In this document: positions 1 through 64,000 of the stretch, piece after piece
Layout of the letters: the number at the start of each line of letters is the position of its first letter
Numbering within the stretch: position 1 is the stretch's first letter
NCBI GenBank assembly: GCA_963789555.1
Contig: CAWBKY010000006.1
Coordinates: forward strand, 8,520-72,519
Source of the DNA: Methanomassiliicoccaceae archaeon
Lineage (GTDB): Archaea; Thermoplasmatota; Thermoplasmata; Methanomassiliicoccales; UBA472
Direction of reading: 5' to 3'
DNA length: 64,000 nt
Made by a program: the position numbers and the translations under genes
Notes under the pieces: generated by a model
The model's database searches: none
What the model saw: only the letters and a program-made list of their open reading frames with translations
Told to the model about the DNA's origin: nothing

Positions 1-19
1 ACATCCTGGGGGTGGCCTG

Positions 20-418
20 ATGACCACCGCCCGCTTCTGGCGCGACAACGCCACCCGATACAACCTGATGGCCACGCGCTGCGGCTCCTGCGGCAAGGTC
101 ACCTTCCCGCCGCGGCACGTCTGCCCGATATGCCACCGCCGCTCCATCGGCAAGATGGAGAAGTTCCGGCTGAGCGGCAAGGGCGAGGTGTACTCGTTCT
201 CGCTGGTGCACGAGGCGCCGGCCGCCTTCGAGCTGCAGAAGCCCTACATCGTGGCCATGATCAAGATGGACGAGGGCGTGATGATGACGGCGCAGCTCAG
301 CGACTGCGAGTACGCTGAGGTCAAGATCGGCATGAGGGTCAAGGCCACGCTGCGCAAGATCGGCGAGGAGGGCGCGGGGGGCGTCATCCACTACGGCTAC
401 AAGTTCGTGCCGGAGTGA
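20..418 (+). CDS. DUF35 family Zn-ribbon/OB-fold protein (the family that partners thiolase and HMG-CoA synthase in archaea)
   Basis: Intact 132-aa ORF. Two CxxC pairs (CGSCGK...CPICHRR) are followed by an OB-fold-like C-terminal half. The 3' end overlaps the convergent gene by 22 nt. Confidence 0.8.
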   Translation: MTTARFWRDNATRYNLMATRCGSCGKVTFPPRHVCPICHRRSIGKMEKFRLSGKGEVYSFSLVHEAPAAFELQKPYIVAMIKMDEGVMMTAQLSDCEYAEVKIGMRVKATLRKIGEEGAGGVIHYGYKFVPE

Positions 419-2234
419 TCGGCGCGGACAATGTGCTTGCCCTCTACACCTCCATCTCCGGGTCGTGGAACCGTGCCTGACAATAGCACGATCCCGGTCC
501 CGAGCCATGCCAGGACGAATCCGATCTGGGGCACCCAACCATCGTTGGAGTCGCCTTGAACGGTCTGCAAAGGGTCGCTGAGCAGCATGACCGCGGTGAT
601 CAGGGCCAACACCACGAACTGGGCGATGCCCCATTTGGCGTGGAAGGCGCAGGAGATGATGATGAGGATGTATGCGCCGGCCAGCACCACGGTCAAAGAC
701 AGACCGGTCTGGCCGAACACCTCGACCAGCCCTAAATTCTCGAGGTCGGAACCATAGAGGGCCCACCTTCCGCTGAGGAGCCCGAGCAACATCAGCAGGC
801 AACCGATCGACCGGACGATGATCCCTACCTTTCTATTCTCCCTTGGTTTCTTGGATCCCCGTCCTTTCTCATCCGCATCTCTAATCGATCTAAAGGAATG
901 AATGAACATCAAAAGCATGACGGAGCTGAAGATTATGGAGAGGACCCATATGATCTCCCAGGCAAGGATATCCGCTTCCAGATCGCGCTCCCCGATCGCC
1001 ATCAACGACGGGGACGATTCGTCTTTGTTGACAATGAAGTAGATGGTACCTTGTTCATCCACCACGGCCTTATAGCTCGCCCCATCGGCGAGCTGATAGT
1101 CCCATACCCTGACCCCCGTGGAATTTACTATCTCCACGCCACCTAACCACAGGGTCAGGATGACGTTGTCGCCTGGAAGGACGCAGGGCGTGCCAAAGAT
1201 ATATCTGCCATTTCCACAAAAATACGAGGCGATCCATTCGCCCTCTTTGGTCAATATATGCAAGTACACACCGGAGTCGTCTACCACGAACAGGTGGTCT
1301 TCACCGATGCCCACACTAGCAGCTCCGCTGATTTCTGGATAGACCCATCGTTCCTGGCCATTGACGTCTAAAGCATGAAGAGAGTTACCAATGGTCAAGT
1401 AAAGGGACCCGTCCAGATCGATCGAGACCCTAAGGGTAGCATATGACACGGTTCCATACCAGGAGTCAGAGAAAGAGATGCTTTTATTCCAAAGCTCCTT
1501 TCCATCAGGGTCGATGGCAAAGAGGTAGGCACTATAATCGCGATAGGTGAGAATGAAAATGGTGCCATCGGAGGACATTGCTGGTTCTGAGAAGATCGAT
1601 CCATTCGCTGAAGCTGGGGAGAACGTCCAATCGATCTCTCCCCCCGCATCATAGCAACGTAGCTCGGAGAATTCCAGGATCGAATTCGTTCTTCCATTGT
1701 GCAGCTACGATCAGAACCTTCCCTTGGTCGACTATCCTTGGGGCGGTCATGATGGGTGCGCCCATATGTTCGGACCACCGTAGTGTTCCATTAGGCCAGA
1801 TCGCATAAAGACTCCCGTTGGGATAATGGTAATGCGCATGTTCCGCGCCCGTAACAAAATATATACACCCATCTTCCCCGACCGCGGCCGATTGAGGATC
1901 ATCAGGGGTCACCACATGATCCGACCCGGAGAACTTCCATTTTTCATCTCCATCCGATGAAATCGCTATCAGGTCGTTGCTCGTGGTGACATACAAAGAA
2001 CCATCCGAACCGATGACCGGTTTGCTGACCTTGCCCTGGAGATCATGTGACCATAGAAACCCCCCATCGTTCTCAGTTGCATCATACGGGCAGCGGTTGG
2101 TGTTGCCCTGGTCGTAATAGCTCATGGGCCATTGCGCTATAGTCCTCGGCCACCACCGCCCCGAGCAAAGGCATTGAGATGAACACCAGGGCGAGCGCTA
2201 ACGATATCGCTCTAATGGCCCTCCAATCCCCCAT
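397..2234 (-). CDS. Secreted PQQ-like beta-propeller repeat protein with C-terminal multi-helix membrane region (frameshifted)
   Basis: Three minus-strand pieces join if single-base shifts near 2125 and 1675 are corrected: 2234-2100 (signal-like MGDWRAIRAISLALALVFISMPLLGAVVA), 2125-1649 and 1578-397. Repeated blade motifs are present (SDGSLYVTT, EDGCIYFVT, SDGTIFILT, LDGSLYLTI, EQGTIYFIV). The last ~190 aa contain several hydrophobic helices. Confidence 0.65.
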
Positions 2235-2250
2235 TGCGATAAGATTGAAT

Positions 2251-2287
2251 TAAAAAATATAAAAAAGGAGGTGCTTGCACACCTCCT
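2251..2287 (-). terminator. Hairpin plus oligo-T terminator candidate; the T/A tract may double as the TATA box of the next gene
   Basis: The minus strand reads AGGAGGTG-tgcaag-CACCTCCT (8-bp stem, 2287-2266), followed directly by TTTTTTATATTTTTT. It lies 19 nt after the stop at 2306 and just upstream of the start at 2234. Confidence 0.45.
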
Positions 2288-2305
2288 AGACGTAATCGTT
2301 TCAAT

Positions 2306-3500
2306 CTAGCCATCAGGTGATGACCAGTCTCGATGAACATACCCCATTGGGATGCTCCGAAGCTCTTCCTTGAAGGTCATTACCCTCGCCCCAAGCGGTC
2401 TCACACTGGCATTATGCAGGGTATACCGAACTGACCGATCACGACCTGGCCGATGATGACCTGGGGATCGATCATCGCCGCAGACATCGATAGGCACGAA
2501 CATCAATGCCACGATCTCTCCGCACTCGGCATAAAGCCCTCTCCGCTAGCATGGGCAGCGGCCAGGATCTCACTGACCCGTTCTGGTTCCAGATCACCTA
2601 AACCCGCAGCAGATTGTGATCATCATCGATCAGCGTCCAGATGGCCTTCTGCACATCGCCATAGGTGTACAGTCCCGAAACCTCCTGGGCTCATCTTACC
2701 GACAAAGTTCTGGTTCAGGATCCAGTTGACCAGGTCCATGTTCTCTGGGTGCTCGACCAGTCCCCCTCGGCAGGGCCTCCATAGCTGGAATAGACCATGG
2801 CATCATAGGGTTGACTCTTGACTTAATGGTCCGGTCGGTGTCCACGCACCATCCTATATAGGTTCCATTCAAGGAACCCACCATTTGAGATCATCAGTCT
2901 CGGGGAAATAGCTAGGCCCTCCCGCATATCGGATATGACCATTATCAGACACTGGGTCATTCCAGGTAATGCCATTCTCCAACCCCATCAGACCACCATA
3001 GTCGGCATGCATCGCATGGGCGGCAACGAACGGCATCTTACCCGCTCCCACCATCCATCCTCAGCCATATCGAATCATGGCATGATATCTTGCACTCCAG
3101 GCGACCGGATAGAATATTCTTCGATTCGAACTTACCTGGAATGGGGTTACCATTCTTAGTCATGCGGGTAGTACATCTGGGCTCAAGGTCTTGACGATTC
3201 ATCTCCGTGATCAGGCTACGATCTCGAACTATTGGTACAGAATGTACCTCCATCATCCAGATCACCATAGAGTGTCACCGATGTCCATAACTGCACCTAT
3301 TAGACGTTTCCCTCGTTCCATATGTGATCATATCGACATCACAGTTGACCATGCAATTAGGGTCGCATCGTGTATCGTTCAGTCATTGCTGCGCCATGCG
3401 CCATCCATCATGAACAACCATCATCACGCAGCTGACCAGAGCTACCGCTATACAATCTCTTTCCTATCATTTTCTTTCCTCCCCTGCTCTCACTCGACTT
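2306..3500 (-). pseudogene. Heavily disrupted gene for a secreted protein, lower GC than the flanks
   Basis: Only short minus-strand ORFs are present (2306-2512, 2696-2884, 2869-3054, 3038-3268), and they read on from one another across frame changes. A hydrophobic N-terminal segment (IAVALVSCVMMVV) lies near 3470. Fragments include GKMPFVAAHAMHADYGGLMGLENGITWNDP, LNGTYIGWCVDTDRTI, DLVNWILNQNFVGK and GLYTYGDVQKAIWTLIDDDD. GC is visibly near 50% against about 60% in the flanks. Confidence 0.5.
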
Positions 3501-3564
3501 GGAGAGCTATGACAATTCTATTCGTCTAGGGGTAGATAAATATTATCAAAAAATAATATAATTT

Positions 3565-6500
3565 TCAATAATGATAATCAAAAGTGATAATCCAGCTCAG
3601 TCCGATCTTCATCTCGAAATCGCCCTCGTAGCCGCAATCCTCGTCCGTGAGCTGGGACCGGGCCTCGAGGACCAGGGTGATGACGAGCTTTCCGGCGTTC
3701 CGCGGGCACAGCTCCACCCCGAAACGCTCGGTCTTGCCTGGCGCCACCAATGGCAGGAACCTCCCGCCCCTGACCTCGATGGGCCCCTTCAGCTGCACCG
3801 AGACGCTCTTGGCCGGTCCGGTGCCTTGGTTGGAGACGCGCATCACCGCCTTGGTCCATTTGCCCGCCTTCGGCTCCTCCAGGAAATCGATGTCCACCCC
3901 GATGTCCGGGACCATGTCCGCCATGCGCCGGTCCAGGTCGGCCTTCAACGCTCGCACCTGATGCAACGCGTTCCCGCTGTCCTTGAGCATCTCGATGCTC
4001 GGACTCGGTCAGACGGCGCTCCTCCTCGGCGACGTCCCCACCGGCGAGCTTGATCGCGGCGCACTTGCGGACCACGTCCTCCCGGAGCTTGTTGAACTCC
4101 TGGTAATCGGTCCAGGTCACGCCCTGCAGCCGCTCGCTGGCCTCCAAGGTGGCGAAGGCCTCCTCCATCTTGCCATTGCGCTGCAGTTCCTCGGCATGGG
4201 TGAGCAACTTCATGCTGGCGCTTACCTCCAGGCCGTCCGCTCCGGCCCGACCGACCTTCTCGCTCACCTGGCGCATCCGTTCCCGGAAGCGCACGGTGAC
4301 GATGCGACGGAATTCGCCCACCTCCGCCCTCAGGCGCTCCAGGTCCTTGGGGCGTATCTCGTTCATCTTCGTGAAATGACCGTTGCCTCCGTTGATGGCC
4401 CCATCCGACGGCACCTCGATGCCCTCCCGCTCCATGAGCCGGGTCAGGGCCATCAGCTCCTCGAAGTATTGCCCGACCTCATGGCCGGTGGCCTCCATCA
4501 GCGCCGCCCGGCCCCGTCGCAGGAACAGGCTGGAACGCTCGAAGTCCAGCTTGCGCAGCGCCACCTCGGCCTGCTCCAGCAACTGGGCGGTGGACCTCTT
4601 GCGGGCCTGGTCCTGCACGTACTCCAGGTCCTCGCGCAACGAGGCTCAGCTCCTTCTCCCGGGAGGAGTACATCTCCTCCAGGTTCTGCAGGTCCTCCTC
4701 GCAACGGGCCATGAGCATCAGCGATTCGGCGATAGGCGCCCTCCTTGAACCGCTCCTGCGCCCGCAGAGGCCATCTGCCGGCCGTATTCCGAGACCCTTC
4801 CGGCCGCCTGGGCCGTCTGCAGGCGCTGCTCCAGCTGCCTCATGCGCATCTGCGCCTGCTCCCGGTTGCGCCGCAGCTCCATCAGGTCCAGCTCGTAAGG
4901 TCCGAGGAGGATGATGGACTCCTTGTAGCGCTTCTGCGCCAAAAGGTTCATGACGTCCTCCTTGCGCTTGGCGCTGGGTATGTAATCGGGACCGCTCAGG
5001 GTGCCTAGCTGGTACTGCCCCTCCAGCGAGGAGAGGCGGTCCTTCACCATCCTCTCCGCCGAGGAGCAGGCGATCTGCTCGGCCTTCTTGCCCAGCTCGA
5101 GCGCCAGGGCGTGATTGCCAGCGCGCTGCAGGAAGTAGGCCTTCTGCAGCACCTCCATGGCCGGGCCGATGTCCAGGCCCAGCTCTTCCACCTCTTTGAT
5201 CTCCAGCTCCGTCTGGTGCAGCAGGTCCTTGGCCTTCTGTTCCATGAAGACGGACTGGTCCAATTCGTTCCTGGCCAGCTCCAGCGCGCGCCAGGCATCG
5301 TTATAGAGACCTTCGTTCAGCAGCGTCTCCGCCTTGGAGACGATCATCTCGGCCGAGGCCATGTCCATGCCATCCGCCTGGGAGCGCTCTGATGGTGCTC
5401 CGGCTGGTGTCGATCTCGCGCTGCAGCGCGGCCACCACCGCCGACTGGGCGGCGTTCTTCACTTCCTTGGCCGCCGTGATGGCCTCCAGGTGCTTCCCGG
5501 TCGTCTCCAGCTCCTTCGCGTGGGCGAGGTCCTTGGTGAGTTTCGCGTTGTCGGACTTGACCTTGCCCACGATCTCCACCAACGACTCCGCCTCGCCCAA
5601 CATCTTCGGGGCGATCAGGGCCGAGGCGCCGCGCTCCACTTCCAGGTAGGCCTTCTGGGACATGTCCCTGGCCTCGGCGTAGCGGCCCTCCTCGAACAGG
5701 TCCTGGGCCCCTTCCAGGGTGGTGGCGGCGTTGCCCACCGGCAGGTTCTTGGCCTCCGCTTGGTGCAGCAGTGCCCTGACCTCGGCGATGTGGTCGTAGA
5801 CCTCGGTGTGGAGCTGGTTCATGCGCCGCAGCTCCTCCATGGAATCGTTCATGAGGCTGAAGGCCTCGTCCATGCGGTCCGCGTTCAGTGCGCGCCACGC
5901 CCCCTCGATGAAGTGCTCTGGGGCGCTCACCTCCACGCCCTTCTTGCGGCTGATGTTGATGGCCTTGCCCACCTTGGCCATCTGCCTGGAGAGTTCGTCC
6001 TTGATTATGGAGGAACCGAACTGCACCACCTCCGTCGCCAGCCGGGTGGACTCGCCGAACATGCGCTGCTGGCGTCAGTTCGACCGCCCGACGGAACTTC
6101 TCCTTGAGGGTGTTGCTCTCGCACTCCATCTCCTTCATGATGGCGAGGATGCGCTCCGCCTCATCGATGCGGCCTTCCACTTGGAGCAGCTCCTCCTTCT
6201 TGAGGGTCTCCACCGCCGATTGGGCCAGGTCGTGGGCGGAGACGATAGTTGCCCTTCTGCAGCTCCTCGTCCGCGCTGACCAGCAAGGCCCTGGCCTCGG
6301 TGACGTCCATCGGGCCCTTGTAGCCATCGATGGCCTTCCTGGCCTGTATGACGCACGTGCTGGGCCCGATGGTCGATCTTCTGTTTGATGTCCTGGGAGA
6401 GCTCCTTCAGCTCCGCCTCCACTATGCCGAACTCGTTCTGCCTGATCTTCTGCACCAGGCCGTCCAAGGCTGCCGACTCTGCGGTGACGTCCGCGCCGAT

Positions 6501-8009
6501 GCGCATGGCCAGCCCCAGGTCCAGCTCGGTGCGGATGATGATCTTCCCATAATGTTCCTGGATGGCCGTCTGCACATCCTTCTTGGAGTCCCGCAGCAGA
6601 GAGGCCGCCGAAGCGAAGTCCTGGCGCAGGGCGGCGCGGCGGGCCAAGGCCACTGTCCTGGTCGCATCATCAACGTTCAGACCCAGGGTCCTGGGCGCGC
6701 TCGGAGACGTTGCGGAACTCCACCAGCTCGCCCTCCACCTCCTGGTATCCGGCCAAGGCGTTGTTCAGCTCCCGGTCGGACTCCTCCACCTTCTGCAACG
6801 CCAAGGGCATGTCGCCCTTCTCTTGGGCCAGGCGCGCCTCCTCCACCAGGCTTAACGTGCCGGTGAGGTCCGCCTTGACCTTCTTGGCGATGAGCAATCG
6901 GGACCTCATGCGGGCCAATGACTTGGCCAGTTGCTTCCGCTCCAGGTCGGAGAGCAGGTCGCTCAGCTTGGCCAAGGCCCCGTTCGCCGCTCGGAAGTCC
7001 TCCTCCTTCACCAGGTCCTTGGCCTCGGTGATGAGGGCCAGCACCATGCTCACGTCCACCCCGAGGTCCTTCAATGGGACGGAGCGGCGCTTGGCGCGTG
7101 GCGAGATAGGCGTTCATGCCCTTGCCCAGGGCGCGGCGCATCTCGGTGTCCGCCGAGGCAAGGTCCGCGAACGCCTCCTCGAAGTCTTGGGCCTCCATGC
7201 GGTTTTGGGCCCCCTCCATCTTCTCCTTCACCCGGGAGAGGTCGAAATGATCGTCGAAGGCGAACGCCTCCTGCTCCTTGAGCGAATCGAAGGCGGACCG
7301 GAACAGTTCCTTGGTGAGGTTGTCCAGGGAGGCCAGGCAGCTATCCGTCTCCTGCAGGGACTCCTTGTAGCGGCCCTCCTCCAGCGCCCGTCGCGCCCTC
7401 GCCAGTTGCGAACGCTCGGAGTCGATGTCCACTTCAAGCCCTCAAGGAATAGGGCCTTGGACTGGGCCTCACCGAAAGCCTCGGCCACGGTGCGGTTCAC
7501 CAGCTGGTCCGCCTTCTCGTACAGCTCCTTGGCGGTGTTGAAGCCATGCTCGAACTTCCCATGCTCCGCGTCCTCCTTGGCGCTGGCGATCATGTTCTTC
7601 ATCTGGGGTGGGACGGACATGCCGGTCCTTGCCCAGGTCAAGGAGCGATGCGGCGGAGCGCAGGACCTCCTCGATGCGGTCACTGCAGGTCTGGTGGCAG
7701 GCCTCCATGGTCTATTGTGGAATGTGATAGGACTGGCTTGTAATCCTTGCTCTTGAACGCATCTCTGGCCTCGACGAAATGCTTCTCGGCCTCGGAGGAC
7801 TGGGCCCCAAAGGAGCGCATCAGCTCGATGGCCTTCTCTGCCTCCTCGAGCTTGTCCTCCGCCGTCTTGCGGTTCTTGGCAGCCTCCTTCGCCTTCTGCT
7901 CGATCTGCTTGGACAGTTGGAGCTGCTTGATGTAGTCGTCCGCCAACCCTGGATCCACCGTTCCCTTGTTCCAAGGCCTCTGGTCCTTGGTGCTTCTGGT
8001 CCGGGACAA
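3565..8009 (-). CDS. Giant (~1450 aa) alpha-helical tandem-repeat protein with C-terminal beta-sandwich (CARDB/DUF11-like) domain; at least 12 frame changes
   Basis: Minus-strand ORFs 7680-8552 (tail), 7469-7708, 7228-7974, 6677-7432, 6670-7074, 6135-6653, 5344-6327, 5301-6062, 4718-5368, 4479-4718, 3578-4639 and 3565-3990 read into each other. A ~63-aa unit recurs about every 190 nt, of the form G-x-D/E-V/I-S/T ... L..A......[FY]..A. Examples are LGVDVSMVLALITEAKDLVKEEDFRAA, GADVTAESAALDGLVQKIRQNEF, GVEVSAPEHFIEGAWRALNADRMDEA, GMDMASAEMIVSKAETLLNEGLYNDA, GLDIGPAMEVLQKAYFLQRAGNHALA and GLEVSASMKLLTHAEELQRNGKMEEA. The C-terminus (GKWTKAVMRVSNQGTGPAKSVSVQLKGPIEVRGG...) looks all-beta. The start is uncertain: no in-frame ATG, with candidate TTG at 8009 or GTG at 7958. 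Confidence 0.6.
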
Positions 8010-8059
8010 TCGCCTTGGATGGTTTTTATTGTTTGCTGGAGCTTGAAGGGATTTGATAA

Positions 8060-8552
8060 TCACCTTTTGATGATGTCCACGAAGGCCACCCTCTCCAGCA
8101 CCAGGTCCTGCACCATGGACGCTGGCACGGAGGTCATTTCCTCCTTTCCTATGCCGAACGCCTCGGCCTTGGCGACCTGGAAATCCGAGCACCGAATCGT
8201 CATGGCGCAGGCCCAGTCGCTGCCATAGGCCGTCCTCCGGTCCCTGCTCCAGGAACAGTATGGCCACACGCTCCGTGCCCGCCCTCAGTCCCACCTTTTC
8301 CTTGGCCTTGGACAGCTGCCTCTCCCCGGAGAGGTAGAGCATGGTCTCCATGGCCAAGGAGTCCGCGGCGTTGCGGCGGTTCCGGAAGGCCCTCTCCGCA
8401 TGCATCAGCGCCGAGGCCATGTGCTCTGGGCCACAGACCAGGTCCGCGTCCACCACCAAGGCCTCTTTGCGATGATGCTCCCTGAGCCGGTCCAGGAACG
8501 AGGTCGGGTCCTCTACCTTGCCCACCCCTCCCGACAACTGGTGCCAAACCAT
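8060..8552 (-). CDS. cgi121: KEOPS complex subunit Cgi121 (one frameshift near 8215)
   Basis: HMASALMHAERAFRNRRNAADSLAMETMLYLSGERQLSKAKEKVGLRAGTERVAILF...DDSVLGF matches the archaeal Cgi121 pattern (ASGQRQI..A....G......v.li...DDSVL). The C-terminal 45 aa continue in ORF 8060-8269. Total length is about 164 aa. Confidence 0.65.
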
Positions 8553-8724
8553 CGTCCAAGGAACGTTGCCAGGGTATAAATCGGTTCCTCAACGCTCACA
8601 GTGCCCGGTCGTCGACAGCCCCTCGACCAATCGGTGGGCGGATTGGAAAATTATAATAGCCTCCAGCGGTTTTGAGGAAAACCCAGGACCATTGGGATCA
8701 CTATCAAAGGACGGTTGTTCAAAC

Positions 8725-9669
8725 ATGTCACAGGACAGGATCGTGGTGCGTGCGCCATCCACCATAGCCAATCTAGGCGCGGGGTACGATGTCTTCGGCA
8801 TAGCCCTGAAGGACCCTTTCGACATCATAGAGGCCAAGAGGACCAGCGAGAAGGGGGTGCGGGTGGAGAAGGTGGAGGGCATCGGTGCTCTCACGCGTCA
8901 CCATGGAGCACACCAAGAACACAGCGTCGGTGGCCGCCGCCAAGGTGCTGGAGATGGGCAAGGCCGACTTCGGGCTGAGCATAATCATCAAGAAGGGCAT
9001 CCGGCCGTGCAGCGGCATGGGGTCCTCCGGGGCCGGGGCCGCCGGAGGGGCATATGCGGCCAACCAGTTCCTTGACAAACCGCTGCCCATGTCCAAGCTG
9101 CTCTGGGCCGCGGCCAAGGGCGAGGAGGCATCATCCGGGAGCATGCACGCCGACAACTGCGGGCCGTCGCTCATCGGGGGCTTCACCATAATCCATTCCT
9201 ACGACCCCATCGAGATCGTGCGGGTCGACCCGCCCGCCAACCTAGGCATAGTGGCGGCGCTTGCCTGGCTTCGCCGTCCCCACCAAGGAGGCGAGGAAGG
9301 TCCTGCCCAAGGAGGTGGACATGAAGCTGCTCATATCCCAGATGGGGCAGGTCGCCTCCTTCGTGGCCGGCATGGCCAAGGGCGACCTGGACCTGATCTC
9401 CCGCAGCGTCAACGACCGCATCGTCGAACCGGCCCGCGCTCCCCTCATCCCCCACCTCAAGGAGGCGGAGAAGGTGGCCATGAAGGCCGGGGCCTTCGCC
9501 TCGTTCCTCGGTGGCTCAGGCCCGTGCATCTGTTCCTTCTACGACATGAACAAGTCCGACGGGTCGGAGATCGGCCAGGCCATGCAGAACTTCTACGAGG
9601 CCCGCGGGCGTGGAATGCCTCTGTTGGGTCACCACCTGGGGAGAAGGGGTCAGGAAGGAAGGCAAATGA
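8725..9669 (+). CDS. thrB: Homoserine kinase (about 3 frameshifts near 8890, 9250 and 9605)
   Basis: GHMP kinase motifs are spread over three frames: RAPSTIANLGAGYDVFG; KKGIRPCSGMGSSGAGAAGGAYAAN; SGSMHADNCGPSLIGGFT; PTKEARKVLPKEV; FLGGSGPCICSF. The reconstructed stop TGA at 9667-9669 overlaps the thrC ATG (ATGA). Confidence 0.85.
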
Positions 9670-10880
9670 ACCATGAGGTACGCTGCTTCGAATGCGAGCG
9701 CGTCGTCTCCGATCCCTATCTGGACGAGTGCCCGACCTGCCACGGCAAGCTCTATGTGAAGATGGACCTGGAGAGGGTCAAGGAGACCTCGCCCCAGGAA
9801 TTCGCCTCCCGGCCGCTCGGCGTTTGGCGTTACGCCCCGTTGCTGCCGGTGGAGCGTTCCAAGGCGGTGACGCTGCAGGAAGGCGGCACCCCGTTGTACA
9901 AGTGCAAGACCCTGGCCGAGAAGGCCAGCATCAAGGAGGTCTTCGTCAAGTTCGAAGGGGCGAACCCCACCGGTTCCTTCAAGGACCGAGGCATGACCGT
10001 CGGCGTCAGCCGGGCGGTGGAGCTGGGTTGCAAGAAGGTGGGTTGCGCATCCACCGGGAACACCTCCGCATCCCTCGCCGCATATGCCGCGAAGGCGGGA
10101 CTGGGCTGCATCGTCCTCCTGCCCTCGGGCAAGGTGGCCGTGGGCAAACTGGCCCAGGCCATGTTCTTCGGGGCCAAGGTGGTCATGCTGGACGGCAACT
10201 TCGACGACGCCCTCAACGTGGTCAGGGAATTGGCCCGACAGGGGCATCTCTACCTGCTCAACTCCATCAACCCCTATCGTCCGGAGGGGCAGAAGACGGT
10301 GGCGTTCGAGATACTGGACCAGCTGAATCACGAGGTCCCGGACCGCATCATCCTGCCCGTGGGCAACGCCGGCAACATCTCGGCCGTGCACAAGGCCCTG
10401 ACCGAGTATGCGGAGCTGGGGTGGATCAACAAGGTCCCCAAGCTCACCGGCATCCAGGCCAGCGGCTCCGCCCCCATCGTCAAGGCGTTCCGCAGCGGGG
10501 AGCGCGACTATCGTCCGGAGGAGCACCCCGAGACCGTCGCCACCGCCATCCGCATCGGGAACCCGGTCAGCGGCAGGAAGGCCCTCAAGGCCATCTATGA
10601 CACCGACGGCACCGCCATCGATGTCAGCGACGAGGAGATCCTGGCCGCCCAGAGGATGTTGGGCCGCATGGAGGGCATCGGCGTCGAGCCCGCCTCCGCC
10701 GCCTCCATAGCCGGGCTGATCAAGCTGCGCCAGATGGGCGAGGTGGACTGGGACGAGAGGGTGGTGTGCATCTGCACCGGCCACGTGCTCAAGGACCCGG
10801 ACACCGTGATAAAGTCCTGCGAGCCCATCGTCCAATCGAAGGCGGACGCCGCCTCGGTGCTGAAGGCGATAGGTGGTTAG
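9666..10880 (+). CDS. thrC: Threonine synthase
   Basis: Intact 404-aa frame starting at MNHEVRCFECERV (N-terminal Zn-ribbon type). PLP site FEGANPTGSFKDRGM. The raw ORF 9261-10880 is an artefactual in-frame run-on from the thrB tail. Confidence 0.9.
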   Translation: MNHEVRCFECERVVSDPYLDECPTCHGKLYVKMDLERVKETSPQEFASRPLGVWRYAPLLPVERSKAVTLQEGGTPLYKCKTLAEKASIKEVFVKFEGANPTGSFKDRGMTVGVSRAVELGCKKVGCASTGNTSASLAAYAAKAGLGCIVLLPSGKVAVGKLAQAMFFGAKVVMLDGNFDDALNVVRELARQGHLYLLNSINPYRPEGQKTVAFEILDQLNHEVPDRIILPVGNAGNISAVHKALTEYAELGWINKVPKLTGIQASGSAPIVKAFRSGERDYRPEEHPETVATAIRIGNPVSGRKALKAIYDTDGTAIDVSDEEILAAQRMLGRMEGIGVEPASAASIAGLIKLRQMGEVDWDERVVCICTGHVLKDPDTVIKSCEPIVQSKADAASVLKAIGG

Positions 10881-10944
10881 GCCGTTTGATAACCAATGGC
10901 TAAGCCTTATACCTAAAGAGGAAGATTGTACGCCATCCCGGTGA

Positions 10945-11658
10945 GCGCCTACGGCAGAACAGAGGAAGCGGTACAAGACCTATATCCATGGGTTCGATGA
11001 GAACATCTCTGGTGGCATACCGGAGGGTAACATGGTCCTTTTGTCAGGTACCGCTGGCACCATGAAGTCCTCGCTCACCTATTGCATGCTGTACAAGAAC
11101 GCCGTCAAGGAAGGCATCCCCGGCCTCTACATCTCGTTGGAACAGAGCAAGTCCAGCCTGGTCAGGCAGATGCGCAACCTCGGGTTCACGGACGCCCCGC
11201 CGGGCAAGCTCGAGGTCCTCGACCTGGGCCAGCTGCGCCTGCGCACCGAGGCCTCGAACTGGATCGATACCTTCCGTTACGCGGTGGAGGAGTCGAAGCG
11301 CCGCATGGACTACGAGCTGTTGGTGATCGACTCGCTCGGGGCCTTGAACATGATCGCCCGGTTCCGCGAGCCGCGGGACGAGATATTCCGCCTCTTCGAA
11401 TGGTTGAAGTCCCTGGAGCTCACCGTCTTCATCATCTCCGAGATGCCAGTGGGGGATTTCTCCTATTACGGCGGCGAGGAGGTCGACTTCCTGGCCGACG
11501 GCATCATGCACCTGAAGATGGTCGAGGTGGGGGAGACCGACATCCAGCGGCGCCTGCGATGCGTCAAGATGAGGGAGACGGAGCACTCCACTTCCTACTA
11601 CTCCTTCTATTTCAAGGACAAGACCTTCTATGTGACGAGGGCCATATCCGACTTCTAG
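10945..11658 (+). CDS. Single-domain KaiC/RecA-superfamily ATPase
   Basis: The open frame from 10945 reads ...KTYIHGFDENISGGIPEGNMVLLSGTAGTMKSSL (Walker A GTAGTMKS) and LLVIDSL (Walker B). The first ATG is at 11032, but the conserved N-terminal segment lies upstream, so the true start is either a non-ATG codon or lost to a frameshift. Its stop overlaps the hel308 stop. Confidence 0.7.
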   Translation, partial: APTAEQRKRYKTYIHGFDENISGGIPEGNMVLLSGTAGTMKSSLTYCMLYKNAVKEGIPGLYISLEQSKSSLVRQMRNLGFTDAPPGKLEVLDLGQLRLRTEASNWIDTFRYAVEESKRRMDYELLVIDSLGALNMIARFREPRDEIFRLFEWLKSLELTVFIISEMPVGDFSYYGGEEVDFLADGIMHLKMVEVGETDIQRRLRCVKMRETEHSTSYYSFYFKDKTFYVTRAISDF

Positions 11659-13865
11659 TCTTCATGGTAATCGAAAAGACGGGTCTGGCCCTTGCGCTGC
11701 CCCTTACTTTCCGGCGGCGGGATGGGGTCGCTCCGCTCCCCCTTCTCACTGGTGCCGACCTGGTCCTTTATGCTCTTGGCCAGGGTCTCCCCTATCCCAG
11801 GCACGGCGGCGATCCGGGGCCGGTCCACCTGGCGCAACGCCTCCCGGTCCACCAGTCCCCTCGAGTACAGGGCCCTGGCCCGGGAACGGCCCACCCCTTT
11901 CAGCTTGACCAGGTCCAGCAGCTCGGGCTTGACCCCGTACTCCATCCGGGTCATGAGCTCGGTCAGCACCGGGTAGGCCTCCTTGTTGAAGAGGTTGGAG
12001 AGCTCGCGCATGGAGTAGAGCAGCCATTTCCCCAGCTCCACCTTGTTGCGCAGGTCCCCGGGACCTATGCCCATGACCTCCAGGATCTTCTCCTCCTGCG
12101 TCTCGTCCATCCACTCGTCCAAGGTGACCGCGGTCTTGAACTCCGACAGGAAATAATCGTAGCCCTCGCCCTCCTCCGGGACGTCGCACAGCAGGTCCTT
12201 GCAGCGCTTCAGCACCAGGTCCTCCAGCCATTGGGCGTCCCCGCGTCGGGAGTACATGTTCACCATGTCCGGGGTGGAGCAGATGGCGTGCAGGAAGCCG
12301 AAATGGCCCATGCCCCGTTCGTAACGCCGCAGCGAGTCGCGCAGGCGGACCGCGGTCACGGGGTCGATGTACATGTCGCTTACCCGTTTCCCGAAGAAGC
12401 TGGCCCGATACTGGTCCTCTTCCACCGCGATCATCCCCTCCTTCTCCAGGAAATGAAGGATCCGCTCCACCAGTTCCTCCATGCCCCGCAGGCTGGACTG
12501 GTGGGCGAAGAAGGTGGCGGAGAGCAGTCCGAGCAGCCCCTCCCAGGAGCGCACGGTCTCAGTGGCGATGCTGGCGAGCACATGGCTGCGCAGGACCGCC
12601 TCGTTGCCCAGCTTGGAGAAGACCTCCTCCGAGCTGGCCAGCAGATAGTTCTCGAGGAGCAGGCTGGCCTCGTCCTCGTTGCGCGCCACCAATATGGCCT
12701 CGCCCTCGCTGTCGAAGCGCGGTCTGCCGGCCCGACCGCACATCTGCTTGATCTCCATCACGGGGATGGGGACGTAGCCACCTTCCTCATAGCGTTGCAC
12801 CTCGCGGATGATGACCCGACGTGCTGGCAGGTTGATGCCCGCCGCCAAGGTGGGGGTGGCGATGATCACCTTGATGCGCCCCTTCTTGAAGTTAGATTCG
12901 ATGAAGCGCCGCTGCTCGTTCGTGAGGCCCGGCGTTATGGAAGGCGATCCCGCGCTTCACGCACGACCGGACGGTGGTGGCGATGGTGGTGTGCTCCTCC
13001 GTCCCATCCATCTGCGCCAGTTCCCCATCGCTGATGTCCTTGTCGAGGTAACGGCCGCATCAGTTTGGCGTACTTGACCGCCAGCGACTCGGTGGATTTT
13101 CGGGTGTTGACGAAGACCAGGCACTGCCCCCCTCCCTGCAGCGAGTCCTTGATCAGGCTCCATACCGGGTCCACATCGTAAGGTCACCTTCCGCTTGCTG
13201 TTGTCGGTGAAGCGCACCACCTCTTGGAGATAGACGCCCTCCTTCAGCTTCACCGGCCTCCATTCCGAGGAGATGTGCTCCGCCTGCAACCAGTCCGCCA
13301 TCTCCCGGGAGTTGTTCACCGTGGCGGAGAGGGCGATGACCTGGAGGGCGGGATTGGCGCGGCGCAGCTTGGTCAACGTGATCTCCAGGGTCGGCCCTCG
13401 TCCCGGGTCGTTCATGAGGTGCACCTCATCGGCGACCACCAGCGATAACTGGTCGAACCAATCCACCTGATGGCGGAGCAGGGAGTCCGCCTTCTCCGAC
13501 GTGGCTACGATGACATCGTAATTGCTCAGCCGGGTGTCCGGGGTATCGAAGTCCCCCACCGAGACGCCCACCCTCATGCCCAGTGGCTCGAACTTGCACA
13601 GGTCGTCATACTTCTCCGCCGCCAACGCTCGCAACGGTACGATATACAGCACCTTCCCCCCGCGCTCCAGGACGTGCTTGGTCGCTGCCAGGTAGCCTAT
13701 CAGGGATTTGCCTGAGGCGGTCGGCACGGCGAGGACGAGGTTCTTGCCCGCCAAGGCCGGAGGCAAAGCGGCCTCCTGCGGGGGATAGAGCGTCTCGATG
13801 CCGTCCTGCCTCATCACCTCGGCCACCCCTTCAGGCAGTGGCAGGTCCTGAACCCTCATGCTCAC
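11655..13865 (-). CDS. hel308: Hel308/Ski2-type DNA helicase (frame changes near 13185, 13055 and 12930)
   Basis: Motif I is AVPTASGKS and motif II is VADEVH, with SATVNN. The RecA2 domain reads QCLVFVNTRKSTE...GIAFHNAGL...IIATPTLAAGINLPARRVII...MCGRAGRP. Winged-helix, ratchet and HhH C-terminal parts follow. At about 12930, removing one G from gccgggcctcacg restores AFHNAGLTNEQRRF. Confidence 0.85.
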
Positions 13866-14080
13866 GCCGGGAGCGATGCACGGGCGGGAATATAGGGTTG
13901 TCCCCCCAGCGCCCCTCGCTCGCTAACCTTCCCCTTCGGCCGCTTGGGTGAGGTCGGCATATGATAATTGAAAAAAGTATGCTGGCTCGTTCACCCGCCG
14001 CTGATTTTCAGGAATAGGTTTATCTAGCTGCGGTTGTATGGGATGAATTAGGTCTCTGAATAAAAGAGTAGGAATGTTCT

Positions 14081-16047
14081 ATGGTTGACGATTGCCCGAA
14101 GGAGGCGGCGATGATGCAGGAGGTGGACACCTGGATCGAGTCGCAGAACTTCAACAGCACGGCGGACATCAAGATCCCCGACAAACTAGCCGATCAGGTC
14201 ATTGGCCAGGATTCGGCCGTAGAGGTGGTCAAGAAGGCCTCCGAGCAGAAGCGCCATGTCATGCTCATCGGTGAGCCCGGTACCGGGAAGTCCATGTTGG
14301 CCAAGGCCATGACCGAGTACCTCCCGAAGAGCGAGCTGCAGGATGTCATAGCCTATCATAACCCGGAGGACTCCAACGAGCCGCGCATCCGCATCGTCCC
14401 TGCCGGGAAAGGCAAGGACATCGTGAACGCGCAGAAGAAGGAGGCCATGCAGCGCAAGTCACAGCGCACCTCCATGGTGACGGCGATCGTCCTGATGGTG
14501 GTGGTCCTGACCATCATGCTCTACCTATCCACCAATCCGCGCGACACCTCGATACTGTTGGTCGGTATCGTGGCGGCGGCTTTGATATTCTTCGCCATGC
14601 GCTATACTGGCCAAAGGCAAGAGAATTACATCGTCCCCAAGTTGCTGGTGTCCCATGAGGACTCCAACATCGCCCCGTTCATCGACGGCACCGGCGCCCA
14701 TGCTGGTGCGCTGCTAGGTGACGTCAGGCACGACCCCTTCCAGAGCGGAGGGCTGGAGACCCCGGCCCATGAGCGCCTGGAGGTCGGAGCCATCCACAAG
14801 GCCAGCAAGGGCGTGCTGTTCATCGACGAGATCAACATGATGAGGATCGAGTCGCAGCAGTCGCTGCTGACCGCATTGCAGGAGGGGAAGTTCTCCATCA
14901 CCGGTCAGAGCGAGCGCTCCTCCGGTGCCATGGTCAAGTCCGAGCCCGTCCCATGCGACTTCATCCTGGTATGCGCAGGTAACCTGGACGCCATGCAGGG
15001 CATGCACCCGGCGCTCCGGTCCCGTATCCGTGGCTACGGTTACGAGGTATTCATGCGCTCCACCATGGACGACACCGCCGAGAACCGGGAGAAGCTGATC
15101 CGTTTCGTGGCCCAAGAAGTGGCCAAGGACAAGAAGATCCCCCAGTTCGACCGCAAGGCCGTCGGGGAGATCATCAAGGAGGCACAGCGCCGTGCCGGTC
15201 GCAAGGGCCAGCTGACCCTGCGCCTGCGTGAGCTAGGCGGTCTGGTCCGCGTCTCCGGGGACATAGCCCGGGAGAGGAACGCCGCCGTGGTGACCCAGGA
15301 GCATGTCACCGACGCCAAGAAGATCGCCAAGAGCCTGGAGCAGCAGATCGTGGACCGATACATCCAGTCCCGCAAGCTCTACCGCACCTTCGGCACCGAA
15401 GGCGACGCGGTGGGCATCGTGAACGGCCTGGCCGCCATGAACTCCGACTCATCCATGTCCGAGCTGTCCGGTATCGTCCTGCCCATCGTGGCCGAGGTGA
15501 CCCCGGCCCATACCAAGAACGGAGGCACCATCATCGCCACCGGCAAGCTGGGAGAGATCGCCAAGGAAGCGGTGCTGAACGTCTCCGCCATCATCAAGAA
15601 GTACACCGGCGAGGACATCAGCAACCACGACGTGCACATCCAGTTCATCGGCACCTACGATGGCGTGGAGGGCGATTCCGCCTCCATATCCGTGGCCACG
15701 GCGGTCATCTCCGCCCTGGAGGACGTCCCGGTGGACCAAACGGTCGCCATGACCGGTTCGCTCAGCGTCAGGGGCCAGGTGCTCCCCGTCGGTGGCGTGA
15801 CCGCCAAGATCGAGGCGGCGGCCGAGTCCGGTATCAAGCGGGTCATCATCCCGCGGGCCAACCTCAACGACGTCGTGCTCGAGACCAGGTACGTGGGCAA
15901 GATCGAGATCATCCCCGTGGTCATCGATGCGCGAGGTGCTGGACCATGCCCTCAGCTGGTGGCATCAAGAAGGACAGCCTCCTCAAGAAGCTGGCCGACC
16001 TGGGGGAGAAGTTCTCGCCGACCCCCGCCAAGGTCCCCATCTGCTGA
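14081..16047 (+). CDS. lonB: Archaeal membrane-bound Lon protease LonB (two frameshifts near 15925 and 15955)
   Basis: AAA+ Walker [18 protein letters not shown], with two transmembrane helices inserted ([17 protein letters not shown] / [16 protein letters not shown]). The protease domain reads [20 protein letters not shown]...[24 protein letters not shown]. The C-terminus is recovered as ...MREVLDHAL / [29 protein letters not shown]. Confidence 0.9.
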
Positions 16048-16116
16048 GAAACCACTTCCTTTTCCATCATTTTCCGATATTATTTCTATCCGCCTGCTCC
16101 ATCTATCTCCGATCAG

Positions 16117-16685
<569 letters not shown>

Positions 16686-17197
16686 GGAGAGGCAAGAAGA
16701 CGCATCTCCGTGGCCGAGTCGATGACCGGTGGGCTGGTAGGGGACATCATAACCAATGTGCCCGGTTCCTCGAAGTACTTCGAGGGCGGGGTCGTGACCT
16801 ATTCCGACCTATCCAAACAGGAGCTCCTGGGAGTTCGGCCGGAGACCTTGCGCATCCATGGGGCGGTGAGCGAGCAGTGCGCCCTGGAGATGGCGGCCGG
16901 CGTCCGCGAACGCTTCCATACCCATGTCGGCATATCGCTGACAGGCATCGCCGGACCTTCCGGGGCCACCTTCGGGAAGCCGGTCGGTCTGGTCATTTTC
17001 GGCGTATGATGATGGCAAGGTGCGCATGACCGACCACAAGACCTTCTCCGGAGAACGGGAGGAGATCAAGCTGGCGGCGGCGGAGCACCTCATCACCATG
17101 ACCTTGGAGCTCTTGCACGAGGAGTGAGATCGTCAGACCGTCCTCTGAAAAGTTCTTTATTGTCGAAGAGCGATAAAACCCCGCACGGGGTTATGGG

Positions 17198-18040
17198 ATG
17201 GGTGCCTCACTTAGACGTATACCGACAGGTGTCTCTGATTTCGACAACATCGTCAAAGGAGGCATGCCGCTGGGGTCGGTGGTCCTCCTCCTGGGCGACC
17301 TGGGTGCGGGGCAGCACGAGTACGCCATTACCTCGGCGGCGAAGCTGAGCCTCGTGCGCGAGAACCCCAGTAGCGCCGAGTTCTACCTCGGCACCAGCGT
17401 TCGGGACAGGCACATGCCCGAGCGCATCTTCTATGTCACCTTCAGCCGTTCCAAGGAGGACATCCTGGAGGAGATCCGCATGTCCTTCAACGAGGACTTC
17501 TACGACTGCTTCAAACGCAACGTCATCTTCCAGGACTTCTCCGACAAGTACTTCCGCCAGACCCTGGTGCCACGCAGCTGGGCCGGGGACGGCGCCTCCG
17601 CCCTGTTCTCCAACAACGGGGACCAGGGCCTGCTGGAGAGCCTGGTCTCCTGGCTGGACGAGAACGCCAAGGACAGCATGGTGGTCATCGATTCGCTCAC
17701 CGACCTGTTGCTCAGCACCAAGATCGAGACCACCGACCTGGTGGCGGTGCTGAAGGGCCTGCAGCGGGTCAGCAAGCGCTGGGCCGGCGTGGTCTACCTC
17801 ATCCTCACCAAGGACGTGGTGGACGAAAAGATGCAGCGCATGATAATGGACTCGGTGGACGGCGCCCTGATGTTCCAGTGGAGCAAGCTTGGCATATCGT
17901 CTCGGCGGCAGCGCTACATGCACGTGGAGAAGTTCATGAGCATACTGCCGCACTTGGAGAAGGAAAGGGTGGCCCGCTTCGCCACGACGGTGACGGCGAG
18001 CAGCGGACTGGTCGTCATCGATACGGAAAGGATCGTGTGA
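17198..18040 (+). CDS. KaiC/RecA-like protein with degenerate Walker A (probably non-catalytic paralogue)
   Basis: Intact 280-aa ORF. The N-terminus RIPTGVSDFDNIVKGGMPLGSVVLLLGDLGAGQHEY aligns to the KaiC-like P-loop region but lacks GK[ST]. A Walker-B-like MVVIDSLTDLL is retained. Confidence 0.6.
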   Translation: MGASLRRIPTGVSDFDNIVKGGMPLGSVVLLLGDLGAGQHEYAITSAAKLSLVRENPSSAEFYLGTSVRDRHMPERIFYVTFSRSKEDILEEIRMSFNEDFYDCFKRNVIFQDFSDKYFRQTLVPRSWAGDGASALFSNNGDQGLLESLVSWLDENAKDSMVVIDSLTDLLLSTKIETTDLVAVLKGLQRVSKRWAGVVYLILTKDVVDEKMQRMIMDSVDGALMFQWSKLGISSRRQRYMHVEKFMSILPHLEKERVARFATTVTASSGLVVIDTERIV

Positions 18041-18045
18041 TTAAC

Positions 18046-18741
18046 ATGGACAGGGTGAAGACGGGGATCGAGGGGCTCGACATCATGCTGGACGGTGGCG
18101 TGCCGAAGAACCATACCTTCGTGGTGATGGGCTCGTTCGGCACGGGGAAGACCACCTTCGGGCTGCAATTCCTCAACCAGGGCCTGGCCCTGGGGGAGAA
18201 AGGCATCTACATCTCGTTGGAGGAGGACCAGGAATCCATAATGGAGGACGCCCGGTCACATGGCTGGGAGCTCAAACCCTTCATCGACTCCAAGCAGCTG
18301 ACCGTGGTAAAGCTCGAGCCGAACGATGCCAAGACCACCGTGCAACGCATCAAGAGCGAGCTGCCCGAGTTCATCAAGCAGTCGGGGGCCTCGCGCATCG
18401 TGGTCGATTCGGTCTCGCTGCTGAACATGCTCTTCGACAACGAGCATGAGCGCAGGGCCAACCTGTTCAACCTGTCCCAGATGATCAAGAGGACCGGGGC
18501 CACCTGCCTCATGACCGCCGAGGTCAAGGATGAGAACCCGCTCTGCTCCCGGGACGGTCTGGTGGAGTATGTGGCCGACGGCGTCATCTCGCTACGCTAC
18601 GTGGAGCGCCTGGAGAAGTCGGAGCTGCAGCTGTCGGTGCGGATAATCAAGATGCGCCGCACCAACCACTCCCGCAAGATCACGCCCTATCAGATCACGT
18701 CCAAGGGCATCGTGGTCCACGAGGGCTCGGAGATCAACTGA
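18046..18741 (+). CDS. Single-domain KaiC-like ATPase
   Basis: Reads from the ATG at 18046: MDRVKTGIEGLDIMLDGGVPKNHTFVVMGSFGTGKTTFGLQF (canonical Walker A). RIVVDSVSLL is the Walker B. It starts 5 nt after the preceding paralogue. Confidence 0.75.
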   Translation: MDRVKTGIEGLDIMLDGGVPKNHTFVVMGSFGTGKTTFGLQFLNQGLALGEKGIYISLEEDQESIMEDARSHGWELKPFIDSKQLTVVKLEPNDAKTTVQRIKSELPEFIKQSGASRIVVDSVSLLNMLFDNEHERRANLFNLSQMIKRTGATCLMTAEVKDENPLCSRDGLVEYVADGVISLRYVERLEKSELQLSVRIIKMRRTNHSRKITPYQITSKGIVVHEGSEIN

Positions 18742-18795
18742 GCGCTCCCGAAAAAGAATATTAGGGCGAGGTGGATATGCCGCCTCGGTGCCTCA

Positions 18796-19699
18796 ATGAA
18801 GCTGTACCGCGTCGGCAAGGTCAAGAAGGTCTGGGAGGTGGACGACGACTCCTTGGAGTTCGAGTTCACGGACAACATCTCCGTATTTGACAAGATCATC
18901 CCCACCGAGATCCCTTTCAAGGGAGAGACGCTGTGCCGGACATCGGCCTACTGGCTGAAGCTTTGCGAGGAGCAAGGCATACGCACCGACTTCAAGCGCC
19001 TCAACGGACCGAACCGCATGCTGGTCAAGCGCGTCGACGTCATACCCGAATATGACCGAGCTGAACCGCACCACCACCAATTTCCTCATCCCCCTGGAGT
19101 TCATCTGCCGCCACTATAACGCCGGGTCCTTGAACGACCGGATCAAGGAGGGCGAGGTGGACGTCACCAGGTTAGGCTATGCCACCGGACACTCCCCAGC
19201 CTATGGGGAGAAGCTGCCCCGGCCCTTCTTCGAGACCACCACCAAATTGGAGAAGGTGGACCGGAACCTCACCGACGAGGAGGCCTTACAGATCTCCAGT
19301 CTCAGCAATGAGGAGTACCATCACGTCTTCGATGTCATCGGGCGGATCGATGACATCATCGCCAAGGAGGTGGGTCAGCGCGGCCTGATCCATGTGGACG
19401 GCAAGAAGGAGTTCGCCTACGACGAGAGGAGGCGCCTGATGATAGTCGACACCTTCGGCACCGCGGACGAGGACCGCTGGTGGGACCAGGCCATGTATGC
19501 CCAAGGCAAGTGCGTGGAGCTCTCCAAGGAGTTCGTGCGACAGTACTATCGGGACATCGGCTACCACGAGCAGCTGAGCAAGGCCCGCAAGCACAAAGAG
19601 CCCGAGCCGGACATACCACCCCTGCCCCAGGCCAAGGTGGAAGAGGTCAGCCAGCTCTACATCGGCATGTACGAGAAGCTCACCGGGCTCACGTTCTGA
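18796..19699 (+). CDS. purC: SAICAR synthase (one frameshift near 19050)
   Basis: MKLYRVGKVKKVWEVDDDSLEFEFTDNISVFDKIIP...; the second frame reads NFLIPLEFICRHYNAGSL...FETTTKLE..DRNLTDEEA...IHVDGKKEFAYD. Confidence 0.85.
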
Positions 19700-20131
19700 T
19701 CACAGATACCCGCCCAAGGGCTGGGCCGGCCCGTAGGTGGAGGTTTCGGGCATGACCCGGGGGCGGCCGATGTGCTCCAGTCTCAACCGCTCATCGTACG
19801 AATAGACCAGATAGTAGAAGAGCCACTGCTGGTTGAGCTCCAGCAGCCGAATGCGGGCGGCCATGGCCACCTCCTTGGGGGCGAGGACCACCAACCTGAC
19901 CTTGTTCCGCAGGGCGGTCTCATACTCCCAAAGGCGCTTCTTCGAACCCCAGGAATCGACCGTCTCCACGAACTCCAAGCCGACGAGATATCTGTCGTCC
20001 AGGACCTTGATGACGCCCCTCCCTTCCGGGTCGAGGTAGAATTTGGCCTTGGCCCGGGGGAAGATACGATGGAACTCATCCAGGGAACGTTCCATGCGCA
20101 TCGCTGCGACCTGCTCCACCAGCTCGGGCAT
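19700..20131 (-). CDS. Hypothetical protein (143 aa)
   Basis: Intact ORF with ordinary composition and no motif I can name. Its stop abuts the purC stop inside the palindrome TGATCA. Confidence 0.5.
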   Translation of the reverse strand: MPELVEQVAAMRMERSLDEFHRIFPRAKAKFYLDPEGRGVIKVLDDRYLVGLEFVETVDSWGSKKRLWEYETALRNKVRLVVLAPKEVAMAARIRLLELNQQWLFYYLVYSYDERLRLEHIGRPRVMPETSTYGPAQPLGGYL

Positions 20132-20219
20132 GGCACGTCGATTGAACTGCGAAGTTTATAAAATATCCGAAAGGACCGCCGTAAGAAGATTATTCTTCCA
20201 GCAATCCGTTCGTTCCTAC

Positions 20220-21041
20220 ATGGGTCCCAGGCCCGCTTGGATGGAGGCGAGGAAGGTCATCCGATGGCAGATCGACCCCATAGTGCGGTTGGAGGCCATC
20301 CCTCTGGGGCGATCGGAGGGCAGGGTGCTCGCCGAGGACCTGGTGCAAACCTCCTGCCTTCCGCAACTGGGCAAAGGGCTGACCATAGGGTCGGACCAGG
20401 TCCGGGCCATGGAATGTCTCGGGGCTGATGAGGTCTTGGTCTATAGTCAACCCAAGGCATTGATGGTGGAGGGGCCGGAGGGCGAGGAGGCATCCCCAGA
20501 ACTCTCCCAACTGGCCAGGTATGTCGCAAGGTTCGGGGCGGTCCCGCTGCTGGAGAGGTGCGGGATGGAGTCCCAGGCGGGCACGGTCCGCAGGAACATC
20601 GGCGCGGACCTGGTCCTGGTCCGAGGACCGGATCCGGGGACAACATCCTATTGTCGGGAAAAGGGCAGGGCGCTGTTCGAGGGCATCGCATTGACGCCAG
20701 GGGGCGGTACGTCCCTTTACCTGATCGACGACACCCCGGTCATGCTGCTGCCTTCCCACGGCCAAGAACTCCTGGGGGCCGAACTGCTGCCGCTCCAGGC
20801 CTTGGTCCGGCAGATGACGCGAAAGGACGACTCGGTACCGGTCCGTGGCACCATGTCCGGATTATTTTCGTCCCGCCCAGATCTCGATGAGGTTAAGTTC
20901 CTTAGGGCTGGGGCGGACGGAACCATGACCGCTTGCGATGCCGCCGCAGGCCTATCGGTTGCTTACCTCTATTACCTCGTGATGCCCGCCGGTTCTCCAT
21001 CGCTGTTGCCCGGCGACCAAGCCGTCTGCTGGCCCTGCTAA
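20220..21041 (+). CDS. Short MoeA-like (molybdopterin molybdenumtransferase-related) protein
   Basis: From the ATG at 20220: WMEARKVIRWQIDPIVRLEAIPLGRSEGRVLAEDLVQTSCLPQ resembles the MoeA N-terminal signature (e.v.L.ea.GRvLAedv.a...lP.f). At about 273 aa it is far shorter than canonical MoeA. The longer raw ORF from 20043 overlaps the neighbouring gene. Confidence 0.4.
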   Translation: MGPRPAWMEARKVIRWQIDPIVRLEAIPLGRSEGRVLAEDLVQTSCLPQLGKGLTIGSDQVRAMECLGADEVLVYSQPKALMVEGPEGEEASPELSQLARYVARFGAVPLLERCGMESQAGTVRRNIGADLVLVRGPDPGTTSYCREKGRALFEGIALTPGGGTSLYLIDDTPVMLLPSHGQELLGAELLPLQALVRQMTRKDDSVPVRGTMSGLFSSRPDLDEVKFLRAGADGTMTACDAAAGLSVAYLYYLVMPAGSPSLLPGDQAVCWPC

Positions 21042-21463
21042 TCGAAGGCCACTTCCACCAATCTCATGCCCTCTGGGCAGTCGATGTCGCGGAAGACCTT
21101 GCCGATCCGCCCTTTCATGCCCTTATCCAGGCCGACAGGATGGCACAATCGGTACTTGGTGCAACCTAGATTGCGGCAGCGGATCTCCTCGAGGGTGACG
21201 GTGGAACCCTCCAAGGCGGCCTTCTTTGATACCGCCCCCCGGAACGGCACCTTCTCCACTTCCACCACTCGAACGCCGTCCTCGTGGATCTTGCATTCAT
21301 GGTGCACGTCCCGCTTCGCCTTGATGCGGTACTTCCCGCCGCTGTCAAGGTTGAAGCAGACCGCCTTGAGCTTGCACTCCCTGCATTCGGTCAATGGACC
21401 GCGGTATACGAACACCACGCCTTCCTTGGCCTGTCTCTCGCCTATCAGTGTGACTATGACCAT
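21038..21463 (-). CDS. UPF0179 family archaeal protein
   Basis: Intact 141 aa. MVIVTLIGERQAKEGVVFVYRGPLTECRECKLKAVCFNLDSGGKYRIKAKRDVHHECKIHEDGVRVVEV matches my memory of UPF0179 (TLIG...G..F...G....C..C....C.NL..G..Y.I...R...H.C.lHe). Confidence 0.6.
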   Translation of the reverse strand: MVIVTLIGERQAKEGVVFVYRGPLTECRECKLKAVCFNLDSGGKYRIKAKRDVHHECKIHEDGVRVVEVEKVPFRGAVSKKAALEGSTVTLEEIRCRNLGCTKYRLCHPVGLDKGMKGRIGKVFRDIDCPEGMRLVEVAFD

Positions 21464-21487
21464 GCTATCGCCTTCCGCCCCGAGCCC

Positions 21488-22552
21488 TCAGATGACCTGA
21501 GTGATCGTGGCTATCTTCTCTGCCGCCTCGGCCGTCAGCCCCATGCCCAGGATCGTGAAACGGTCCTTTCGGATCTTGTGGGCCGTGACCAAGGCCTGTA
21601 TCACCTGCTCCTTCGTGATGCCCATGTCCCGTGCGGAAGTGGGCGCACCGATGCGGAGCAAAGCATTCCTTATCCGGTGCCAATCCCCGCCGTGAAGGTA
21701 CATCATCATGATGCAACCGACGCCGCACTGCTCGCCGTGCAGCGCCTTCCCTGGCGCGATCAGGTCCAACGCATGGGAGAACATATGTTCCGACCCGCTC
21801 GTCGGCCTCGAGCTTCCCGCCACGCTCATCGATATGCCGGAGATTATTATGGGGCGTATGGCGATCCACACGCTCTCCTCCAATCCCGGCCGGATGAGGT
21901 CGGCGCTCTCTATAATGGTCTCAGCCGTATAGCTCGCCAGGGAGTAGGCGGAACGGCTGAAGCTCTCATTGCGCAAGCGCTTGGCGAACTCCCAGTCCAT
22001 CAGCGCCGTTGAGTTGGAGATGACGTCCGCGCAGCCAGAGGCCAGCAGACGGTATGGTGATTGGACGATGACGGCGGTGTCTGCCACCACGCCCAACGGG
22101 ACCTTGGCGTCCATCGAGACCGGTCCCTTGTTGTTGCGGATCGAGGCCCGCCCGGAGGCGATGCCATCATGCGAGGCGGAGGTTGGGACGGACAGGAACT
22201 CCAGACCGAGCTCCTTGGCGGTCATCTTGGCCAGGTCGATCTTGCTCCCGCCGCCCACCCCGAGGAGGAAGTCCGCCTTCGCTTCCCGGGTGGCCTCAAC
22301 CACCTTCTTCAGGTTCTCATCTGAAGCCTCGGTCACGAGCACCTGTTGCACATCGTAACCGTTCTTGCGCATAGCGTCCTCTATGACCTCCCCTGCGGCC
22401 TTCTGGGTCTTCTCCCCGGCGACTATCATCGCCGTACCGGTGAGAGCGAACTCCTTACAGACCTTGGGGACCAATTCAATGACGCCGTGGCCCGCAAGAA
22501 CTTGTCGAGGAAAAACCATGGAGCGAGCCTTGGTGAAGTCGCCTTCTTCCAT
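21488..22552 (-). CDS. egsA: sn-Glycerol-1-phosphate dehydrogenase
   Basis: Intact 354 aa in the iron-alcohol-dehydrogenase-like fold: FPRQVLAGHGV...LLGVGGGSKIDLAKM...VPTSASHDGIASGRASI...SGSEHMFSHALD...LHGEQCGVG. Confidence 0.85.
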   Translation of the reverse strand: MEEGDFTKARSMVFPRQVLAGHGVIELVPKVCKEFALTGTAMIVAGEKTQKAAGEVIEDAMRKNGYDVQQVLVTEASDENLKKVVEATREAKADFLLGVGGGSKIDLAKMTAKELGLEFLSVPTSASHDGIASGRASIRNNKGPVSMDAKVPLGVVADTAVIVQSPYRLLASGCADVISNSTALMDWEFAKRLRNESFSRSAYSLASYTAETIIESADLIRPGLEESVWIAIRPIIISGISMSVAGSSRPTSGSEHMFSHALDLIAPGKALHGEQCGVGCIMMMYLHGGDWHRIRNALLRIGAPTSARDMGITKEQVIQALVTAHKIRKDRFTILGMGLTAEAAEKIATITQVI

Positions 22553-22666
22553 CCAAGCACCGTTAATGCCTCAATATAAGGCTACTCGTTCATGTAGTTA
22601 TCGGTAAACCGTGCTTCCCAGCAAGACACTGGCATGAGCATTGGCGTTCATTATTTTAAGAATAAG

Positions 22667-22745
22667 GCGCTCGGGCGGGTGGCCCAAGGTGGAACTTGGA
22701 TCTTACTAGGAGGAGAATAGGGGGAAGGCCCCCGTTCCCGAGCGC
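22667..22745. ncRNA. Candidate structured RNA or DNA element (family unknown)
   Basis: A GC-rich 79-nt island inside a 415-nt AT-rich divergent intergenic region. It has a 9-bp closing stem GCGCTCGGG / CCCGAGCGC. This encloses hairpins CCAAG-gtggaa-CTTGG (22684-22699) and GGGGG-aagg-CCCCC (22720-22733). Strand undetermined. Confidence 0.25.
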
Positions 22746-22967
22746 TTGCAGCGAGCAAAGCAACAACTCATATAAAAAAAATTTGATTCTTATTATAATC
22801 AATTCTAGTATATTCTTAAATAAATAAATAGAAATAATAGTGATATCTGGATGTTGTAAAATATTATAATATAAATTTAAAAACTAGATTCCTATCATAC
22901 CGTTGTTTCCTTATTCTTATCTACCCCCTCTCCGCAAGGGGCAGAATCAAACGAATGGCGAAGACCC

Positions 22968-23447
22968 ATGATTATCGAAACCGGCAACCCGCCCAACATG
23001 CTAGATATATATGGTTCCGGGATAGAGAAAGAAGTCTACTGGAAGTATGGAGATCGGATGAGAGGAAGGACATCGGACCAGGGATTCCCCCTGGAAGGAG
23101 GGGAGATCGTTTGTATCGCGGACCTTGATGACAACATCATCAGTGCCAACCCCTTCACCTTCAGACTGTTGCGTCAATCCAGCCATCCTAGGAAGATCGA
23201 AGGGTTGGTGGAGCTCATCCATCAGGAGTCCTCGCTTGACTTCGAGGACCGAGTCCGTCAAGTGCTTTCCGGCGAACTTGATTCCGACACCATCAAGGTC
23301 CCGATGCATCTGCCAGAGGGCGACATCTATTATTTGCTCACCCTCAGTCCGGTCAACGATCGCGAGGAGATCACCGGCGTGGCCGTGACCGGCCATCCTG
23401 AGGGGGAGATCGGTCCCGGTTCTCCAAAGGGCAGCCGGTGCCTTTGA
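22968..23447 (+). CDS. PAS-domain protein, possibly the N-terminal part of the following histidine kinase
   Basis: 159-aa ORF with PAS-like core (IVCIADLDDNIISANPFTFRLLRQS...IHQES...YYLLTLSPVNDREEITGVAVTGH). The next ORF's frame is open from 23402, so a single shift between 23402 and 23440 would fuse the two. Confidence 0.6.
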   Translation: MIIETGNPPNMLDIYGSGIEKEVYWKYGDRMRGRTSDQGFPLEGGEIVCIADLDDNIISANPFTFRLLRQSSHPRKIEGLVELIHQESSLDFEDRVRQVLSGELDSDTIKVPMHLPEGDIYYLLTLSPVNDREEITGVAVTGHPEGEIGPGSPKGSRCL

Positions 23448-25516
23448 GCGCCGACCTGCTGGCCAGCCTTAATATAATGCTCGTCTATGTGAACCCGACC
23501 GGGGCCATCGTCCATGTGAACCGAGCCTTCGAGAACCTGCTGGGGTACAACCTGGACGAGATCCGGGGCAGGCAGCTCGGAACCTTGACCACCATGGACG
23601 CGACCGCGATGCAACGCATGCGTGATGCTGGTAGCGAAATGCGTCCCGGCGAGGTCCTGTCAGTGGACGTCGACCTCAGGACCAGGGAGGGGAAGATAAT
23701 CCATTCCCAATGGCGGGCCATGTCGGTGCGCGACGAGGATGGCGATCTCAAGGGCGTGATCGCCCTGGCCCAGGACCCCAATGCCGCCCGGGTGCTGGAG
23801 GTCCAGGTAAGCGAGCTTTCCAGTCAGATCGAGACCCTATCCGTGTCGGCGGCCGAGATGGAATCGGCCCTTGACCCGGACGAGGTCATGGAACAGATGA
23901 TATCGCGCATGATGGCGGCCATACACATGCAGCTTGCGGTCATCCGGATGGCGGACGAACCCGGCCAACAGCAGGTCTTCTACAAAGGTCTGGATTTCCA
24001 AGAGGCGCGCAACATACTCGACGTAGAGGTCGAGGACTTGGTCCTCTCCGACTGGATCGACGCCCGTGGCATCTACATATGCCCGGACCGCGAGATGGAC
24101 CCATTCTTCTCAAAGAGCTATGGCATGCCCCGTAGCTTCATCCTCGCCAGCATCGGGCTCAGGGGTTTCCCTCTGGGGGTGGCGCTGTTCGGTTCCCCCG
24201 CCAAGGACAAGGACCTGGAGCGCAAGGCACCGGTCCTTCAGACCTTCCTGCACCAGATCGCCATGCAGAAACGGGACGAGATAACTCACGAGGACGTGGC
24301 CCACCGCAATGTGGAACTGCAGACCCTCTACGAGACCTCGAAGATGCTCTCGTCCACCATCGAGCATAAGATCGTCCTCGAGCTCATATTGGAAAAATCG
24401 ATGGAACTGGTTCGGTCGGACAACTGCCTCATATTCGAGCTGGACAAGAAGGGCAGGAAACTACGATGCGTCGCCTCCAAGACCAAGGACGGCGTGGGCG
24501 CCGAGGGGTTGGAGATCGCCATCGGTGAGGGCATTTCCGGCCTGGTGGCGCAGCACCGGGAGGGCATGCTCATCGAGCGGGCGGACATGGACGGAAGGTC
24601 GATATTACTGGACGGCACCCCGGACGAGCCCTCCAGCATCATCAGCGTCCCCCTGAACATCGGTGACGAGATCTTCGGCGTGATGACCCTGGAGAAGACC
24701 CCCGGGGTCCCCTTCAACACCAGTGAGTACCGCCTGGTGGAGATGTTCTCCATCCAGGCCGCCTTTGCGCTCAAGAACGCAGGCATGTACAAGGGCATGG
24801 AGGACAACATGGCCATGCAGCAGATGTACAACGTCCTGCTCACCCACGATGTGGCCAATTACAACGTCCCCATCCATGGTTTCCTGGAGCTGCTGGTCAA
24901 GGACCCCAAGTTGGACGACAGGCAGCGCCGCTACGTCCGCTCCGCCCTGGTCCAGGCGGAGAACATCTCCAGCTTGATCGCCAGCGTGCGAAAGCTCTGG
25001 TGGCTGCGCACGACCGACCAGGAGCTCGACCTGGCCCCCATCAACCTCGCTCCCTTCGTAAGGGAATGCATCGACAGCTTGCACATGAGCAGCCTGTTCA
25101 ACGCCATTGAGATCAAGGGCAGATACGAGAGCGAGCAGGCCTTCGTGCTGGCCGACGTCTTCGTCAAGGACATCCTCTACAATCTCATCAGCAACGCCTG
25201 CAAGTATGGCGACATGCGCCCGGTGGAGGTGGAGCTATATGCCTGGGAGGAGAACGGCAAGGACTATTGGCGCTTGGACGTCAAGGACCAGGGCAAAGGC
25301 ATCCCTGACGAGAGGAAGTCAGCGCTCTTCAAACGCTTCGATCGCCTGGATTCCGTGACCGCGGCCGAGGGCCATGGGCTGGGGCTCAGCGTGGTGAAGG
25401 CCTTCTGCGACCGGTACTCCGGCCGCGTCTGGGCTGAGAACCGGGTCCCAGGCGATTGGTCCAAGGGGTCGGTATTTTGTGTCATATTACCGCGAACCAG
25501 GAACCAACCTTCATAA
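23438..25516 (+). CDS. Sensor histidine kinase (PAS - GAF - GAF - HisKA - HATPase_c)
   Basis: Intact 692 aa. PAS: VNPTGAIVHVNRAFENLLGYNLDEIRGRQL. GAF-like segments follow. H-box: LLTHDVANYNVPIHGFLELL. ATPase motifs: NLISNACKYG, DQGKGIP, GHGLGLSVVK. Confidence 0.85.
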   Translation: MPLSADLLASLNIMLVYVNPTGAIVHVNRAFENLLGYNLDEIRGRQLGTLTTMDATAMQRMRDAGSEMRPGEVLSVDVDLRTREGKIIHSQWRAMSVRDEDGDLKGVIALAQDPNAARVLEVQVSELSSQIETLSVSAAEMESALDPDEVMEQMISRMMAAIHMQLAVIRMADEPGQQQVFYKGLDFQEARNILDVEVEDLVLSDWIDARGIYICPDREMDPFFSKSYGMPRSFILASIGLRGFPLGVALFGSPAKDKDLERKAPVLQTFLHQIAMQKRDEITHEDVAHRNVELQTLYETSKMLSSTIEHKIVLELILEKSMELVRSDNCLIFELDKKGRKLRCVASKTKDGVGAEGLEIAIGEGISGLVAQHREGMLIERADMDGRSILLDGTPDEPSSIISVPLNIGDEIFGVMTLEKTPGVPFNTSEYRLVEMFSIQAAFALKNAGMYKGMEDNMAMQQMYNVLLTHDVANYNVPIHGFLELLVKDPKLDDRQRRYVRSALVQAENISSLIASVRKLWWLRTTDQELDLAPINLAPFVRECIDSLHMSSLFNAIEIKGRYESEQAFVLADVFVKDILYNLISNACKYGDMRPVEVELYAWEENGKDYWRLDVKDQGKGIPDERKSALFKRFDRLDSVTAAEGHGLGLSVVKAFCDRYSGRVWAENRVPGDWSKGSVFCVILPRTRNQPS

Positions 25517-25554
25517 AGGGCTGAGGTAGATACAAGGGCAGGGAGTGGCGAAGC

Positions 25555-25974
25555 ATGGATGAGACGATGGAGAGGGTCAGGGTCTTGATGGTGGAGGACA
25601 ACCAGGACCACCTGGACCTATGCCGTGAGTACCTTTCTGAGGACATGTTCGTCCTGGACGCGGCCTTGGACGGGCGCGAGGCGTTGGACAAGGTCAAGAA
25701 CAACCAGTACGACATCATCGTCCTTGATTACCGCCTCCCGGACACGACCGGTTCAGAGCTATTGCGCCGCATCCGGGCGATGAACAAGGACACCCCGATC
25801 ATTTTCGTCACTGCCATGGACGACCCGGACATCAGCTTCCAGGTCATGCAGGATGGCGCCTCCGATTACATACCCAAATCGTTCCAATACTACGAGCGTC
25901 TGCGGGACCGTATCCTGGACAATCTGGGCATCGAGGTCGTGGAGGAGGACATCCCTCCGAACCGGCCGGCGTGA
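25555..25974 (+). CDS. Receiver-only (CheY-like) response regulator
   Basis: Intact 139 aa. Contains VLMVEDNQDH, IIVLDYRLPDTTG and IIFVTAMDD...ASDYIPKS. No output domain. Confidence 0.85.
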   Translation: MDETMERVRVLMVEDNQDHLDLCREYLSEDMFVLDAALDGREALDKVKNNQYDIIVLDYRLPDTTGSELLRRIRAMNKDTPIIFVTAMDDPDISFQVMQDGASDYIPKSFQYYERLRDRILDNLGIEVVEEDIPPNRPA

Positions 25975-25988
25975 AGGGGTGCTCGACC

Positions 25989-26535
25989 ATGGTACTGGTC
26001 CTCGGCATCAATGGGAGCCCGAGGAAGGACGGCAACAGCGGCACCCTTCTGGATGAGGCGTTGCGCTCGGCATCTGAGTGCGGTGCGGACACCATTCGCA
26101 TCGACGTTTCGGACCTGGACATATCTGGGTGCCGCTCCTGTTGGAGCTGCGAGGAGAGCGGGGAATGCGTTGTCGAGGATGACATGGCCAAGGTTTATGA
26201 GGTCCTGCTGAGGGCGGATGCCTTGATCGTGGTCTCCCCGGTCTACTTCTCTGGACCCACCAGTCAGCTCAAGCAGCTCATCGACCGGTGCAACTGCCTG
26301 TGGAACCGCAAGCTGCCCGCTGCCAAGAAGGGCGCGTTGATGGTGGTGGCGGCGGACCCCGACCAGAACTTCGCGACCAATCGTCACGGAGCTACGGTCG
26401 TTCATGAACTCGGTGGGCTACCCATGCCAGGAAGAGCTCCTCGTGCCTGGGGTGTTCCGCAAGGGCGAGGTCATAGCAGACCGCAAAGCCATGCGCCTGG
26501 CGATGGAGATCGGGGCCAGGCTGGCCTCAGGCTGA
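25989..26535 (+). CDS. Iron-sulfur flavoprotein (Isf-like NADPH-dependent FMN reductase family; one frameshift near 26385)
   Basis: VLVLGINGSPRKDGNSG flavodoxin-like start. Compact cluster CRSCWSCEESGEC (CX2CX2CX5C). Also SPVYFSGPTSQLKQLIDR. The tail LVPGVFRKGEVIADRKAMRLAMEIGARLASG* is in another frame. An alternative GTG start at 25971 overlaps the regulator's stop. Confidence 0.7.
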
Positions 26536-27314
26536 GCCTCCCCGGGCTGGGCGCAAAGGAGGGCGTCAAGGTCCGCCACCTTCTTCAATATGCGATCGAA
26601 GGTGGTGGCCACCAGCAGCACGGCGAAGCCGAGGCCGAGCATGTAGGCGAACTGGGAACCCGAAACCTGCCCTATGATGGCGAAGAAGTTGAATGAGGCG
26701 TGCAGCAACACCGCCAGGCCATAATAGGGGAGCCAGCTGACCTTAAGTCCCTTCGCCCTCATCGCCATCTGCCTGGAGATCCCGAAACCGGATATGGCGC
26801 TGGCGCTGGCATGAAGCAGTGTTGACGTCAAGGCCCTCAGAACGGCCGTGCCCACGAAGACGTCCAGACCCACAGCGATTGCGTTGGCGCCATAGAGCAC
26901 GTTCTCCACCGCGGCGAAGCCCAACCCGACCGCCGCCCCGTACACCAGGCCGTTCTTCAGCTCAGCCAGCCGACCCCGGAAGAGCATGATGCCCCAGGCC
27001 TTGGTCATCTCCTCCACCAACGGTGCCATGACGCAGGCCATCAGGATCAATTGGAAGGAAGGGTCCCCCGGATCGAGGTTCCAGAAGGGCCGGGATAGCG
27101 CTCCGCCCTCGCCGAAGAGGAGGGTGATCAGCGCCGATTCCATAATGAACGCCAGTCCCAAGGAGAAGGTCCCGCCCACTACGAAGGCGGACAGGAGGGG
27201 GCGAAGCTGGTCCCGGTCGCACAGCTCCTTGCTCCGGACCCATAGCACATAGATGATGGGCGGCACTATGGCCGCCAACAGCACCACCAGGATCTCCCCC
27301 GCCGATAAGGCCAA
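26418..27314 (-). CDS. PrsW-family intramembrane protease-like protein
   Basis: Polytopic membrane protein with APLVEEMTKAWG, GLGFAAVENVLYG and LLHASASAISG / LLHASFNF. The ORF tail overlaps the convergent Isf gene by about 118 nt, so the true stop is uncertain. Confidence 0.7.
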   Translation of the reverse strand: MALSAGEILVVLLAAIVPPIIYVLWVRSKELCDRDQLRPLLSAFVVGGTFSLGLAFIMESALITLLFGEGGALSRPFWNLDPGDPSFQLILMACVMAPLVEEMTKAWGIMLFRGRLAELKNGLVYGAAVGLGFAAVENVLYGANAIAVGLDVFVGTAVLRALTSTLLHASASAISGFGISRQMAMRAKGLKVSWLPYYGLAVLLHASFNFFAIIGQVSGSQFAYMLGLGFAVLLVATTFDRILKKVADLDALLCAQPGEAQPEASLAPISIARRMALRSAMTSPLRNTPGTRSSSWHG

Positions 27315-27362
27315 CTTCCTCTCCCGTGGTGATGATTTGTGGGGGCTCTAGATAACAGTTGC

Positions 27363-28151
27363 CTAGCCAGGTTGGTACGGCACATACCTGGTGCGGAGCT
27401 GCCGATGGACGCCTTCCCTGTCCAAGTGCCTCACCTTGGTCCATATCAAGGCGAAAAGGGCCACGTCCATTATTATGATGAGGAGCACGCTTCCCACGAC
27501 CATGGCATCGCCGCCCCCGAACACCTCGGAGCTGGAGGCCATGAAGTTCGATAGTGCGTGGAGGAACACGGCCACCAGGTAATAGGGCAACCAGGCCAAT
27601 GGTCTCTCGATGGGACGGAGTATCTCGCATCGGGCCAGGCCATAACCGGTGATGGCGGTATAACTGGCATGTCCGAGGGCCGCCGAGACGGCGCGCAATC
27701 CCAGCAGCATCAGGGCGGATTCCAAGCCCTCGCTCGTGAGCTGATCGAACCCATAGAGCACGTTCTCCACCGCGGCGAAGCCCAACCCGATGCAGGCCCC
27801 GTAGATCAGTCCGCTCTCCAGTCCGGTGAAGCGCTTCCTGAAGAACATCACGCCCACCCCTTTGGTCAGCTCCTCGGCGATGGGCGCGACCAGCACAGCG
27901 GCCCAGATCGTCGAATCGCTCTCCTCTCCCCCCACGATGACGATGATCACGATGATGGGGATGAGCATCAGGAAGCTGAGGACCAGAGCGGCTATTATGG
28001 AGAAGGTGGAACCCACCCCCAGCGCCTTGAAAAGGTCGATGACCTTCTCGCGATGCAACCTGCTAGCATGCCTTATCAGGAAAAGATAGAGGATGGAAGC
28101 GCCAAAAGCGCCCACTATCAGCAAGGCCAGTCCGAACAGGTCGATGTCCAT
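27363..28151 (-). CDS. PrsW-family intramembrane protease-like protein (tandem paralogue)
   Basis: Intact 262 aa with APIAEELTKGVG, GLGFAAVENVLYG, ALGHASYTAITG and FLHALSNF. Confidence 0.75.
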   Translation of the reverse strand: MDIDLFGLALLIVGAFGASILYLFLIRHASRLHREKVIDLFKALGVGSTFSIIAALVLSFLMLIPIIVIIVIVGGEESDSTIWAAVLVAPIAEELTKGVGVMFFRKRFTGLESGLIYGACIGLGFAAVENVLYGFDQLTSEGLESALMLLGLRAVSAALGHASYTAITGYGLARCEILRPIERPLAWLPYYLVAVFLHALSNFMASSSEVFGGGDAMVVGSVLLIIIMDVALFALIWTKVRHLDREGVHRQLRTRYVPYQPG

Positions 28152-28236
28152 CTGAAACGTTCAAGGCATTGGTCTCATGCTATTAACAATTAATCGCACA
28201 AATGGCCTCTCCAGATGATCATCGAGCGCCAACGGT

Positions 28237-29197
28237 TCATCCGTCCATCTTGGAAAGGACCTCCGGTCCGAACGGGTCGAGCAGTGCCCCGCCCGCCCCC
28301 ATCTCCAACAGGAGCTCCTTATCGGCCAACCTCACTCCCCCACCGATAAGGGGCGTCTCGGCATATGTGCACATGTTGCCCGCCCAATAACGGTCCGGTC
28401 CCTGGCCCCGACCAATACGTCTTCAGGTCAAGGAAGGCGATCTTTCGGTAGCCCATCGACCGCAAGGCATCGGCCACCTTCCTCGGGTCGGTCTCTGGCT
28501 CCCTTTGACGACGCCATACCACATCAGGCGCGCAGCAGATGCAAGGGACCACCCGGTCCGAAAGGTCGATGGCCTTGCGGAAATGTTCAAGCGAGGAGGT
28601 CCCAATGGTGCAGACCAGCATGTGGTCCGCCCCCATGAGGAAGGCATCGAACACGTCCTGTTCGCCGCGCAGCCCGATGTCAAGCCATATCTGGTTCTTC
28701 CTCTTCATGGCCCGCCTCATGCCCTCGATGTCGGCCTCCCCCTCGTTTATGCCGTCCAGGTCGAGGAAGGCGGCCTCCTTGCTGCCATAGACCTCCTTGG
28801 TGATCTTCTGCCAATACGGCCCTAGCAGCGCCTTTCGCCCAGCGGTTTGGAGGGACCCCCCCTCCCAGACCACCTCGGTCACCCTGGTCACTGGTCGCGA
28901 GGTCTCGCCGTTCATGCGCGTGAACCTTCTGCCCCCGGTCTCAAGGGGGAGGAGGGGCACCAGGACGAACTCCGGACCGCTCTCCAATGAAGGCGCACCC
29001 TTTTCCGAAACGAAGCGCTGATAATCCTCCACGGTGGCGAACTCCATGGGCACGCCTATCTTTCCACAATTGAAGCACTTGTAGCTACCATCATCGTTGT
29101 CCAGATGGGCCATCGGCCCACCGACCAGGGTCATCTCCTCCAGGTCGGTGCTGTAGCAATGGGGGCATACCTTGAAGCCTATGTCCTTCTCGTCCAT
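28237..29197 (-). CDS. Zn-ribbon fused to a HisA/HisF-like TIM-barrel domain (one frameshift near 28395)
   Basis: N-terminus CPHCYS...(26 aa)...CFNCGK. The C-terminal part has FLDLDGINEGEAD...IWLDIGLR...MLVCTIGTSSLE. After the shift the tail reads ETPLIGGGVRLADKELLLEMGAGGALLDPFG..., typical of HisA/HisF-type barrels. Confidence 0.5.
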
Positions 29198-29221
29198 CGT
29201 AACGTCCCCTGAGCGGAGAAA

Positions 29222-30764
29222 CTAGGTTATATGGTTATCTGGAGCCCGGTTCAGGGCTGAGGGCAGGACGTCACTCGCCTTCTCGCCCTCGGGATGCACA
29301 TCGTTCTCGTAGTCCAGCCCATGTCCTGGGCGCATCACCAAGGCCACAACGAAACCGATCAAGGAGAATGCCATGCCAGCGATCCAGGCCCACACAAAAC
29401 CCTGGTCCGAGGTTAGCTCAACGATGACGCTCGGCGGGGCCCCCGGAGGGTTGTAGGCGACCAAGTAGCCGGCCATGATGACCGAGGCCAGGACCGGGCC
29501 GATCGAACCTCCTACGATGCGGAACAAGGTGTTCATGCCCGAGGCGATACCGAAGTCCCTCTGGGGGGAGGCCATGGCCACCACGTTGATGAGGGAGACC
29601 ATGGAGAACCCCAGACCGATGCCCATGACGAACATGGCCATCATGATCTCGTTCACATTGGAGTGGAACAGGATGACCAACAGATACCCGATGGCGATGA
29701 AGAGCAGACCGGTGGCCAGGACCCTGTCCGCCCCCAACCTCTTGGACCATTTCCCGGCCAAGGGGGCGAATATCAGTTGGGCGATGGCGCTGGGGAACAG
29801 GTACACCCCCACATCGAATGCGCTCTCGACCCCTAGTCCCCCCACCGCCTCTGGCGACATGAGGAAGAACGGGAGGGTCTGGAAGATAAGGAACATGCTT
29901 ATCCCCACGAAGAACCCGCATATGTTCGCTCCAGCAATGCCCCGGTTGGCCATGAGCCTCAAGGAGACGATGGGGTCGGTGGTCCTCCTCTCCCAGAGGA
30001 CGAAACCGATCAGCAATGGCGCGGAAAGGGCGAAGAGCCCGACGATGCCTGATGCTGGTCCAGCCCCATTCATCGCCCTGGGTCAGGCCAAGCAGGAGGC
30101 AGAAGACCCCGAGTCCCAGGAGGGCCGCCCCGGCCACGTCGATCTTGCATTTGATGGTCGTGTCCGTGGTCTTGATGACGAGGTAGACCACCACGATGAG
30201 AAGGGACATGAGAGGCCAGACGATGTCGAACGCCGTGCGCCAATCGAAATATTCCACGATGAGGCCACCAGCGAGCAGGCCGATGCTCACCCCTACGGAG
30301 AACATGGCGCTCACCACTCCGATGGCCATGGGGATGAGGCGCTTGGGGAAATTGTCCCTGATAATGCCGAAGGCCAGGGGGAACATGCCCATGCCGATCC
30401 CCTGCACCGCCCGGAAGGCGATGAGCATGACCATGGAGGTGGAGAAGGCGCAACCCATCAGACCGATGGTATATCCGACCATGGAGAGCATCATCACCTT
30501 CTTCTTCCCGTAGATGTCGCCTAGGCGTCCCAATAGAGGGGTGGCCACTGCACCGGCGAGAAGATAGGCGGAAAGCACCCATGAGACCCATTGCGACTCA
30601 TCAGGGAACTCCATGGCGATGGTCGGCAGGGCCGGGACCAGCATGATCTCTATGAACATGACCATCATGGCGATGAAGGCCAATATGATGAGGATGACTC
30701 CGGGCCCCTTCAGGGTGAGCCTCTCGACCCCATTGCTAGAGTTAACGGGAACGGTCTCGGACAT
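29222..30764 (-). CDS. MFS transporter, DHA2/EmrB-like (one frameshift near 30070)
   Basis: N-terminal half: LVPALPTIAMEF...GRLGDIYGKKKVMMLSM...RAVQGIGMGMFPLAFGII. The C-terminal half is ORF 29222-30073. There are about 14 hydrophobic segments. Confidence 0.8.
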
Positions 30765-31003
30765 GTAAGTATGCCTCTACCTAGGCTGCCGCATGCCGAA
30801 ATTCGATATTTAATCATTGTCTTTTCAGACCGCATCGATCCCTGACGGAACTGGATTCGATTTTTCACTTCGCTTATGAGGTTCCATTCCGTGAGTAATG
30901 CGATGCTTCGGCAATGGCTCTCGATGCAACGAATGGAATAAATACCAGCTGCTTGGTCGATTCCGACATAACTTTCTAACATCTATAATGGAGGAGAAAC
31001 ATA

Positions 31004-32138
31004 ATGTCCGTTGGACCGAAGGAGCCCCGTGTGGGCGTTTTCATATGCAGATGCGGAGGTCAGATCGACCTCAGCATTGACACTGAACGACTGGCATCGT
31101 CCGCCCAAGAGGAGCAGGACGTGGTATTCACTCAAACCCTGCCCTATCTGTGCCACCCAGCCGGAATGGACGAGATCGCAGAACGGATCAAGGGCGAGGG
31201 TTTGGACCGGGTGGTGATAGCCGCCTGCTCGCCTCGCCTCTACCTGCAATCGTTCCAGGAGACCATCGAGGGAGCGGGATTGAACCGCCTCATGATCGAC
31301 ATGGCAAACATCAGGGAGCAGGTGGCCTGGGTGCACTTCCGCGATAAGGAGGCCGCGACCAGGCAAGGCCGAGGACATGGTGGGCATGGCCATCGCCAAG
31401 GTGCGGAACCAGCTTCCCGACGAGCATGGCAACGTCTCCTTCGTCAACAAGTCCCGTTGCGTCGGATGTGGGGTGTGCGAGAGCGTCTGCAACGTCAACG
31501 CCATCACCCTGGCTCCCGACCCGGCCTTCAATGACAAGCGCAAGGCGACGGTGAACCCGAAGGCCTGCGTCGGTTGCGGCGCATGCGTCTCCGCCTGCCC
31601 CACCGCGGCCATGGACCAGACGTTCTTCTCCAACCGACAGATATTGGCTCAGATAGAGAGGTCGCTGGCCAATAGGGACGAGGAGTCCGCCTTCCCTCAC
31701 ATACTGGTGTTCTCATGCCATTGGTGCTCCTACTCCTCCGCCGACCAGGCCGGTCTGATGCGCATGGAGCTGGACCCCCATTTCCGCACGGTGAGGACCA
31801 TGTGCTCCGCCCGGGTCGACCCAGAGTGGGTGCTGAAGGCCATCGCCTCCGGTGCGGACGGCATAATGATCCTGGCGGGCGTTCCTGGACGTTGCCATTA
31901 TGAGATCGGGAACCTACGCACCCGGAAGCGCATGACCTTGCTGCAGATGGTGCTCAAGCAATACGGTTTCGACGAGAACCGATTCCAGGTGAAATACGTG
32001 GACTCGGACCAACCTGAAGCCTACGTGCGGACCGTGCAGGAGTTCATGGACAAGATCAAGCAGCTCGGTCCCAACCCCATCGAGGCCACGACCATCGTGG
32101 ACCCGCAACGGGTCGAGCTCCCCTACCTAAAACTCTGA
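31004..32138 (+). CDS. HdrA C-terminal-like module + 2x[4Fe-4S] ferredoxin + MvhD/FlpD domain fusion (one frameshift near 31365)
   Basis: VGVFICRCGGQIDL...DRVVIAACSPRLYLQSFQ...MANIREQVAWVHF. Two ferredoxin motifs, CVGCGVCESVCN and CVGCGACVSACP. The MvhD-type part reads LVFSCHWCSYSSADQAG...CSARVDPEWV...ILAGVPGRCHY. GGAGGAG lies 8 nt upstream of the ATG. Confidence 0.7.
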
Positions 32139-32204
32139 AAACCCCTTAATCATATTTTTATTTAATAAAAAATATAAATCAGGGAAAGGGTTTGGAAATT
32201 TAGA

Positions 32205-33729
32205 TCAGGCTTGTGCCGGTTTCGTTGCCCCCACACCCCACTTCTGCGTCAGCAGGGAGACGACGATCATGGTCAGGAAGCCTAGCGCTATGCTCACTAT
32301 GCCCGGGTTGGTCAACGGGAAGATGTAGTTCGTGGGCATGAATGTGGGGCTGATCAATATCAGCAGCAGGGACGAGGAAAGCCCGACCGCGATGCTGGAT
32401 ATTATCCCCCATTCCGTGGCCCTCTTCCAGAAGAGCACTCCGATCAACGCCGGGATGTTGGCCGATGCCGCTATGGCGAACGCCAGACCCACCAGGTAGG
32501 CCACGTTCTCCCCTTCCATCGCTATGCCTAGCAATATGGCCACCACTCCCACGCCTACCGCCGTGAGCTTCGATACCCGGAGCGCCGATTTCTCGGACTT
32601 CTTCTTTCCCAGTATCTCAGAGTATATGTCGTGGGCGATCGCACCCGCCGCGGCCATGATCAGGCCGGACACCGTCCCCAGGATGGTGGCGAAAGCTATC
32701 GACGAGATCACGGCGAAGAAGGTCTCCCCTCCGATGAAGTAAGCCAGCGTCGGCGCGGACAGGTTGGAGTCGTTCACGATGAACTCTCCCTGACCGGCGA
32801 AGTAGTTCGTCCCCAGGCCGATGAACAGCGTCAGGATGTAGAATATCCCGATACATATGATGGCCACCACTGTCGACTTCCTAGCATCGGACGGCTTCGG
32901 CACCGTGTAGTACCGGATGAGGATGTGCGGCAGCGCAGCCGTGCCCAGGATGAGCGCCAGCATCAGCGAGGCGAAGTCCCATGGGTCCTTGTACTTCGTA
33001 CCAGGGGCCATGAACTCTTCCCCGGTGAACTGCGGCAACCCCGTCTTCGGCGACACCGAACCGTTCTGGATGAAGTAGTTGATGAAGTCCAGGGGGTCGA
33101 TATCCAGCTACCACCAGCACTCCGATCACCAGCGCCACGCCGGCGATGAGCAACAGAAGACCTTTGATGAACTGCACCCAAGTGGTGGACACCATGCCGG
33201 CGGTGGCCACGATGAGGATCACGATGCCCCCCACCAGGACCACTCCCGCCCAATAAGGCAGTCCGATCAAAGGCTGGATGATAGTGCCTGCCCCCACCAT
33301 CTGTGGGATAAGGTAGAACACGCTCACTATCAACGTGCTTATCGCCGCGGCCAGGCGCACCCTCTTGCTCTTGAACTTGCTCACCAGGGCGTCGGCGAAG
33401 GTGTACTTGCCCATGACGCGGAGCGGTTCCGCTATGAGGAACAAGGCCACTATCCATCCGGCCAGGAACCCTATGCCGTAGATGAAGCCATCATAACCGA
33501 AGAAGGCGATCAGACCGGCCACTCCCAGGAACGAGGCGGCGCTAAGGTAGTCCCCAGCGAAGGCCACTCCGTTCACGAACCATTTCACGCCCCCGCCGGC
33601 CACGTAGTAGTGGCCCGCCGTCCTGACCCGCCTCGAGAAATATACCGAGATGGCCAGGGTGATGAGCACGATCATGACGAACAGGGCGAACGCCAGAGGC
33701 TTGAAGTCATTGGTCAATGCTTCGGCCAT
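32205..33729 (-). CDS. actP: Sodium:solute symporter family, cation/acetate symporter ActP-like (frameshift(s) near 33080-33110)
   Basis: HYYVAGGGVKWFVNGVAFAGDYLSAASFLGVAGLIAFFGYDGFIYGIGF. The C-terminal half is ORF 32205-33056. The gene follows a DUF485 module, as in yjcH-actP pairs. Confidence 0.75.
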
Positions 33730-33730
33730 G

Positions 33731-34454
33731 TTACAAGGCCTCCTGCTTTCCCGCGTACCAGTTGAACACCACGGCCATGATGATGGCGAGGATGATCACC
33801 GTCAGTCCGAGCACCATGCCCGACGTTCAGTTTCCCGACCGCCTCGCTCATCACGCTCCGGTCGAAGCTGCCGAAGTACAGCAGCGTCCCATAGACCGCG
33901 ATATAGATGGTGAACAGTACCAGACCCACCTTGAACTGCTTGCTCGAGGTGATGGTCTTGACCGTGATCTCCTTTGGTCGGGAGGCGATCTTCCTGGCCA
34001 ATGCCAGGGCCTCCTTCCCTTGCGTCTCGGTGGGGTTGATGGCGACGACCTCACATTGCGCCATTTTGGTCACCGCCCGAGCGACATCCCCAAGGTAAAG
34101 TTCAGTGATGCCGTGAGGTTTGGAGCAACCCATGACGATGGCCTCGACCTTGAACTCCTCCGCCACTCGGACGATGGTCCCTGCCACTGGCCCTTCTTGG
34201 GTGATCTCCTCGACCTCGACCCCCTTCTGTTTGGCCAGTTCCCTGGCGAACTTCATCCCGTCGATGTCGGGGCAGCGTCTTAGACCGACGTTCTCGGCGG
34301 TCTGCTCCACCTCCATCGTGGGGGTCATTTCCACCACGCTCAGGACGATGAGGGTGGCCTTCTCCGCTTTGGCCCTGTCGACAGCGACGATCGTGGCCGC
34401 CAAGGCCGGCAATGAGCTGTCGGTGGGCAATAGGATCCTCCTCATGAGATCCAC
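33731..34454 (-). CDS. Universal stress protein domain fused to DUF485 (YjcH-like) membrane module (one frameshift near 33800)
   Basis: USP part: RILLPTDSS...TLIVLSVVE...AIVMGCSKPHG..LGDVARAVTKMAQCEVVAI. Then KQFKVGLVLFTIYIAVYGTLLYFGSFDRSVMSEAVGKLNV. After the shift comes a second helix ending ...NWYAGKQEAL*, with the TAA 1 nt before the actP ATG. Confidence 0.6.
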
Positions 34455-34500
34455 CCCCGTTCTCCCTGGAATGTCTCCAACTGGTTCGGAGCGGGACCGC

Positions 34501-34517
34501 AGGCCTTATATAGGCCT
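34501..34517 (-). promoter_or_regulatory. Candidate TATA element embedded in an inverted repeat upstream of the USP-DUF485 gene
   Basis: AGGCC-TTATATA-GGCCT lies about 50-60 nt upstream of the start at 34454. Confidence 0.3.
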
Positions 34518-34997
34518 CAGTCCCGTCGCTGAACCGGTCGGTGACGGGGCGCTCCATAGCGCCTTGACGTCGCTGCCAGTCCAGCTTCGCCTAGGACGTT
34601 TGCTTGGATGGGTTAGTTCATCCCGCATAAAGGAGGGCAGGCAAATTTCTATTACTTATAATTATACTATTTTTACTACGATAATTGACGAAATTATCAA
34701 GTATTTCTACTAATTTCGAATAATGATGGTTTGATTACTGAAAAACATACAAGGTTAACGATTTTCGAAATCGTCTATCGACGTAGGGCTTGTCATGCTG
34801 TGTCAAGGTCGAATGGGAATCCGCACATTACCCAGATGATCGGTGCGGGAACAGATCATCATCTTTATGTTCGTCAATCATCGAACTCGATCAATTAAAT
34901 AAGTTTTGATTATGAACGTATCTGACTCTGGAACCATCGAGTGCAGAAATCGAAGTGTATAACTACGAAAATCGCTATCAACCAAAAAAGAAGTAGT

Positions 34998-35324
34998 TCA
35001 CCCTCGTTGCCGGCGACGGTTGAACGCATCCAAGGCTTGCTTGACCGTACCCTCCTCGTCGGTGACCAACTTGATGCCCTTGGACTCCAGCTTCTTGACC
35101 CCATGCGGTCCTACGAAACCGGTGATCACCACCTCCGCCTTGAGATGGATGATGTTCTCGGCGGTTTGGATCCCATACCCAATGTCCGTGTCCACCAGCA
35201 CGTTGTCGAAGACCTCGAACTCCATGGTGTCCGGGTCCACTATGAGCAGGAAGGGAGCGTGGCCGAACTCCTCGGCCACCAGGGCGTCCAGGTCCTCCCC
35301 TTCCGCGGTGACGCACACCCTCAT
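34998..35324 (-). CDS. NifB/NifX-family (dinitrogenase FeMo-cofactor-binding-like) small protein
   Basis: Intact 108 aa: [30 protein letters not shown]...[24 protein letters not shown]. It overlaps the Mrp stop by 4 nt. Confidence 0.75.
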
Positions 35325-36199
35325 TTCTTTCCCCCGTACTGGAATGGCTTCACTTTTCGCTTCGGGGCGCTCTCAACGGTCTTGCGGACCCTCTCGGCCA
35401 ATTCCTCGAACGCCTTGGCGCCCGGGGAATCGGGCTTGGAGAGGACGATGGGCTTGCCATCGTCCCCGCTCGGGACCATCTCCACGTCGATGGGTATCTT
35501 GCCCAGGAAGGGCACGCCCATCTCTTCCGCCGCTTTCTTTCCCCCGCCCACCTTGAACAGGTCGATCTCCTCGCCGCAATGGGGGCACTTCAATCCGGAC
35601 ATGTTCTCCAGTATTCCCAGTACTGGCAGGTTGAGCGCCTTGGCGAATGTGACCGACTTCCGGGAGTCCAACAACGCTACGTCCTGAGGGGTGGTGACGA
35701 TTATGGCCCCGTCCGCCTCGGGGATGAGCTGGGCGATGGACAGCGGTTCATCCCCGGTGCCTGGTGGGAGATCGACGATGAGATAGTCCAGGGTCCCCCA
35801 GTTCACATCCTCCAGGAACTGGCGTATGGCGCCCATCTTCATCGGTCCCCGCCATACCACTGGCGCGTCCTTGCTGGAGATGAGGAAGGCCATGGACATG
35901 ACCTTCAGGTGAGGGGTGACCTCCACCGGGAACAGCCCCTCCTCGTCTCCGGTGATGCGGGCCTCCTCCACGCCCAACATCTTGGGTATGTTGGGACCAG
36001 TGATGTCCGCGTCAAGGATGCCCGTGTCCAGTCCGCGCATGGCCAGGGCGGTGGCGAGATTGGTGGCCACGGTGGACTTCCCCACCCCTCCCTTGCCGCT
36101 CATTACGATGATCTTATGCTTTATCTTGGCCAGATGCTTCATCAGTTTGACATCTTCCTCTTGCACGGTCATTATGTCTATGTCGTTATCTCCCTGCAT
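35321..36199 (-). CDS. Mrp/NBP35/ApbC-family Fe-S cluster carrier ATPase
   Basis: Intact 292 aa. Contains [32 protein letters not shown] and a CPHCGEEID pair. Confidence 0.85.
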
Positions 36200-36261
36200 G
36201 TTAACACCCGGTGGGATTATCTGGTATATGTAGGCAACTGATATAAAATTCGGTCAGGGTT

Positions 36262-36915
36262 TCATTTGCTCTCGCGAAGGTGCCTCTCGATGATGTTGCG
36301 CTCCCCGCGTTGCAATATCTCGGTGAGGGTGGACGGGGCTACCTTCATCTGGGCCGCCATCTCGCGGACCGTTGTCCTCCTCGGATAATCATAGTATCCC
36401 ATCTCGAAGGCCTTGCGCACGATCTCCTCCTGCCTCATGGTCAGGGCGGCATCGTCCTCCACCTGGGCCAAGCGCAGCACCTTGACCTTGCACCCCATCC
36501 TCTGCAGCTTTTCGGTGAGCCGGGCCAGCGCCCCTTCGGAGGTCAGGACGACGTCCCATTCGACGGTACCATCGTCCTTGGTCTGGGCGCCGCGAAGGAA
36601 GCAGTCCGATTCCATGATGGTGCGGCAGGCGAAGCATTTCTTCGTGACCAGGGAGCCTTTGGCCCTCCCTCCCCCGAGAGAGGTCAGTTGCACGTTTTGC
36701 ACGTCAGGATGCGCCATGATCTGTTCCGTGACGGCCTCGATCTCAGCCTCCTTCGCCTCTATCTCAAAAAGACTGTGGCCGCCCCCTTCGGGATGGGGCA
36801 TGCAGTCCAAGATGCGGATGGGCCTTCCAGTTCCCTCGCAGACGGCCTTGACCCAACCATCCTTCATGTCCACCGAGATGATCGCTTCCATCATGGCGGG
36901 ACTTCCTATGCCCAT
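36262..36915 (-). CDS. Bat-type HTH (HTH_10) transcriptional regulator
   Basis: Intact 217 aa. The C-terminus LTMRQEEIVRKAFEMGYYDYPRRTTVREMAAQMKVAPSTLTEILQRGERNII is the bacterio-opsin-activator-type HTH. Confidence 0.7.
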   Translation of the reverse strand: MGIGSPAMMEAIISVDMKDGWVKAVCEGTGRPIRILDCMPHPEGGGHSLFEIEAKEAEIEAVTEQIMAHPDVQNVQLTSLGGGRAKGSLVTKKCFACRTIMESDCFLRGAQTKDDGTVEWDVVLTSEGALARLTEKLQRMGCKVKVLRLAQVEDDAALTMRQEEIVRKAFEMGYYDYPRRTTVREMAAQMKVAPSTLTEILQRGERNIIERHLRESK

Positions 36916-37018
36916 CTGGGCTATTATCTTTGCGTGTCCCTTTCTGACAGGTCATAGAAAGTAAGAATTATGGTTGTGCGTCAATTGAATCCGATATCGA
37001 TGGCAGGGTGAGAGCGAG

Positions 37019-39361
37019 TTGACATACCTGATGGAACTCCGCAAAGGAGTGAAGAACGTGGGAGGGAAGGGGGAGAACCTCATCCCCCTCCAGAAACGGA
37101 GGTGGCTGGTCGTCCCGAAAACGATGGTTTTGGTTTGGGACGCTTATTTGGACTCCATCAGGGACGAGGCTGGGACCATGGCCAAGGTGAGGGCGGAACT
37201 CGCTCGCTCCATTGTTCCTGGCAAACGTTACGCCGTCCGGTCCTCGGCTAACTTGGAGGATTCGGAGCAGCATTCCTTTGCGGGGAGGTTCCGATCCGTT
37301 CTGAACGTCGAAGGGGTCGATGCCATCTGCGCGGCCATCCTTGATGTCTGGGCCTCGACCCGGGACCCATCGGTGCAAGCCTATCTACGAAAGGCCGGTG
37401 CCTCGGAGGGATCCCTCAAGATGGCCGTCCTCATCCAAGAGATGGTGCCACCGGTCATCTCCGGGGTGTCGTTCAGCCGGAACCCGATCACCGGCGCCTC
37501 GGAGGTCATATTGGAGGCGGTGGAAGGGTCCGGGGAGCGCCTCGTCCAGGAAGGTGTGACCCCGGACCGATGGGTGTTCCATGGTGACAGGGTCGAGCGC
37601 AGCAGCGAAGGGACCCAGATGAGCGAATCATTGGCATTGCGGATCGCCACCCTAACGCGAAGGATGGATGAAACCTTGGGTCATCCATTGGACCTGGAAT
37701 GGGTCTATGACGGGAAGAAGGTGCAATGGGTCCAGGCAAGGGAGATCACCGCGCTGAGGGACCTGAACATTTACAGCGACTCATTCTCCAAGGAGTTCCT
37801 TCCTGGTATGATCAAGCCCTTGGTTTGGACCGTTAACACCCCGTTGGTGAACGGCGCATGGGCCAGGTTGTTCGCCAAGCTTACCGGCATAAGGGATCTT
37901 GACCCCTCCACCTTCTCCAAGCAGTTCTATTACCGTGCCTATTTCAACATGAGCGTGGTCGGGCGGGTCTGGGAGAGGATGGGCATGCCCCGTGACTCTT
38001 TGGAGAGGTTGATGGTGGTGGGGGGAGAGAGGTCGAAGGGGGGGTTTCGTCCCACCCCGAAGATGATGCTAACCGTGCCCAGGGTCACTCTATTCATTAT
38101 CGACATGGTGCGTTTGCACTGGGAGCTGGACCGTTTGTTGCAGAGAGTCCCGAAGGACCTGAAGCATTTTGAGGGACAAGACCTTAGGTCCATGGACAGC
38201 GCAGCTCTTCTGGCCGAGGTGGACCGGCTTTTCCAGGTGGACCAAGAGCTCGCCTACTTCAACATCCTCACCTATCTTCAATTGGCGATATCCAATCGCA
38301 TGCTTCGGTCCGCCCTGAGCAAGGCTGGATACGACCTGGGCGATGTCAGGTTGGTTCCGGAGAGAAATGGGGACGTGGCACGTTACCCCGACCAGGCCCT
38401 GGAACACTTGGTCCGGACCTACCAGGACCTTCCCCCTGAGGTTCGGGCCGAGGTGGACCAGGCATCGTATGACGGACTGCGGGACGTTGCTGGCGCCGAG
38501 CAATTGGTCCAAGGGCTGGAGGGCTTCCTGTCACAATTCGGATACCTGAGCGACAGCGGAAACGACATCTCCGTCAGACCTTGGCGCGAGGACCCCGACA
38601 CCATATTGCGCACGGTCATCGGGTCGGGAGCTCACTTAAAATCCCTGACACAGAAGGATATATCCCAACTGGACCTGCCATGGCAATTGCGATTCCGTAT
38701 CCGATCCATCTATGGGCGCACCTGCCAAGATGCCTATTTCAAGGAAAGGGTGGGGGAGCTGTACGGTCAAGGTTACGGCCTGCTCCGCCCCTTGTTCCTG
38801 TCGATAGGGGACCATATGGTGGAAAAGAATGTCATACGGTCCCGTGAGGACATATTCTTTCTTTACATGCACGAGGTACGCCAGACAGTGGATGGTGGTT
38901 GCGCAGACAACACTTGCAACGACCTCCGGATCAGGGTGACTATGAGGAGGAAGGAGATGGAAGCTCTCAGAGAGGCCGTCCTTCCCCCCATCATATATGG
39001 GGAACGGGCGCCTCCCATGGAAAGGGTTGGTTCCGATCTGATGAAGGGCGTCGCCACATCTGGAGGTTATCATCAAGGCCCGGCCCGAGTGGTCAAGGGG
39101 CTGTCCGACCTAGGCAAGGTCGAACCTGGCGATGTCCTGGTCATCCCCTACTCCGACGTGGGTTGGACCCCGCTCTTCGCCAAGGCCGGGGCGGTCGTTT
39201 CCGAGGCCGGAGGGATGCTGTCCCATTCATCCATAATCGCCAGGGAGTATGGCATTCCAGCCGTGGTGTCTGTGCCCGGCGCCATGTCCATCAAGGATGG
39301 GACGCAATTGCTGGTGGATGGATACAAAGGCGAGGTGCGGCGGGTCTTGGACGCGCTCTAG
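37019..39361 (+). CDS. PEP-utilising phosphotransferase (N-terminal PPDK_N ATP-grasp, C-terminal swivelling phosphohistidine domain)
   Basis: Intact 780 aa. N-terminus VGGKGENL...YAVRSSANLEDS..HSFAGRF. C-terminus GGYHQGPARVV...GDVLVIPYSDVGWTPLFAKAGAVVSEAGGMLSHSSIIAREYGIPAV. No PEP/pyruvate TIM-barrel domain. TTG at 37019 or ATG at 37031 could be the start. Confidence 0.75.
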   Translation: MTYLMELRKGVKNVGGKGENLIPLQKRRWLVVPKTMVLVWDAYLDSIRDEAGTMAKVRAELARSIVPGKRYAVRSSANLEDSEQHSFAGRFRSVLNVEGVDAICAAILDVWASTRDPSVQAYLRKAGASEGSLKMAVLIQEMVPPVISGVSFSRNPITGASEVILEAVEGSGERLVQEGVTPDRWVFHGDRVERSSEGTQMSESLALRIATLTRRMDETLGHPLDLEWVYDGKKVQWVQAREITALRDLNIYSDSFSKEFLPGMIKPLVWTVNTPLVNGAWARLFAKLTGIRDLDPSTFSKQFYYRAYFNMSVVGRVWERMGMPRDSLERLMVVGGERSKGGFRPTPKMMLTVPRVTLFIIDMVRLHWELDRLLQRVPKDLKHFEGQDLRSMDSAALLAEVDRLFQVDQELAYFNILTYLQLAISNRMLRSALSKAGYDLGDVRLVPERNGDVARYPDQALEHLVRTYQDLPPEVRAEVDQASYDGLRDVAGAEQLVQGLEGFLSQFGYLSDSGNDISVRPWREDPDTILRTVIGSGAHLKSLTQKDISQLDLPWQLRFRIRSIYGRTCQDAYFKERVGELYGQGYGLLRPLFLSIGDHMVEKNVIRSREDIFFLYMHEVRQTVDGGCADNTCNDLRIRVTMRRKEMEALREAVLPPIIYGERAPPMERVGSDLMKGVATSGGYHQGPARVVKGLSDLGKVEPGDVLVIPYSDVGWTPLFAKAGAVVSEAGGMLSHSSIIAREYGIPAVVSVPGAMSIKDGTQLLVDGYKGEVRRVLDAL

Positions 39362-40436
39362 TGGGATAGGACGATGTCGAGGATGCGTTCGGCGGCATTG
39401 CCATCTCCCAGAGGGCAGGTCCAGTCCCGGCTTCGACCGAACATGTCCTTCGCCCCTTCCAGGATCCTCTTAGGATCAGCCCCGACCAGAACGTTCCCGC
39501 CCACCATGACCGTCTCTGGCCTCTCCGTAGCGTCCCTCAAGGTGACACAGGGCACATGGAGGATGCACGCCTCCTCCTGCACCCCACCGGAATCGGTCAG
39601 CAACAGGGTGGCGTTAGCCTCCAGCTGCAGGAAGTCCAGGTAGCCTACGGGATCGATGACGCGCACCTCGTCGGGGACGACGATGGCGAAGTTGGAGAGG
39701 TTCTTCCTGGTCCGGGGGTGCAGGGGCAGGATGACCGGCATGTCGGAACTCCTTCGCGCAGGACACCAGTCCGTCCACGAGGCCGCGCAGTCTCACAGGG
39801 TCGTCGACGTTCTCCTGGCGGTGCAAGGTACCCAAGAAGATAGCCCCTGGGCCTAAGACCCAGCTCGCTCAAGGCCTTGCCTCGCCTTTTGGATATGTCC
39901 ATGTTCTGCAGCAAGGCGTCCACCACGGTGTTCCCTACGACATGGACCTTGGCCGGGTCGATGCCCTCCTTGAGCAGGTTCTGCCTCGAGACCTCGGTGG
40001 GAGCGAACAGCATGTCGGAAATATGGTCCGCCAGGACCCGGTTGACCTCCTCGGGCATCTTGCGGTCATAGGAGCGGAGACCAGCCTCCACGTGCCCGAT
40101 CGGGATGTCTAGCTTGGCCGCGGCGAGGGCTGCGGCCAGCACGGTGTTGGTGTCCCCCTGCACCAGAACGGCGTCCGGCCTTTCGTCCATGAGGACCTTC
40201 TCGATGGCCACCAATATCGCGCCGGTCTGTTTTCCATGTGTGCCCGAGCCCACGTTAAGGTTGTATCGCGGGTCTGGTAGCTCCAGGTCCTGGAAGAATA
40301 TCCGGTCCATCTCATATGAATAATGCTGGCCGGTGTGGATCAGGATGAATTCAACGCCCCGCCGCTGGCACGCGCGCACCAGAGGTGCCATCTTTACGAT
40401 CTCCGGTCTAGTGCCCAGTACTATGCACACCTTCAT
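39358..40436 (-). CDS. wecB: UDP-N-acetylglucosamine 2-epimerase, non-hydrolysing (two frameshifts near 39850 and 39745)
   Basis: MKVCIVLGTRPEIVKMAPL...IHTGQHYSYEM...VQGDTNTVLAAALAA...HVEAGLRSYD..MPEEVNR. Then TLHRQENVDDP. Then PLHPRT...LLTDSGGVQEEA..L.VPCVTLRD.TERPE. Confidence 0.8.
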
Positions 40437-40480
40437 GCGGGACCAGGATATGGGCAGGCTCGATATAACTCTATTCGGGG

Positions 40481-41267
40481 TCAGACGAAGAGGCTCTTGG
40501 CCTGGGCGATCAAGCGCTCCCCGCTCTGTCGGGGCAAGAGGCTGAGCACCCTCTCCTGCTGACACAGAACGTCCTTGACCAGGACGATGTTGTTGTCCAG
40601 CAGGGTCCGGATATCTCCCCTCCTCAATTCCAAGATGGTCACCGGGTAGAGCCGATGTCGCTCCACCAACAGTTCCAGGCCGGCCTCCTCCGGGTACCTC
40701 CATCCGAGAAGACCCATGCCAACGCATTCGCCGTAATGCACCACATCGCTCGAGAAACGGGTATTGGTGACCAGCCAAGGTTGACTGAGCTTAAGCCCCT
40801 CCTGTACATCTAGGAATCGACCGTAGGTGTAGAGGGCGGTCTGGATGGTGCACTTGATGCCCAGGGAGTTGTGGAACTTGCATTCCACCATATATCTGTG
40901 CTCCGCGTTTTCGGCCAGCACATCTAGCTCATGCTGTACGCAACGTCCTTGCACGACCTCCCGCACCTTTACCTTATGCCCCATCTCCTGGAACAGCATG
41001 CCGATGAAGCTCTCGAAGTGGTGCCCCTCCGGGCCGAGGTTCATGATCGCCTTCTTCAGACCAAAGCGTGTTTTGGAATCAGCCGCCAGCAGAGCGCGCA
41101 CACGACGGTAGACCTCTTCCGTGGTGATGCCGTCATAGAGCTGTCCCTTGCAGTCGGTCCAGTACATCGTCCGCCTCATCTGTCGGGACACCAGAGCGCA
41201 TGATGGCCATTCGGGTCTTCTCCGGGTCGAACTCCTGCTTCTCGCCGGACCTCTTGATGACATACAT
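40481..41267 (-). CDS. ATP-cone domain fused to a PD-(D/E)xK (Mrr-like) nuclease domain (one frameshift near 41165)
   Basis: N-terminus MYVIKRSGEKQEFDPEKTRMAIMRSG...(shift)...QLYDGITTEEVYRRV forms the ATP-cone. Then FESFIGMLFQEMGHKV...HELDVLAENAEHRYMVECKFH (D...ExK). Confidence 0.6.
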
Positions 41268-41385
41268 CGAGAACACGACCGGATGGCCTGGATGGATAGA
41301 AAATCATTGCCCTTCCATGAGGGAGACGTCTCAGCTTCTCAGCGTGGGGGAGAGGTCCATCTCCTCTATGTTCTCGGGAAGATTG

Positions 41386-41859
41386 TCAATATGCTCTGGA
41401 GGTGACCATCGCCAATTCCGCCTCACGGAAGCTGTCGCAGACCGCCGCTGTGGGGGCCAGGGCGTTCAGGTCCTTCTTGAAGAGCATGCATTGACCGTTC
41501 TTGAACATGAGGTTCAGGGTGATGAACCCGTTCCTGAGCTCCAGTTCCATGGACTTGATGACAGAGGTATATACGGCAGCCTTACCCCGACCGGAGGTAC
41601 GTGAGGTGCCACACTTGGTGATGAGCCCCATATTCTCCATCTGGTAGACCATCTTATAACAGGTCGCGATGGGGAGTTTCATGGCTGGGGAGATCTCGCT
41701 GACCGTCATGCACTTCCTGGATGTCATTCCTAAAATGAACACAGCGCAGGGGTCTATGACGAAGTGGGCTATCTCCATCTTGTCCTGCTGGTTCAATTTA
41801 ATGATAGCCTCGTGGATGGCGCTTTCTGTATCGTGCGCCTCGACATCGCAGAAATTCAC
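41386..41859 (-). CDS. Winged-helix (ArsR/TrmB-like) transcriptional regulator
   Basis: Intact 157 aa with an HTH-like segment MTVSEISPAMKLPIATCYKMVYQMENMGLI. GC is lower than in the neighbours. Confidence 0.5.
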   Translation of the reverse strand: MNFCDVEAHDTESAIHEAIIKLNQQDKMEIAHFVIDPCAVFILGMTSRKCMTVSEISPAMKLPIATCYKMVYQMENMGLITKCGTSRTSGRGKAAVYTSVIKSMELELRNGFITLNLMFKNGQCMLFKKDLNALAPTAAVCDSFREAELAMVTSRAY

Positions 41860-42059
41860 CTATACTCCCCCTATGAAAAACCGCATTGTGTTGTCATTAA
41901 TTAATCCTTTTGGCAGTTAAATTTCATATTCTATTCATATGTTAACAGATTGTTGAATTTTTTTGAAATATTCCATAAATGTGTCATCAATGTACATTCT
42001 CTTTCTGCTATTTTGAACGAAACTCAGTTCGCTTCACACCAATCCTTCCCGCTCGTTGA

Positions 42060-44026
42060 TCATTCCGGGAGCTTCGGGCGACCCATGGCGGTGAAGCGCA
42101 GATCGACCCAATTGAGGAACTTCATCTCCTTGCCATATCCGTCCGGGAACTTCTTCTCCAGCACCTCCACCCTCACCTTCAGGTCCTCCAGGTTGTCCCG
42201 GGCCAGACGTTCCTTCACCACCCTGGTGCCATAGGAGCGGGCAGAGGACATGGCCTCCTCGAAATGCGAGTACTGCGAGGGCGAGGACATGGGGGCAAGG
42301 ACCACGTACTTGTCGCCGTAGGAGGTGACCTGCACCATGAAGGTCTCGGAGACGTAGCTTGAGACCGCCCCCACCGCGTTGCCTACCTCGTGGCCTTCCG
42401 GTACCATGACCGGGCTGGCCAAGCGACCCTCCAAGGGTTTGATGAAGTCCATCGCTGGGGCACCGATGCCCACGATGGGCCGGCCCAGGTCCATGCGGAA
42501 CCCCATGCCCTCGATGGACCCGTGGCCGCTCGCCGCCCTCAACAGTCGCTGGAACGCCTGCGCCATCGTTGAGGGAAGGCACCCGCGTCCATGATGGCCT
42601 TCTTGATGATCTCCTCCCCCACCCGGGTCACCATCATCTGCACGATCTGCTTGGCCAGCTCGTCCGGGCTCTCTCCTGCCCTCTCCGCCCAGAAACGTAT
42701 GCCGAATGTTCGCCGCCTCCTTATCCCCGGCCTCGTAGCGGCCAAGGTAATGCAGGGTGTCGGTCGGCGTCAGGCCGGTCTTCAGCAGGAAACCGCGCGA
42801 CTTCATCGATTCCAGCGTTTCCTGCAGCACCACATACTCGTTCTCCACTCCCTTGATGACATCGTAATAGGTGCTGGGTCCGTTCGTTTCGATGAACTCG
42901 TAGATGCGGCGCTCCTTGTCGGTTAGCTTACCCCTCTCGTGCTTAAGGGTCAGGTAGAGCTGCAGCTCTCCCTCATGGGCTATCTTCTCCCGGAAGCCAG
43001 GGTAACGGGCGGAGGCCATGGCCAGAGGGAGCACCCTCTCCGGCCCTATCAGCAGTCCCCTCCCTCTTGTCCAGTCGGACCAGGGAATCCCCACCCAGGC
43101 CGCAGGTCCAGATGTCGATGCCCTTGACCCGGGTGCGCCATTGTCCCACCACCGCCCCTTCGACGTTCAGGCGGGGGAAGCCCTCATCCAGGTAGGCGAT
43201 GTCGGTGGAAGTGCCACCCATGTCTATGACCAGGCAGTCCTCGATCCCCGCCAGGGCCTTTCCGCCCATGAGGCTGGCCGCCGGACCGGATAGCACCATC
43301 TCCACCGGTCTCTCTCGGGCCGTCTCCAGGCTCATCAGGCCCCCATCGCCCTTGAGGACGAACAATCTGGCCTTGATGCTCCCTGGCTCGAGCGACCGTT
43401 CGATGCTGTCCAAGAAATCCGCGATGACGTTGAGGAGCTTGGAGTTGAGGACCGCGGTCACGGTCCGCTCGAATATGCCCAGGTCGGCGGTGAAGCTCTG
43501 CCCCATGATTACGGGCAACCGGGTGAGGCGCCTCATCTCCTCCGCCGCCTGGATCTCCTGCCAACCGTTGCACACGCTGAACAGGCCAGAGACCACCAGC
43601 GCGTCCACATCCTCCGAGACCTCGAGGATGGCCCGCTCCAGCTCCTGAGGGTCCATCGGCTCCGACTGCCTGCCGATGGAATCGTAACCGCCTTTGATGA
43701 ATCGTTGATGCTTGACCCCGAAGCTCCATTCCGGGTCCGGCTTCCAGCCTATGCCGACGAGCCCGACCTCGCCTCCCTTGCCTTGCAAAAGGGAGTTGGT
43801 GGCCAAGGTGGTGGAAATGCCGACCATCTTGATGGCGGAGGGCTCGATCTCACCCTGTTCCAGGACAATGTCGATGGCGGAGCTGATCCCTTCCGCGAGG
43901 TCGTCATAGGTGGTCGGGCTCTTCCCTTTGGCTAACGATGCCGTTACTATCCAGGTCCAACAGCACCGCGTCCGTGAACGTCCCGCCGGTATCGATGCCC
44001 AGGCCGACCTTCCTTGCCATCGCCAT
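42060..44026 (-). CDS. Hydantoinase-A/oxoprolinase-family (ASKHA-fold) ATPase-like protein, paralogue A, with internal winged-helix-like insert (about 4 frame changes)
   Basis: MAMARKVGLGIDTGGTFTDAVLLD (phosphate-1 motif). Also ISTTLATNSLLQGKG, VLSGPAASLMGG, LVIDMGGTSTDIA and GLGGDS. The insert reads DKERRIYEFIETNGPSTYYDVI...LLKTGLTPTD. The C-terminal part has PIVGIGAPA. Pieces lie in ORFs 42973-44211, 42060-43094 and 42539-42745. Confidence 0.65.
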
Positions 44027-44268
44027 GCTGGCAAAGTAAACTGCCAGTTCCTATTTATCATTCGTCCCAGAAAGAATGCCCTCATCAAATCTGGGACAAG
44101 GTTCAGTATGGGTGAGGGGTTACCATCCTTGCCATGCGGCCCAGATGCCTCACCATTTCGGTTCGCCAATCGGAGAGCGGCACCAATAATTATTTTGAAC
44201 CCTCTCAACATTCATCGAACGGATGCCCAGGCATGGCCATGACCCGGTTTTTGACAGGAGGTCCCTGA

Positions 44269-44928
44269 ATGGTGGAGGATAAGGCCGCCATATTCCGAGG
44301 ACTGGAACGTGCCGTCATCTCCGGCAAGAGGGACCTGGCCATCAAGCATGCCAAGCGGGTCATCAAGGACGGGCTGGACCCGGTGGAGGCGATCGAGCAA
44401 GGCCTGGTCAAGGGCATGAACGTCATCGGCGACCGGTATGCCCACCGTGAGATATTCCTACCCCAGGTGCTTCTTGCCTCAGACTCCATGTATGGGGCTC
44501 TGGACATGCTCTTGCCATTGATCCCCAAGGACAACCACAAGGCGGCCGGGCGGGTCTTGATCGGGGTGGTGGAGGGCGATGTGCATGACATCGGCAAGAA
44601 CCTGGTCAAGACCATGCTGGTCGCCGCTGGCTTCAGGGTATATGACTTGGGCCGGGACCAACCGGAGGATGCCTTCGCGAAGGGGGTAAGACGATACAAG
44701 GCGGACATCGTGGCCATGTCGACACTTATGACCCCGACCATGGACAGCATGAAGACGGTGATCGATACCCTGGTGGAGGAAGGTTTGCGTCAAGATGTCA
44801 AGGTCATAATCGGAGGCGCGCCGACGTCGCAGGAGTTCGCCCTGGAGATCGGAGCGGACCTGCATGGCATGAACGCCCAACGAGGCGGTCAAGAAGCTGA
44901 AATGATCATTCAACGGTCCTTGAAATAG
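44269..44928 (+). CDS. Corrinoid (cobalamin-binding) protein of the methyltransferase-associated MtaC/MtbC/MttC type
   Basis: Intact 219 aa. A helical cap domain is followed by a Rossmann B12 domain with the DxHxxG motif (VEGDVHDIGKNLV) and MSTLMT...VIIGGAP. AGGAGG lies about 8 nt upstream of the ATG. Confidence 0.8.
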   Translation: MVEDKAAIFRGLERAVISGKRDLAIKHAKRVIKDGLDPVEAIEQGLVKGMNVIGDRYAHREIFLPQVLLASDSMYGALDMLLPLIPKDNHKAAGRVLIGVVEGDVHDIGKNLVKTMLVAAGFRVYDLGRDQPEDAFAKGVRRYKADIVAMSTLMTPTMDSMKTVIDTLVEEGLRQDVKVIIGGAPTSQEFALEIGADLHGMNAQRGGQEAEMIIQRSLK

Positions 44929-45575
44929 TTCTCCAGGAGGTTGCGCTCACCCCGCTTGACGATCTCGTCAACGGTGGCAGGGTTCATGCCACAGAGCATC
45001 GGCCAGCTCCTTCAGTTTGATACGGCGGGGATAATCGAAATAACCTCTTTGCAAGCGCCAACCTCAGCACCATCTCCTGCTTGGCCGTCATGGCGCTCTG
45101 GTTGTCCAACCGGTTGATCTTGCATATGTCCACGGCCGATGCCCTTTTCGCTCAGGGACTTGATGAGGCGGGGCAAGGAGCCCTCACTTCCAGAAAGGAC
45201 CTTGATGAACGAGCTTGCCATCGCCATTGCACCAGGCCTTGCTGAGGTAGCAGCCGCAATCGACGATCTTCCATATCCAGGAGCATTCCTTCATGGCGAT
45301 GGAGCCCAAATATTGGGTCGAGAGTGTCGGAGACGTTCTCCACGCTGACGATGTCCGTCCGGGAGCGGATGCTCTCGACCATTTCATCGATGTTCACATC
45401 GCCCAGCTCGATGCTGAACAGTGCCTGACCACCCATTCTTCTTCCAGGGTATGCACTCGGTGATGGTGATCGCCGTTTCGTAACGACCAGCGATCTCCAC
45501 CAACCAGAAGTTGGAACCTTGCAGGGAGAAGGCAGCCTCCATCATGAACATGCAAGGGCTTATCGGGGCATCCAT
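44910..45575 (-). CDS. Bat-type HTH regulator, paralogue of 36262-36915 (at least 4 frame changes)
   Basis: Fragments in ORFs 45384-45575, 45152-45436, 45184-45387 and 45012-45227. The reconstructed C-terminus MTAKQEMVLRLALQRGYFDYPRRIKLKELA...TVDEIVKRGERNLLENYFKDR* mirrors the intact paralogue. The reconstruction is rough. Confidence 0.45.
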
Positions 45576-45889
45576 TTGAAATAACTATTGGGCTAGGTTC
45601 AATGCCGTTAATCATGCTGGGTGAGTTTTCGACTGTCTGATTTACGACATGTATTTCTGGGATTAGTTTGAATCTGAACAGAATTACGCTGGGCTGCCAT
45701 ATACCTCCCCTTTGAAAAGCCAATTTGATGATGATCACGAGCAATGGACCTCGCATCGCCATTTCATAACTGGGTACAAGCGCATGGGCATCGACCTTTG
45801 GAGATGAAAGCGTTCCAATGAGCGGACCAAGCCGGTCGGGGGCTGGGTATCGAACAAATGTTATGGAGGGAGGACGGTTGAGGCCGAGC

Positions 45890-47912
45890 ATGGAAGGAAA
45901 TGGAGACCTGGGCTTGGGGATCGACACTGGTGGCACATACACCGATGCCGCGATATTGCGCATGGCGGACGGAAAGGTGCTGAGCAAGTCCAAGGCCCTC
46001 ACCACCCGCCACGATCTGGCCGAGGGCATCGGCAATGCGATCGAGATGCTGGACCACTGCGCTCTTCAAGCAGATCCGCCTGGTGGCGATATCCTCCACC
46101 CTGGCCACCAACTCGGTGGTGGAGGGCAAGGGATGCCGGGTCGGCCTCATCGTGATCGGCAACGACCCCCCGGCCAACATCCCGGTGGACGAGATGCTCG
46201 TGGTCCGAGGGGGACATAACCTCCAGGGGGATGAGAAGGCCCCACTGGACGTACGACATGGTCCGCACTTTCATCGAGGCGGTCAAGAACAAGGTGGACG
46301 GCTTCGCGGTCTCCTCCTATCTGAGCGTGCGCAACCCGGAGCACGAGGTCGCGGTCAAGGCCATGGTGCAGTCGATGACCAAGCACCCGGTGGTCTGCGG
46401 CCACGAGCTCTCCTCCGCCCTCGGTTTCAACGAGCGCACCATCACGGCGGTGCTCAACGCCCGCCTCATCCCCATCATCGCCGACCTCATCGCCTCGCTG
46501 AAGCGGGTGCAGGACCGGATGGACATCAGGGCCCCGTTGATGATCGTGAAGGGCGACGGTTCGTTGATGGACGAGTCAGTGGCGAAGGAGCGGCCGGTCG
46601 AGACCATATTGTCCGGGCCGGCCGCCTCCATCATCGGGGCCAAGGCCCTTACCGGATTGCAGGACGCCATCATCATCGACGTCGGTGGCACCACCACCGA
46701 CATCGGCATCCTCCGTGACGGCAGGCCCAGGCTGGACCCGGAAGGGGCCGTGCTGGGCGGCTGGAGGACCCGGGTCAAGGCGGTCGACGCCTTCACCTCG
46801 GGCATTGGCGGGGACTCGCGCATCGTGGTGGCCAGGAACCGCGTCCACCTCACCTCGCTTCGCGTCATCCCGCTTTGCATCGCCTCCACGACCTATCCTG
46901 CGGTCAAGAAGAAGCTGGAGGCCATGCGTGGCGACAGCAAGTGGGTGCCGCCCTATATGGAGATAGAGGCGGTGCCGCAGATGACCGAGTTCTATATCTT
47001 CTGCAAGGATGTCGTCGGCCCAGAGGTCAGCCCGGACCAGGAGCGCATCCTGAACATGGTCAGGGAAGAGCCAATGACCATCTATGAGATCGCGGAGAAG
47101 CTGGACACCCACCCCCTATCCTTGAACCTGAGGAAGATGGAGGACCTGGGCATGGTGCTGCGCATCGGCCTGACCCCCACCGACATCTTGCACGCCGAGG
47201 GCTCCTATGTCCATTACGACGCCACCGCGTCCAAGCTGGGCGTGGAGATCCAGTCCAGCCTATTGGAAATGCCGGAGTCTGAGCTCATCGCCCAGGTGAA
47301 GGCACATGGTCATGGAGAAGATCGCCACCGAGGTGCTCAAGAAGCTGGTCATGGAGAACATCGGCGATTCCAAGCTGGACCAGGTCGGCTCCGCTCTGGT
47401 CAACGACGTGGTCAAGGGCGCTTCGAGGCGCGACTTCACCTGCAAGCTGGCCGTCAACAAGCCCCTGATCGGCATCGGTGCGCCGGTCGCAGCATACCTG
47501 CCTTTGGTCGCGGAGAGGTTCCAGACAAGGCTCGTCCTGCCCGAGCACTCCGAGGTGGGGAACGCGGCGGGAGCGATATCGGGCAACATCATGGAGACCG
47601 TGGAGATGCTCATCAAGCCCAAGAAGGGGATGGGCGTCATGGACAACCCTCCCTGCACGCTTGTTCTGGATGGCGGAGCGGAGGGACTTCGAGACGCTGA
47701 CCGAGGCCCTGGACTATGCCAAGGGCCATGGTTCATCCATCGCCAGGGAGAAGGCCCTGGCCTCCGGGGCGGACACGGTGGAGGTCGTAGTGGAGAACCA
47801 CCGCAAGGAGGCCAAGATGGAGAAGGGTTGGGGCGAGGCCATCCTGCTCGAGGTGAACCTTACCATCACCGGTGTGGGGAAGCCCCGTCTCTATTACGAA
47901 GGAAAACACTAA
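45890..47912 (+). CDS. Hydantoinase-A/oxoprolinase-family (ASKHA-fold) ATPase-like protein, paralogue B (about 4-5 frame changes)
   Basis: MEGNGDLGLGIDTGGTYTDAAIL, ISSTLATNSVVEGKG, ILSGPAASIIGA, IIIDVGGTTTDIG and GIGGDS. The insert reads DQERILNMVREEPMTIYEIAEKL...VLRIGLTPTD. Also PLIGIGAPVAAYLP. The tail ends ...NLTITGVGKPRLYYEGKH*. Pieces lie in ORFs 45818-46219, 46035-46718, 46231-47700, 47306-48088 and 47478-47912. Confidence 0.65.
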
Positions 47913-47989
47913 AGAAAATTATCGCTGGGGGACGCGAGGTCCCCCTGCCTCCTTTTAATCGACGGCAACGAGCGAATCGCTTCGGCCGC

Positions 47990-49211
47990 TCACATCTTGG
48001 CCAGGTTCACCTGTTCGAGCGTCTGCTCGATCTCCGCCGCCAGTTGCGGGGGCAGACCCGCGGATGCCCACGTCCAGGAAGCCCTTGACGATGATGCCGA
48101 TCGCCTCCTCCTCTGTCAGTCCCCGGGACATGAGGTACTCCACCTGGTCCTGGGCGATCTTGCCCACGGCCGCCTCATGGGTCATCTCCACGTCGGGCAC
48201 CCTTGCCTCCAGCTCCGGGATGGCGATCTGGATCCCCTTGTCGCTCAGGATGAGGCCCTTGCATTCCAAGTGCCCTTTGACCCCTGACGCAGCACCGACC
48301 ATCTGGCCGCGGGCGATGACCACGCCGCCGGTGGTGATGGTGCGGGAGGTTATCTCGGCTCGGCAGCCAGGGGCGTTCATCAAAACCCTGGAGCCCATGT
48401 CCATCTCGCTGCCCGGATGGGCGATGGCCACCGTGTTGAAGACGCAGACCCCGTTCTTGCCCTCCATCTTGCAGGTGGGATAGGTCTGGATGCTCTTCAC
48501 CGGCCTCAGTGCCACATAGTTGTTGATGAAGGTGGCGCCCTCGTCCATGATGATCACGGTGCGCGGCCGTACCCCTATGGTCTCGGACCAGTTGTGCACC
48601 ATGGTGAAGGTCAGCTTGGCGTTCTTCTTGAGGTAGAACTCGCTGATGCCCAGGTGCAGCGACGCGTCCACATGCTTGCTGGTGCTGCATCCGGTGATGA
48701 CCTCCAGCTCCGCGCCCTCCTCCACGATGATGATGTTATGCACCGTCTGGGCGGAGCCCTTGCTCTTGAGCATGAGGCAGGTCTGCACGGGCATGCTGAC
48801 CTTCTGTCCGGGCAAGGCATGGATGAAGTATCCGTCCGCCTCCTCCAGGAACGCCCTGGCGGTGTACTTGTCCGCGTCCGGCGCGACCGCCTTCCAGCTG
48901 TATTGCTCCAACCAGTCGTGGACCTTGAGCGCCTTCTGCACGCTCATGACCTCCACGCCGGAACCTAGCTGGGAGGAATGCACCATGGTGTTGTCCATGA
49001 GCACGAAGCTGCCGGAACGGCCTTCCTGGTTCGGCACCACGCCCACCTTCAGCAGGGTCTTCTGGTCCTCCTGCTTCAGTTTGGCCAGGTCGGATACCTT
49101 CTCCAGGTCCTGCCTCGCCTTGCCATACTTCTCCAGGTCGATGTCAGAACCGAAAGCGGCCTTCTTCTCGACCGCCGCCTCGGCCTTCTTCTTCGTCTCG
49201 GACTGGCTCAT
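47990..49211 (-). CDS. sufB: Fe-S cluster assembly protein SufB (one frameshift near 48060)
   Basis: THEAAVGKIAQDQVEYLMSRGLTEEEAIGIIVKGFL and upstream beta-helix repeats. The corrected tail reads ...GLPPQLAAEIEQTLEQVNLAKM*. Confidence 0.85.
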
Positions 49212-49212
49212 C

Positions 49213-49986
49213 TCAAGCCTCCGTTACGCTGATGGGCTCGGCCTTCTTCCGCTTCAATTTGCAGCTGATGCACTCGTCATATCCTTTGGACCGGATCTCG
49301 TGCAGCAGCTCGCGTGGGTTGCCCATGCAGGCGATGGTGCCCTTGCACATGACGTAACCGCGGTCCGCCTCCACATAGTCCAATATCTGGCCGGTGTGGG
49401 TGATGACCAGGGCGGCCTTGCCGGTCTGGCCCCTGCTCCCGGCGCATGAGGTGCCCCGGATGAGGTCGTGTATCTTGTGCCCCACCTTTTGGATGGAGAC
49501 CATGTCCACCCCGGACTCGGGCTCGTCGAGCATCACCAGGCAGGGGTTCTGCGCCTCCAGCTGCATCAGCTCCGAACGCTTGATCTCCCCGCCGCTGAAA
49601 CCGACATTGACGTCGCGCTGCAGGAATGTGGTCAGGTCCAGGTCCTTGGCCAGGGCCTGCGGGTCCACCCGGTCGTGGCTCATGACCTTGACCAAGCTGC
49701 CTAACTTGACCCCGACCAGGTTGGGCGGGCGTTGCATCATCAGACCGATGCCCTTCTTGGCCCGGTCGGAGACGGGGACATTGGTTATGTCCTCACCATT
49801 GAACAGGATGCGGCCTTTGGTGATCTTGTAACCGCTGAAACCCATGATGGTCATGAGCAAGGTGGACTTGCCCGAGCCGTTCGGTCCGAAGAGAACGTTG
49901 GTATATCCTGCCATAACGGAGAGGTTCACATCATGCAGAACCTCCTTTCCCCCCACCTCGACGGAGAGGTCCTCGATCTCCAGCAT
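49213..49986 (-). CDS. sufC: Fe-S cluster assembly ATPase SufC
   Basis: From the ATG at 49986: MLEIEDLSVEVGGKEVLHDVNLSV..GPNGSGKSTL, FSGGEIKR and LVMLDEPESGVD. The raw ORF extends to 50337, but that extension has no SufC-like sequence. Confidence 0.85.
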   Translation of the reverse strand: MLEIEDLSVEVGGKEVLHDVNLSVMAGYTNVLFGPNGSGKSTLLMTIMGFSGYKITKGRILFNGEDITNVPVSDRAKKGIGLMMQRPPNLVGVKLGSLVKVMSHDRVDPQALAKDLDLTTFLQRDVNVGFSGGEIKRSELMQLEAQNPCLVMLDEPESGVDMVSIQKVGHKIHDLIRGTSCAGSRGQTGKAALVITHTGQILDYVEADRGYVMCKGTIACMGNPRELLHEIRSKGYDECISCKLKRKKAEPISVTEA

Positions 49987-50095
49987 CTTAAAGCACCTGG
50001 TGGCCCATTCAATCCGAACCAATATAACCTTTCGCCCCGCTTGCGGGTAAAGGCAGATATCCGATGAGCCCCATCTTGGAACATCGTGGTGAGCG

Positions 50096-51207
50096 TTGAG
50101 GGGCTGCGACGTTCTTGTGGTCGGAGGCGGGCCGGCCGGCCTAGCGGTGGCCGAGAGGCTGGGCAAAGAGGGAAGACAGGTCGTCCTGGTGGAGAGGTCT
50201 GTCCAATTGGGCGGAAGGCTGAGGCACCTGGGCAAGGTGTACCCGGACCTGATGCCAGGGCCTGAGCTGTCGGAACGGTTGGCCCATTCGCTAGAGCAGA
50301 CGGCGAACGTGACCGTGATGAACGGATGCGACGTCACTGGACATTTCCAATGCTGAAGGGGGTTTCACCGCCATCGTGGAGGGAGAGGGAACGGTGGAGA
50401 TATCTGCCAAGGCGGTCGTGCTCGCCACCGGTCTGGACCCCATCGATGTCGGTATGATACCGGAGTTCGGCCATGGGCGCTATCCCGATGTCATCACCTC
50501 TCTGGAACTGGAGGAGATGTTCAAGGACTTCGACCCGGTGGGGGTGAGACGACCCAGCGACGGCAAGGTGCCCAAGAACGTGGTCTTCATCCAATGCGTA
50601 GGCTCCAGGGTGGAGACGCGCGGGGTGAGCTATTGCAGCACCATCTGCTGCCTCAACGCCATCAAGAACGCCACCTTGATACGGAAGGCGCTGCCCCAGG
50701 TCCAATGCTATCGTCCTCTACATCGACGTCCGCACCCATGGGCGCGGTTACGAGCGGGCGTACAAGGAGGCCAGGGCGAACGGCGTCCGATTCATCCGGG
50801 GTCAACCCTCTCTCGTCCGGGCCACGCCTGACGGGAAGCTGCTGGTGGGCGGGGAGAACACCCTGCTGCAGGAGCTGTACGAGATCGATGCCGGCCTGGT
50901 GGTCCTTAGCGTCGGCCTGCAGGTCCCTAACTCCACCAGGAAGCTATTGGGGATGTTGGGCATCGGAACGGACATGGAATCATTGGTCCCGGTCCTGGAC
51001 CGAGCGCTCCATCCCTGCGAGACGATGAAGAAGGGGGTTTTCCTGGCCGGGTCGGTGGAGTCCCCCAAGGACATCCGGGATTCGCTGCTCCACGCCAATG
51101 CTTGCGCCACCGCTGTGGGCGAGTTTCTGGACGGTCAAGGCTTGAGTTGGAACGAAGCGGATGGTGACGCCGCTCCCCCTCGTCCTTCGCCTCTTTCTCC
51201 TTGGTGA
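50096..51207 (+). CDS. HdrA-like FAD-dependent oxidoreductase, thioredoxin-reductase-like core only (2-3 frame changes; end uncertain)
   Basis: DVLVVGGGPAGLAVAERL...VVLVERS.QLGG. Also GHGRYPDVITSLELEEMF...PSDGKVPKNVVFIQCVGSRVETRGVSYCSTICCLNAIKNATLIRK, GVRFIRGQPS and GVFLAGSVESPKDIRDSLLHANA. An alternative stop is at 51143-51145. The ORF end overlaps the convergent gene. Confidence 0.65.
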
Positions 51208-51644
51208 CGTTCTCTCCCAGCATATCGATGGGGGTCATCGACCGCCCGGAAGATGTTGCCATCGCGGTCCTGGAAAATGACCATGACCCCGCCCCAAGGC
51301 TGCCTCTCCGGTTTGAGCAGGAACTCCACCCCCTCGTCCACCAGGCGCCGGTGCAGCTCGAACACGCTGTCCGTCGCGAAGACCACGCCCGTGTCCCCTC
51401 CGGGCTGCCTTTTCTCGCCCGGCCCTGGGACATAAAGCTCCAATCTTCCCAGCGGGTCGTCCGCCCCCAGGACGGCTCGGCCGTTCCTGCGGTCATCCAC
51501 CTGCAATGCCAGACCGAACGAGTCCTGGTAGAAATCGATGGCATCATCAAGGTCCTTGACCGGTACCCGGGTGGTCCAGACTCGTTTCAGCGTCCCCCGG
51601 CCCAGGTCATAGAGCTCGCTCCCCATCGGGTCCCCGATCGGCAT
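51135..51644 (-). CDS. VOC (glyoxalase/bleomycin-resistance/dioxygenase) superfamily protein
   Basis: VPVKDLDDAIDFYQDSFGL...TGVVFATDSVFELHRRLVDEGVEFLLKPERQPWGGVMVIFQDRDGNIF. The C-terminal 35 aa are low complexity and may be out of frame. Confidence 0.6.
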   Translation of the reverse strand: MPIGDPMGSELYDLGRGTLKRVWTTRVPVKDLDDAIDFYQDSFGLALQVDDRRNGRAVLGADDPLGRLELYVPGPGEKRQPGGDTGVVFATDSVFELHRRLVDEGVEFLLKPERQPWGGVMVIFQDRDGNIFRAVDDPHRYAGRERHQGERGEGRGGAASPSASFQLKP

Positions 51645-51688
51645 GCGGGAAAGGGATGCCTTTGTCCGCTATTAATGGATTCCAGCGC

Positions 51689-52690
51689 TCACAGGAGTTC
51701 CAGCAGGTCGTCCAGAGGCGCATACGTGATCCTCGGCCCTCTCCCGTTCATGCACTTGCACAGCCTAGGGCCGTTCGTGAGGACCTTGGCCGACCGGTCC
51801 ATGCCTAACAAAGGGCAAGAGTCACAGCATGCTTCACCGAACTTCTCCAGCACCATAGCGGGTCGGGGGGATTTGTCCCAAGCGAGTTGAGAGGTGAGGA
51901 ACAGGACCCGGGCTTGGCCTCGCGGTCTTCTCCCCTCGAGGGCTCGGGCGGTCCGGATCAGTTCCTTCTCGGAAAGATGGGGGCAGCCAATGACAATGGT
52001 GTCCGGGTCGTCCTGGGTAGGGAGGGAATCCTTCCAGTCATCGATGATCTCGTCGTTCACCTCGATCCTCTCAGAGATGCTGCTCCTATCGATGCCTTTC
52101 GACATCAAGGTGGAACCGTTCGGTCGTTGAAGCTATCGCGGCACTGATGGACTTGGCCCCGGAGAGGTCCGGCCTTATCCCGGACAATAACGGCGGCCTG
52201 CCCTTGCACAGATCGGCGACCAATCCGCCGAGCAAGGACGGTTCGACCTTGCATCCCGGTTCGAACGCTAGCTCGACCGAGGGATGCTGGTCGTCACGAA
52301 TCCTCGAACAAATCTTCCTGGGCCATGACCGGTGCGGGCCGCTTCCAAGGCGGTCGCCGCATCGACGTGACTGGCATGGCATCCGACGATCGAATTGAGA
52401 TAGCATGCGACGCTGGCACTTCCACATACCACCTTTTCTCCCCGCTGGAAGACCATCCCGCTCAGGTAGGGGGTGCAGGTCCGTATCGGGAATGGGACCA
52501 ACGAACTTGCCCCGTTCCCTTTCCCTAATGGGCAAGCATCCTTCGGTGGGATTGATGGATGTAGGGACCGCGTTACTTGACTCCCTTCATCGAGCGACGG
52601 ATCTAGTAAAGGGAGGGCCGAACTGGGCAGATGGACCCGGGCCACATCGGACCATCTTGGAATCCATCGCTTCTCACCTGACATGGCCAA
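51689..52690 (-). CDS. Aconitase X catalytic-domain (DUF521) protein (at least 3 frame changes)
   Basis: Fragments: IRTCTPYLSG...YLNSIVGC... (52268-52690); GAKSISAAIAS...FHLDVE (52086-52535); DPDTIVIGCPHLSEKELIRTARALEGRR...VLFLTSQ...CDSCPLL (51689-52108). The order and motifs fit DUF521. At about 334 aa the total is short for the family, so the N-terminus is unresolved. Confidence 0.55.
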
Positions 52691-52700
52691 TGACGAGGTC

Positions 52701-53372
52701 TCAGGCCTTCGGCTTGCGCAGGACGACCTCGTACAACTTCTTGGTGAAGGGGGGTGAGGTGTCCTCGAACTCCCTGATGATCTCGATCTGGTATCCCTTG
52801 GCCAGCCTTCTCACCTTATCTTCGGAGAAGAAATGGACCACGAAGCCCATGGGGTTCTGCCACATGTCCTCCCCTTTATGCGGGCCTTTACCGAAGTGGG
52901 GGTCATGGTCGTTGCGCACGGAATAGATGTTGATGCCACCGGGACGAAGCACCCGGAGACATTCGGCCAATATCGCCGCGATCTCCTTCTCCCTCAGCTC
53001 CATGGTGAAGAACATGTGGGAATAAACGGCATCGAAGCAGGAGTCTGGGAACGGGAACGGTTGCCTTCCGTCCAATATCAGCAGGTTCACATCGTCGGAG
53101 CAACCGACCGAGTCCGCCACACCTTGCATCTGGCAGATGCCCGAACGGGAATAATCCACCGCGGTCACCTTGAGCCCGTCCTTCACGAACAGCCAGGTGT
53201 CCCTTCCCTGACCGCAGCCGAGCTCCAGGACCTTCCTTGTCCCTTCCTTGTGGAACAATTTTAAGGCCCTCTCGCCCAGCTCGCTCGGCGCTGCCCCGAA
53301 GAAGTCTCGGTTCGTCTCATAGACGGCATTCCACTGCGTCAACTGGTCCTTCTCAGGCGGTTTTTGGTCCAT
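52701..53372 (-). CDS. Class I SAM-dependent methyltransferase
   Basis: Intact 223 aa. Motif I is VLELGCGQGRD. The post-I acidic residue is in VTAVDYS, and FDAVYSHMF follows. Confidence 0.75.
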   Translation of the reverse strand: MDQKPPEKDQLTQWNAVYETNRDFFGAAPSELGERALKLFHKEGTRKVLELGCGQGRDTWLFVKDGLKVTAVDYSRSGICQMQGVADSVGCSDDVNLLILDGRQPFPFPDSCFDAVYSHMFFTMELREKEIAAILAECLRVLRPGGINIYSVRNDHDPHFGKGPHKGEDMWQNPMGFVVHFFSEDKVRRLAKGYQIEIIREFEDTSPPFTKKLYEVVLRKPKA

Positions 53373-53469
53373 TCAGCCCACGCGATATCATCGCCTTCTC
53401 GATAGAAATATCAATGCCCGAACCATGCAAGATCAAAATGGGCATGGCGGATACGCCTCAATTCTAGGC

Positions 53470-54102
53470 CTAATTATCCTTTTGAGTCTCAGCCGCCATG
53501 GACTTTGCCTTCAGCCAGGCCTCTTGGATCAGGTCGAGGCTGCCTTCGGTGCACTCGTGCTTGAGCTTAAGGGTCTCTGCGAAATGTTCCGAGTTCTTCT
53601 GGCACTGGTCCCTGCATTCGATACCAGTGTCGATGAAAAGGCATCGGGAGAATCCATCGAACATCATGTTCAGGAAATATTGTGGGGTATAGCCCTCGTC
53701 GTTCTTGCAATCCAAGTTGAAGAGACGGATTATTCCAGGCATCCCATTGACGGCCCATCCCGCCGGATAGAACCAAGTGATGCCCCCGTTCTTCTTCTCC
53801 CGATGGTATCTCTCGGTGGTGAGCAATGGCCGCTATGCAGTCCTCATGTTCGATCATGACCAAAGGGACATCGACCATCTCCGGTAGACCTTTGAGGCTC
53901 TGGCAATACGCGTAGCCTAAGAATAGCACGTCCACGTCGACAGGCAACGACCTTATCTTCTCCAGGATGGTCCTCTTCAGGTCATCGGTCGAAGGTGCAG
54001 TCCGAACTCGAGATATTCTTTGTAAACGACATCGGGATCGTTGGCGATGATGATATCCAGTTCGTTGCGGATAGCGTCGCAGCCTAACACACCAATTCTC
54101 AT
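53470..54102 (-). CDS. DUF1638 domain protein (two frameshifts near 53995 and 53830)
   Basis: MRIGVLGCDAIRNELDIIIANDPDVVYKEYLEFGLH..., DVLFLGYAYCQSLKGLPE...PLVMIEHEDCIAAI and GITWFYPAGW...CLFIDTG. The LGYG.C...DCI pattern is what I recall for DUF1638. Confidence 0.55.
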
Positions 54103-54184
54103 CGGACAGCACCTGGATTGACGACCATCACCTTCAAAATATTTACCAATGTTGTGACCTTTCCAACGATCGAGAGACCTAGGT

Positions 54185-54593
54185 TCAATCGAAGTCCACT
54201 GAGACCTTCCTCTTGAGGGCCAGCCCGGACGCGGCCTCGAACCCCTTGAGCACCGCCATGGGGACAGGGCACGTTGAATGCTTCAGTGTCTCCCCTCCGA
54301 TGATATAGACCTGGTTCTCGGAGAACGGCATCCTCAATGCCGCCATCATATCGCAGGGACCAAGGGCCTTAGCGAAATCGTTGACGTGCGGACAACGGGA
54401 AGCGATGGAGCATCATGAGCATCCCATCCTCCATCCAACACACGATCTTGGCATCGAAACGACAGACCCCGGAATCAACATGAAGGGAAACTTTCCCTGG
54501 TCCAGAAATAAATTGTCGCTTGAGCTCTCCTCGGGCTTTGTTCCATATGCTCTCCCATATCGGAGATCGGTAATAAATCCTGCTTCCTTTCAT
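54185..54593 (-). CDS. Small hypothetical protein (~136 aa, one frameshift near 54375); weak resemblance to the aconitase X swivel domain (DUF126)
   Basis: MKGSRIYY...KARGELKRQFISGPGKVSLHVDSGV...DGMLMMLHRFP, then (after the shift) ...FAKALGPCDMMAA...YIIGGETL...CPVPMAVL...LKRKVSVDFD*. The length, N-terminal MKG, an AEGE-like ARGEL and a P-x-GKGS-position FP loosely follow the DUF126 layout. Confidence 0.3.
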
Positions 54594-54678
54594 ATGCTAA
54601 AATGGGGATGAGGGGGATGGCAAGGCCATCTCTTCCTGGGAACAATCTAATACATTGGTACTGCCATTTCAAACCTAG

Positions 54679-55600
54679 ATGCCCGCCCTGGAAGTGCGCA
54701 ACCTGAGGAAGAGATTCGGTGATGTGCAGGCGGTCAAGGACATTTCGTTCTCCATCGAACCGAAGGAGTTCTTCGGCCTACTGGGTCCGAACGGGGCGGG
54801 CAAGACCACCACCATAAGGATGATCACCGGTGTGCTCAGGCCCGATTCCGGTTCAGTGATGATCGAAGGCATCGACCTGAAGACCAACTTCCTCGATGCC
54901 AAGATGAGGATGGGCGTGATCCCGGAGGTGGGCAACATCTATCCCGACCTCAGCGCCAGGGAGAACATCGAGCTGGTGGGCAGGTTCTACGGCCTCCCGA
55001 AAGCGGTGCGGCAGGAGAGGACCGCCAAGCTGCTGGCTGACTTCGGACTCAAGGACCGCGCCGATGATTATATCCGAAAATTCTCCAAGGGGATGAGGCA
55101 GCGGGTGAGCATCGCCTGTGCGATGGTCCACGAACCCCCGATACTGATCCTGGATGAACCGACGGAGGGTCTGGACGTGATGAGCCGACGGCTCATAGTG
55201 GACAAGGTCAAGGAGATGAACCGGAACGGTTCCACAGTGATCCTGACCACCCACAACATCGAGGAGGCCAATCGCCTCTGCCAGAGGGTGTGCATCGTCA
55301 ATAAGGGGAGCATCGTGGCCATCGACACCCCCGAGCATCTGCGTCGGACCACCGAGAGCATGCAGATAGTGGAGGTCGCCTTCGTTGGGCAAGGTGGAAG
55401 CTTCCTGGTTCCTGTCCGAGCACATCAGCCGGGCCGAGCAATGTCAGGAAAAATGGCAGTTCTATACCGAGGACCCGGACCAGGCCATCGAGCACATCGT
55501 GAAGGTGAAGGAGCAACGCGGCCTGAAGATACTCACCATGGGCACCACCGGACCGACCCTGGAGGACGTCTTCGTCCGGCTATGCGAGGTGAGCGAATGA
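54679..55600 (+). CDS. ABC transporter ATP-binding protein, ABC-2/DrrA-like (one frameshift near 55390)
   Basis: GLLGPNGAGKTTT, FSKGMRQRVSIACAM and ILILDEPTEGLD. The C-terminal regulatory part is in ORF 55385-55600. Confidence 0.85.
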
Positions 55601-56345
55601 ACTGGAACGTGTATTTCCGCAACGTCTCGGTAGTGGCGCGCAAGGACATGCGCATCTACTACCGCAAAGCCCCGGTCTTCATCTTCGGACTGATCCTGCC
55701 CACCTTCCTCTTCTTCGCCTTCTTCGTCGGTCGGGAGCTCGACATCGACAAATATTTCCCCGGGTTCTTGGCCATGTCCCTCTTCTTCACTTCCTCATCG
55801 GTCGGTCCGTTGATCGTCCCCTGGGAGAAGCAGCAGGGGACGTTCGAGAGGCTGCTCTCCTATCCGGTGAGCATCAGCACCATCGTCCTCGGCGACGTCA
55901 TCGCCGGAGCGCATCTTCGGGCTGTTGATAAGCACCATAGTGGGCACCTTCGGCATCGTCCTGATACCGATCACCGTGACCAATGTGCTTCTGATCATGT
56001 TCGCCTTCATCCTTGGTAACCTCTGCTTCTCAGGACTGGGGGTCCTGCTCTCCTCGCCCGGAGGCAAGGCCCCGGCGAACATCATGATGTTGGCCGCGCT
56101 GGTGCGCTTCCCCTTGATATTCATCTCTGGTATCTTCATCCCCCTGAGCGAGATGACCGGTGCGGCGAAGTACATCACTTACTGTTCGCCGCTGACCTAT
56201 CTTGTAGATGCTCTCAACCAATCCATGGGTCAGGAGCATGCGTTCGCATGGTGGGTCGACCTGCTCGTATCTGCTTGGCTTCATGGCGTTGTTCGTGGTC
56301 GGGGCCATCGTCGTATTGAGACGGAAGAGCTTGAAAGGCCTTTAA
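55597..56345 (+). CDS. ABC-2 type transporter permease (two frameshifts near 55915 and 56265)
   Basis: ATGA start/stop overlap with the ATPase gene. Six hydrophobic segments are present (VFIFGLILPTFLFFAFF, FLAMSLFFTSSS, ...). The corrected tail reads ...LGFMALFVVGAIVVLRRKSLKGL*. Confidence 0.7.
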
Positions 56346-56623
56346 GTGAGAAGAACACAAAGTCAAAGGCCCCTGGACCAATAAATGACGAGGCGACCGT
56401 TATCGGTACATGGGAGCTTTTCGAGCAATTTCTTGATTAATATCTATTATAAAATATTAAAACAAAATCGGTGTAACGAGGATGAGGACGCATCCGCCAT
56501 CCCGGCAGTAACGTCGCGAACGCCCTTTCCCCATGGCCATGAAACTGGAACCTGACGGGCCAGATGGTGACATCCATATCGCGGTGTGCACATTGTGACG
56601 ATTATGGTATTGGACAGGAGGTA

Positions 56624-57925
56624 CAGGATTCGGTCAGAGATAGTTTTCCTTGGTGCACCAGAGCACGACCTTGTGCATGTTCCAGACATCATATGCGTTC
56701 TGGATGTGGGGCACCTCCTTCCATCGGTCCTCCTCGCCCTGGCGCTGGAACAGATAGACCTGTCTTGACCGAAGGGTGGGACCTGGCGACCTCGAGAATG
56801 GCCTTCATGTCCAGCTTCTCGCAGACCTTGAGGTCCACCGGATCTATGACCAGCCCGATGTCCTTGACGCGATAGTACGTCTCGATGACATCCAAGTTCC
56901 AATCGATGGAGCGGGCGCTCACCCCGGGGTTGCGCTCCCTCACCAAGTACCAATTGCCCTCACGGGACACCTCGCCCCGACCGGGGACGCCGTTGAAGCC
57001 CTCGAAGGCGGAACGGACCTGTTCCAGATCGAACCCCAACCCGACCATGATGGCCGTGGCGCATTGGAACGCGGTGAGATATGATGGCGCAAGGAATGCG
57101 CTGGGAAGGTCGACGACCGTCTTCTCCTCCAGATGTCTGAGTTTTAAGGTGAGCGGGACCCCCAGCTGCAGGTGCTCTTCCAGCTCCGCGTCCACATCCC
57201 CGTTCTCGCCGAAGCAGATGGACCTAACGTTGGGAGCGATGTCCTGCTGCCACATCGCCTCCTCCTCTCGCGGTATGACCACGGTTCCCTTGGCCAGGCG
57301 GACCATCTGCACCTTGCCGTCGTAGGCGTGCCGTGGTGCCTGCGGCGATCGGGTAGTTGTCCCCCAAGGTGGTTATGGCGCAGACCTCGCCAAGGCCGCA
57401 GCCTCCCAGGCTCTCCTCCAGGACGGCGATGTCATATCCCTCCATCCGGGACAAAGGGATGAGCGAGGCGGGGGCGATGCTGGCCTTGTCGTTGATCGTT
57501 ATCGTTTCCTGCGGGGAGACCAGGTAGTCGCCTCGGCTGGTGTGCAGAAGCACCTTCCTGCCCAGTTTCGACAGCAAGTGCGCCATCAGGAAACAGGTGG
57601 TGGTCTTGGCACCGGCCCCTGTCACCTCAACGACCGGGACGGCGAACTTCACCAGATCGCCTACCGCATGATGGTGGGTGATGCGCCGTTCGAAGTGCGC
57701 CTGGCCCAGGAATCGGTCGGGGCAGTGCACGGGCACGACCGCCAGGTCGAACATCTCCGATGGCGCCGCCTCGAGGACCCGGAAGCCTTCCAGTTCGAGG
57801 GAGCGGCGCTCCTCCTTGCGGGAGGTGCGGTACACATCGACCAAGGTGACATCGTGCCCGAGCGCCAGGTACTCCCGCCCGATCTTATCGCCGCCATGGG
57901 TCAGGTCCATTATCAGAATCTTCAA
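56624..57925 (-). CDS. cfbE: Mur-ligase-family protein, probable coenzyme F430 synthetase CfbE (two frameshifts near 57330 and 56755)
   Basis: MKILIMDLTHGGDKIGREY..., the P-loop-like VEVTGAGAKTTT and Mur-ligase middle/C-terminal-like segments (GVPGRGEV). It lies directly downstream of a CbiA/CfbB-family amidase gene. The assignment rests on family and context. Confidence 0.55.
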
Positions 57926-58052
57926 TTTCAGCCCTTCTTCATCCTAGGACGAGAGAGCGTCCGGTTACTCATGGATGGCGCGCTCTATATTTTTTCCGAA
58001 TACTCACCCGAATTTCCAGAACCAGTCCTATGACTTGGTGAAATCGGTGCGA

Positions 58053-59419
58053 CTACGATCGGGAGTATGACCGGCACTTGTTGACGAAATTGACAGCCAA
58101 TCTTGGGTCTGTGCCGAAGTGAAGATGGGTGTAGGATGCTAGGCAATTGTCCTCCACCATGCCGTCCAAGGAATGGGCGATGCCCTTGTCCTTGTCCAGC
58201 ACATAGGCGAACTCCTCGTGGTCGCACTCAGTGATGTGGGAGAAGTGGAACACATGCCCTCGAGTCCTGGCGCCCTTCGGGGTGAGGATGTTATCCTGGG
58301 TGGTCTTCGCCTCGATATAGCCCAATGCCTGCAGCTTCCCTGTCATCTCCACCTTGGCCTTGAAAATGGAGGACATTTTATGCTCCTTTCCCTCCAAGTC
58401 AGTGAGGGAACGGCACAGGAACATCAGTCCTCCGCACTCCGCGTAAACTGGCATCCCTTCCCCTGCAGTCTTTTTTAAAGAGGTGAGCAGGTCTACGATT
58501 CTCGGCCAGATCGGCGGCGAACATCTCTGGGTAACCGCCCCCCAGGTACACACCGTCCACATCCGGCAGGGAGTCGCGCATCGGCGAGAAGGGTCACTAC
58601 CTCCGCCCCCGCCGCCCTTAGCAGGTCCAGGTTGTCGGCGTAATAGAAGTTGAAGGCGGCGTCCAGCGCCACCCCGATCCGGCAATTGGTCTCCTCCATT
58701 GGTAAAGAGATGGGGCAATCGTAACGCAATGGTGGGGCCTCACGGGCCATTTCCACCAGCCGGTCCATGTCAAGGTTCTCCTCCACCATCTTGCGGGCCG
58801 CCTCATAGCGGGAGGTGTTGTCATCCTCCTGTGCCGGAACCAGTCCGAGGTGCCTGCTCTTGAGCCCGACCTCCTCCCTCTTAGGTAACCCGCCTAGGGA
58901 GCTGACGTCTCGGAGTGAGTCCTCCAGCATCTCCAGGTGGCGTTCTCCTCCCACCTTGTTGAAGATGATCCCCCCGATATTGACGTCCGGGTCGAAGTCG
59001 ACGAAACCCTTGGCCACCGCTCCCAGGCTGCGTGCCGATGATGAGGCGTTCAGCACCAATGCCACCGGGCACTTTAGGACCTTGGAAAGGTGGGCGCTGC
59101 TCCCCAGCTCCGAACGCCCATCATATCCGTCGTAGAAGCCCATCACGCCCTCGATCACCGAGATGTCCGCCCCTTCGGAGTTGCGCAGGAAGGATTCCTC
59201 CACATAATGAGGGAACATCCAGGTGTCCAGGTTGCGTGATAAGCGCTCTGATACGGCATTGTGGTGCATGGGGTCCAGGAAGTCCGGACCGACCTTGAAC
59301 GGTTGAACGTCCAGGCCTCTTGCCCGCAGCGCCGCGATGATTCCGATGGTGATGGTGGACTTGCCCACTCCGCTGCGCTCCCCTGCCACCATGATCCTTG
59401 GCCTATCGAACAACGTCAT
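58053..59419 (-). CDS. Cobyrinate / Ni-sirohydrochlorin a,c-diamide synthase (CbiA/CfbB family; two frameshifts near 58590 and 58490)
   Basis: [34 protein letters not shown] and [11 protein letters not shown]. The glutaminase half has [38 protein letters not shown] and GHVFHFS. Confidence 0.75.
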
Positions 59420-59692
59420 GCTATCACCATCTCTCCCACGAAACACCCAGTGATGTGTTGCACTCGTTGGATGCATCATCCAATTGGATATTAATACCTA
59501 TAGACGCCGACAGAAGCGTCAGAACCCCATCCTGAATTGCGTTTTCCGTCCCAGTCATCAATTTGTATGTGGATGGCATTGGTGGATTAGACAAGGAGGC
59601 ATGACCCTGTTACCTTTGTTCTCTACCGGAGGATGTTGATATCATCATCACCTATCACGCCAAGGGTGCTGGCCTGATGGCTGGAGGAGGGG

Positions 59693-60980
59693 ATGGGAAT
59701 GAGGGAGACGTTCCGCTCCGGCGCCCTGTTCTTCGAGGCGAAGAAGATGCTGCCTGGAGGGGTCTCCAGCCCGGGGCAGGCCTTCGACCCCTATCCGATA
59801 TACATCCGTTCGGGCAAGGGGGCCATCATCACCGATGTGGACGGAAATGACTACATCGACTATTGCATGGCCTTTGGACCCCTGATCCTCGGTCATGCCC
59901 GACAAGAGGTGATGGACGCGCTGAAGATGCAGTTGGACCGCGGGACGCTCTTCGGCACCCCGATAGATATGGAGGTGGAGATGGCCCGTCTCATAACCAA
60001 ACACTATCCCAGCATGGAGATGATGCGCTTCATGAGCTCTGGCACCGAGGCCTCAATGCATGCCATCCGCGTCGCTCGCGGGCAACCGGTCGCAAGAAGT
60101 TCGTCAAGATCGAGGGGGCCTTCCATGGCGCCCATGACTCCGTCCTGGTGAGGTCTGGTTCCGGTGCCACCACCCATGGCGTCCCTGACTCCCTCGGCAT
60201 CCCGGAGGAGGTCACCGCCAACACCCTGCTGGCGCCCTATCAATGACCTCAAGGCCATCGAGAGATCGCTCTTAGAGAACCAAGGCCAGGTGGCGGCGGT
60301 CATACTGGAACCGGTCATCGGCAACGCCGGTCCGATACTTCCGGACGAGGGCTATCTGCAGGGATTGAGGGAGCTCACCGCCCGCCACGACGTGCTGCTC
60401 ATCTTCGACGAGGTCAACACTGGCTTCCGCCTGGCCATGGGCGGGGCGCAGCAATACTATGGCGTTCGTCCGGACATGACCGTGCTGGGCAAGATCGCCG
60501 GGGGCGGACTGCCCATCGGCATCTACGGGGCCAGTCGGGAGATCATGTCCGATGTATCACCGACCGGTGAGGTCTACCAGGCCGGGACCTTCTCAGGCAA
60601 CCCGCTCAGCCTCACCGCCGGGATCGAGACCATCCGGGTGCTCGGGAGGGAGGGCCATGATGAGCTGGCCCGAAAGGGGGAGCATATTCGTCAAGGGCTT
60701 GTCCTCCATCGTGAACGAGATGCACCAAGGTTTCCAGGTGGTCAACTTGGGCTCGATGTTCCAGCTCCTCTTGACCGATTGTGCCGTGCGCAACTATGAG
60801 GATGCCAAGCGTTGCGACTCCATCCTGTTCATGGACCTGTTCCACAAGCTGCTGGAAAAGGGCATCTACCTGCCCCCATCCCAGTACGAGACCAATTTCC
60901 TATCCACGGCGCACAGCTATGCTCAGATCGATCGTACCGTCGATGCCTTCGCCGAGGCCTTGAGCGAGGTTTTGGAATGA
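59693..60980 (+). CDS. hemL: Glutamate-1-semialdehyde 2,1-aminomutase (three frameshifts near 60085, 60240 and 60665)
   Basis: [91 protein letters not shown] and [12 protein letters not shown]. Confidence 0.85.
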
Positions 60981-61022
60981 TCGAGGGAGTCACATCTTCA
61001 TGGAAGACGAGGGGGACCTGCC

Positions 61023-61819
61023 TTGACCAAGCTGGCCATATTGCGCACCAAGGACAAGAAGGAGGAGTCGGTGCAGCTGGCCCAGGAGATGGGCTTCGAG
61101 GTCATCTTCGCCTCGCCGTTGGAGCTCGCCGAGGTCGACTCTGCCAAGTTCTGGCAGTTCGTGGACGAGCTGGAGTCAGGCAAGGTGGACCTGGTCATCC
61201 TCACCAGCTCCACCGCGCGTGAAATTCATGCTCCAGCTGCTCAACAAGAAAGGCCGGGCCGAAGGGGTGGTGCGCAAGCTCAACGAAAAGGGCATCATCG
61301 CCATAGGTCCCAGTCACGGCCGATGCGGCTAAACGGGAATGGATCAAGGTCACGGCCATACCGGAGAAGTTCACCTCGGACGGGCTGGTACAGCACCTCG
61401 GTGCCATGCTCCATCCAGGCGACCGGGTCTGGGTGTTGCGCTCGGACAAAGGCTCCGAGGTCATAAGCAAAGGGTTGAGGCAGCTCGGTGCCATCATCGA
61501 GGAGGTGGCCGTCTACTCATTGGAGCGGACAGAGCCGGACCGAGCACTGCTGGACATATGGTACCAGACGTTGGACGGGCGCATCGATGCCTACGCCTTC
61601 ACCAGTCCCATGTCTGCCGAGACCTTCGTGCAAGGAGGCGAGGAGAGGCATGGCATGAGGAAGTTCGGGACCGCACTGAACGGCAAGCTCATCGCCGCCA
61701 TCGGGGAACCGACGCGAAAGGCGCTGCAGGACATGGGCTTCGACGTCGACGTCATGCCGGAGAGGGCCACCTTCAAGGACCTGCTCCTGGCGATCAAGGA
61801 CCATCTGGACAAGAAATGA
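61023..61819 (+). CDS. hemD: Uroporphyrinogen-III synthase (two frameshifts near 61215 and 61310)
   Basis: Reconstructed length is about 265 aa. Contains DLVILTSSTA, IIAIGPVTADAA, VWVLRSDKG, IDAYAFTSPMSAETF and LIAAIGEPTRKAL. Follows hemL. Confidence 0.7.
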
Positions 61820-61820
61820 C

Positions 61821-62621
61821 TCAACGCTGACGGAGCAGTTCCGCCAGCGCCTCCTCGACCGTCAATGGTGGAGGGAAGTGGCGTTTGGTGGCGTCGCGCC
61901 ATCTCGTCATCAGACGCGAGAACGATGGGAGCTCCAGGTTGGCCTCCTTGAGGACGGCCTGGTCGTCCACCAGGGCACGGAAGTCGCCGTCGAAGATGAC
62001 CTTCTTCTTGAGCACGATGACCCGGTCCGTGAGCTCGAACGCCACGGAGAGGTCGTGGGTTGCCAGAACGAACCCTTGGTCCAATGATTCCAAGATGTTG
62101 ACCAGGTCCCTCCTCCCTTGCGGGTCCAGGTTGGCGGTGGGCTCGTCCAACAACAACATGGGCGGTGACATGGCCAGGAGACCGGCGATGGCCACCCTCT
62201 TCTTCTCCCCGATGGAGAGGCGGTGCGGTACGCGGTCCTTGAAGTCGGCGATGCCCGCCAGCTCCATGGCCTTGGCCACCCGTTCCTTGACGTCCGTCTC
62301 CTCCATGCCCATGTTGATCGGTCCGAACGCCACGTCCTCCCAGACCGTGGGCATGAAGATCTGGTCGTCCGGGTCCTGGAAGAGGAAGCCCACCTTCTGG
62401 CGAACCGACCGGGCCTCCTTCTTGGTGAGCAGGGTGCCCTCCACCTCCAGCTTGCCTTTGGTAGGATAATAAAGTCCGGCCATGAGGTGCAGCAACGTGC
62501 TCTTGCCCGCACCGTTCGGGCCCACCAGGGAGACGCGCTCCCCCTTGGCGATGGCCAGGCTGATGTCCTCCAGCGCGAAGGGGCTCTCCGGGTAACGATA
62601 CCACACATTCTGCAGCTTCAT
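61821..62621 (-). CDS. cbiO: ECF transporter ATPase CbiO (Co/Ni)
   Basis: From the ATG at 62621 (or 62630): MKLQNVWYRYPES..., GPNGAGKSTLL, LSIGEKKRVAIAG and LLLDEPTANLD. The raw ORF 61821-63050 is a run-on from frameshifted cbiQ. Confidence 0.8.
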   Translation of the reverse strand: MKLQNVWYRYPESPFALEDISLAIAKGERVSLVGPNGAGKSTLLHLMAGLYYPTKGKLEVEGTLLTKKEARSVRQKVGFLFQDPDDQIFMPTVWEDVAFGPINMGMEETDVKERVAKAMELAGIADFKDRVPHRLSIGEKKRVAIAGLLAMSPPMLLLDEPTANLDPQGRRDLVNILESLDQGFVLATHDLSVAFELTDRVIVLKKKVIFDGDFRALVDDQAVLKEANLELPSFSRLMTRWRDATKRHFPPPLTVEEALAELLRQR

Positions 62622-63366
62622 GACGTCCATGGGACCACTCCTAACTGCGAGGCGATCAGGTAAGCGCTCAAGGAAACGTACAACAGCCCCATGGCCGCGT
62701 CCCGCGCCTTTGACCTTGAGCATGGTGAGGGTCTTGATCTCCCCGCTGTAACCGCGGGAGAGCAGGGCATCGTAGATCTTGCCTGCCCGCACATTGGACC
62801 GGACGAAGACCATGCCGATGGTGTAGGATATGGTCTTGAAGGCCTCCTTGTCCAACAGGCTCCTTCCGCCGGTGAACCCGCGGGACTTGCGGGCCAGGCG
62901 CATGCGGCCCATCTCGTCCAGGAGCACGAAGATGAACCGATAGGTGAACATGACCAGATTGCAGATGAGCGGGGGCACCTTGAACCAGCGCAACGCCCTC
63001 AATGTGTCGAAGAAGGGCGTGGTGGCGATCATCAACAACAGGGCCAGCACCGAGGTCGGTGATGCGCATGGCGATGGCCAGGGCGCTCTCCGGTCCGGAG
63101 GTGAAGAACATGGTCAGGGCGGCGAAGAGGATGAATGGGAAGGCGATGGCATAGTTCTCTGCCATGTGCAACAGCGGCACCCCAGAGACCTCGATGAGCA
63201 GGATGATGAAGAGCAACGCCCAGAAAAGGATGGCGAGGTCCCGCAGCAGGGCCACCGCGATGACGAACATGATGGTGCTCGCCAACTTCACCCGGGGGTC
63301 GAAGGTGTAGAACCGGGAGGTCTTGGCATACTTGTCGATCTCATCATGCCCGAACGCCATGCTCAA
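62618..63366 (-). CDS. cbiQ: ECF transporter T component CbiQ (two frameshifts near 63055 and 62700)
   Basis: FDPRVKLASTIMFVIAVALL..., LLLMIATTPFFDTLRALRWFKVP and ARKSRGF. The corrected tail ...LIASQLGVVPWTS* ends in an ATGA overlap with cbiO. Confidence 0.7.
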
Positions 63367-63465
63367 CCACCCTCATTATCCAAGTATTCAAGTGCCAGGC
63401 CCGGCATCTCACACATGGCTCCCACGGTTGGAAATGGAACCCAGTCGCGGGTATTTATCGCTTAT

Positions 63466-63484
63466 TAATTTTTTGAAAAAATTA
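63466..63484. promoter_or_regulatory. Perfect 19-nt A/T palindrome in the cbiM/PDGLE-cbiQ spacer (bidirectional oligo-T terminator and/or TATA-like element)
   Basis: TAATTTTTT-G-AAAAAATTA lies within a 189-nt non-coding gap (63367-63555) inside an otherwise contiguous transporter gene set. Confidence 0.3.
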
Positions 63485-63555
63485 TGCAGGGACGGGTGAT
63501 CGGCCCGACCCATACGGATATCAGGGGGTTCATTGGGAATGGCCCGACTCTCTTC

Positions 63556-63819
63556 CTAGACCTGACCAGGAGATAGAGGCCAACAAACGACCAGCATGAC
63601 CACGAAGAAGCCGATGATGCCCATCACCAGGCTCCCACCGTAGTCGTCGCCGTAATCGAGGGGGGCGGTCCAGACCGGTTCGCCCTCGCTCACTCCGTTC
63701 TCCTCCATGACCTTCTCCAGCCCATCACCGTACATGGCCGAGAAGGCGTAGAAGCCCACCAGTCCGATGGCGAAGACGATGAAGATGCTAGCGATGGCCT
63801 TGAGGTACTTCCTCTCCAT
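63556..63819 (-). CDS. PDGLE-domain small membrane protein (CbiN/NikN-position component)
   Basis: Intact 87 aa with two hydrophobic helices flanking MYGDGLEKVMEENG (PDGLE-like motif). The start overlaps the cbiM stop (TGATG). Confidence 0.5.
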   Translation of the reverse strand: MERKYLKAIASIFIVFAIGLVGFYAFSAMYGDGLEKVMEENGVSEGEPVWTAPLDYGDDYGGSLVMGIIGFFVVMLVVCWPLSPGQV

Positions 63820-64000
63820 CAGGCCGCCACCTCCTTGCCGCTGGTATCGACCTCATCTTTTCTTCCGATCTGCATCTTCAATGACTCGGGGGAGACCTTG
63901 CTCAGGAAGGCCACGATCCCGGTGGTTATGATCCCCTCACCGATTCCGATGACCGCGTGCCAGGCCATCATGGACGGTATCGCGATGATGCCCTCGATGC
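63819..64000 (-). CDS. cbiM: ECF substrate-capture component CbiM/NikM, C-terminal part (gene continues beyond the window)
   Basis: The minus frame reads ...IEGIIAIPSMMAWHAVIGIGEGIITTGIVAFLSKVSPESL...*. The HAVIGIGEGIIT segment is CbiM-like. Confidence 0.65.
   Translation of the reverse strand, partial: IEGIIAIPSMMAWHAVIGIGEGIITTGIVAFLSKVSPESLKMQIGRKDEVDTSGKEVAA

Follow-up and report, generated by a model that had tools for sequence, protein, structure and literature searches.

Genes at the locus

Between positions 42060 and 47912 of the window (the whole 64-kb stretch of DNA that was analysed, from a methane-producing archaeon), a gene for a corrinoid protein and a gene for a regulator are bracketed by the genes for two paralogous ATPases of the ASKHA fold, denoted A and B. 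The gene order and coordinates given in an earlier note on this DNA, including both divergent spacers, were recovered, as was the DUF1638 gene, which lies 5.6 kb downstream of B.

42060..44026, minus strand: ASKHA paralogue A, HyuA-type with an internal winged-helix insert, 653 aa when stitched (tblastn and frameshift-aware alignment)
44027..44268: divergent spacer between A and the corrinoid gene, 242 nt, bounded by both start codons
44269..44928, plus strand: stand-alone corrinoid protein, 219 aa, frame intact, with GDVHDIG (DxHxxG); Pfam B12-binding_2 and B12-binding
44910 (approximately)..45575, minus strand: HTH_10 ("bat-type") regulator, ~195 aa (frameshift-aware, full-length alignment to the HTH_10 regulator of the related locus L090)
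45576..45889: divergent spacer between the regulator and B, 314 nt, bounded by both start codons
45890..47912, plus strand: ASKHA paralogue B, HyuA-type with the winged-helix insert, 674 aa when stitched (tblastn and frameshift-aware alignment)
53473..54282, minus strand: DUF1638 gene, in three frames (Pfam PF07796 and a locally built DUF1638 HMM)

The corrinoid protein is 55-59% identical to both corrinoid proteins of the L090 cluster and scores 205 bits against the NCBIfam model TIGR02370 (cut-off 215), with MtgC-like and MtbC-like models ranking next. The regulator and corrinoid genes run convergently, the former overlapping the 3' end of the latter; the identification of its product as a bat-type HTH protein is borne out by the HTH_10 score of the stitched sequence (57 bits vs a Pfam cut-off of 23). 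The 242-nt spacer presumably contains both promoters; a search of it for a shared repeat or operator yielded none that was convincing, and no motif in common was found in the 314-nt spacer. The DUF1638 gene in the window is possibly an associated accessory gene. In 11 of 80 related loci, a DUF1638 gene is found no more than 10 kb from the family member, and a DUF1638 protein, along with a RamA-like protein, is genetically required for a split methionine synthase (PMC5764234).

Frame breaks

As the earlier note had recorded for both ASKHA genes, reading frames at this locus are interrupted. Paralogue A contains five single-base insertions (at about 43936, 43071, 42704, 42586 and 42564), paralogue B four (at about 46064, 46254, 47305 and 47650-47690), and the regulator six, as indicated by frameshift-aware alignment with the L090 regulator as the reference; all 15 breaks were modelled as +1 insertions. 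Taken at face value, these breaks would make A, B and the regulator true pseudogenes, with the corrinoid protein alone functional here. Such decay would account for 15 breaks in ~4.6 kb of coding sequence as opposed to none in the 660-nt corrinoid gene, and is compatible with the disappearance of the URO-D, CobW, Zn-ribbon and DGC genes from this copy of the cluster. The B-type orthologues in the loci of three other assemblies (L089, L090 and L091) are frame-broken as well, an observation that also counts against the accessory role discussed below. Nevertheless, we consider the death of these genes quite improbable. The same +1 breaks occur over the whole window, where they make up 49 of 66 same-strand frame switches, and other genes are split too, among them housekeeping genes such as those for the UDP-GlcNAc epimerase, an aminotransferase and an SSF transporter. 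Moreover, every break at the locus is an insertion, deletions, in-frame stops and truncations being absent; the conserved motifs are whole; and the stitched proteins align to their relatives without gaps, in the case of A to P0227 with 82% identity and to P0228 (650 aa) with 57%. As for the broken orthologues, L089 and L091 represent one metagenome assembly of the "contig_N" style, and L001, from a sister assembly, likewise contains broken genes. Given the contig-wide +1 switches and the gap-free alignment to intact relatives, assembly error is likelier than gene death, and single bases wrongly inserted during assembly most likely account for the breaks in all three genes.

Fold and family of the two ATPases

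Along their full length, the stitched A and B proteins share 35% identity, and they contain all the motifs quoted previously, namely, GIDTGGT[FY]TD, D[MV]GGT[ST]TDI and G[LI]GGDS, the two ERxI... helices, GLTPTD and IGIGAP; the phosphate-binding motifs are conserved in A, B and 112 homologues. Both proteins pass the Pfam thresholds with their N-terminal domains (Hydant_A_N, 111 bits for A and 106 for B; Hydantoinase_A, 118 and 106 bits, respectively), and show weak ROK matches, with a weak HTH_5 match at residues 381-422 of B. The AF2 model of P0126, an orthologue of B (pLDDT 92, pTM 0.88), matches HyuA-type subunits over its full length (Foldseek, E 5e-21 to 1e-17, TMq 0.5-0.6), including N-methylhydantoinase (9h03_A, 5e-21), the beta subunit of acetone carboxylase (5svc_B, TMq 0.60), caprolactamase alpha (6yra_A) and acetophenone carboxylase (5l9w).

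A and B share the ASKHA fold, the nucleotide-binding motifs and the architecture of the HyuA subunits of hydantoinase, oxoprolinase, caprolactamase, and acetone and acetophenone carboxylases (PF05378 and PF01968; reference structures PDB 9h03, 6yra, 5l9w and 5svc). Unlike these subunits, they have no HyuB partner, either fused or adjacent, their sequence similarity to the group ends at about residue 330, and domain II is split by a winged-helix and helical insert of ~150 aa. They score ~100 bits with the NCBIfam equivalogs, for which the cut-offs are 1000-1500 bits, and their family is found in the context of corrinoid methyl transfer rather than lactam or ketone metabolism. The claim that no HyuB-type partner is encoded nearby agrees with the Pfam analysis of the window flanks, and HyuB was not detected in any annotated relative locus either. 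The HMM searches with both ASKHA proteins reached no characterised non-corrinoid family at a trusted level. A and B are old paralogues within an uncharacterised branch of the HyuA-type ASKHA ATPases, which has lost the HyuB partner and gained a winged-helix insert in ASKHA domain II along with a small C-terminal alpha/beta domain.

The earlier note set these proteins beside those of the RACE and GlmL types, which also use ASKHA-fold ATPase domains, but by fold A and B are full-length HyuA homologues and neither RACE-like nor GlmL-like. RACE/RamA proteins (COG3894), in which a DUF4445 ASKHA domain is combined with an Fe-S domain, resemble the A/B family in being ASKHA ATPases encoded in corrinoid methyltransferase operons, and A/B would similarly be expected to act occasionally, not at every turnover. 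In contrast to RACE, the stitched sequences of A and B, which contain 3 and 7 cysteines, respectively, revealed neither a [2Fe-2S] or [4Fe-4S] cluster motif, nor a flavin site, nor a DUF4445 match (Pfam), and RACE structures were not among the top 50 fold matches of the P0126 model. Lacking a redox cofactor motif, A/B cannot deliver an electron themselves and so are not a complete reductive activase alone. Furthermore, in 4 loci the operon that holds the ASKHA gene of this family also encodes RACE. The two are therefore not interchangeable, and the function of the ASKHA protein is not a simple replacement of RACE. The glutamate mutase accessory protein GlmL/MutL (PF13941, NF040745) is, as proposed here for A/B, an ASKHA protein tied to a B12 enzyme. 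The stitched proteins score 33-37 bits with PF13941, above the gathering score of 27; however, the match is limited to profile positions 3-64 of 450, that is, the shared phosphate-1 region, the NF040745 score is 30 bits vs a cut-off of 475, and no glutamate mutase genes were found near A/B. This confinement of the similarity to the first ~60 residues is among the observations that go against an accessory role.

Gene neighbourhoods of relatives

Of the 80 related loci, which are species representatives, 72 encode an intact family member of ~660 aa. The synteny with corrinoid genes that the earlier note had proposed to look for was found: in 31 of the 80 loci, at least one gene for a corrinoid protein (CoP), MttB, DUF1638, MtrH, URO-D or RACE lies within 10 kb, often directly adjacent. 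Adjacency to corrinoid proteins or methyltransferases is seen in Methanomassiliicoccales, Bacillota, Chloroflexota, Desulfobacterota and Proteobacteria. Among the 14 loci with MttB, 12 have an MttB gene and the ASKHA gene separated by less than 200 nt. In bacteria, the ASKHA gene goes with a single MttB clade, and the recurring order is MttB-CoP-[DUF1638]-MttB-ASKHA-MtrH, with BCCT or OpuAC transporters close by. In Methanomassiliicoccales, the order is CoP-UroD-Zn-ribbon-ASKHA (L025, L026 and L066) or CoP-ASKHA-UroD (L012). A short clostridial form without the winged helix adjoins a 586-aa protein with a B12-binding domain, and the element common to the family neighbourhoods is a B12-binding protein. 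The recurrent adjacency in both orthologues and distant members supports the conclusion that the corrinoid link is no accident of this window.

The closest relatives have A and B as a tandem beside corrinoid protein, URO-D methyltransferase and CobW-like GTPase genes and the same regulator, as in L090 (CoP-UroD-CoP-CobW-x-HTH_10-A-B-DGC-DGC), with a related arrangement in L091 (CoP-UroD-CobW-x-Zn-ribbon-B-DGC-DGC). The B orthologues in L009, L010 and L090 are 68-81% identical to B, and in these three loci A and B lie on one strand. The pairing of A and B is conserved, but their bracketing of the corrinoid gene, although present in the window, is not. Homologues of MttB, MtrH, URO-D, RACE, CobW and DGC are all absent from the 64-kb window, in line with the claim that no RamA-type activase is encoded nearby; for MtaB, MtmB and MtbB, the Pfam scan covered 32-56 kb and parts of 16-27 kb of the window. 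Accordingly, the description of the locus as having no methyltransferase partner is correct for MttB, MtrH and URO-D in the window, but not for the relatives, where a divergent URO-D (MtaA/CmuA-like) gene, the "missing" methyltransferase, adjoins the cluster. Compared with this cluster, which is conserved in Methanomassiliicoccaceae, the copy in the window is rearranged and reduced.

The remaining 49 of the 80 loci have no corrinoid gene within 10 kb, which counts against an accessory role; Methanosarcina members adjoin RuBisCO or ars genes, and other family neighbours include malate synthase and M24 peptidase or creatinase. These loci are what would be expected of a metabolic ATPase unconnected with corrinoids and only co-regulated with amine or C1 catabolism. 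Such a coincidence appears decidedly remote, considering the same-operon adjacency in at least five phyla and with three methyltransferase families, with a corrinoid protein common to all, and the protein-level co-induction of a probable family member in strain DCMF. In that strain ("Ca. Formimonas warabiya"), the cluster MtgC-MtgB-MtgC-MtgB-"unknown 668 aa"-MtgA-MtgB, depicted alongside counterparts from Sporomusa ovata and "Ca. Frackibacter", yields products that are among the most abundant proteins, and the 668-aa protein (HydA, Ga0180325_114738, annotated as N-methylhydantoinase A/oxoprolinase), for which no function was put forward, shows a log fold change of -7.2 favouring glycine betaine at the protein level (PMC9768040). 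In size and operon position (MtgC-MtgB-MtgC-MtgB-X-MtgA-MtgB), this gene agrees with the family members in L017 and L029; judging by this architecture, its product would belong to the family, differing from the pair in the window in being bacterial and single-copy, with MttB and MtrH instead of URO-D as partners.

Possible functions

The presence of relatives inside operons for B12-dependent methyl transfer in many bacteria and archaea suggests that A/B are probably a previously undescribed helper of this process. HyuA subunits of acetone carboxylase and caprolactamase phosphorylate small molecules, and the characterised HyuA-type enzymes do so without remodelling proteins, which counts against the accessory role preferred below. 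By analogy, the ASKHA protein could play the HyuA role and a TIM-barrel methyltransferase (the MttB clade in bacteria, URO-D in archaea) that of HyuB, so that ATP-dependent phosphorylation would activate a poor methyl donor or a reaction product. The HyuA-like fold over the full length of the P0126 model fits this scheme, as does the position of the ASKHA gene directly after one MttB clade in at least nine loci and next to URO-D in archaea. We consider it unlikely, however: one ATP per methyl would be unaffordable for these catabolisms, quaternary amines need no activation, no methyltransferase adjoins A or B in the window, and the partner of the clostridial form is a B12-binding protein, not a methyltransferase.

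The winged helix, seen as three helices and a strand at residues 293-352 of the P0126 model, raises another scenario, in which A/B would be ATP- or ligand-responsive, ROK-like DNA-binding regulators of methyltransferase genes. The weak HTH_5 and ROK matches and the HTH_10 and TrmB-like regulators adjoining the genes are compatible with this, and so, tentatively, is the frameshift that arose during methanol/TMA switching evolution of M. acetivorans in MA4396, a candidate relative by its "hydantoinase/oxoprolinase" label (bioRxiv 10.1101/2025.05.05.652248). Yet the Methanosarcina family members examined lie elsewhere, members without the insert retain the B12 neighbourhood, a dedicated regulator is already in place, and the gene is embedded in operons, with the abundance of the DCMF cluster products (PMC9768040) being unusual for a transcription factor; a regulatory function is, in our view, rather unlikely.

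Our preferred reading, held with slightly less than even confidence, is that A/B are an ATP-driven accessory or maintenance factor of the cognate corrinoid protein in a methyltransferase system, probably as an A/B heteromer that would use ATP for activation or loading, and that the corrinoid protein encoded between the paralogues is the likely client. Conceivably, ATP binding or hydrolysis would drive a conformational change in the corrinoid protein, either alone or in complex with the methyltransferase, perhaps opening of the cap, an alteration of cobalt coordination rendering inactive Co(II) re-reducible by an external low-potential donor, or cobamide insertion or exchange. For H2-dependent methyl-reducing methanogens and betaine fermenters, the ATP yield per methyl is far too small for one ATP per transfer, so a sub-stoichiometric maintenance role, with A/B acting occasionally and not per turnover, fits better. 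The HTH_10 protein would be the likely local regulator, acting on both divergent spacers, and the catalytic methyltransferase, of the URO-D type, would be encoded outside the window. In bacteria, the tie to one MttB clade could point to a substrate-specific rather than a corrinoid-protein-specific role.

An ATP-dependent protein that activates a corrinoid methyltransferase, MAP, has been described in Methanosarcina barkeri (Daas et al. 1996, as summarised in PMC5007285). MAP is known only as a purified, autophosphorylating activity; linking it to the A/B family is speculation, and the name MAP has been applied in later annotations to RamA-like genes.

The locus and its reading frames

Translation of the ORF map bears out the gene order described in the earlier note, in which two genes for paralogous hydantoinase-A-like (HyuA-type) ATPases of the ASKHA fold, here denoted A and B, flank the genes for a corrinoid protein and an HTH_10 ("bat-type") regulator:

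42060-44026, minus strand, A, hydantoinase-A-like gene, 653 aa stitched
44269-44928, plus strand, corrinoid protein, 219 aa, intact frame, GDVHDIG
44910-45575, minus strand, HTH_10 regulator, broken gene
45890-47912, plus strand, B, hydantoinase-A-like gene, 674 aa stitched

The divergent spacers are, as had been claimed, 242 nt (44027-44268) and 314 nt (45576-45889) long, and all the ASKHA motifs quoted in that note are found in A and B once the frames have been stitched, that is, after removal of extra bases; the two stitched proteins share 35% identity from end to end. The spacers have no more in common than short repeats at chance level, and the idea of a shared operator was rejected.

Neither A nor B is a single ORF: by tblastn with homologues, combined with frameshift-aware alignment, A is broken in five places and B in four, the regulator contains six breaks, and for all 15 breaks one extra base is the best model. 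In the window as a whole, 49 of the 66 same-strand frame switches on the codon-usage Viterbi path are of the +1 type; at true gene boundaries, +1 and +2 switches are expected in equal numbers. The genes for UDP-GlcNAc 2-epimerase, an SSF transporter, an aminotransferase and DUF1638 are also split. Stitched A aligns without gaps to two homologous proteins, P0227 (82% identity) and P0228 (650 aa), and stitched B to four others (P0125, P0127, P0138 and P0148), all of them intact across the break points, and broken genes likewise occur in the relative loci L089 and L091, from one "contig_N"-style metagenome assembly, and in L001, from a sister assembly. Given the +1 bias across the window, the splitting of other genes, the gap-free alignments and the broken genes in related assemblies, the breaks in A, B and the regulator most likely stem from insertion-type errors in the assembly. 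The less likely rival is that the locus is dead and may have decayed recently. B-type orthologues are frame-broken in three other assemblies (L089:8001-9880, L090:8001-10045 and L091:9001-10833), at positions that all differ, and these breaks could alternatively mark true decay of B in the lineage. The A gene beside the broken B in L090 is intact (646 aa). L090 is a SPAdes contig of 5x coverage, so the breaks in the B-type orthologues may be errors, too. The window copy is a poor-quality, reduced example, and the interest resides in the ASKHA family, namely, the homologues of A and B with or without a winged-helix insert.

Frame switches occur along the whole contig (for example, in 3595-8525, 32232-33733, 39359-40484, 50117-51171 and 59681-61832), splitting many ordinary genes. 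Abutting same-frame ORFs at 16685/16686, 21487/21488 and 60151/60152 were considered as Pyl-type methyltransferases and rejected; they are ordinary neighbouring or broken genes, encoding CinA, Fe-ADH with UPF0179, and an aminotransferase. A stretch of approximately 2.3 kb (1315-3594) shows low coding potential and a lowered G+C content of 0.53-0.56, and its only ORFs are short or fragmentary ones reminiscent of beta-propeller repeats; it yielded neither an RNA family nor a repeat. The idea of riboswitches or other RNAs was dropped, as Rfam gave no match at the gathering score and neither tRNAs nor tandem repeats were detected.

HyuA homologues without a HyuB partner nearby

Profile searches with Pfam and NCBIfam, of the kind proposed in the earlier note, yield no equivalog-level family assignment of A or B. 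Hydant_A_N (PF05378) and Hydantoinase_A (PF01968) are matched with 111 and 118 bits by A and with 106 bits each by B, against cut-offs of 25 and 23, the match to PF01968 being confined to profile positions 1-145 of 291, the first half. NCBIfam and PDB sequence matches end at about residue 330 of both proteins, and those found up to that point, to the caprolactamase alpha subunit, acetophenone and acetone carboxylase subunits, N-methylhydantoinase and oxoprolinase, all fall far under the equivalog thresholds; the curated HyuA equivalogs caprolactamase alpha and ApcA/ApcC are not reached (98-100 bits against 1000, and 63-74 bits against 1250-1500).

For the remainder of the chain, we relied on an AlphaFold2 model of P0126 (pLDDT 92, pTM 0.88), a B-type orthologue rather than the window protein, which lacks the first ~85 residues at a contig edge and was modelled from a 112-sequence alignment. 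The best seven Foldseek matches of this model in the PDB are all HyuA-type and extend over the whole chain (640-700 columns; E-values of 5e-21 to 1.5e-16), so the C-terminal half (IGIGAP ... EVGNAxGA) completes the HyuA-type ASKHA fold; no RACE structure is among the top 50 matches. In the model, residues 293-352 form three helices plus a strand, and a helical bundle comes next, which is consistent with the winged-helix-like insert postulated before, and B itself matches HTH_5 weakly (residues 381-422). Such an insert would fit a less likely rival view of these proteins as winged-helix regulators; the nucleotide motifs are conserved in A/B-type HyuA-fold ATPases, and the shorter clostridial forms of the family (~537 aa in Ruminococcus gauvreauii) do not contain the insert.

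Two known groups of ASKHA-type proteins that serve B12 proteins are relevant for comparison. Like RACE and RamA, A and B are encoded with corrinoid proteins or methyltransferases; unlike these, they contain neither DUF4445, for which there is no Pfam match at E <= 0.01, nor a recognizable Fe-S site or other redox cofactor motif, the three cysteines of A and the seven of B not being spaced as in a cluster site and Pfam matching neither Fer2 nor Fer4, and accordingly, they do not belong with RACE/RamA. Nor are they GlmL: the GlmL/MutL profile PF13941 scores 33-37 bits on profile positions 3-64 of 450 only, NF040745 reaches 30-32 bits against a cut-off of 475 and TIGR01319 16 bits against 204, the match covers only the common N-terminal phosphate loop, and neither the window flanks nor the relative loci were found to encode a glutamate mutase (glmS/glmE).

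The absence of a nearby HyuB partner reported earlier holds: neither a fused nor an adjacent HyuB (PF02538) emerged when the flanks of the window were scanned with Pfam, nor in 10 relative loci with precomputed annotations, nor in the neighbour clusters annotated for the best 80 of at least 588 loci. The 572-584-aa neighbours of the Methanosarcina members, considered as hidden HyuB proteins, turned out to be ArsA and a DEAD-box helicase. A and B are HyuA homologues by fold and domains that have no partner subunit in the loci covered and do not reach the equivalog thresholds.

Spread and gene neighbourhoods of the family

With one genome per species scanned, the ASKHA family comprises at least 588 loci. 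The best 80 of these were kept for neighbourhood analysis, in which neighbouring ORFs were clustered and HMMs were built for recurrent families; they come from Methanomassiliicoccales, Methanosarcinales, Anaerolineae, Syntrophomonadaceae and other Bacillota, Desulfobacterales, Alphaproteobacteria and Gammaproteobacteria, and 72 of the 80 carry an intact ORF of ~660 aa. A search with the family-specific C-terminal piece gives 321 clusters at 50% identity. Protein matches of 450-570 aa labelled "partial" were considered as truncations by in-frame stops and are mostly due to contig ends or frameshifts. The one real case is found on a 592-kb Methanomassiliicoccales contig, in an A-type homologue with a single in-frame TAG (L002:11372-11374; codon 458 of 652; ...AEAFA*RVLGAV...), at a site that is not conserved (Lys in A; Ala, Gln or Ser elsewhere), which may represent either pyrrolysine readthrough or real truncation.

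The synteny check suggested in the earlier note was positive: 31 of these best 80 loci have a component of a corrinoid methyltransferase system within 10 kb, and in ~20 of the 31, the ASKHA gene is directly adjacent to corrinoid or methyltransferase genes.

Components encoded within 10 kb of the ASKHA gene (loci among the best 80 of at least 588)
Corrinoid protein: 21/80
MttB family: 14/80
DUF1638: 11/80
MtrH-like: 9/80
URO-D-like: 8/80
RACE: 4/80

In 12 of the 14 loci with MttB, one MttB gene lies less than 200 nt from the ASKHA gene, so the placement is non-random, and the MttB genes that adjoin ASKHA genes comprise a clade of their own. The bacterial arrangement, on one strand, is MttB, corrinoid protein, in some cases DUF1638, MttB, ASKHA and MtrH, with BCCT/OpuAC betaine transporters and sometimes RACE nearby. 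In three Methanomassiliicoccales loci (L025, L026 and L066), genes for a corrinoid protein, URO-D and a Zn-ribbon protein precede the B-type gene, and in L012, the A-type gene is located between those for the corrinoid protein and URO-D; these URO-D proteins are distant relatives of MtaA/CmuA (60-100 bits against a cut-off of 235).

The closest relatives of the window locus show the same association. In L090 (B 76-81% identical in the aligned parts), the order is corrinoid protein, URO-D, corrinoid protein, CobW-like GTPase, an unassigned gene, HTH_10 on the opposite strand, A, B and two DGC-domain proteins; in L091 (B 70% identical), it is corrinoid protein, URO-D, CobW, an unassigned gene, Zn-ribbon, B and two DGC-domain proteins, with mtaBC 5 kb away; and L009 and L010 harbor tandem A-type (51-52% identity) and B-type (68-69%) genes. 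It follows from these gene orders that A, B, the corrinoid protein and the regulator of the HTH_10 type form one conserved cluster, and A and B are a conserved pair in Methanomassiliicoccus. Judging by gene order, the window contains a rearranged version of the cluster with A inverted; the genes for URO-D, the second corrinoid protein, CobW, the Zn-ribbon protein and the DGC proteins are absent from its 64 kb.

The corrinoid protein of the window contains B12-binding_2 (PF02607, 70 bits) and B12-binding (PF02310, 92 bits) domains with the DxHxxG signature in the form GDVHDIG, and falls just short of TIGR02370 (205.4 bits against 215.3) and well short of the MtgC and MtbC equivalogs (191-198 bits against 310-350). 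It stands, as had been noticed, without a methyltransferase partner, no homologue of MttB, MtrH or URO-D being found in the 64 kb; its orthologues in L090 and L091 adjoin URO-D.

Several other neighbours deserve mention. Directly upstream of B-type genes is an 8-Cys protein of 104-116 aa (CPxCG ... ACxGC ... CPKVRCxKC; a weak match to Zn_ribbon_5) that could be a metal or redox partner:

L014:9655-9987, 8-Cys Zn-ribbon
L025:9683-10000, 8-Cys Zn-ribbon
L026:9661-9990, 8-Cys Zn-ribbon
L066:9678-9992, 8-Cys Zn-ribbon
L091:8619-8969, 8-Cys Zn-ribbon

In the closest-relative clusters, the best NCBIfam match of the CobW-like G3E GTPase is "CobW-related selenoprotein" (121 bits, where the cut-off is 180), and the same clusters encode two DGC-domain proteins (CobW/DGC coordinates L090:3698-4366, L091:7480-8145, L009:7655-8353 and L090:10042-10775). 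DUF6951 proteins also recur near family members.

The clostridial short form, in R. gauvreauii and related Clostridia (L005-L007:2383-4140 and 10001-11614; L044:11994-13754; L046:7701-9467), adjoins a ~586-aa protein whose sole recognizable domain is a C-terminal B12-binding domain, in a cluster with aminotransferase, kinase, aldolase and dehydrogenase genes that looks like an undescribed B12 enzyme with its own accessory protein. A B12-binding protein is the element common to all these contexts. The Methanosarcina members are located elsewhere, some beside genes of the arsenic-resistance type (ArsD, ArsA, a SAM methyltransferase and an SBF-family transporter), others beside form III RuBisCO (contexts noted at L038:3-5201 and L050:2509-5955). 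The corrinoid hypothesis accounts for neither setting, and both would suit the less likely rival view of A and B as an unrelated enzyme; the recurrent adjacency to corrinoid and methyltransferase genes speaks against that view.

Appearances in the literature

We found no dedicated study of the family in the literature searched; it appears once, in a cluster figure. The glycine-betaine cluster of 'Ca. Formimonas warabiya' DCMF reads MtgC-MtgB-MtgC-MtgB-"unknown, 668 aa"-MtgA-MtgB-OpuD-OpuD, and the 668-aa protein, annotated as N-methylhydantoinase A/oxoprolinase, has a log fold change of -7.2, favouring glycine betaine; "HydA" is drawn in syntenic clusters of Sporomusa ovata and 'Ca. Frackibacter', with no function proposed (PMC9768040). 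We take the DCMF gene to be a probable member of the family, the architecture of its cluster being equal to that of L017 and L029. A split B12 methionine synthase has a genetic requirement for DUF1638 together with a RamA-like protein (PMC5764234), and these two are induced on N-osmolytes in Ruegeria (PMC12478193). In Methanosarcina acetivorans, the "hydantoinases" MA4395/MA4396 adjoin mtaCB2 and msrDE (PMC11619418), and a frameshift in MA4396 arose during methanol/TMA switching (bioRxiv 10.1101/2025.05.05.652248); these are candidate family members and a lead at most, the Methanosarcina members that we read being adjacent to RuBisCO or ars genes. Full-text searches linking hydantoinase or oxoprolinase to corrinoid, MttB or betaine returned no other relevant hits.

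A possible role

Corrinoid-dependent methyl transfer underlies methanogenesis from methylated compounds, the acetogenic and marine breakdown of glycine betaine and quaternary amines, and some methionine synthases, and all these systems stall when the cobalt is oxidized. To our knowledge, some corrinoid systems are not accounted for by the established repair factors RamA/RACE and by DUF1638, which genetics implicates. ASKHA genes share operons with genes for corrinoid proteins and for methyltransferases of three unrelated families, and one bacterial member, that of DCMF, assigned by architecture, is co-induced at the protein level. Being a large conserved ATPase that is strongly co-induced on glycine betaine in DCMF and is present in many such operons in both domains of life, the family is an obvious candidate for a missing component of corrinoid methyl-transfer systems.

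Spending one ATP on each methyl group is more than these catabolisms can bear. Because of this constraint, and because the element shared between the contexts is the corrinoid protein, A and B would most likely be factors that use ATP only occasionally, acting on the corrinoid protein, a reading to which we give a little less than an even chance, though more than to any rival. One rival, which we consider rather improbable, is a substrate-level kinase working with a TIM-barrel methyltransferase; the close spacing to MttB would suit it, and the cost of ATP speaks against it. Under the reading as an occasional factor, the ATP step would make oxidized Co(II) on the corrinoid protein reducible by an external donor or, alternatively, would serve the insertion or exchange of the cobamide, with the 8-Cys Zn-ribbon and DGC proteins, the CobW-like GTPase, RACE and DUF1638 of the relatives as candidate electron or metal partners. 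The likeness to RACE/RamA, GlmL and MeaB-type chaperones would be one of logic, not of ancestry, and the family would be an ASKHA-type accessory of B12 proteins.

Conceivably, although we consider this rather improbable, the family, which would then derive from the HyuA branch of ASKHA ATPases and operate as an A/B pair in Methanomassiliicoccus, adds to the ATP-dependent activators or chaperones of corrinoid proteins a third class that is free of Fe-S. It would prepare corrinoid proteins in the Co(II) state so that separate small redox proteins can reduce them (candidates being the 8-Cys Zn-ribbon protein, the DGC-domain proteins, RACE and ferredoxin) or would load cobamide; this activity may be of the kind first purified as "MAP". 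Once the role is identified, corrinoid pathways should be easier to reconstitute in vitro, the several hundred genes that now go by the name "hydantoinase/oxoprolinase" could be better annotated, and the metabolic models available for Methanomassiliicoccales of the gut and rumen should improve.

Regulatory genes of the locus

The stitched regulator contains a C-terminal HTH_10 domain (PF04967, 57 bits against a cut-off of 23), aligns over its full length to the HTH_10 protein of L090 and, since it lacks both PAS and GAF domains, does not qualify as a full Bat. A second HTH_10 regulator (36262-36951, minus strand; 68 bits), which shares 33% identity with that same L090 protein, is encoded 5 kb from A and adjoins a gene for a ParA/NUBPL-type ATPase. 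Directly downstream of A and on the same strand is the gene for a small TrmB-like HTH protein (41386-41859, minus strand; 23 bits, just under the cut-off of 25.6), which may be co-transcribed with A.
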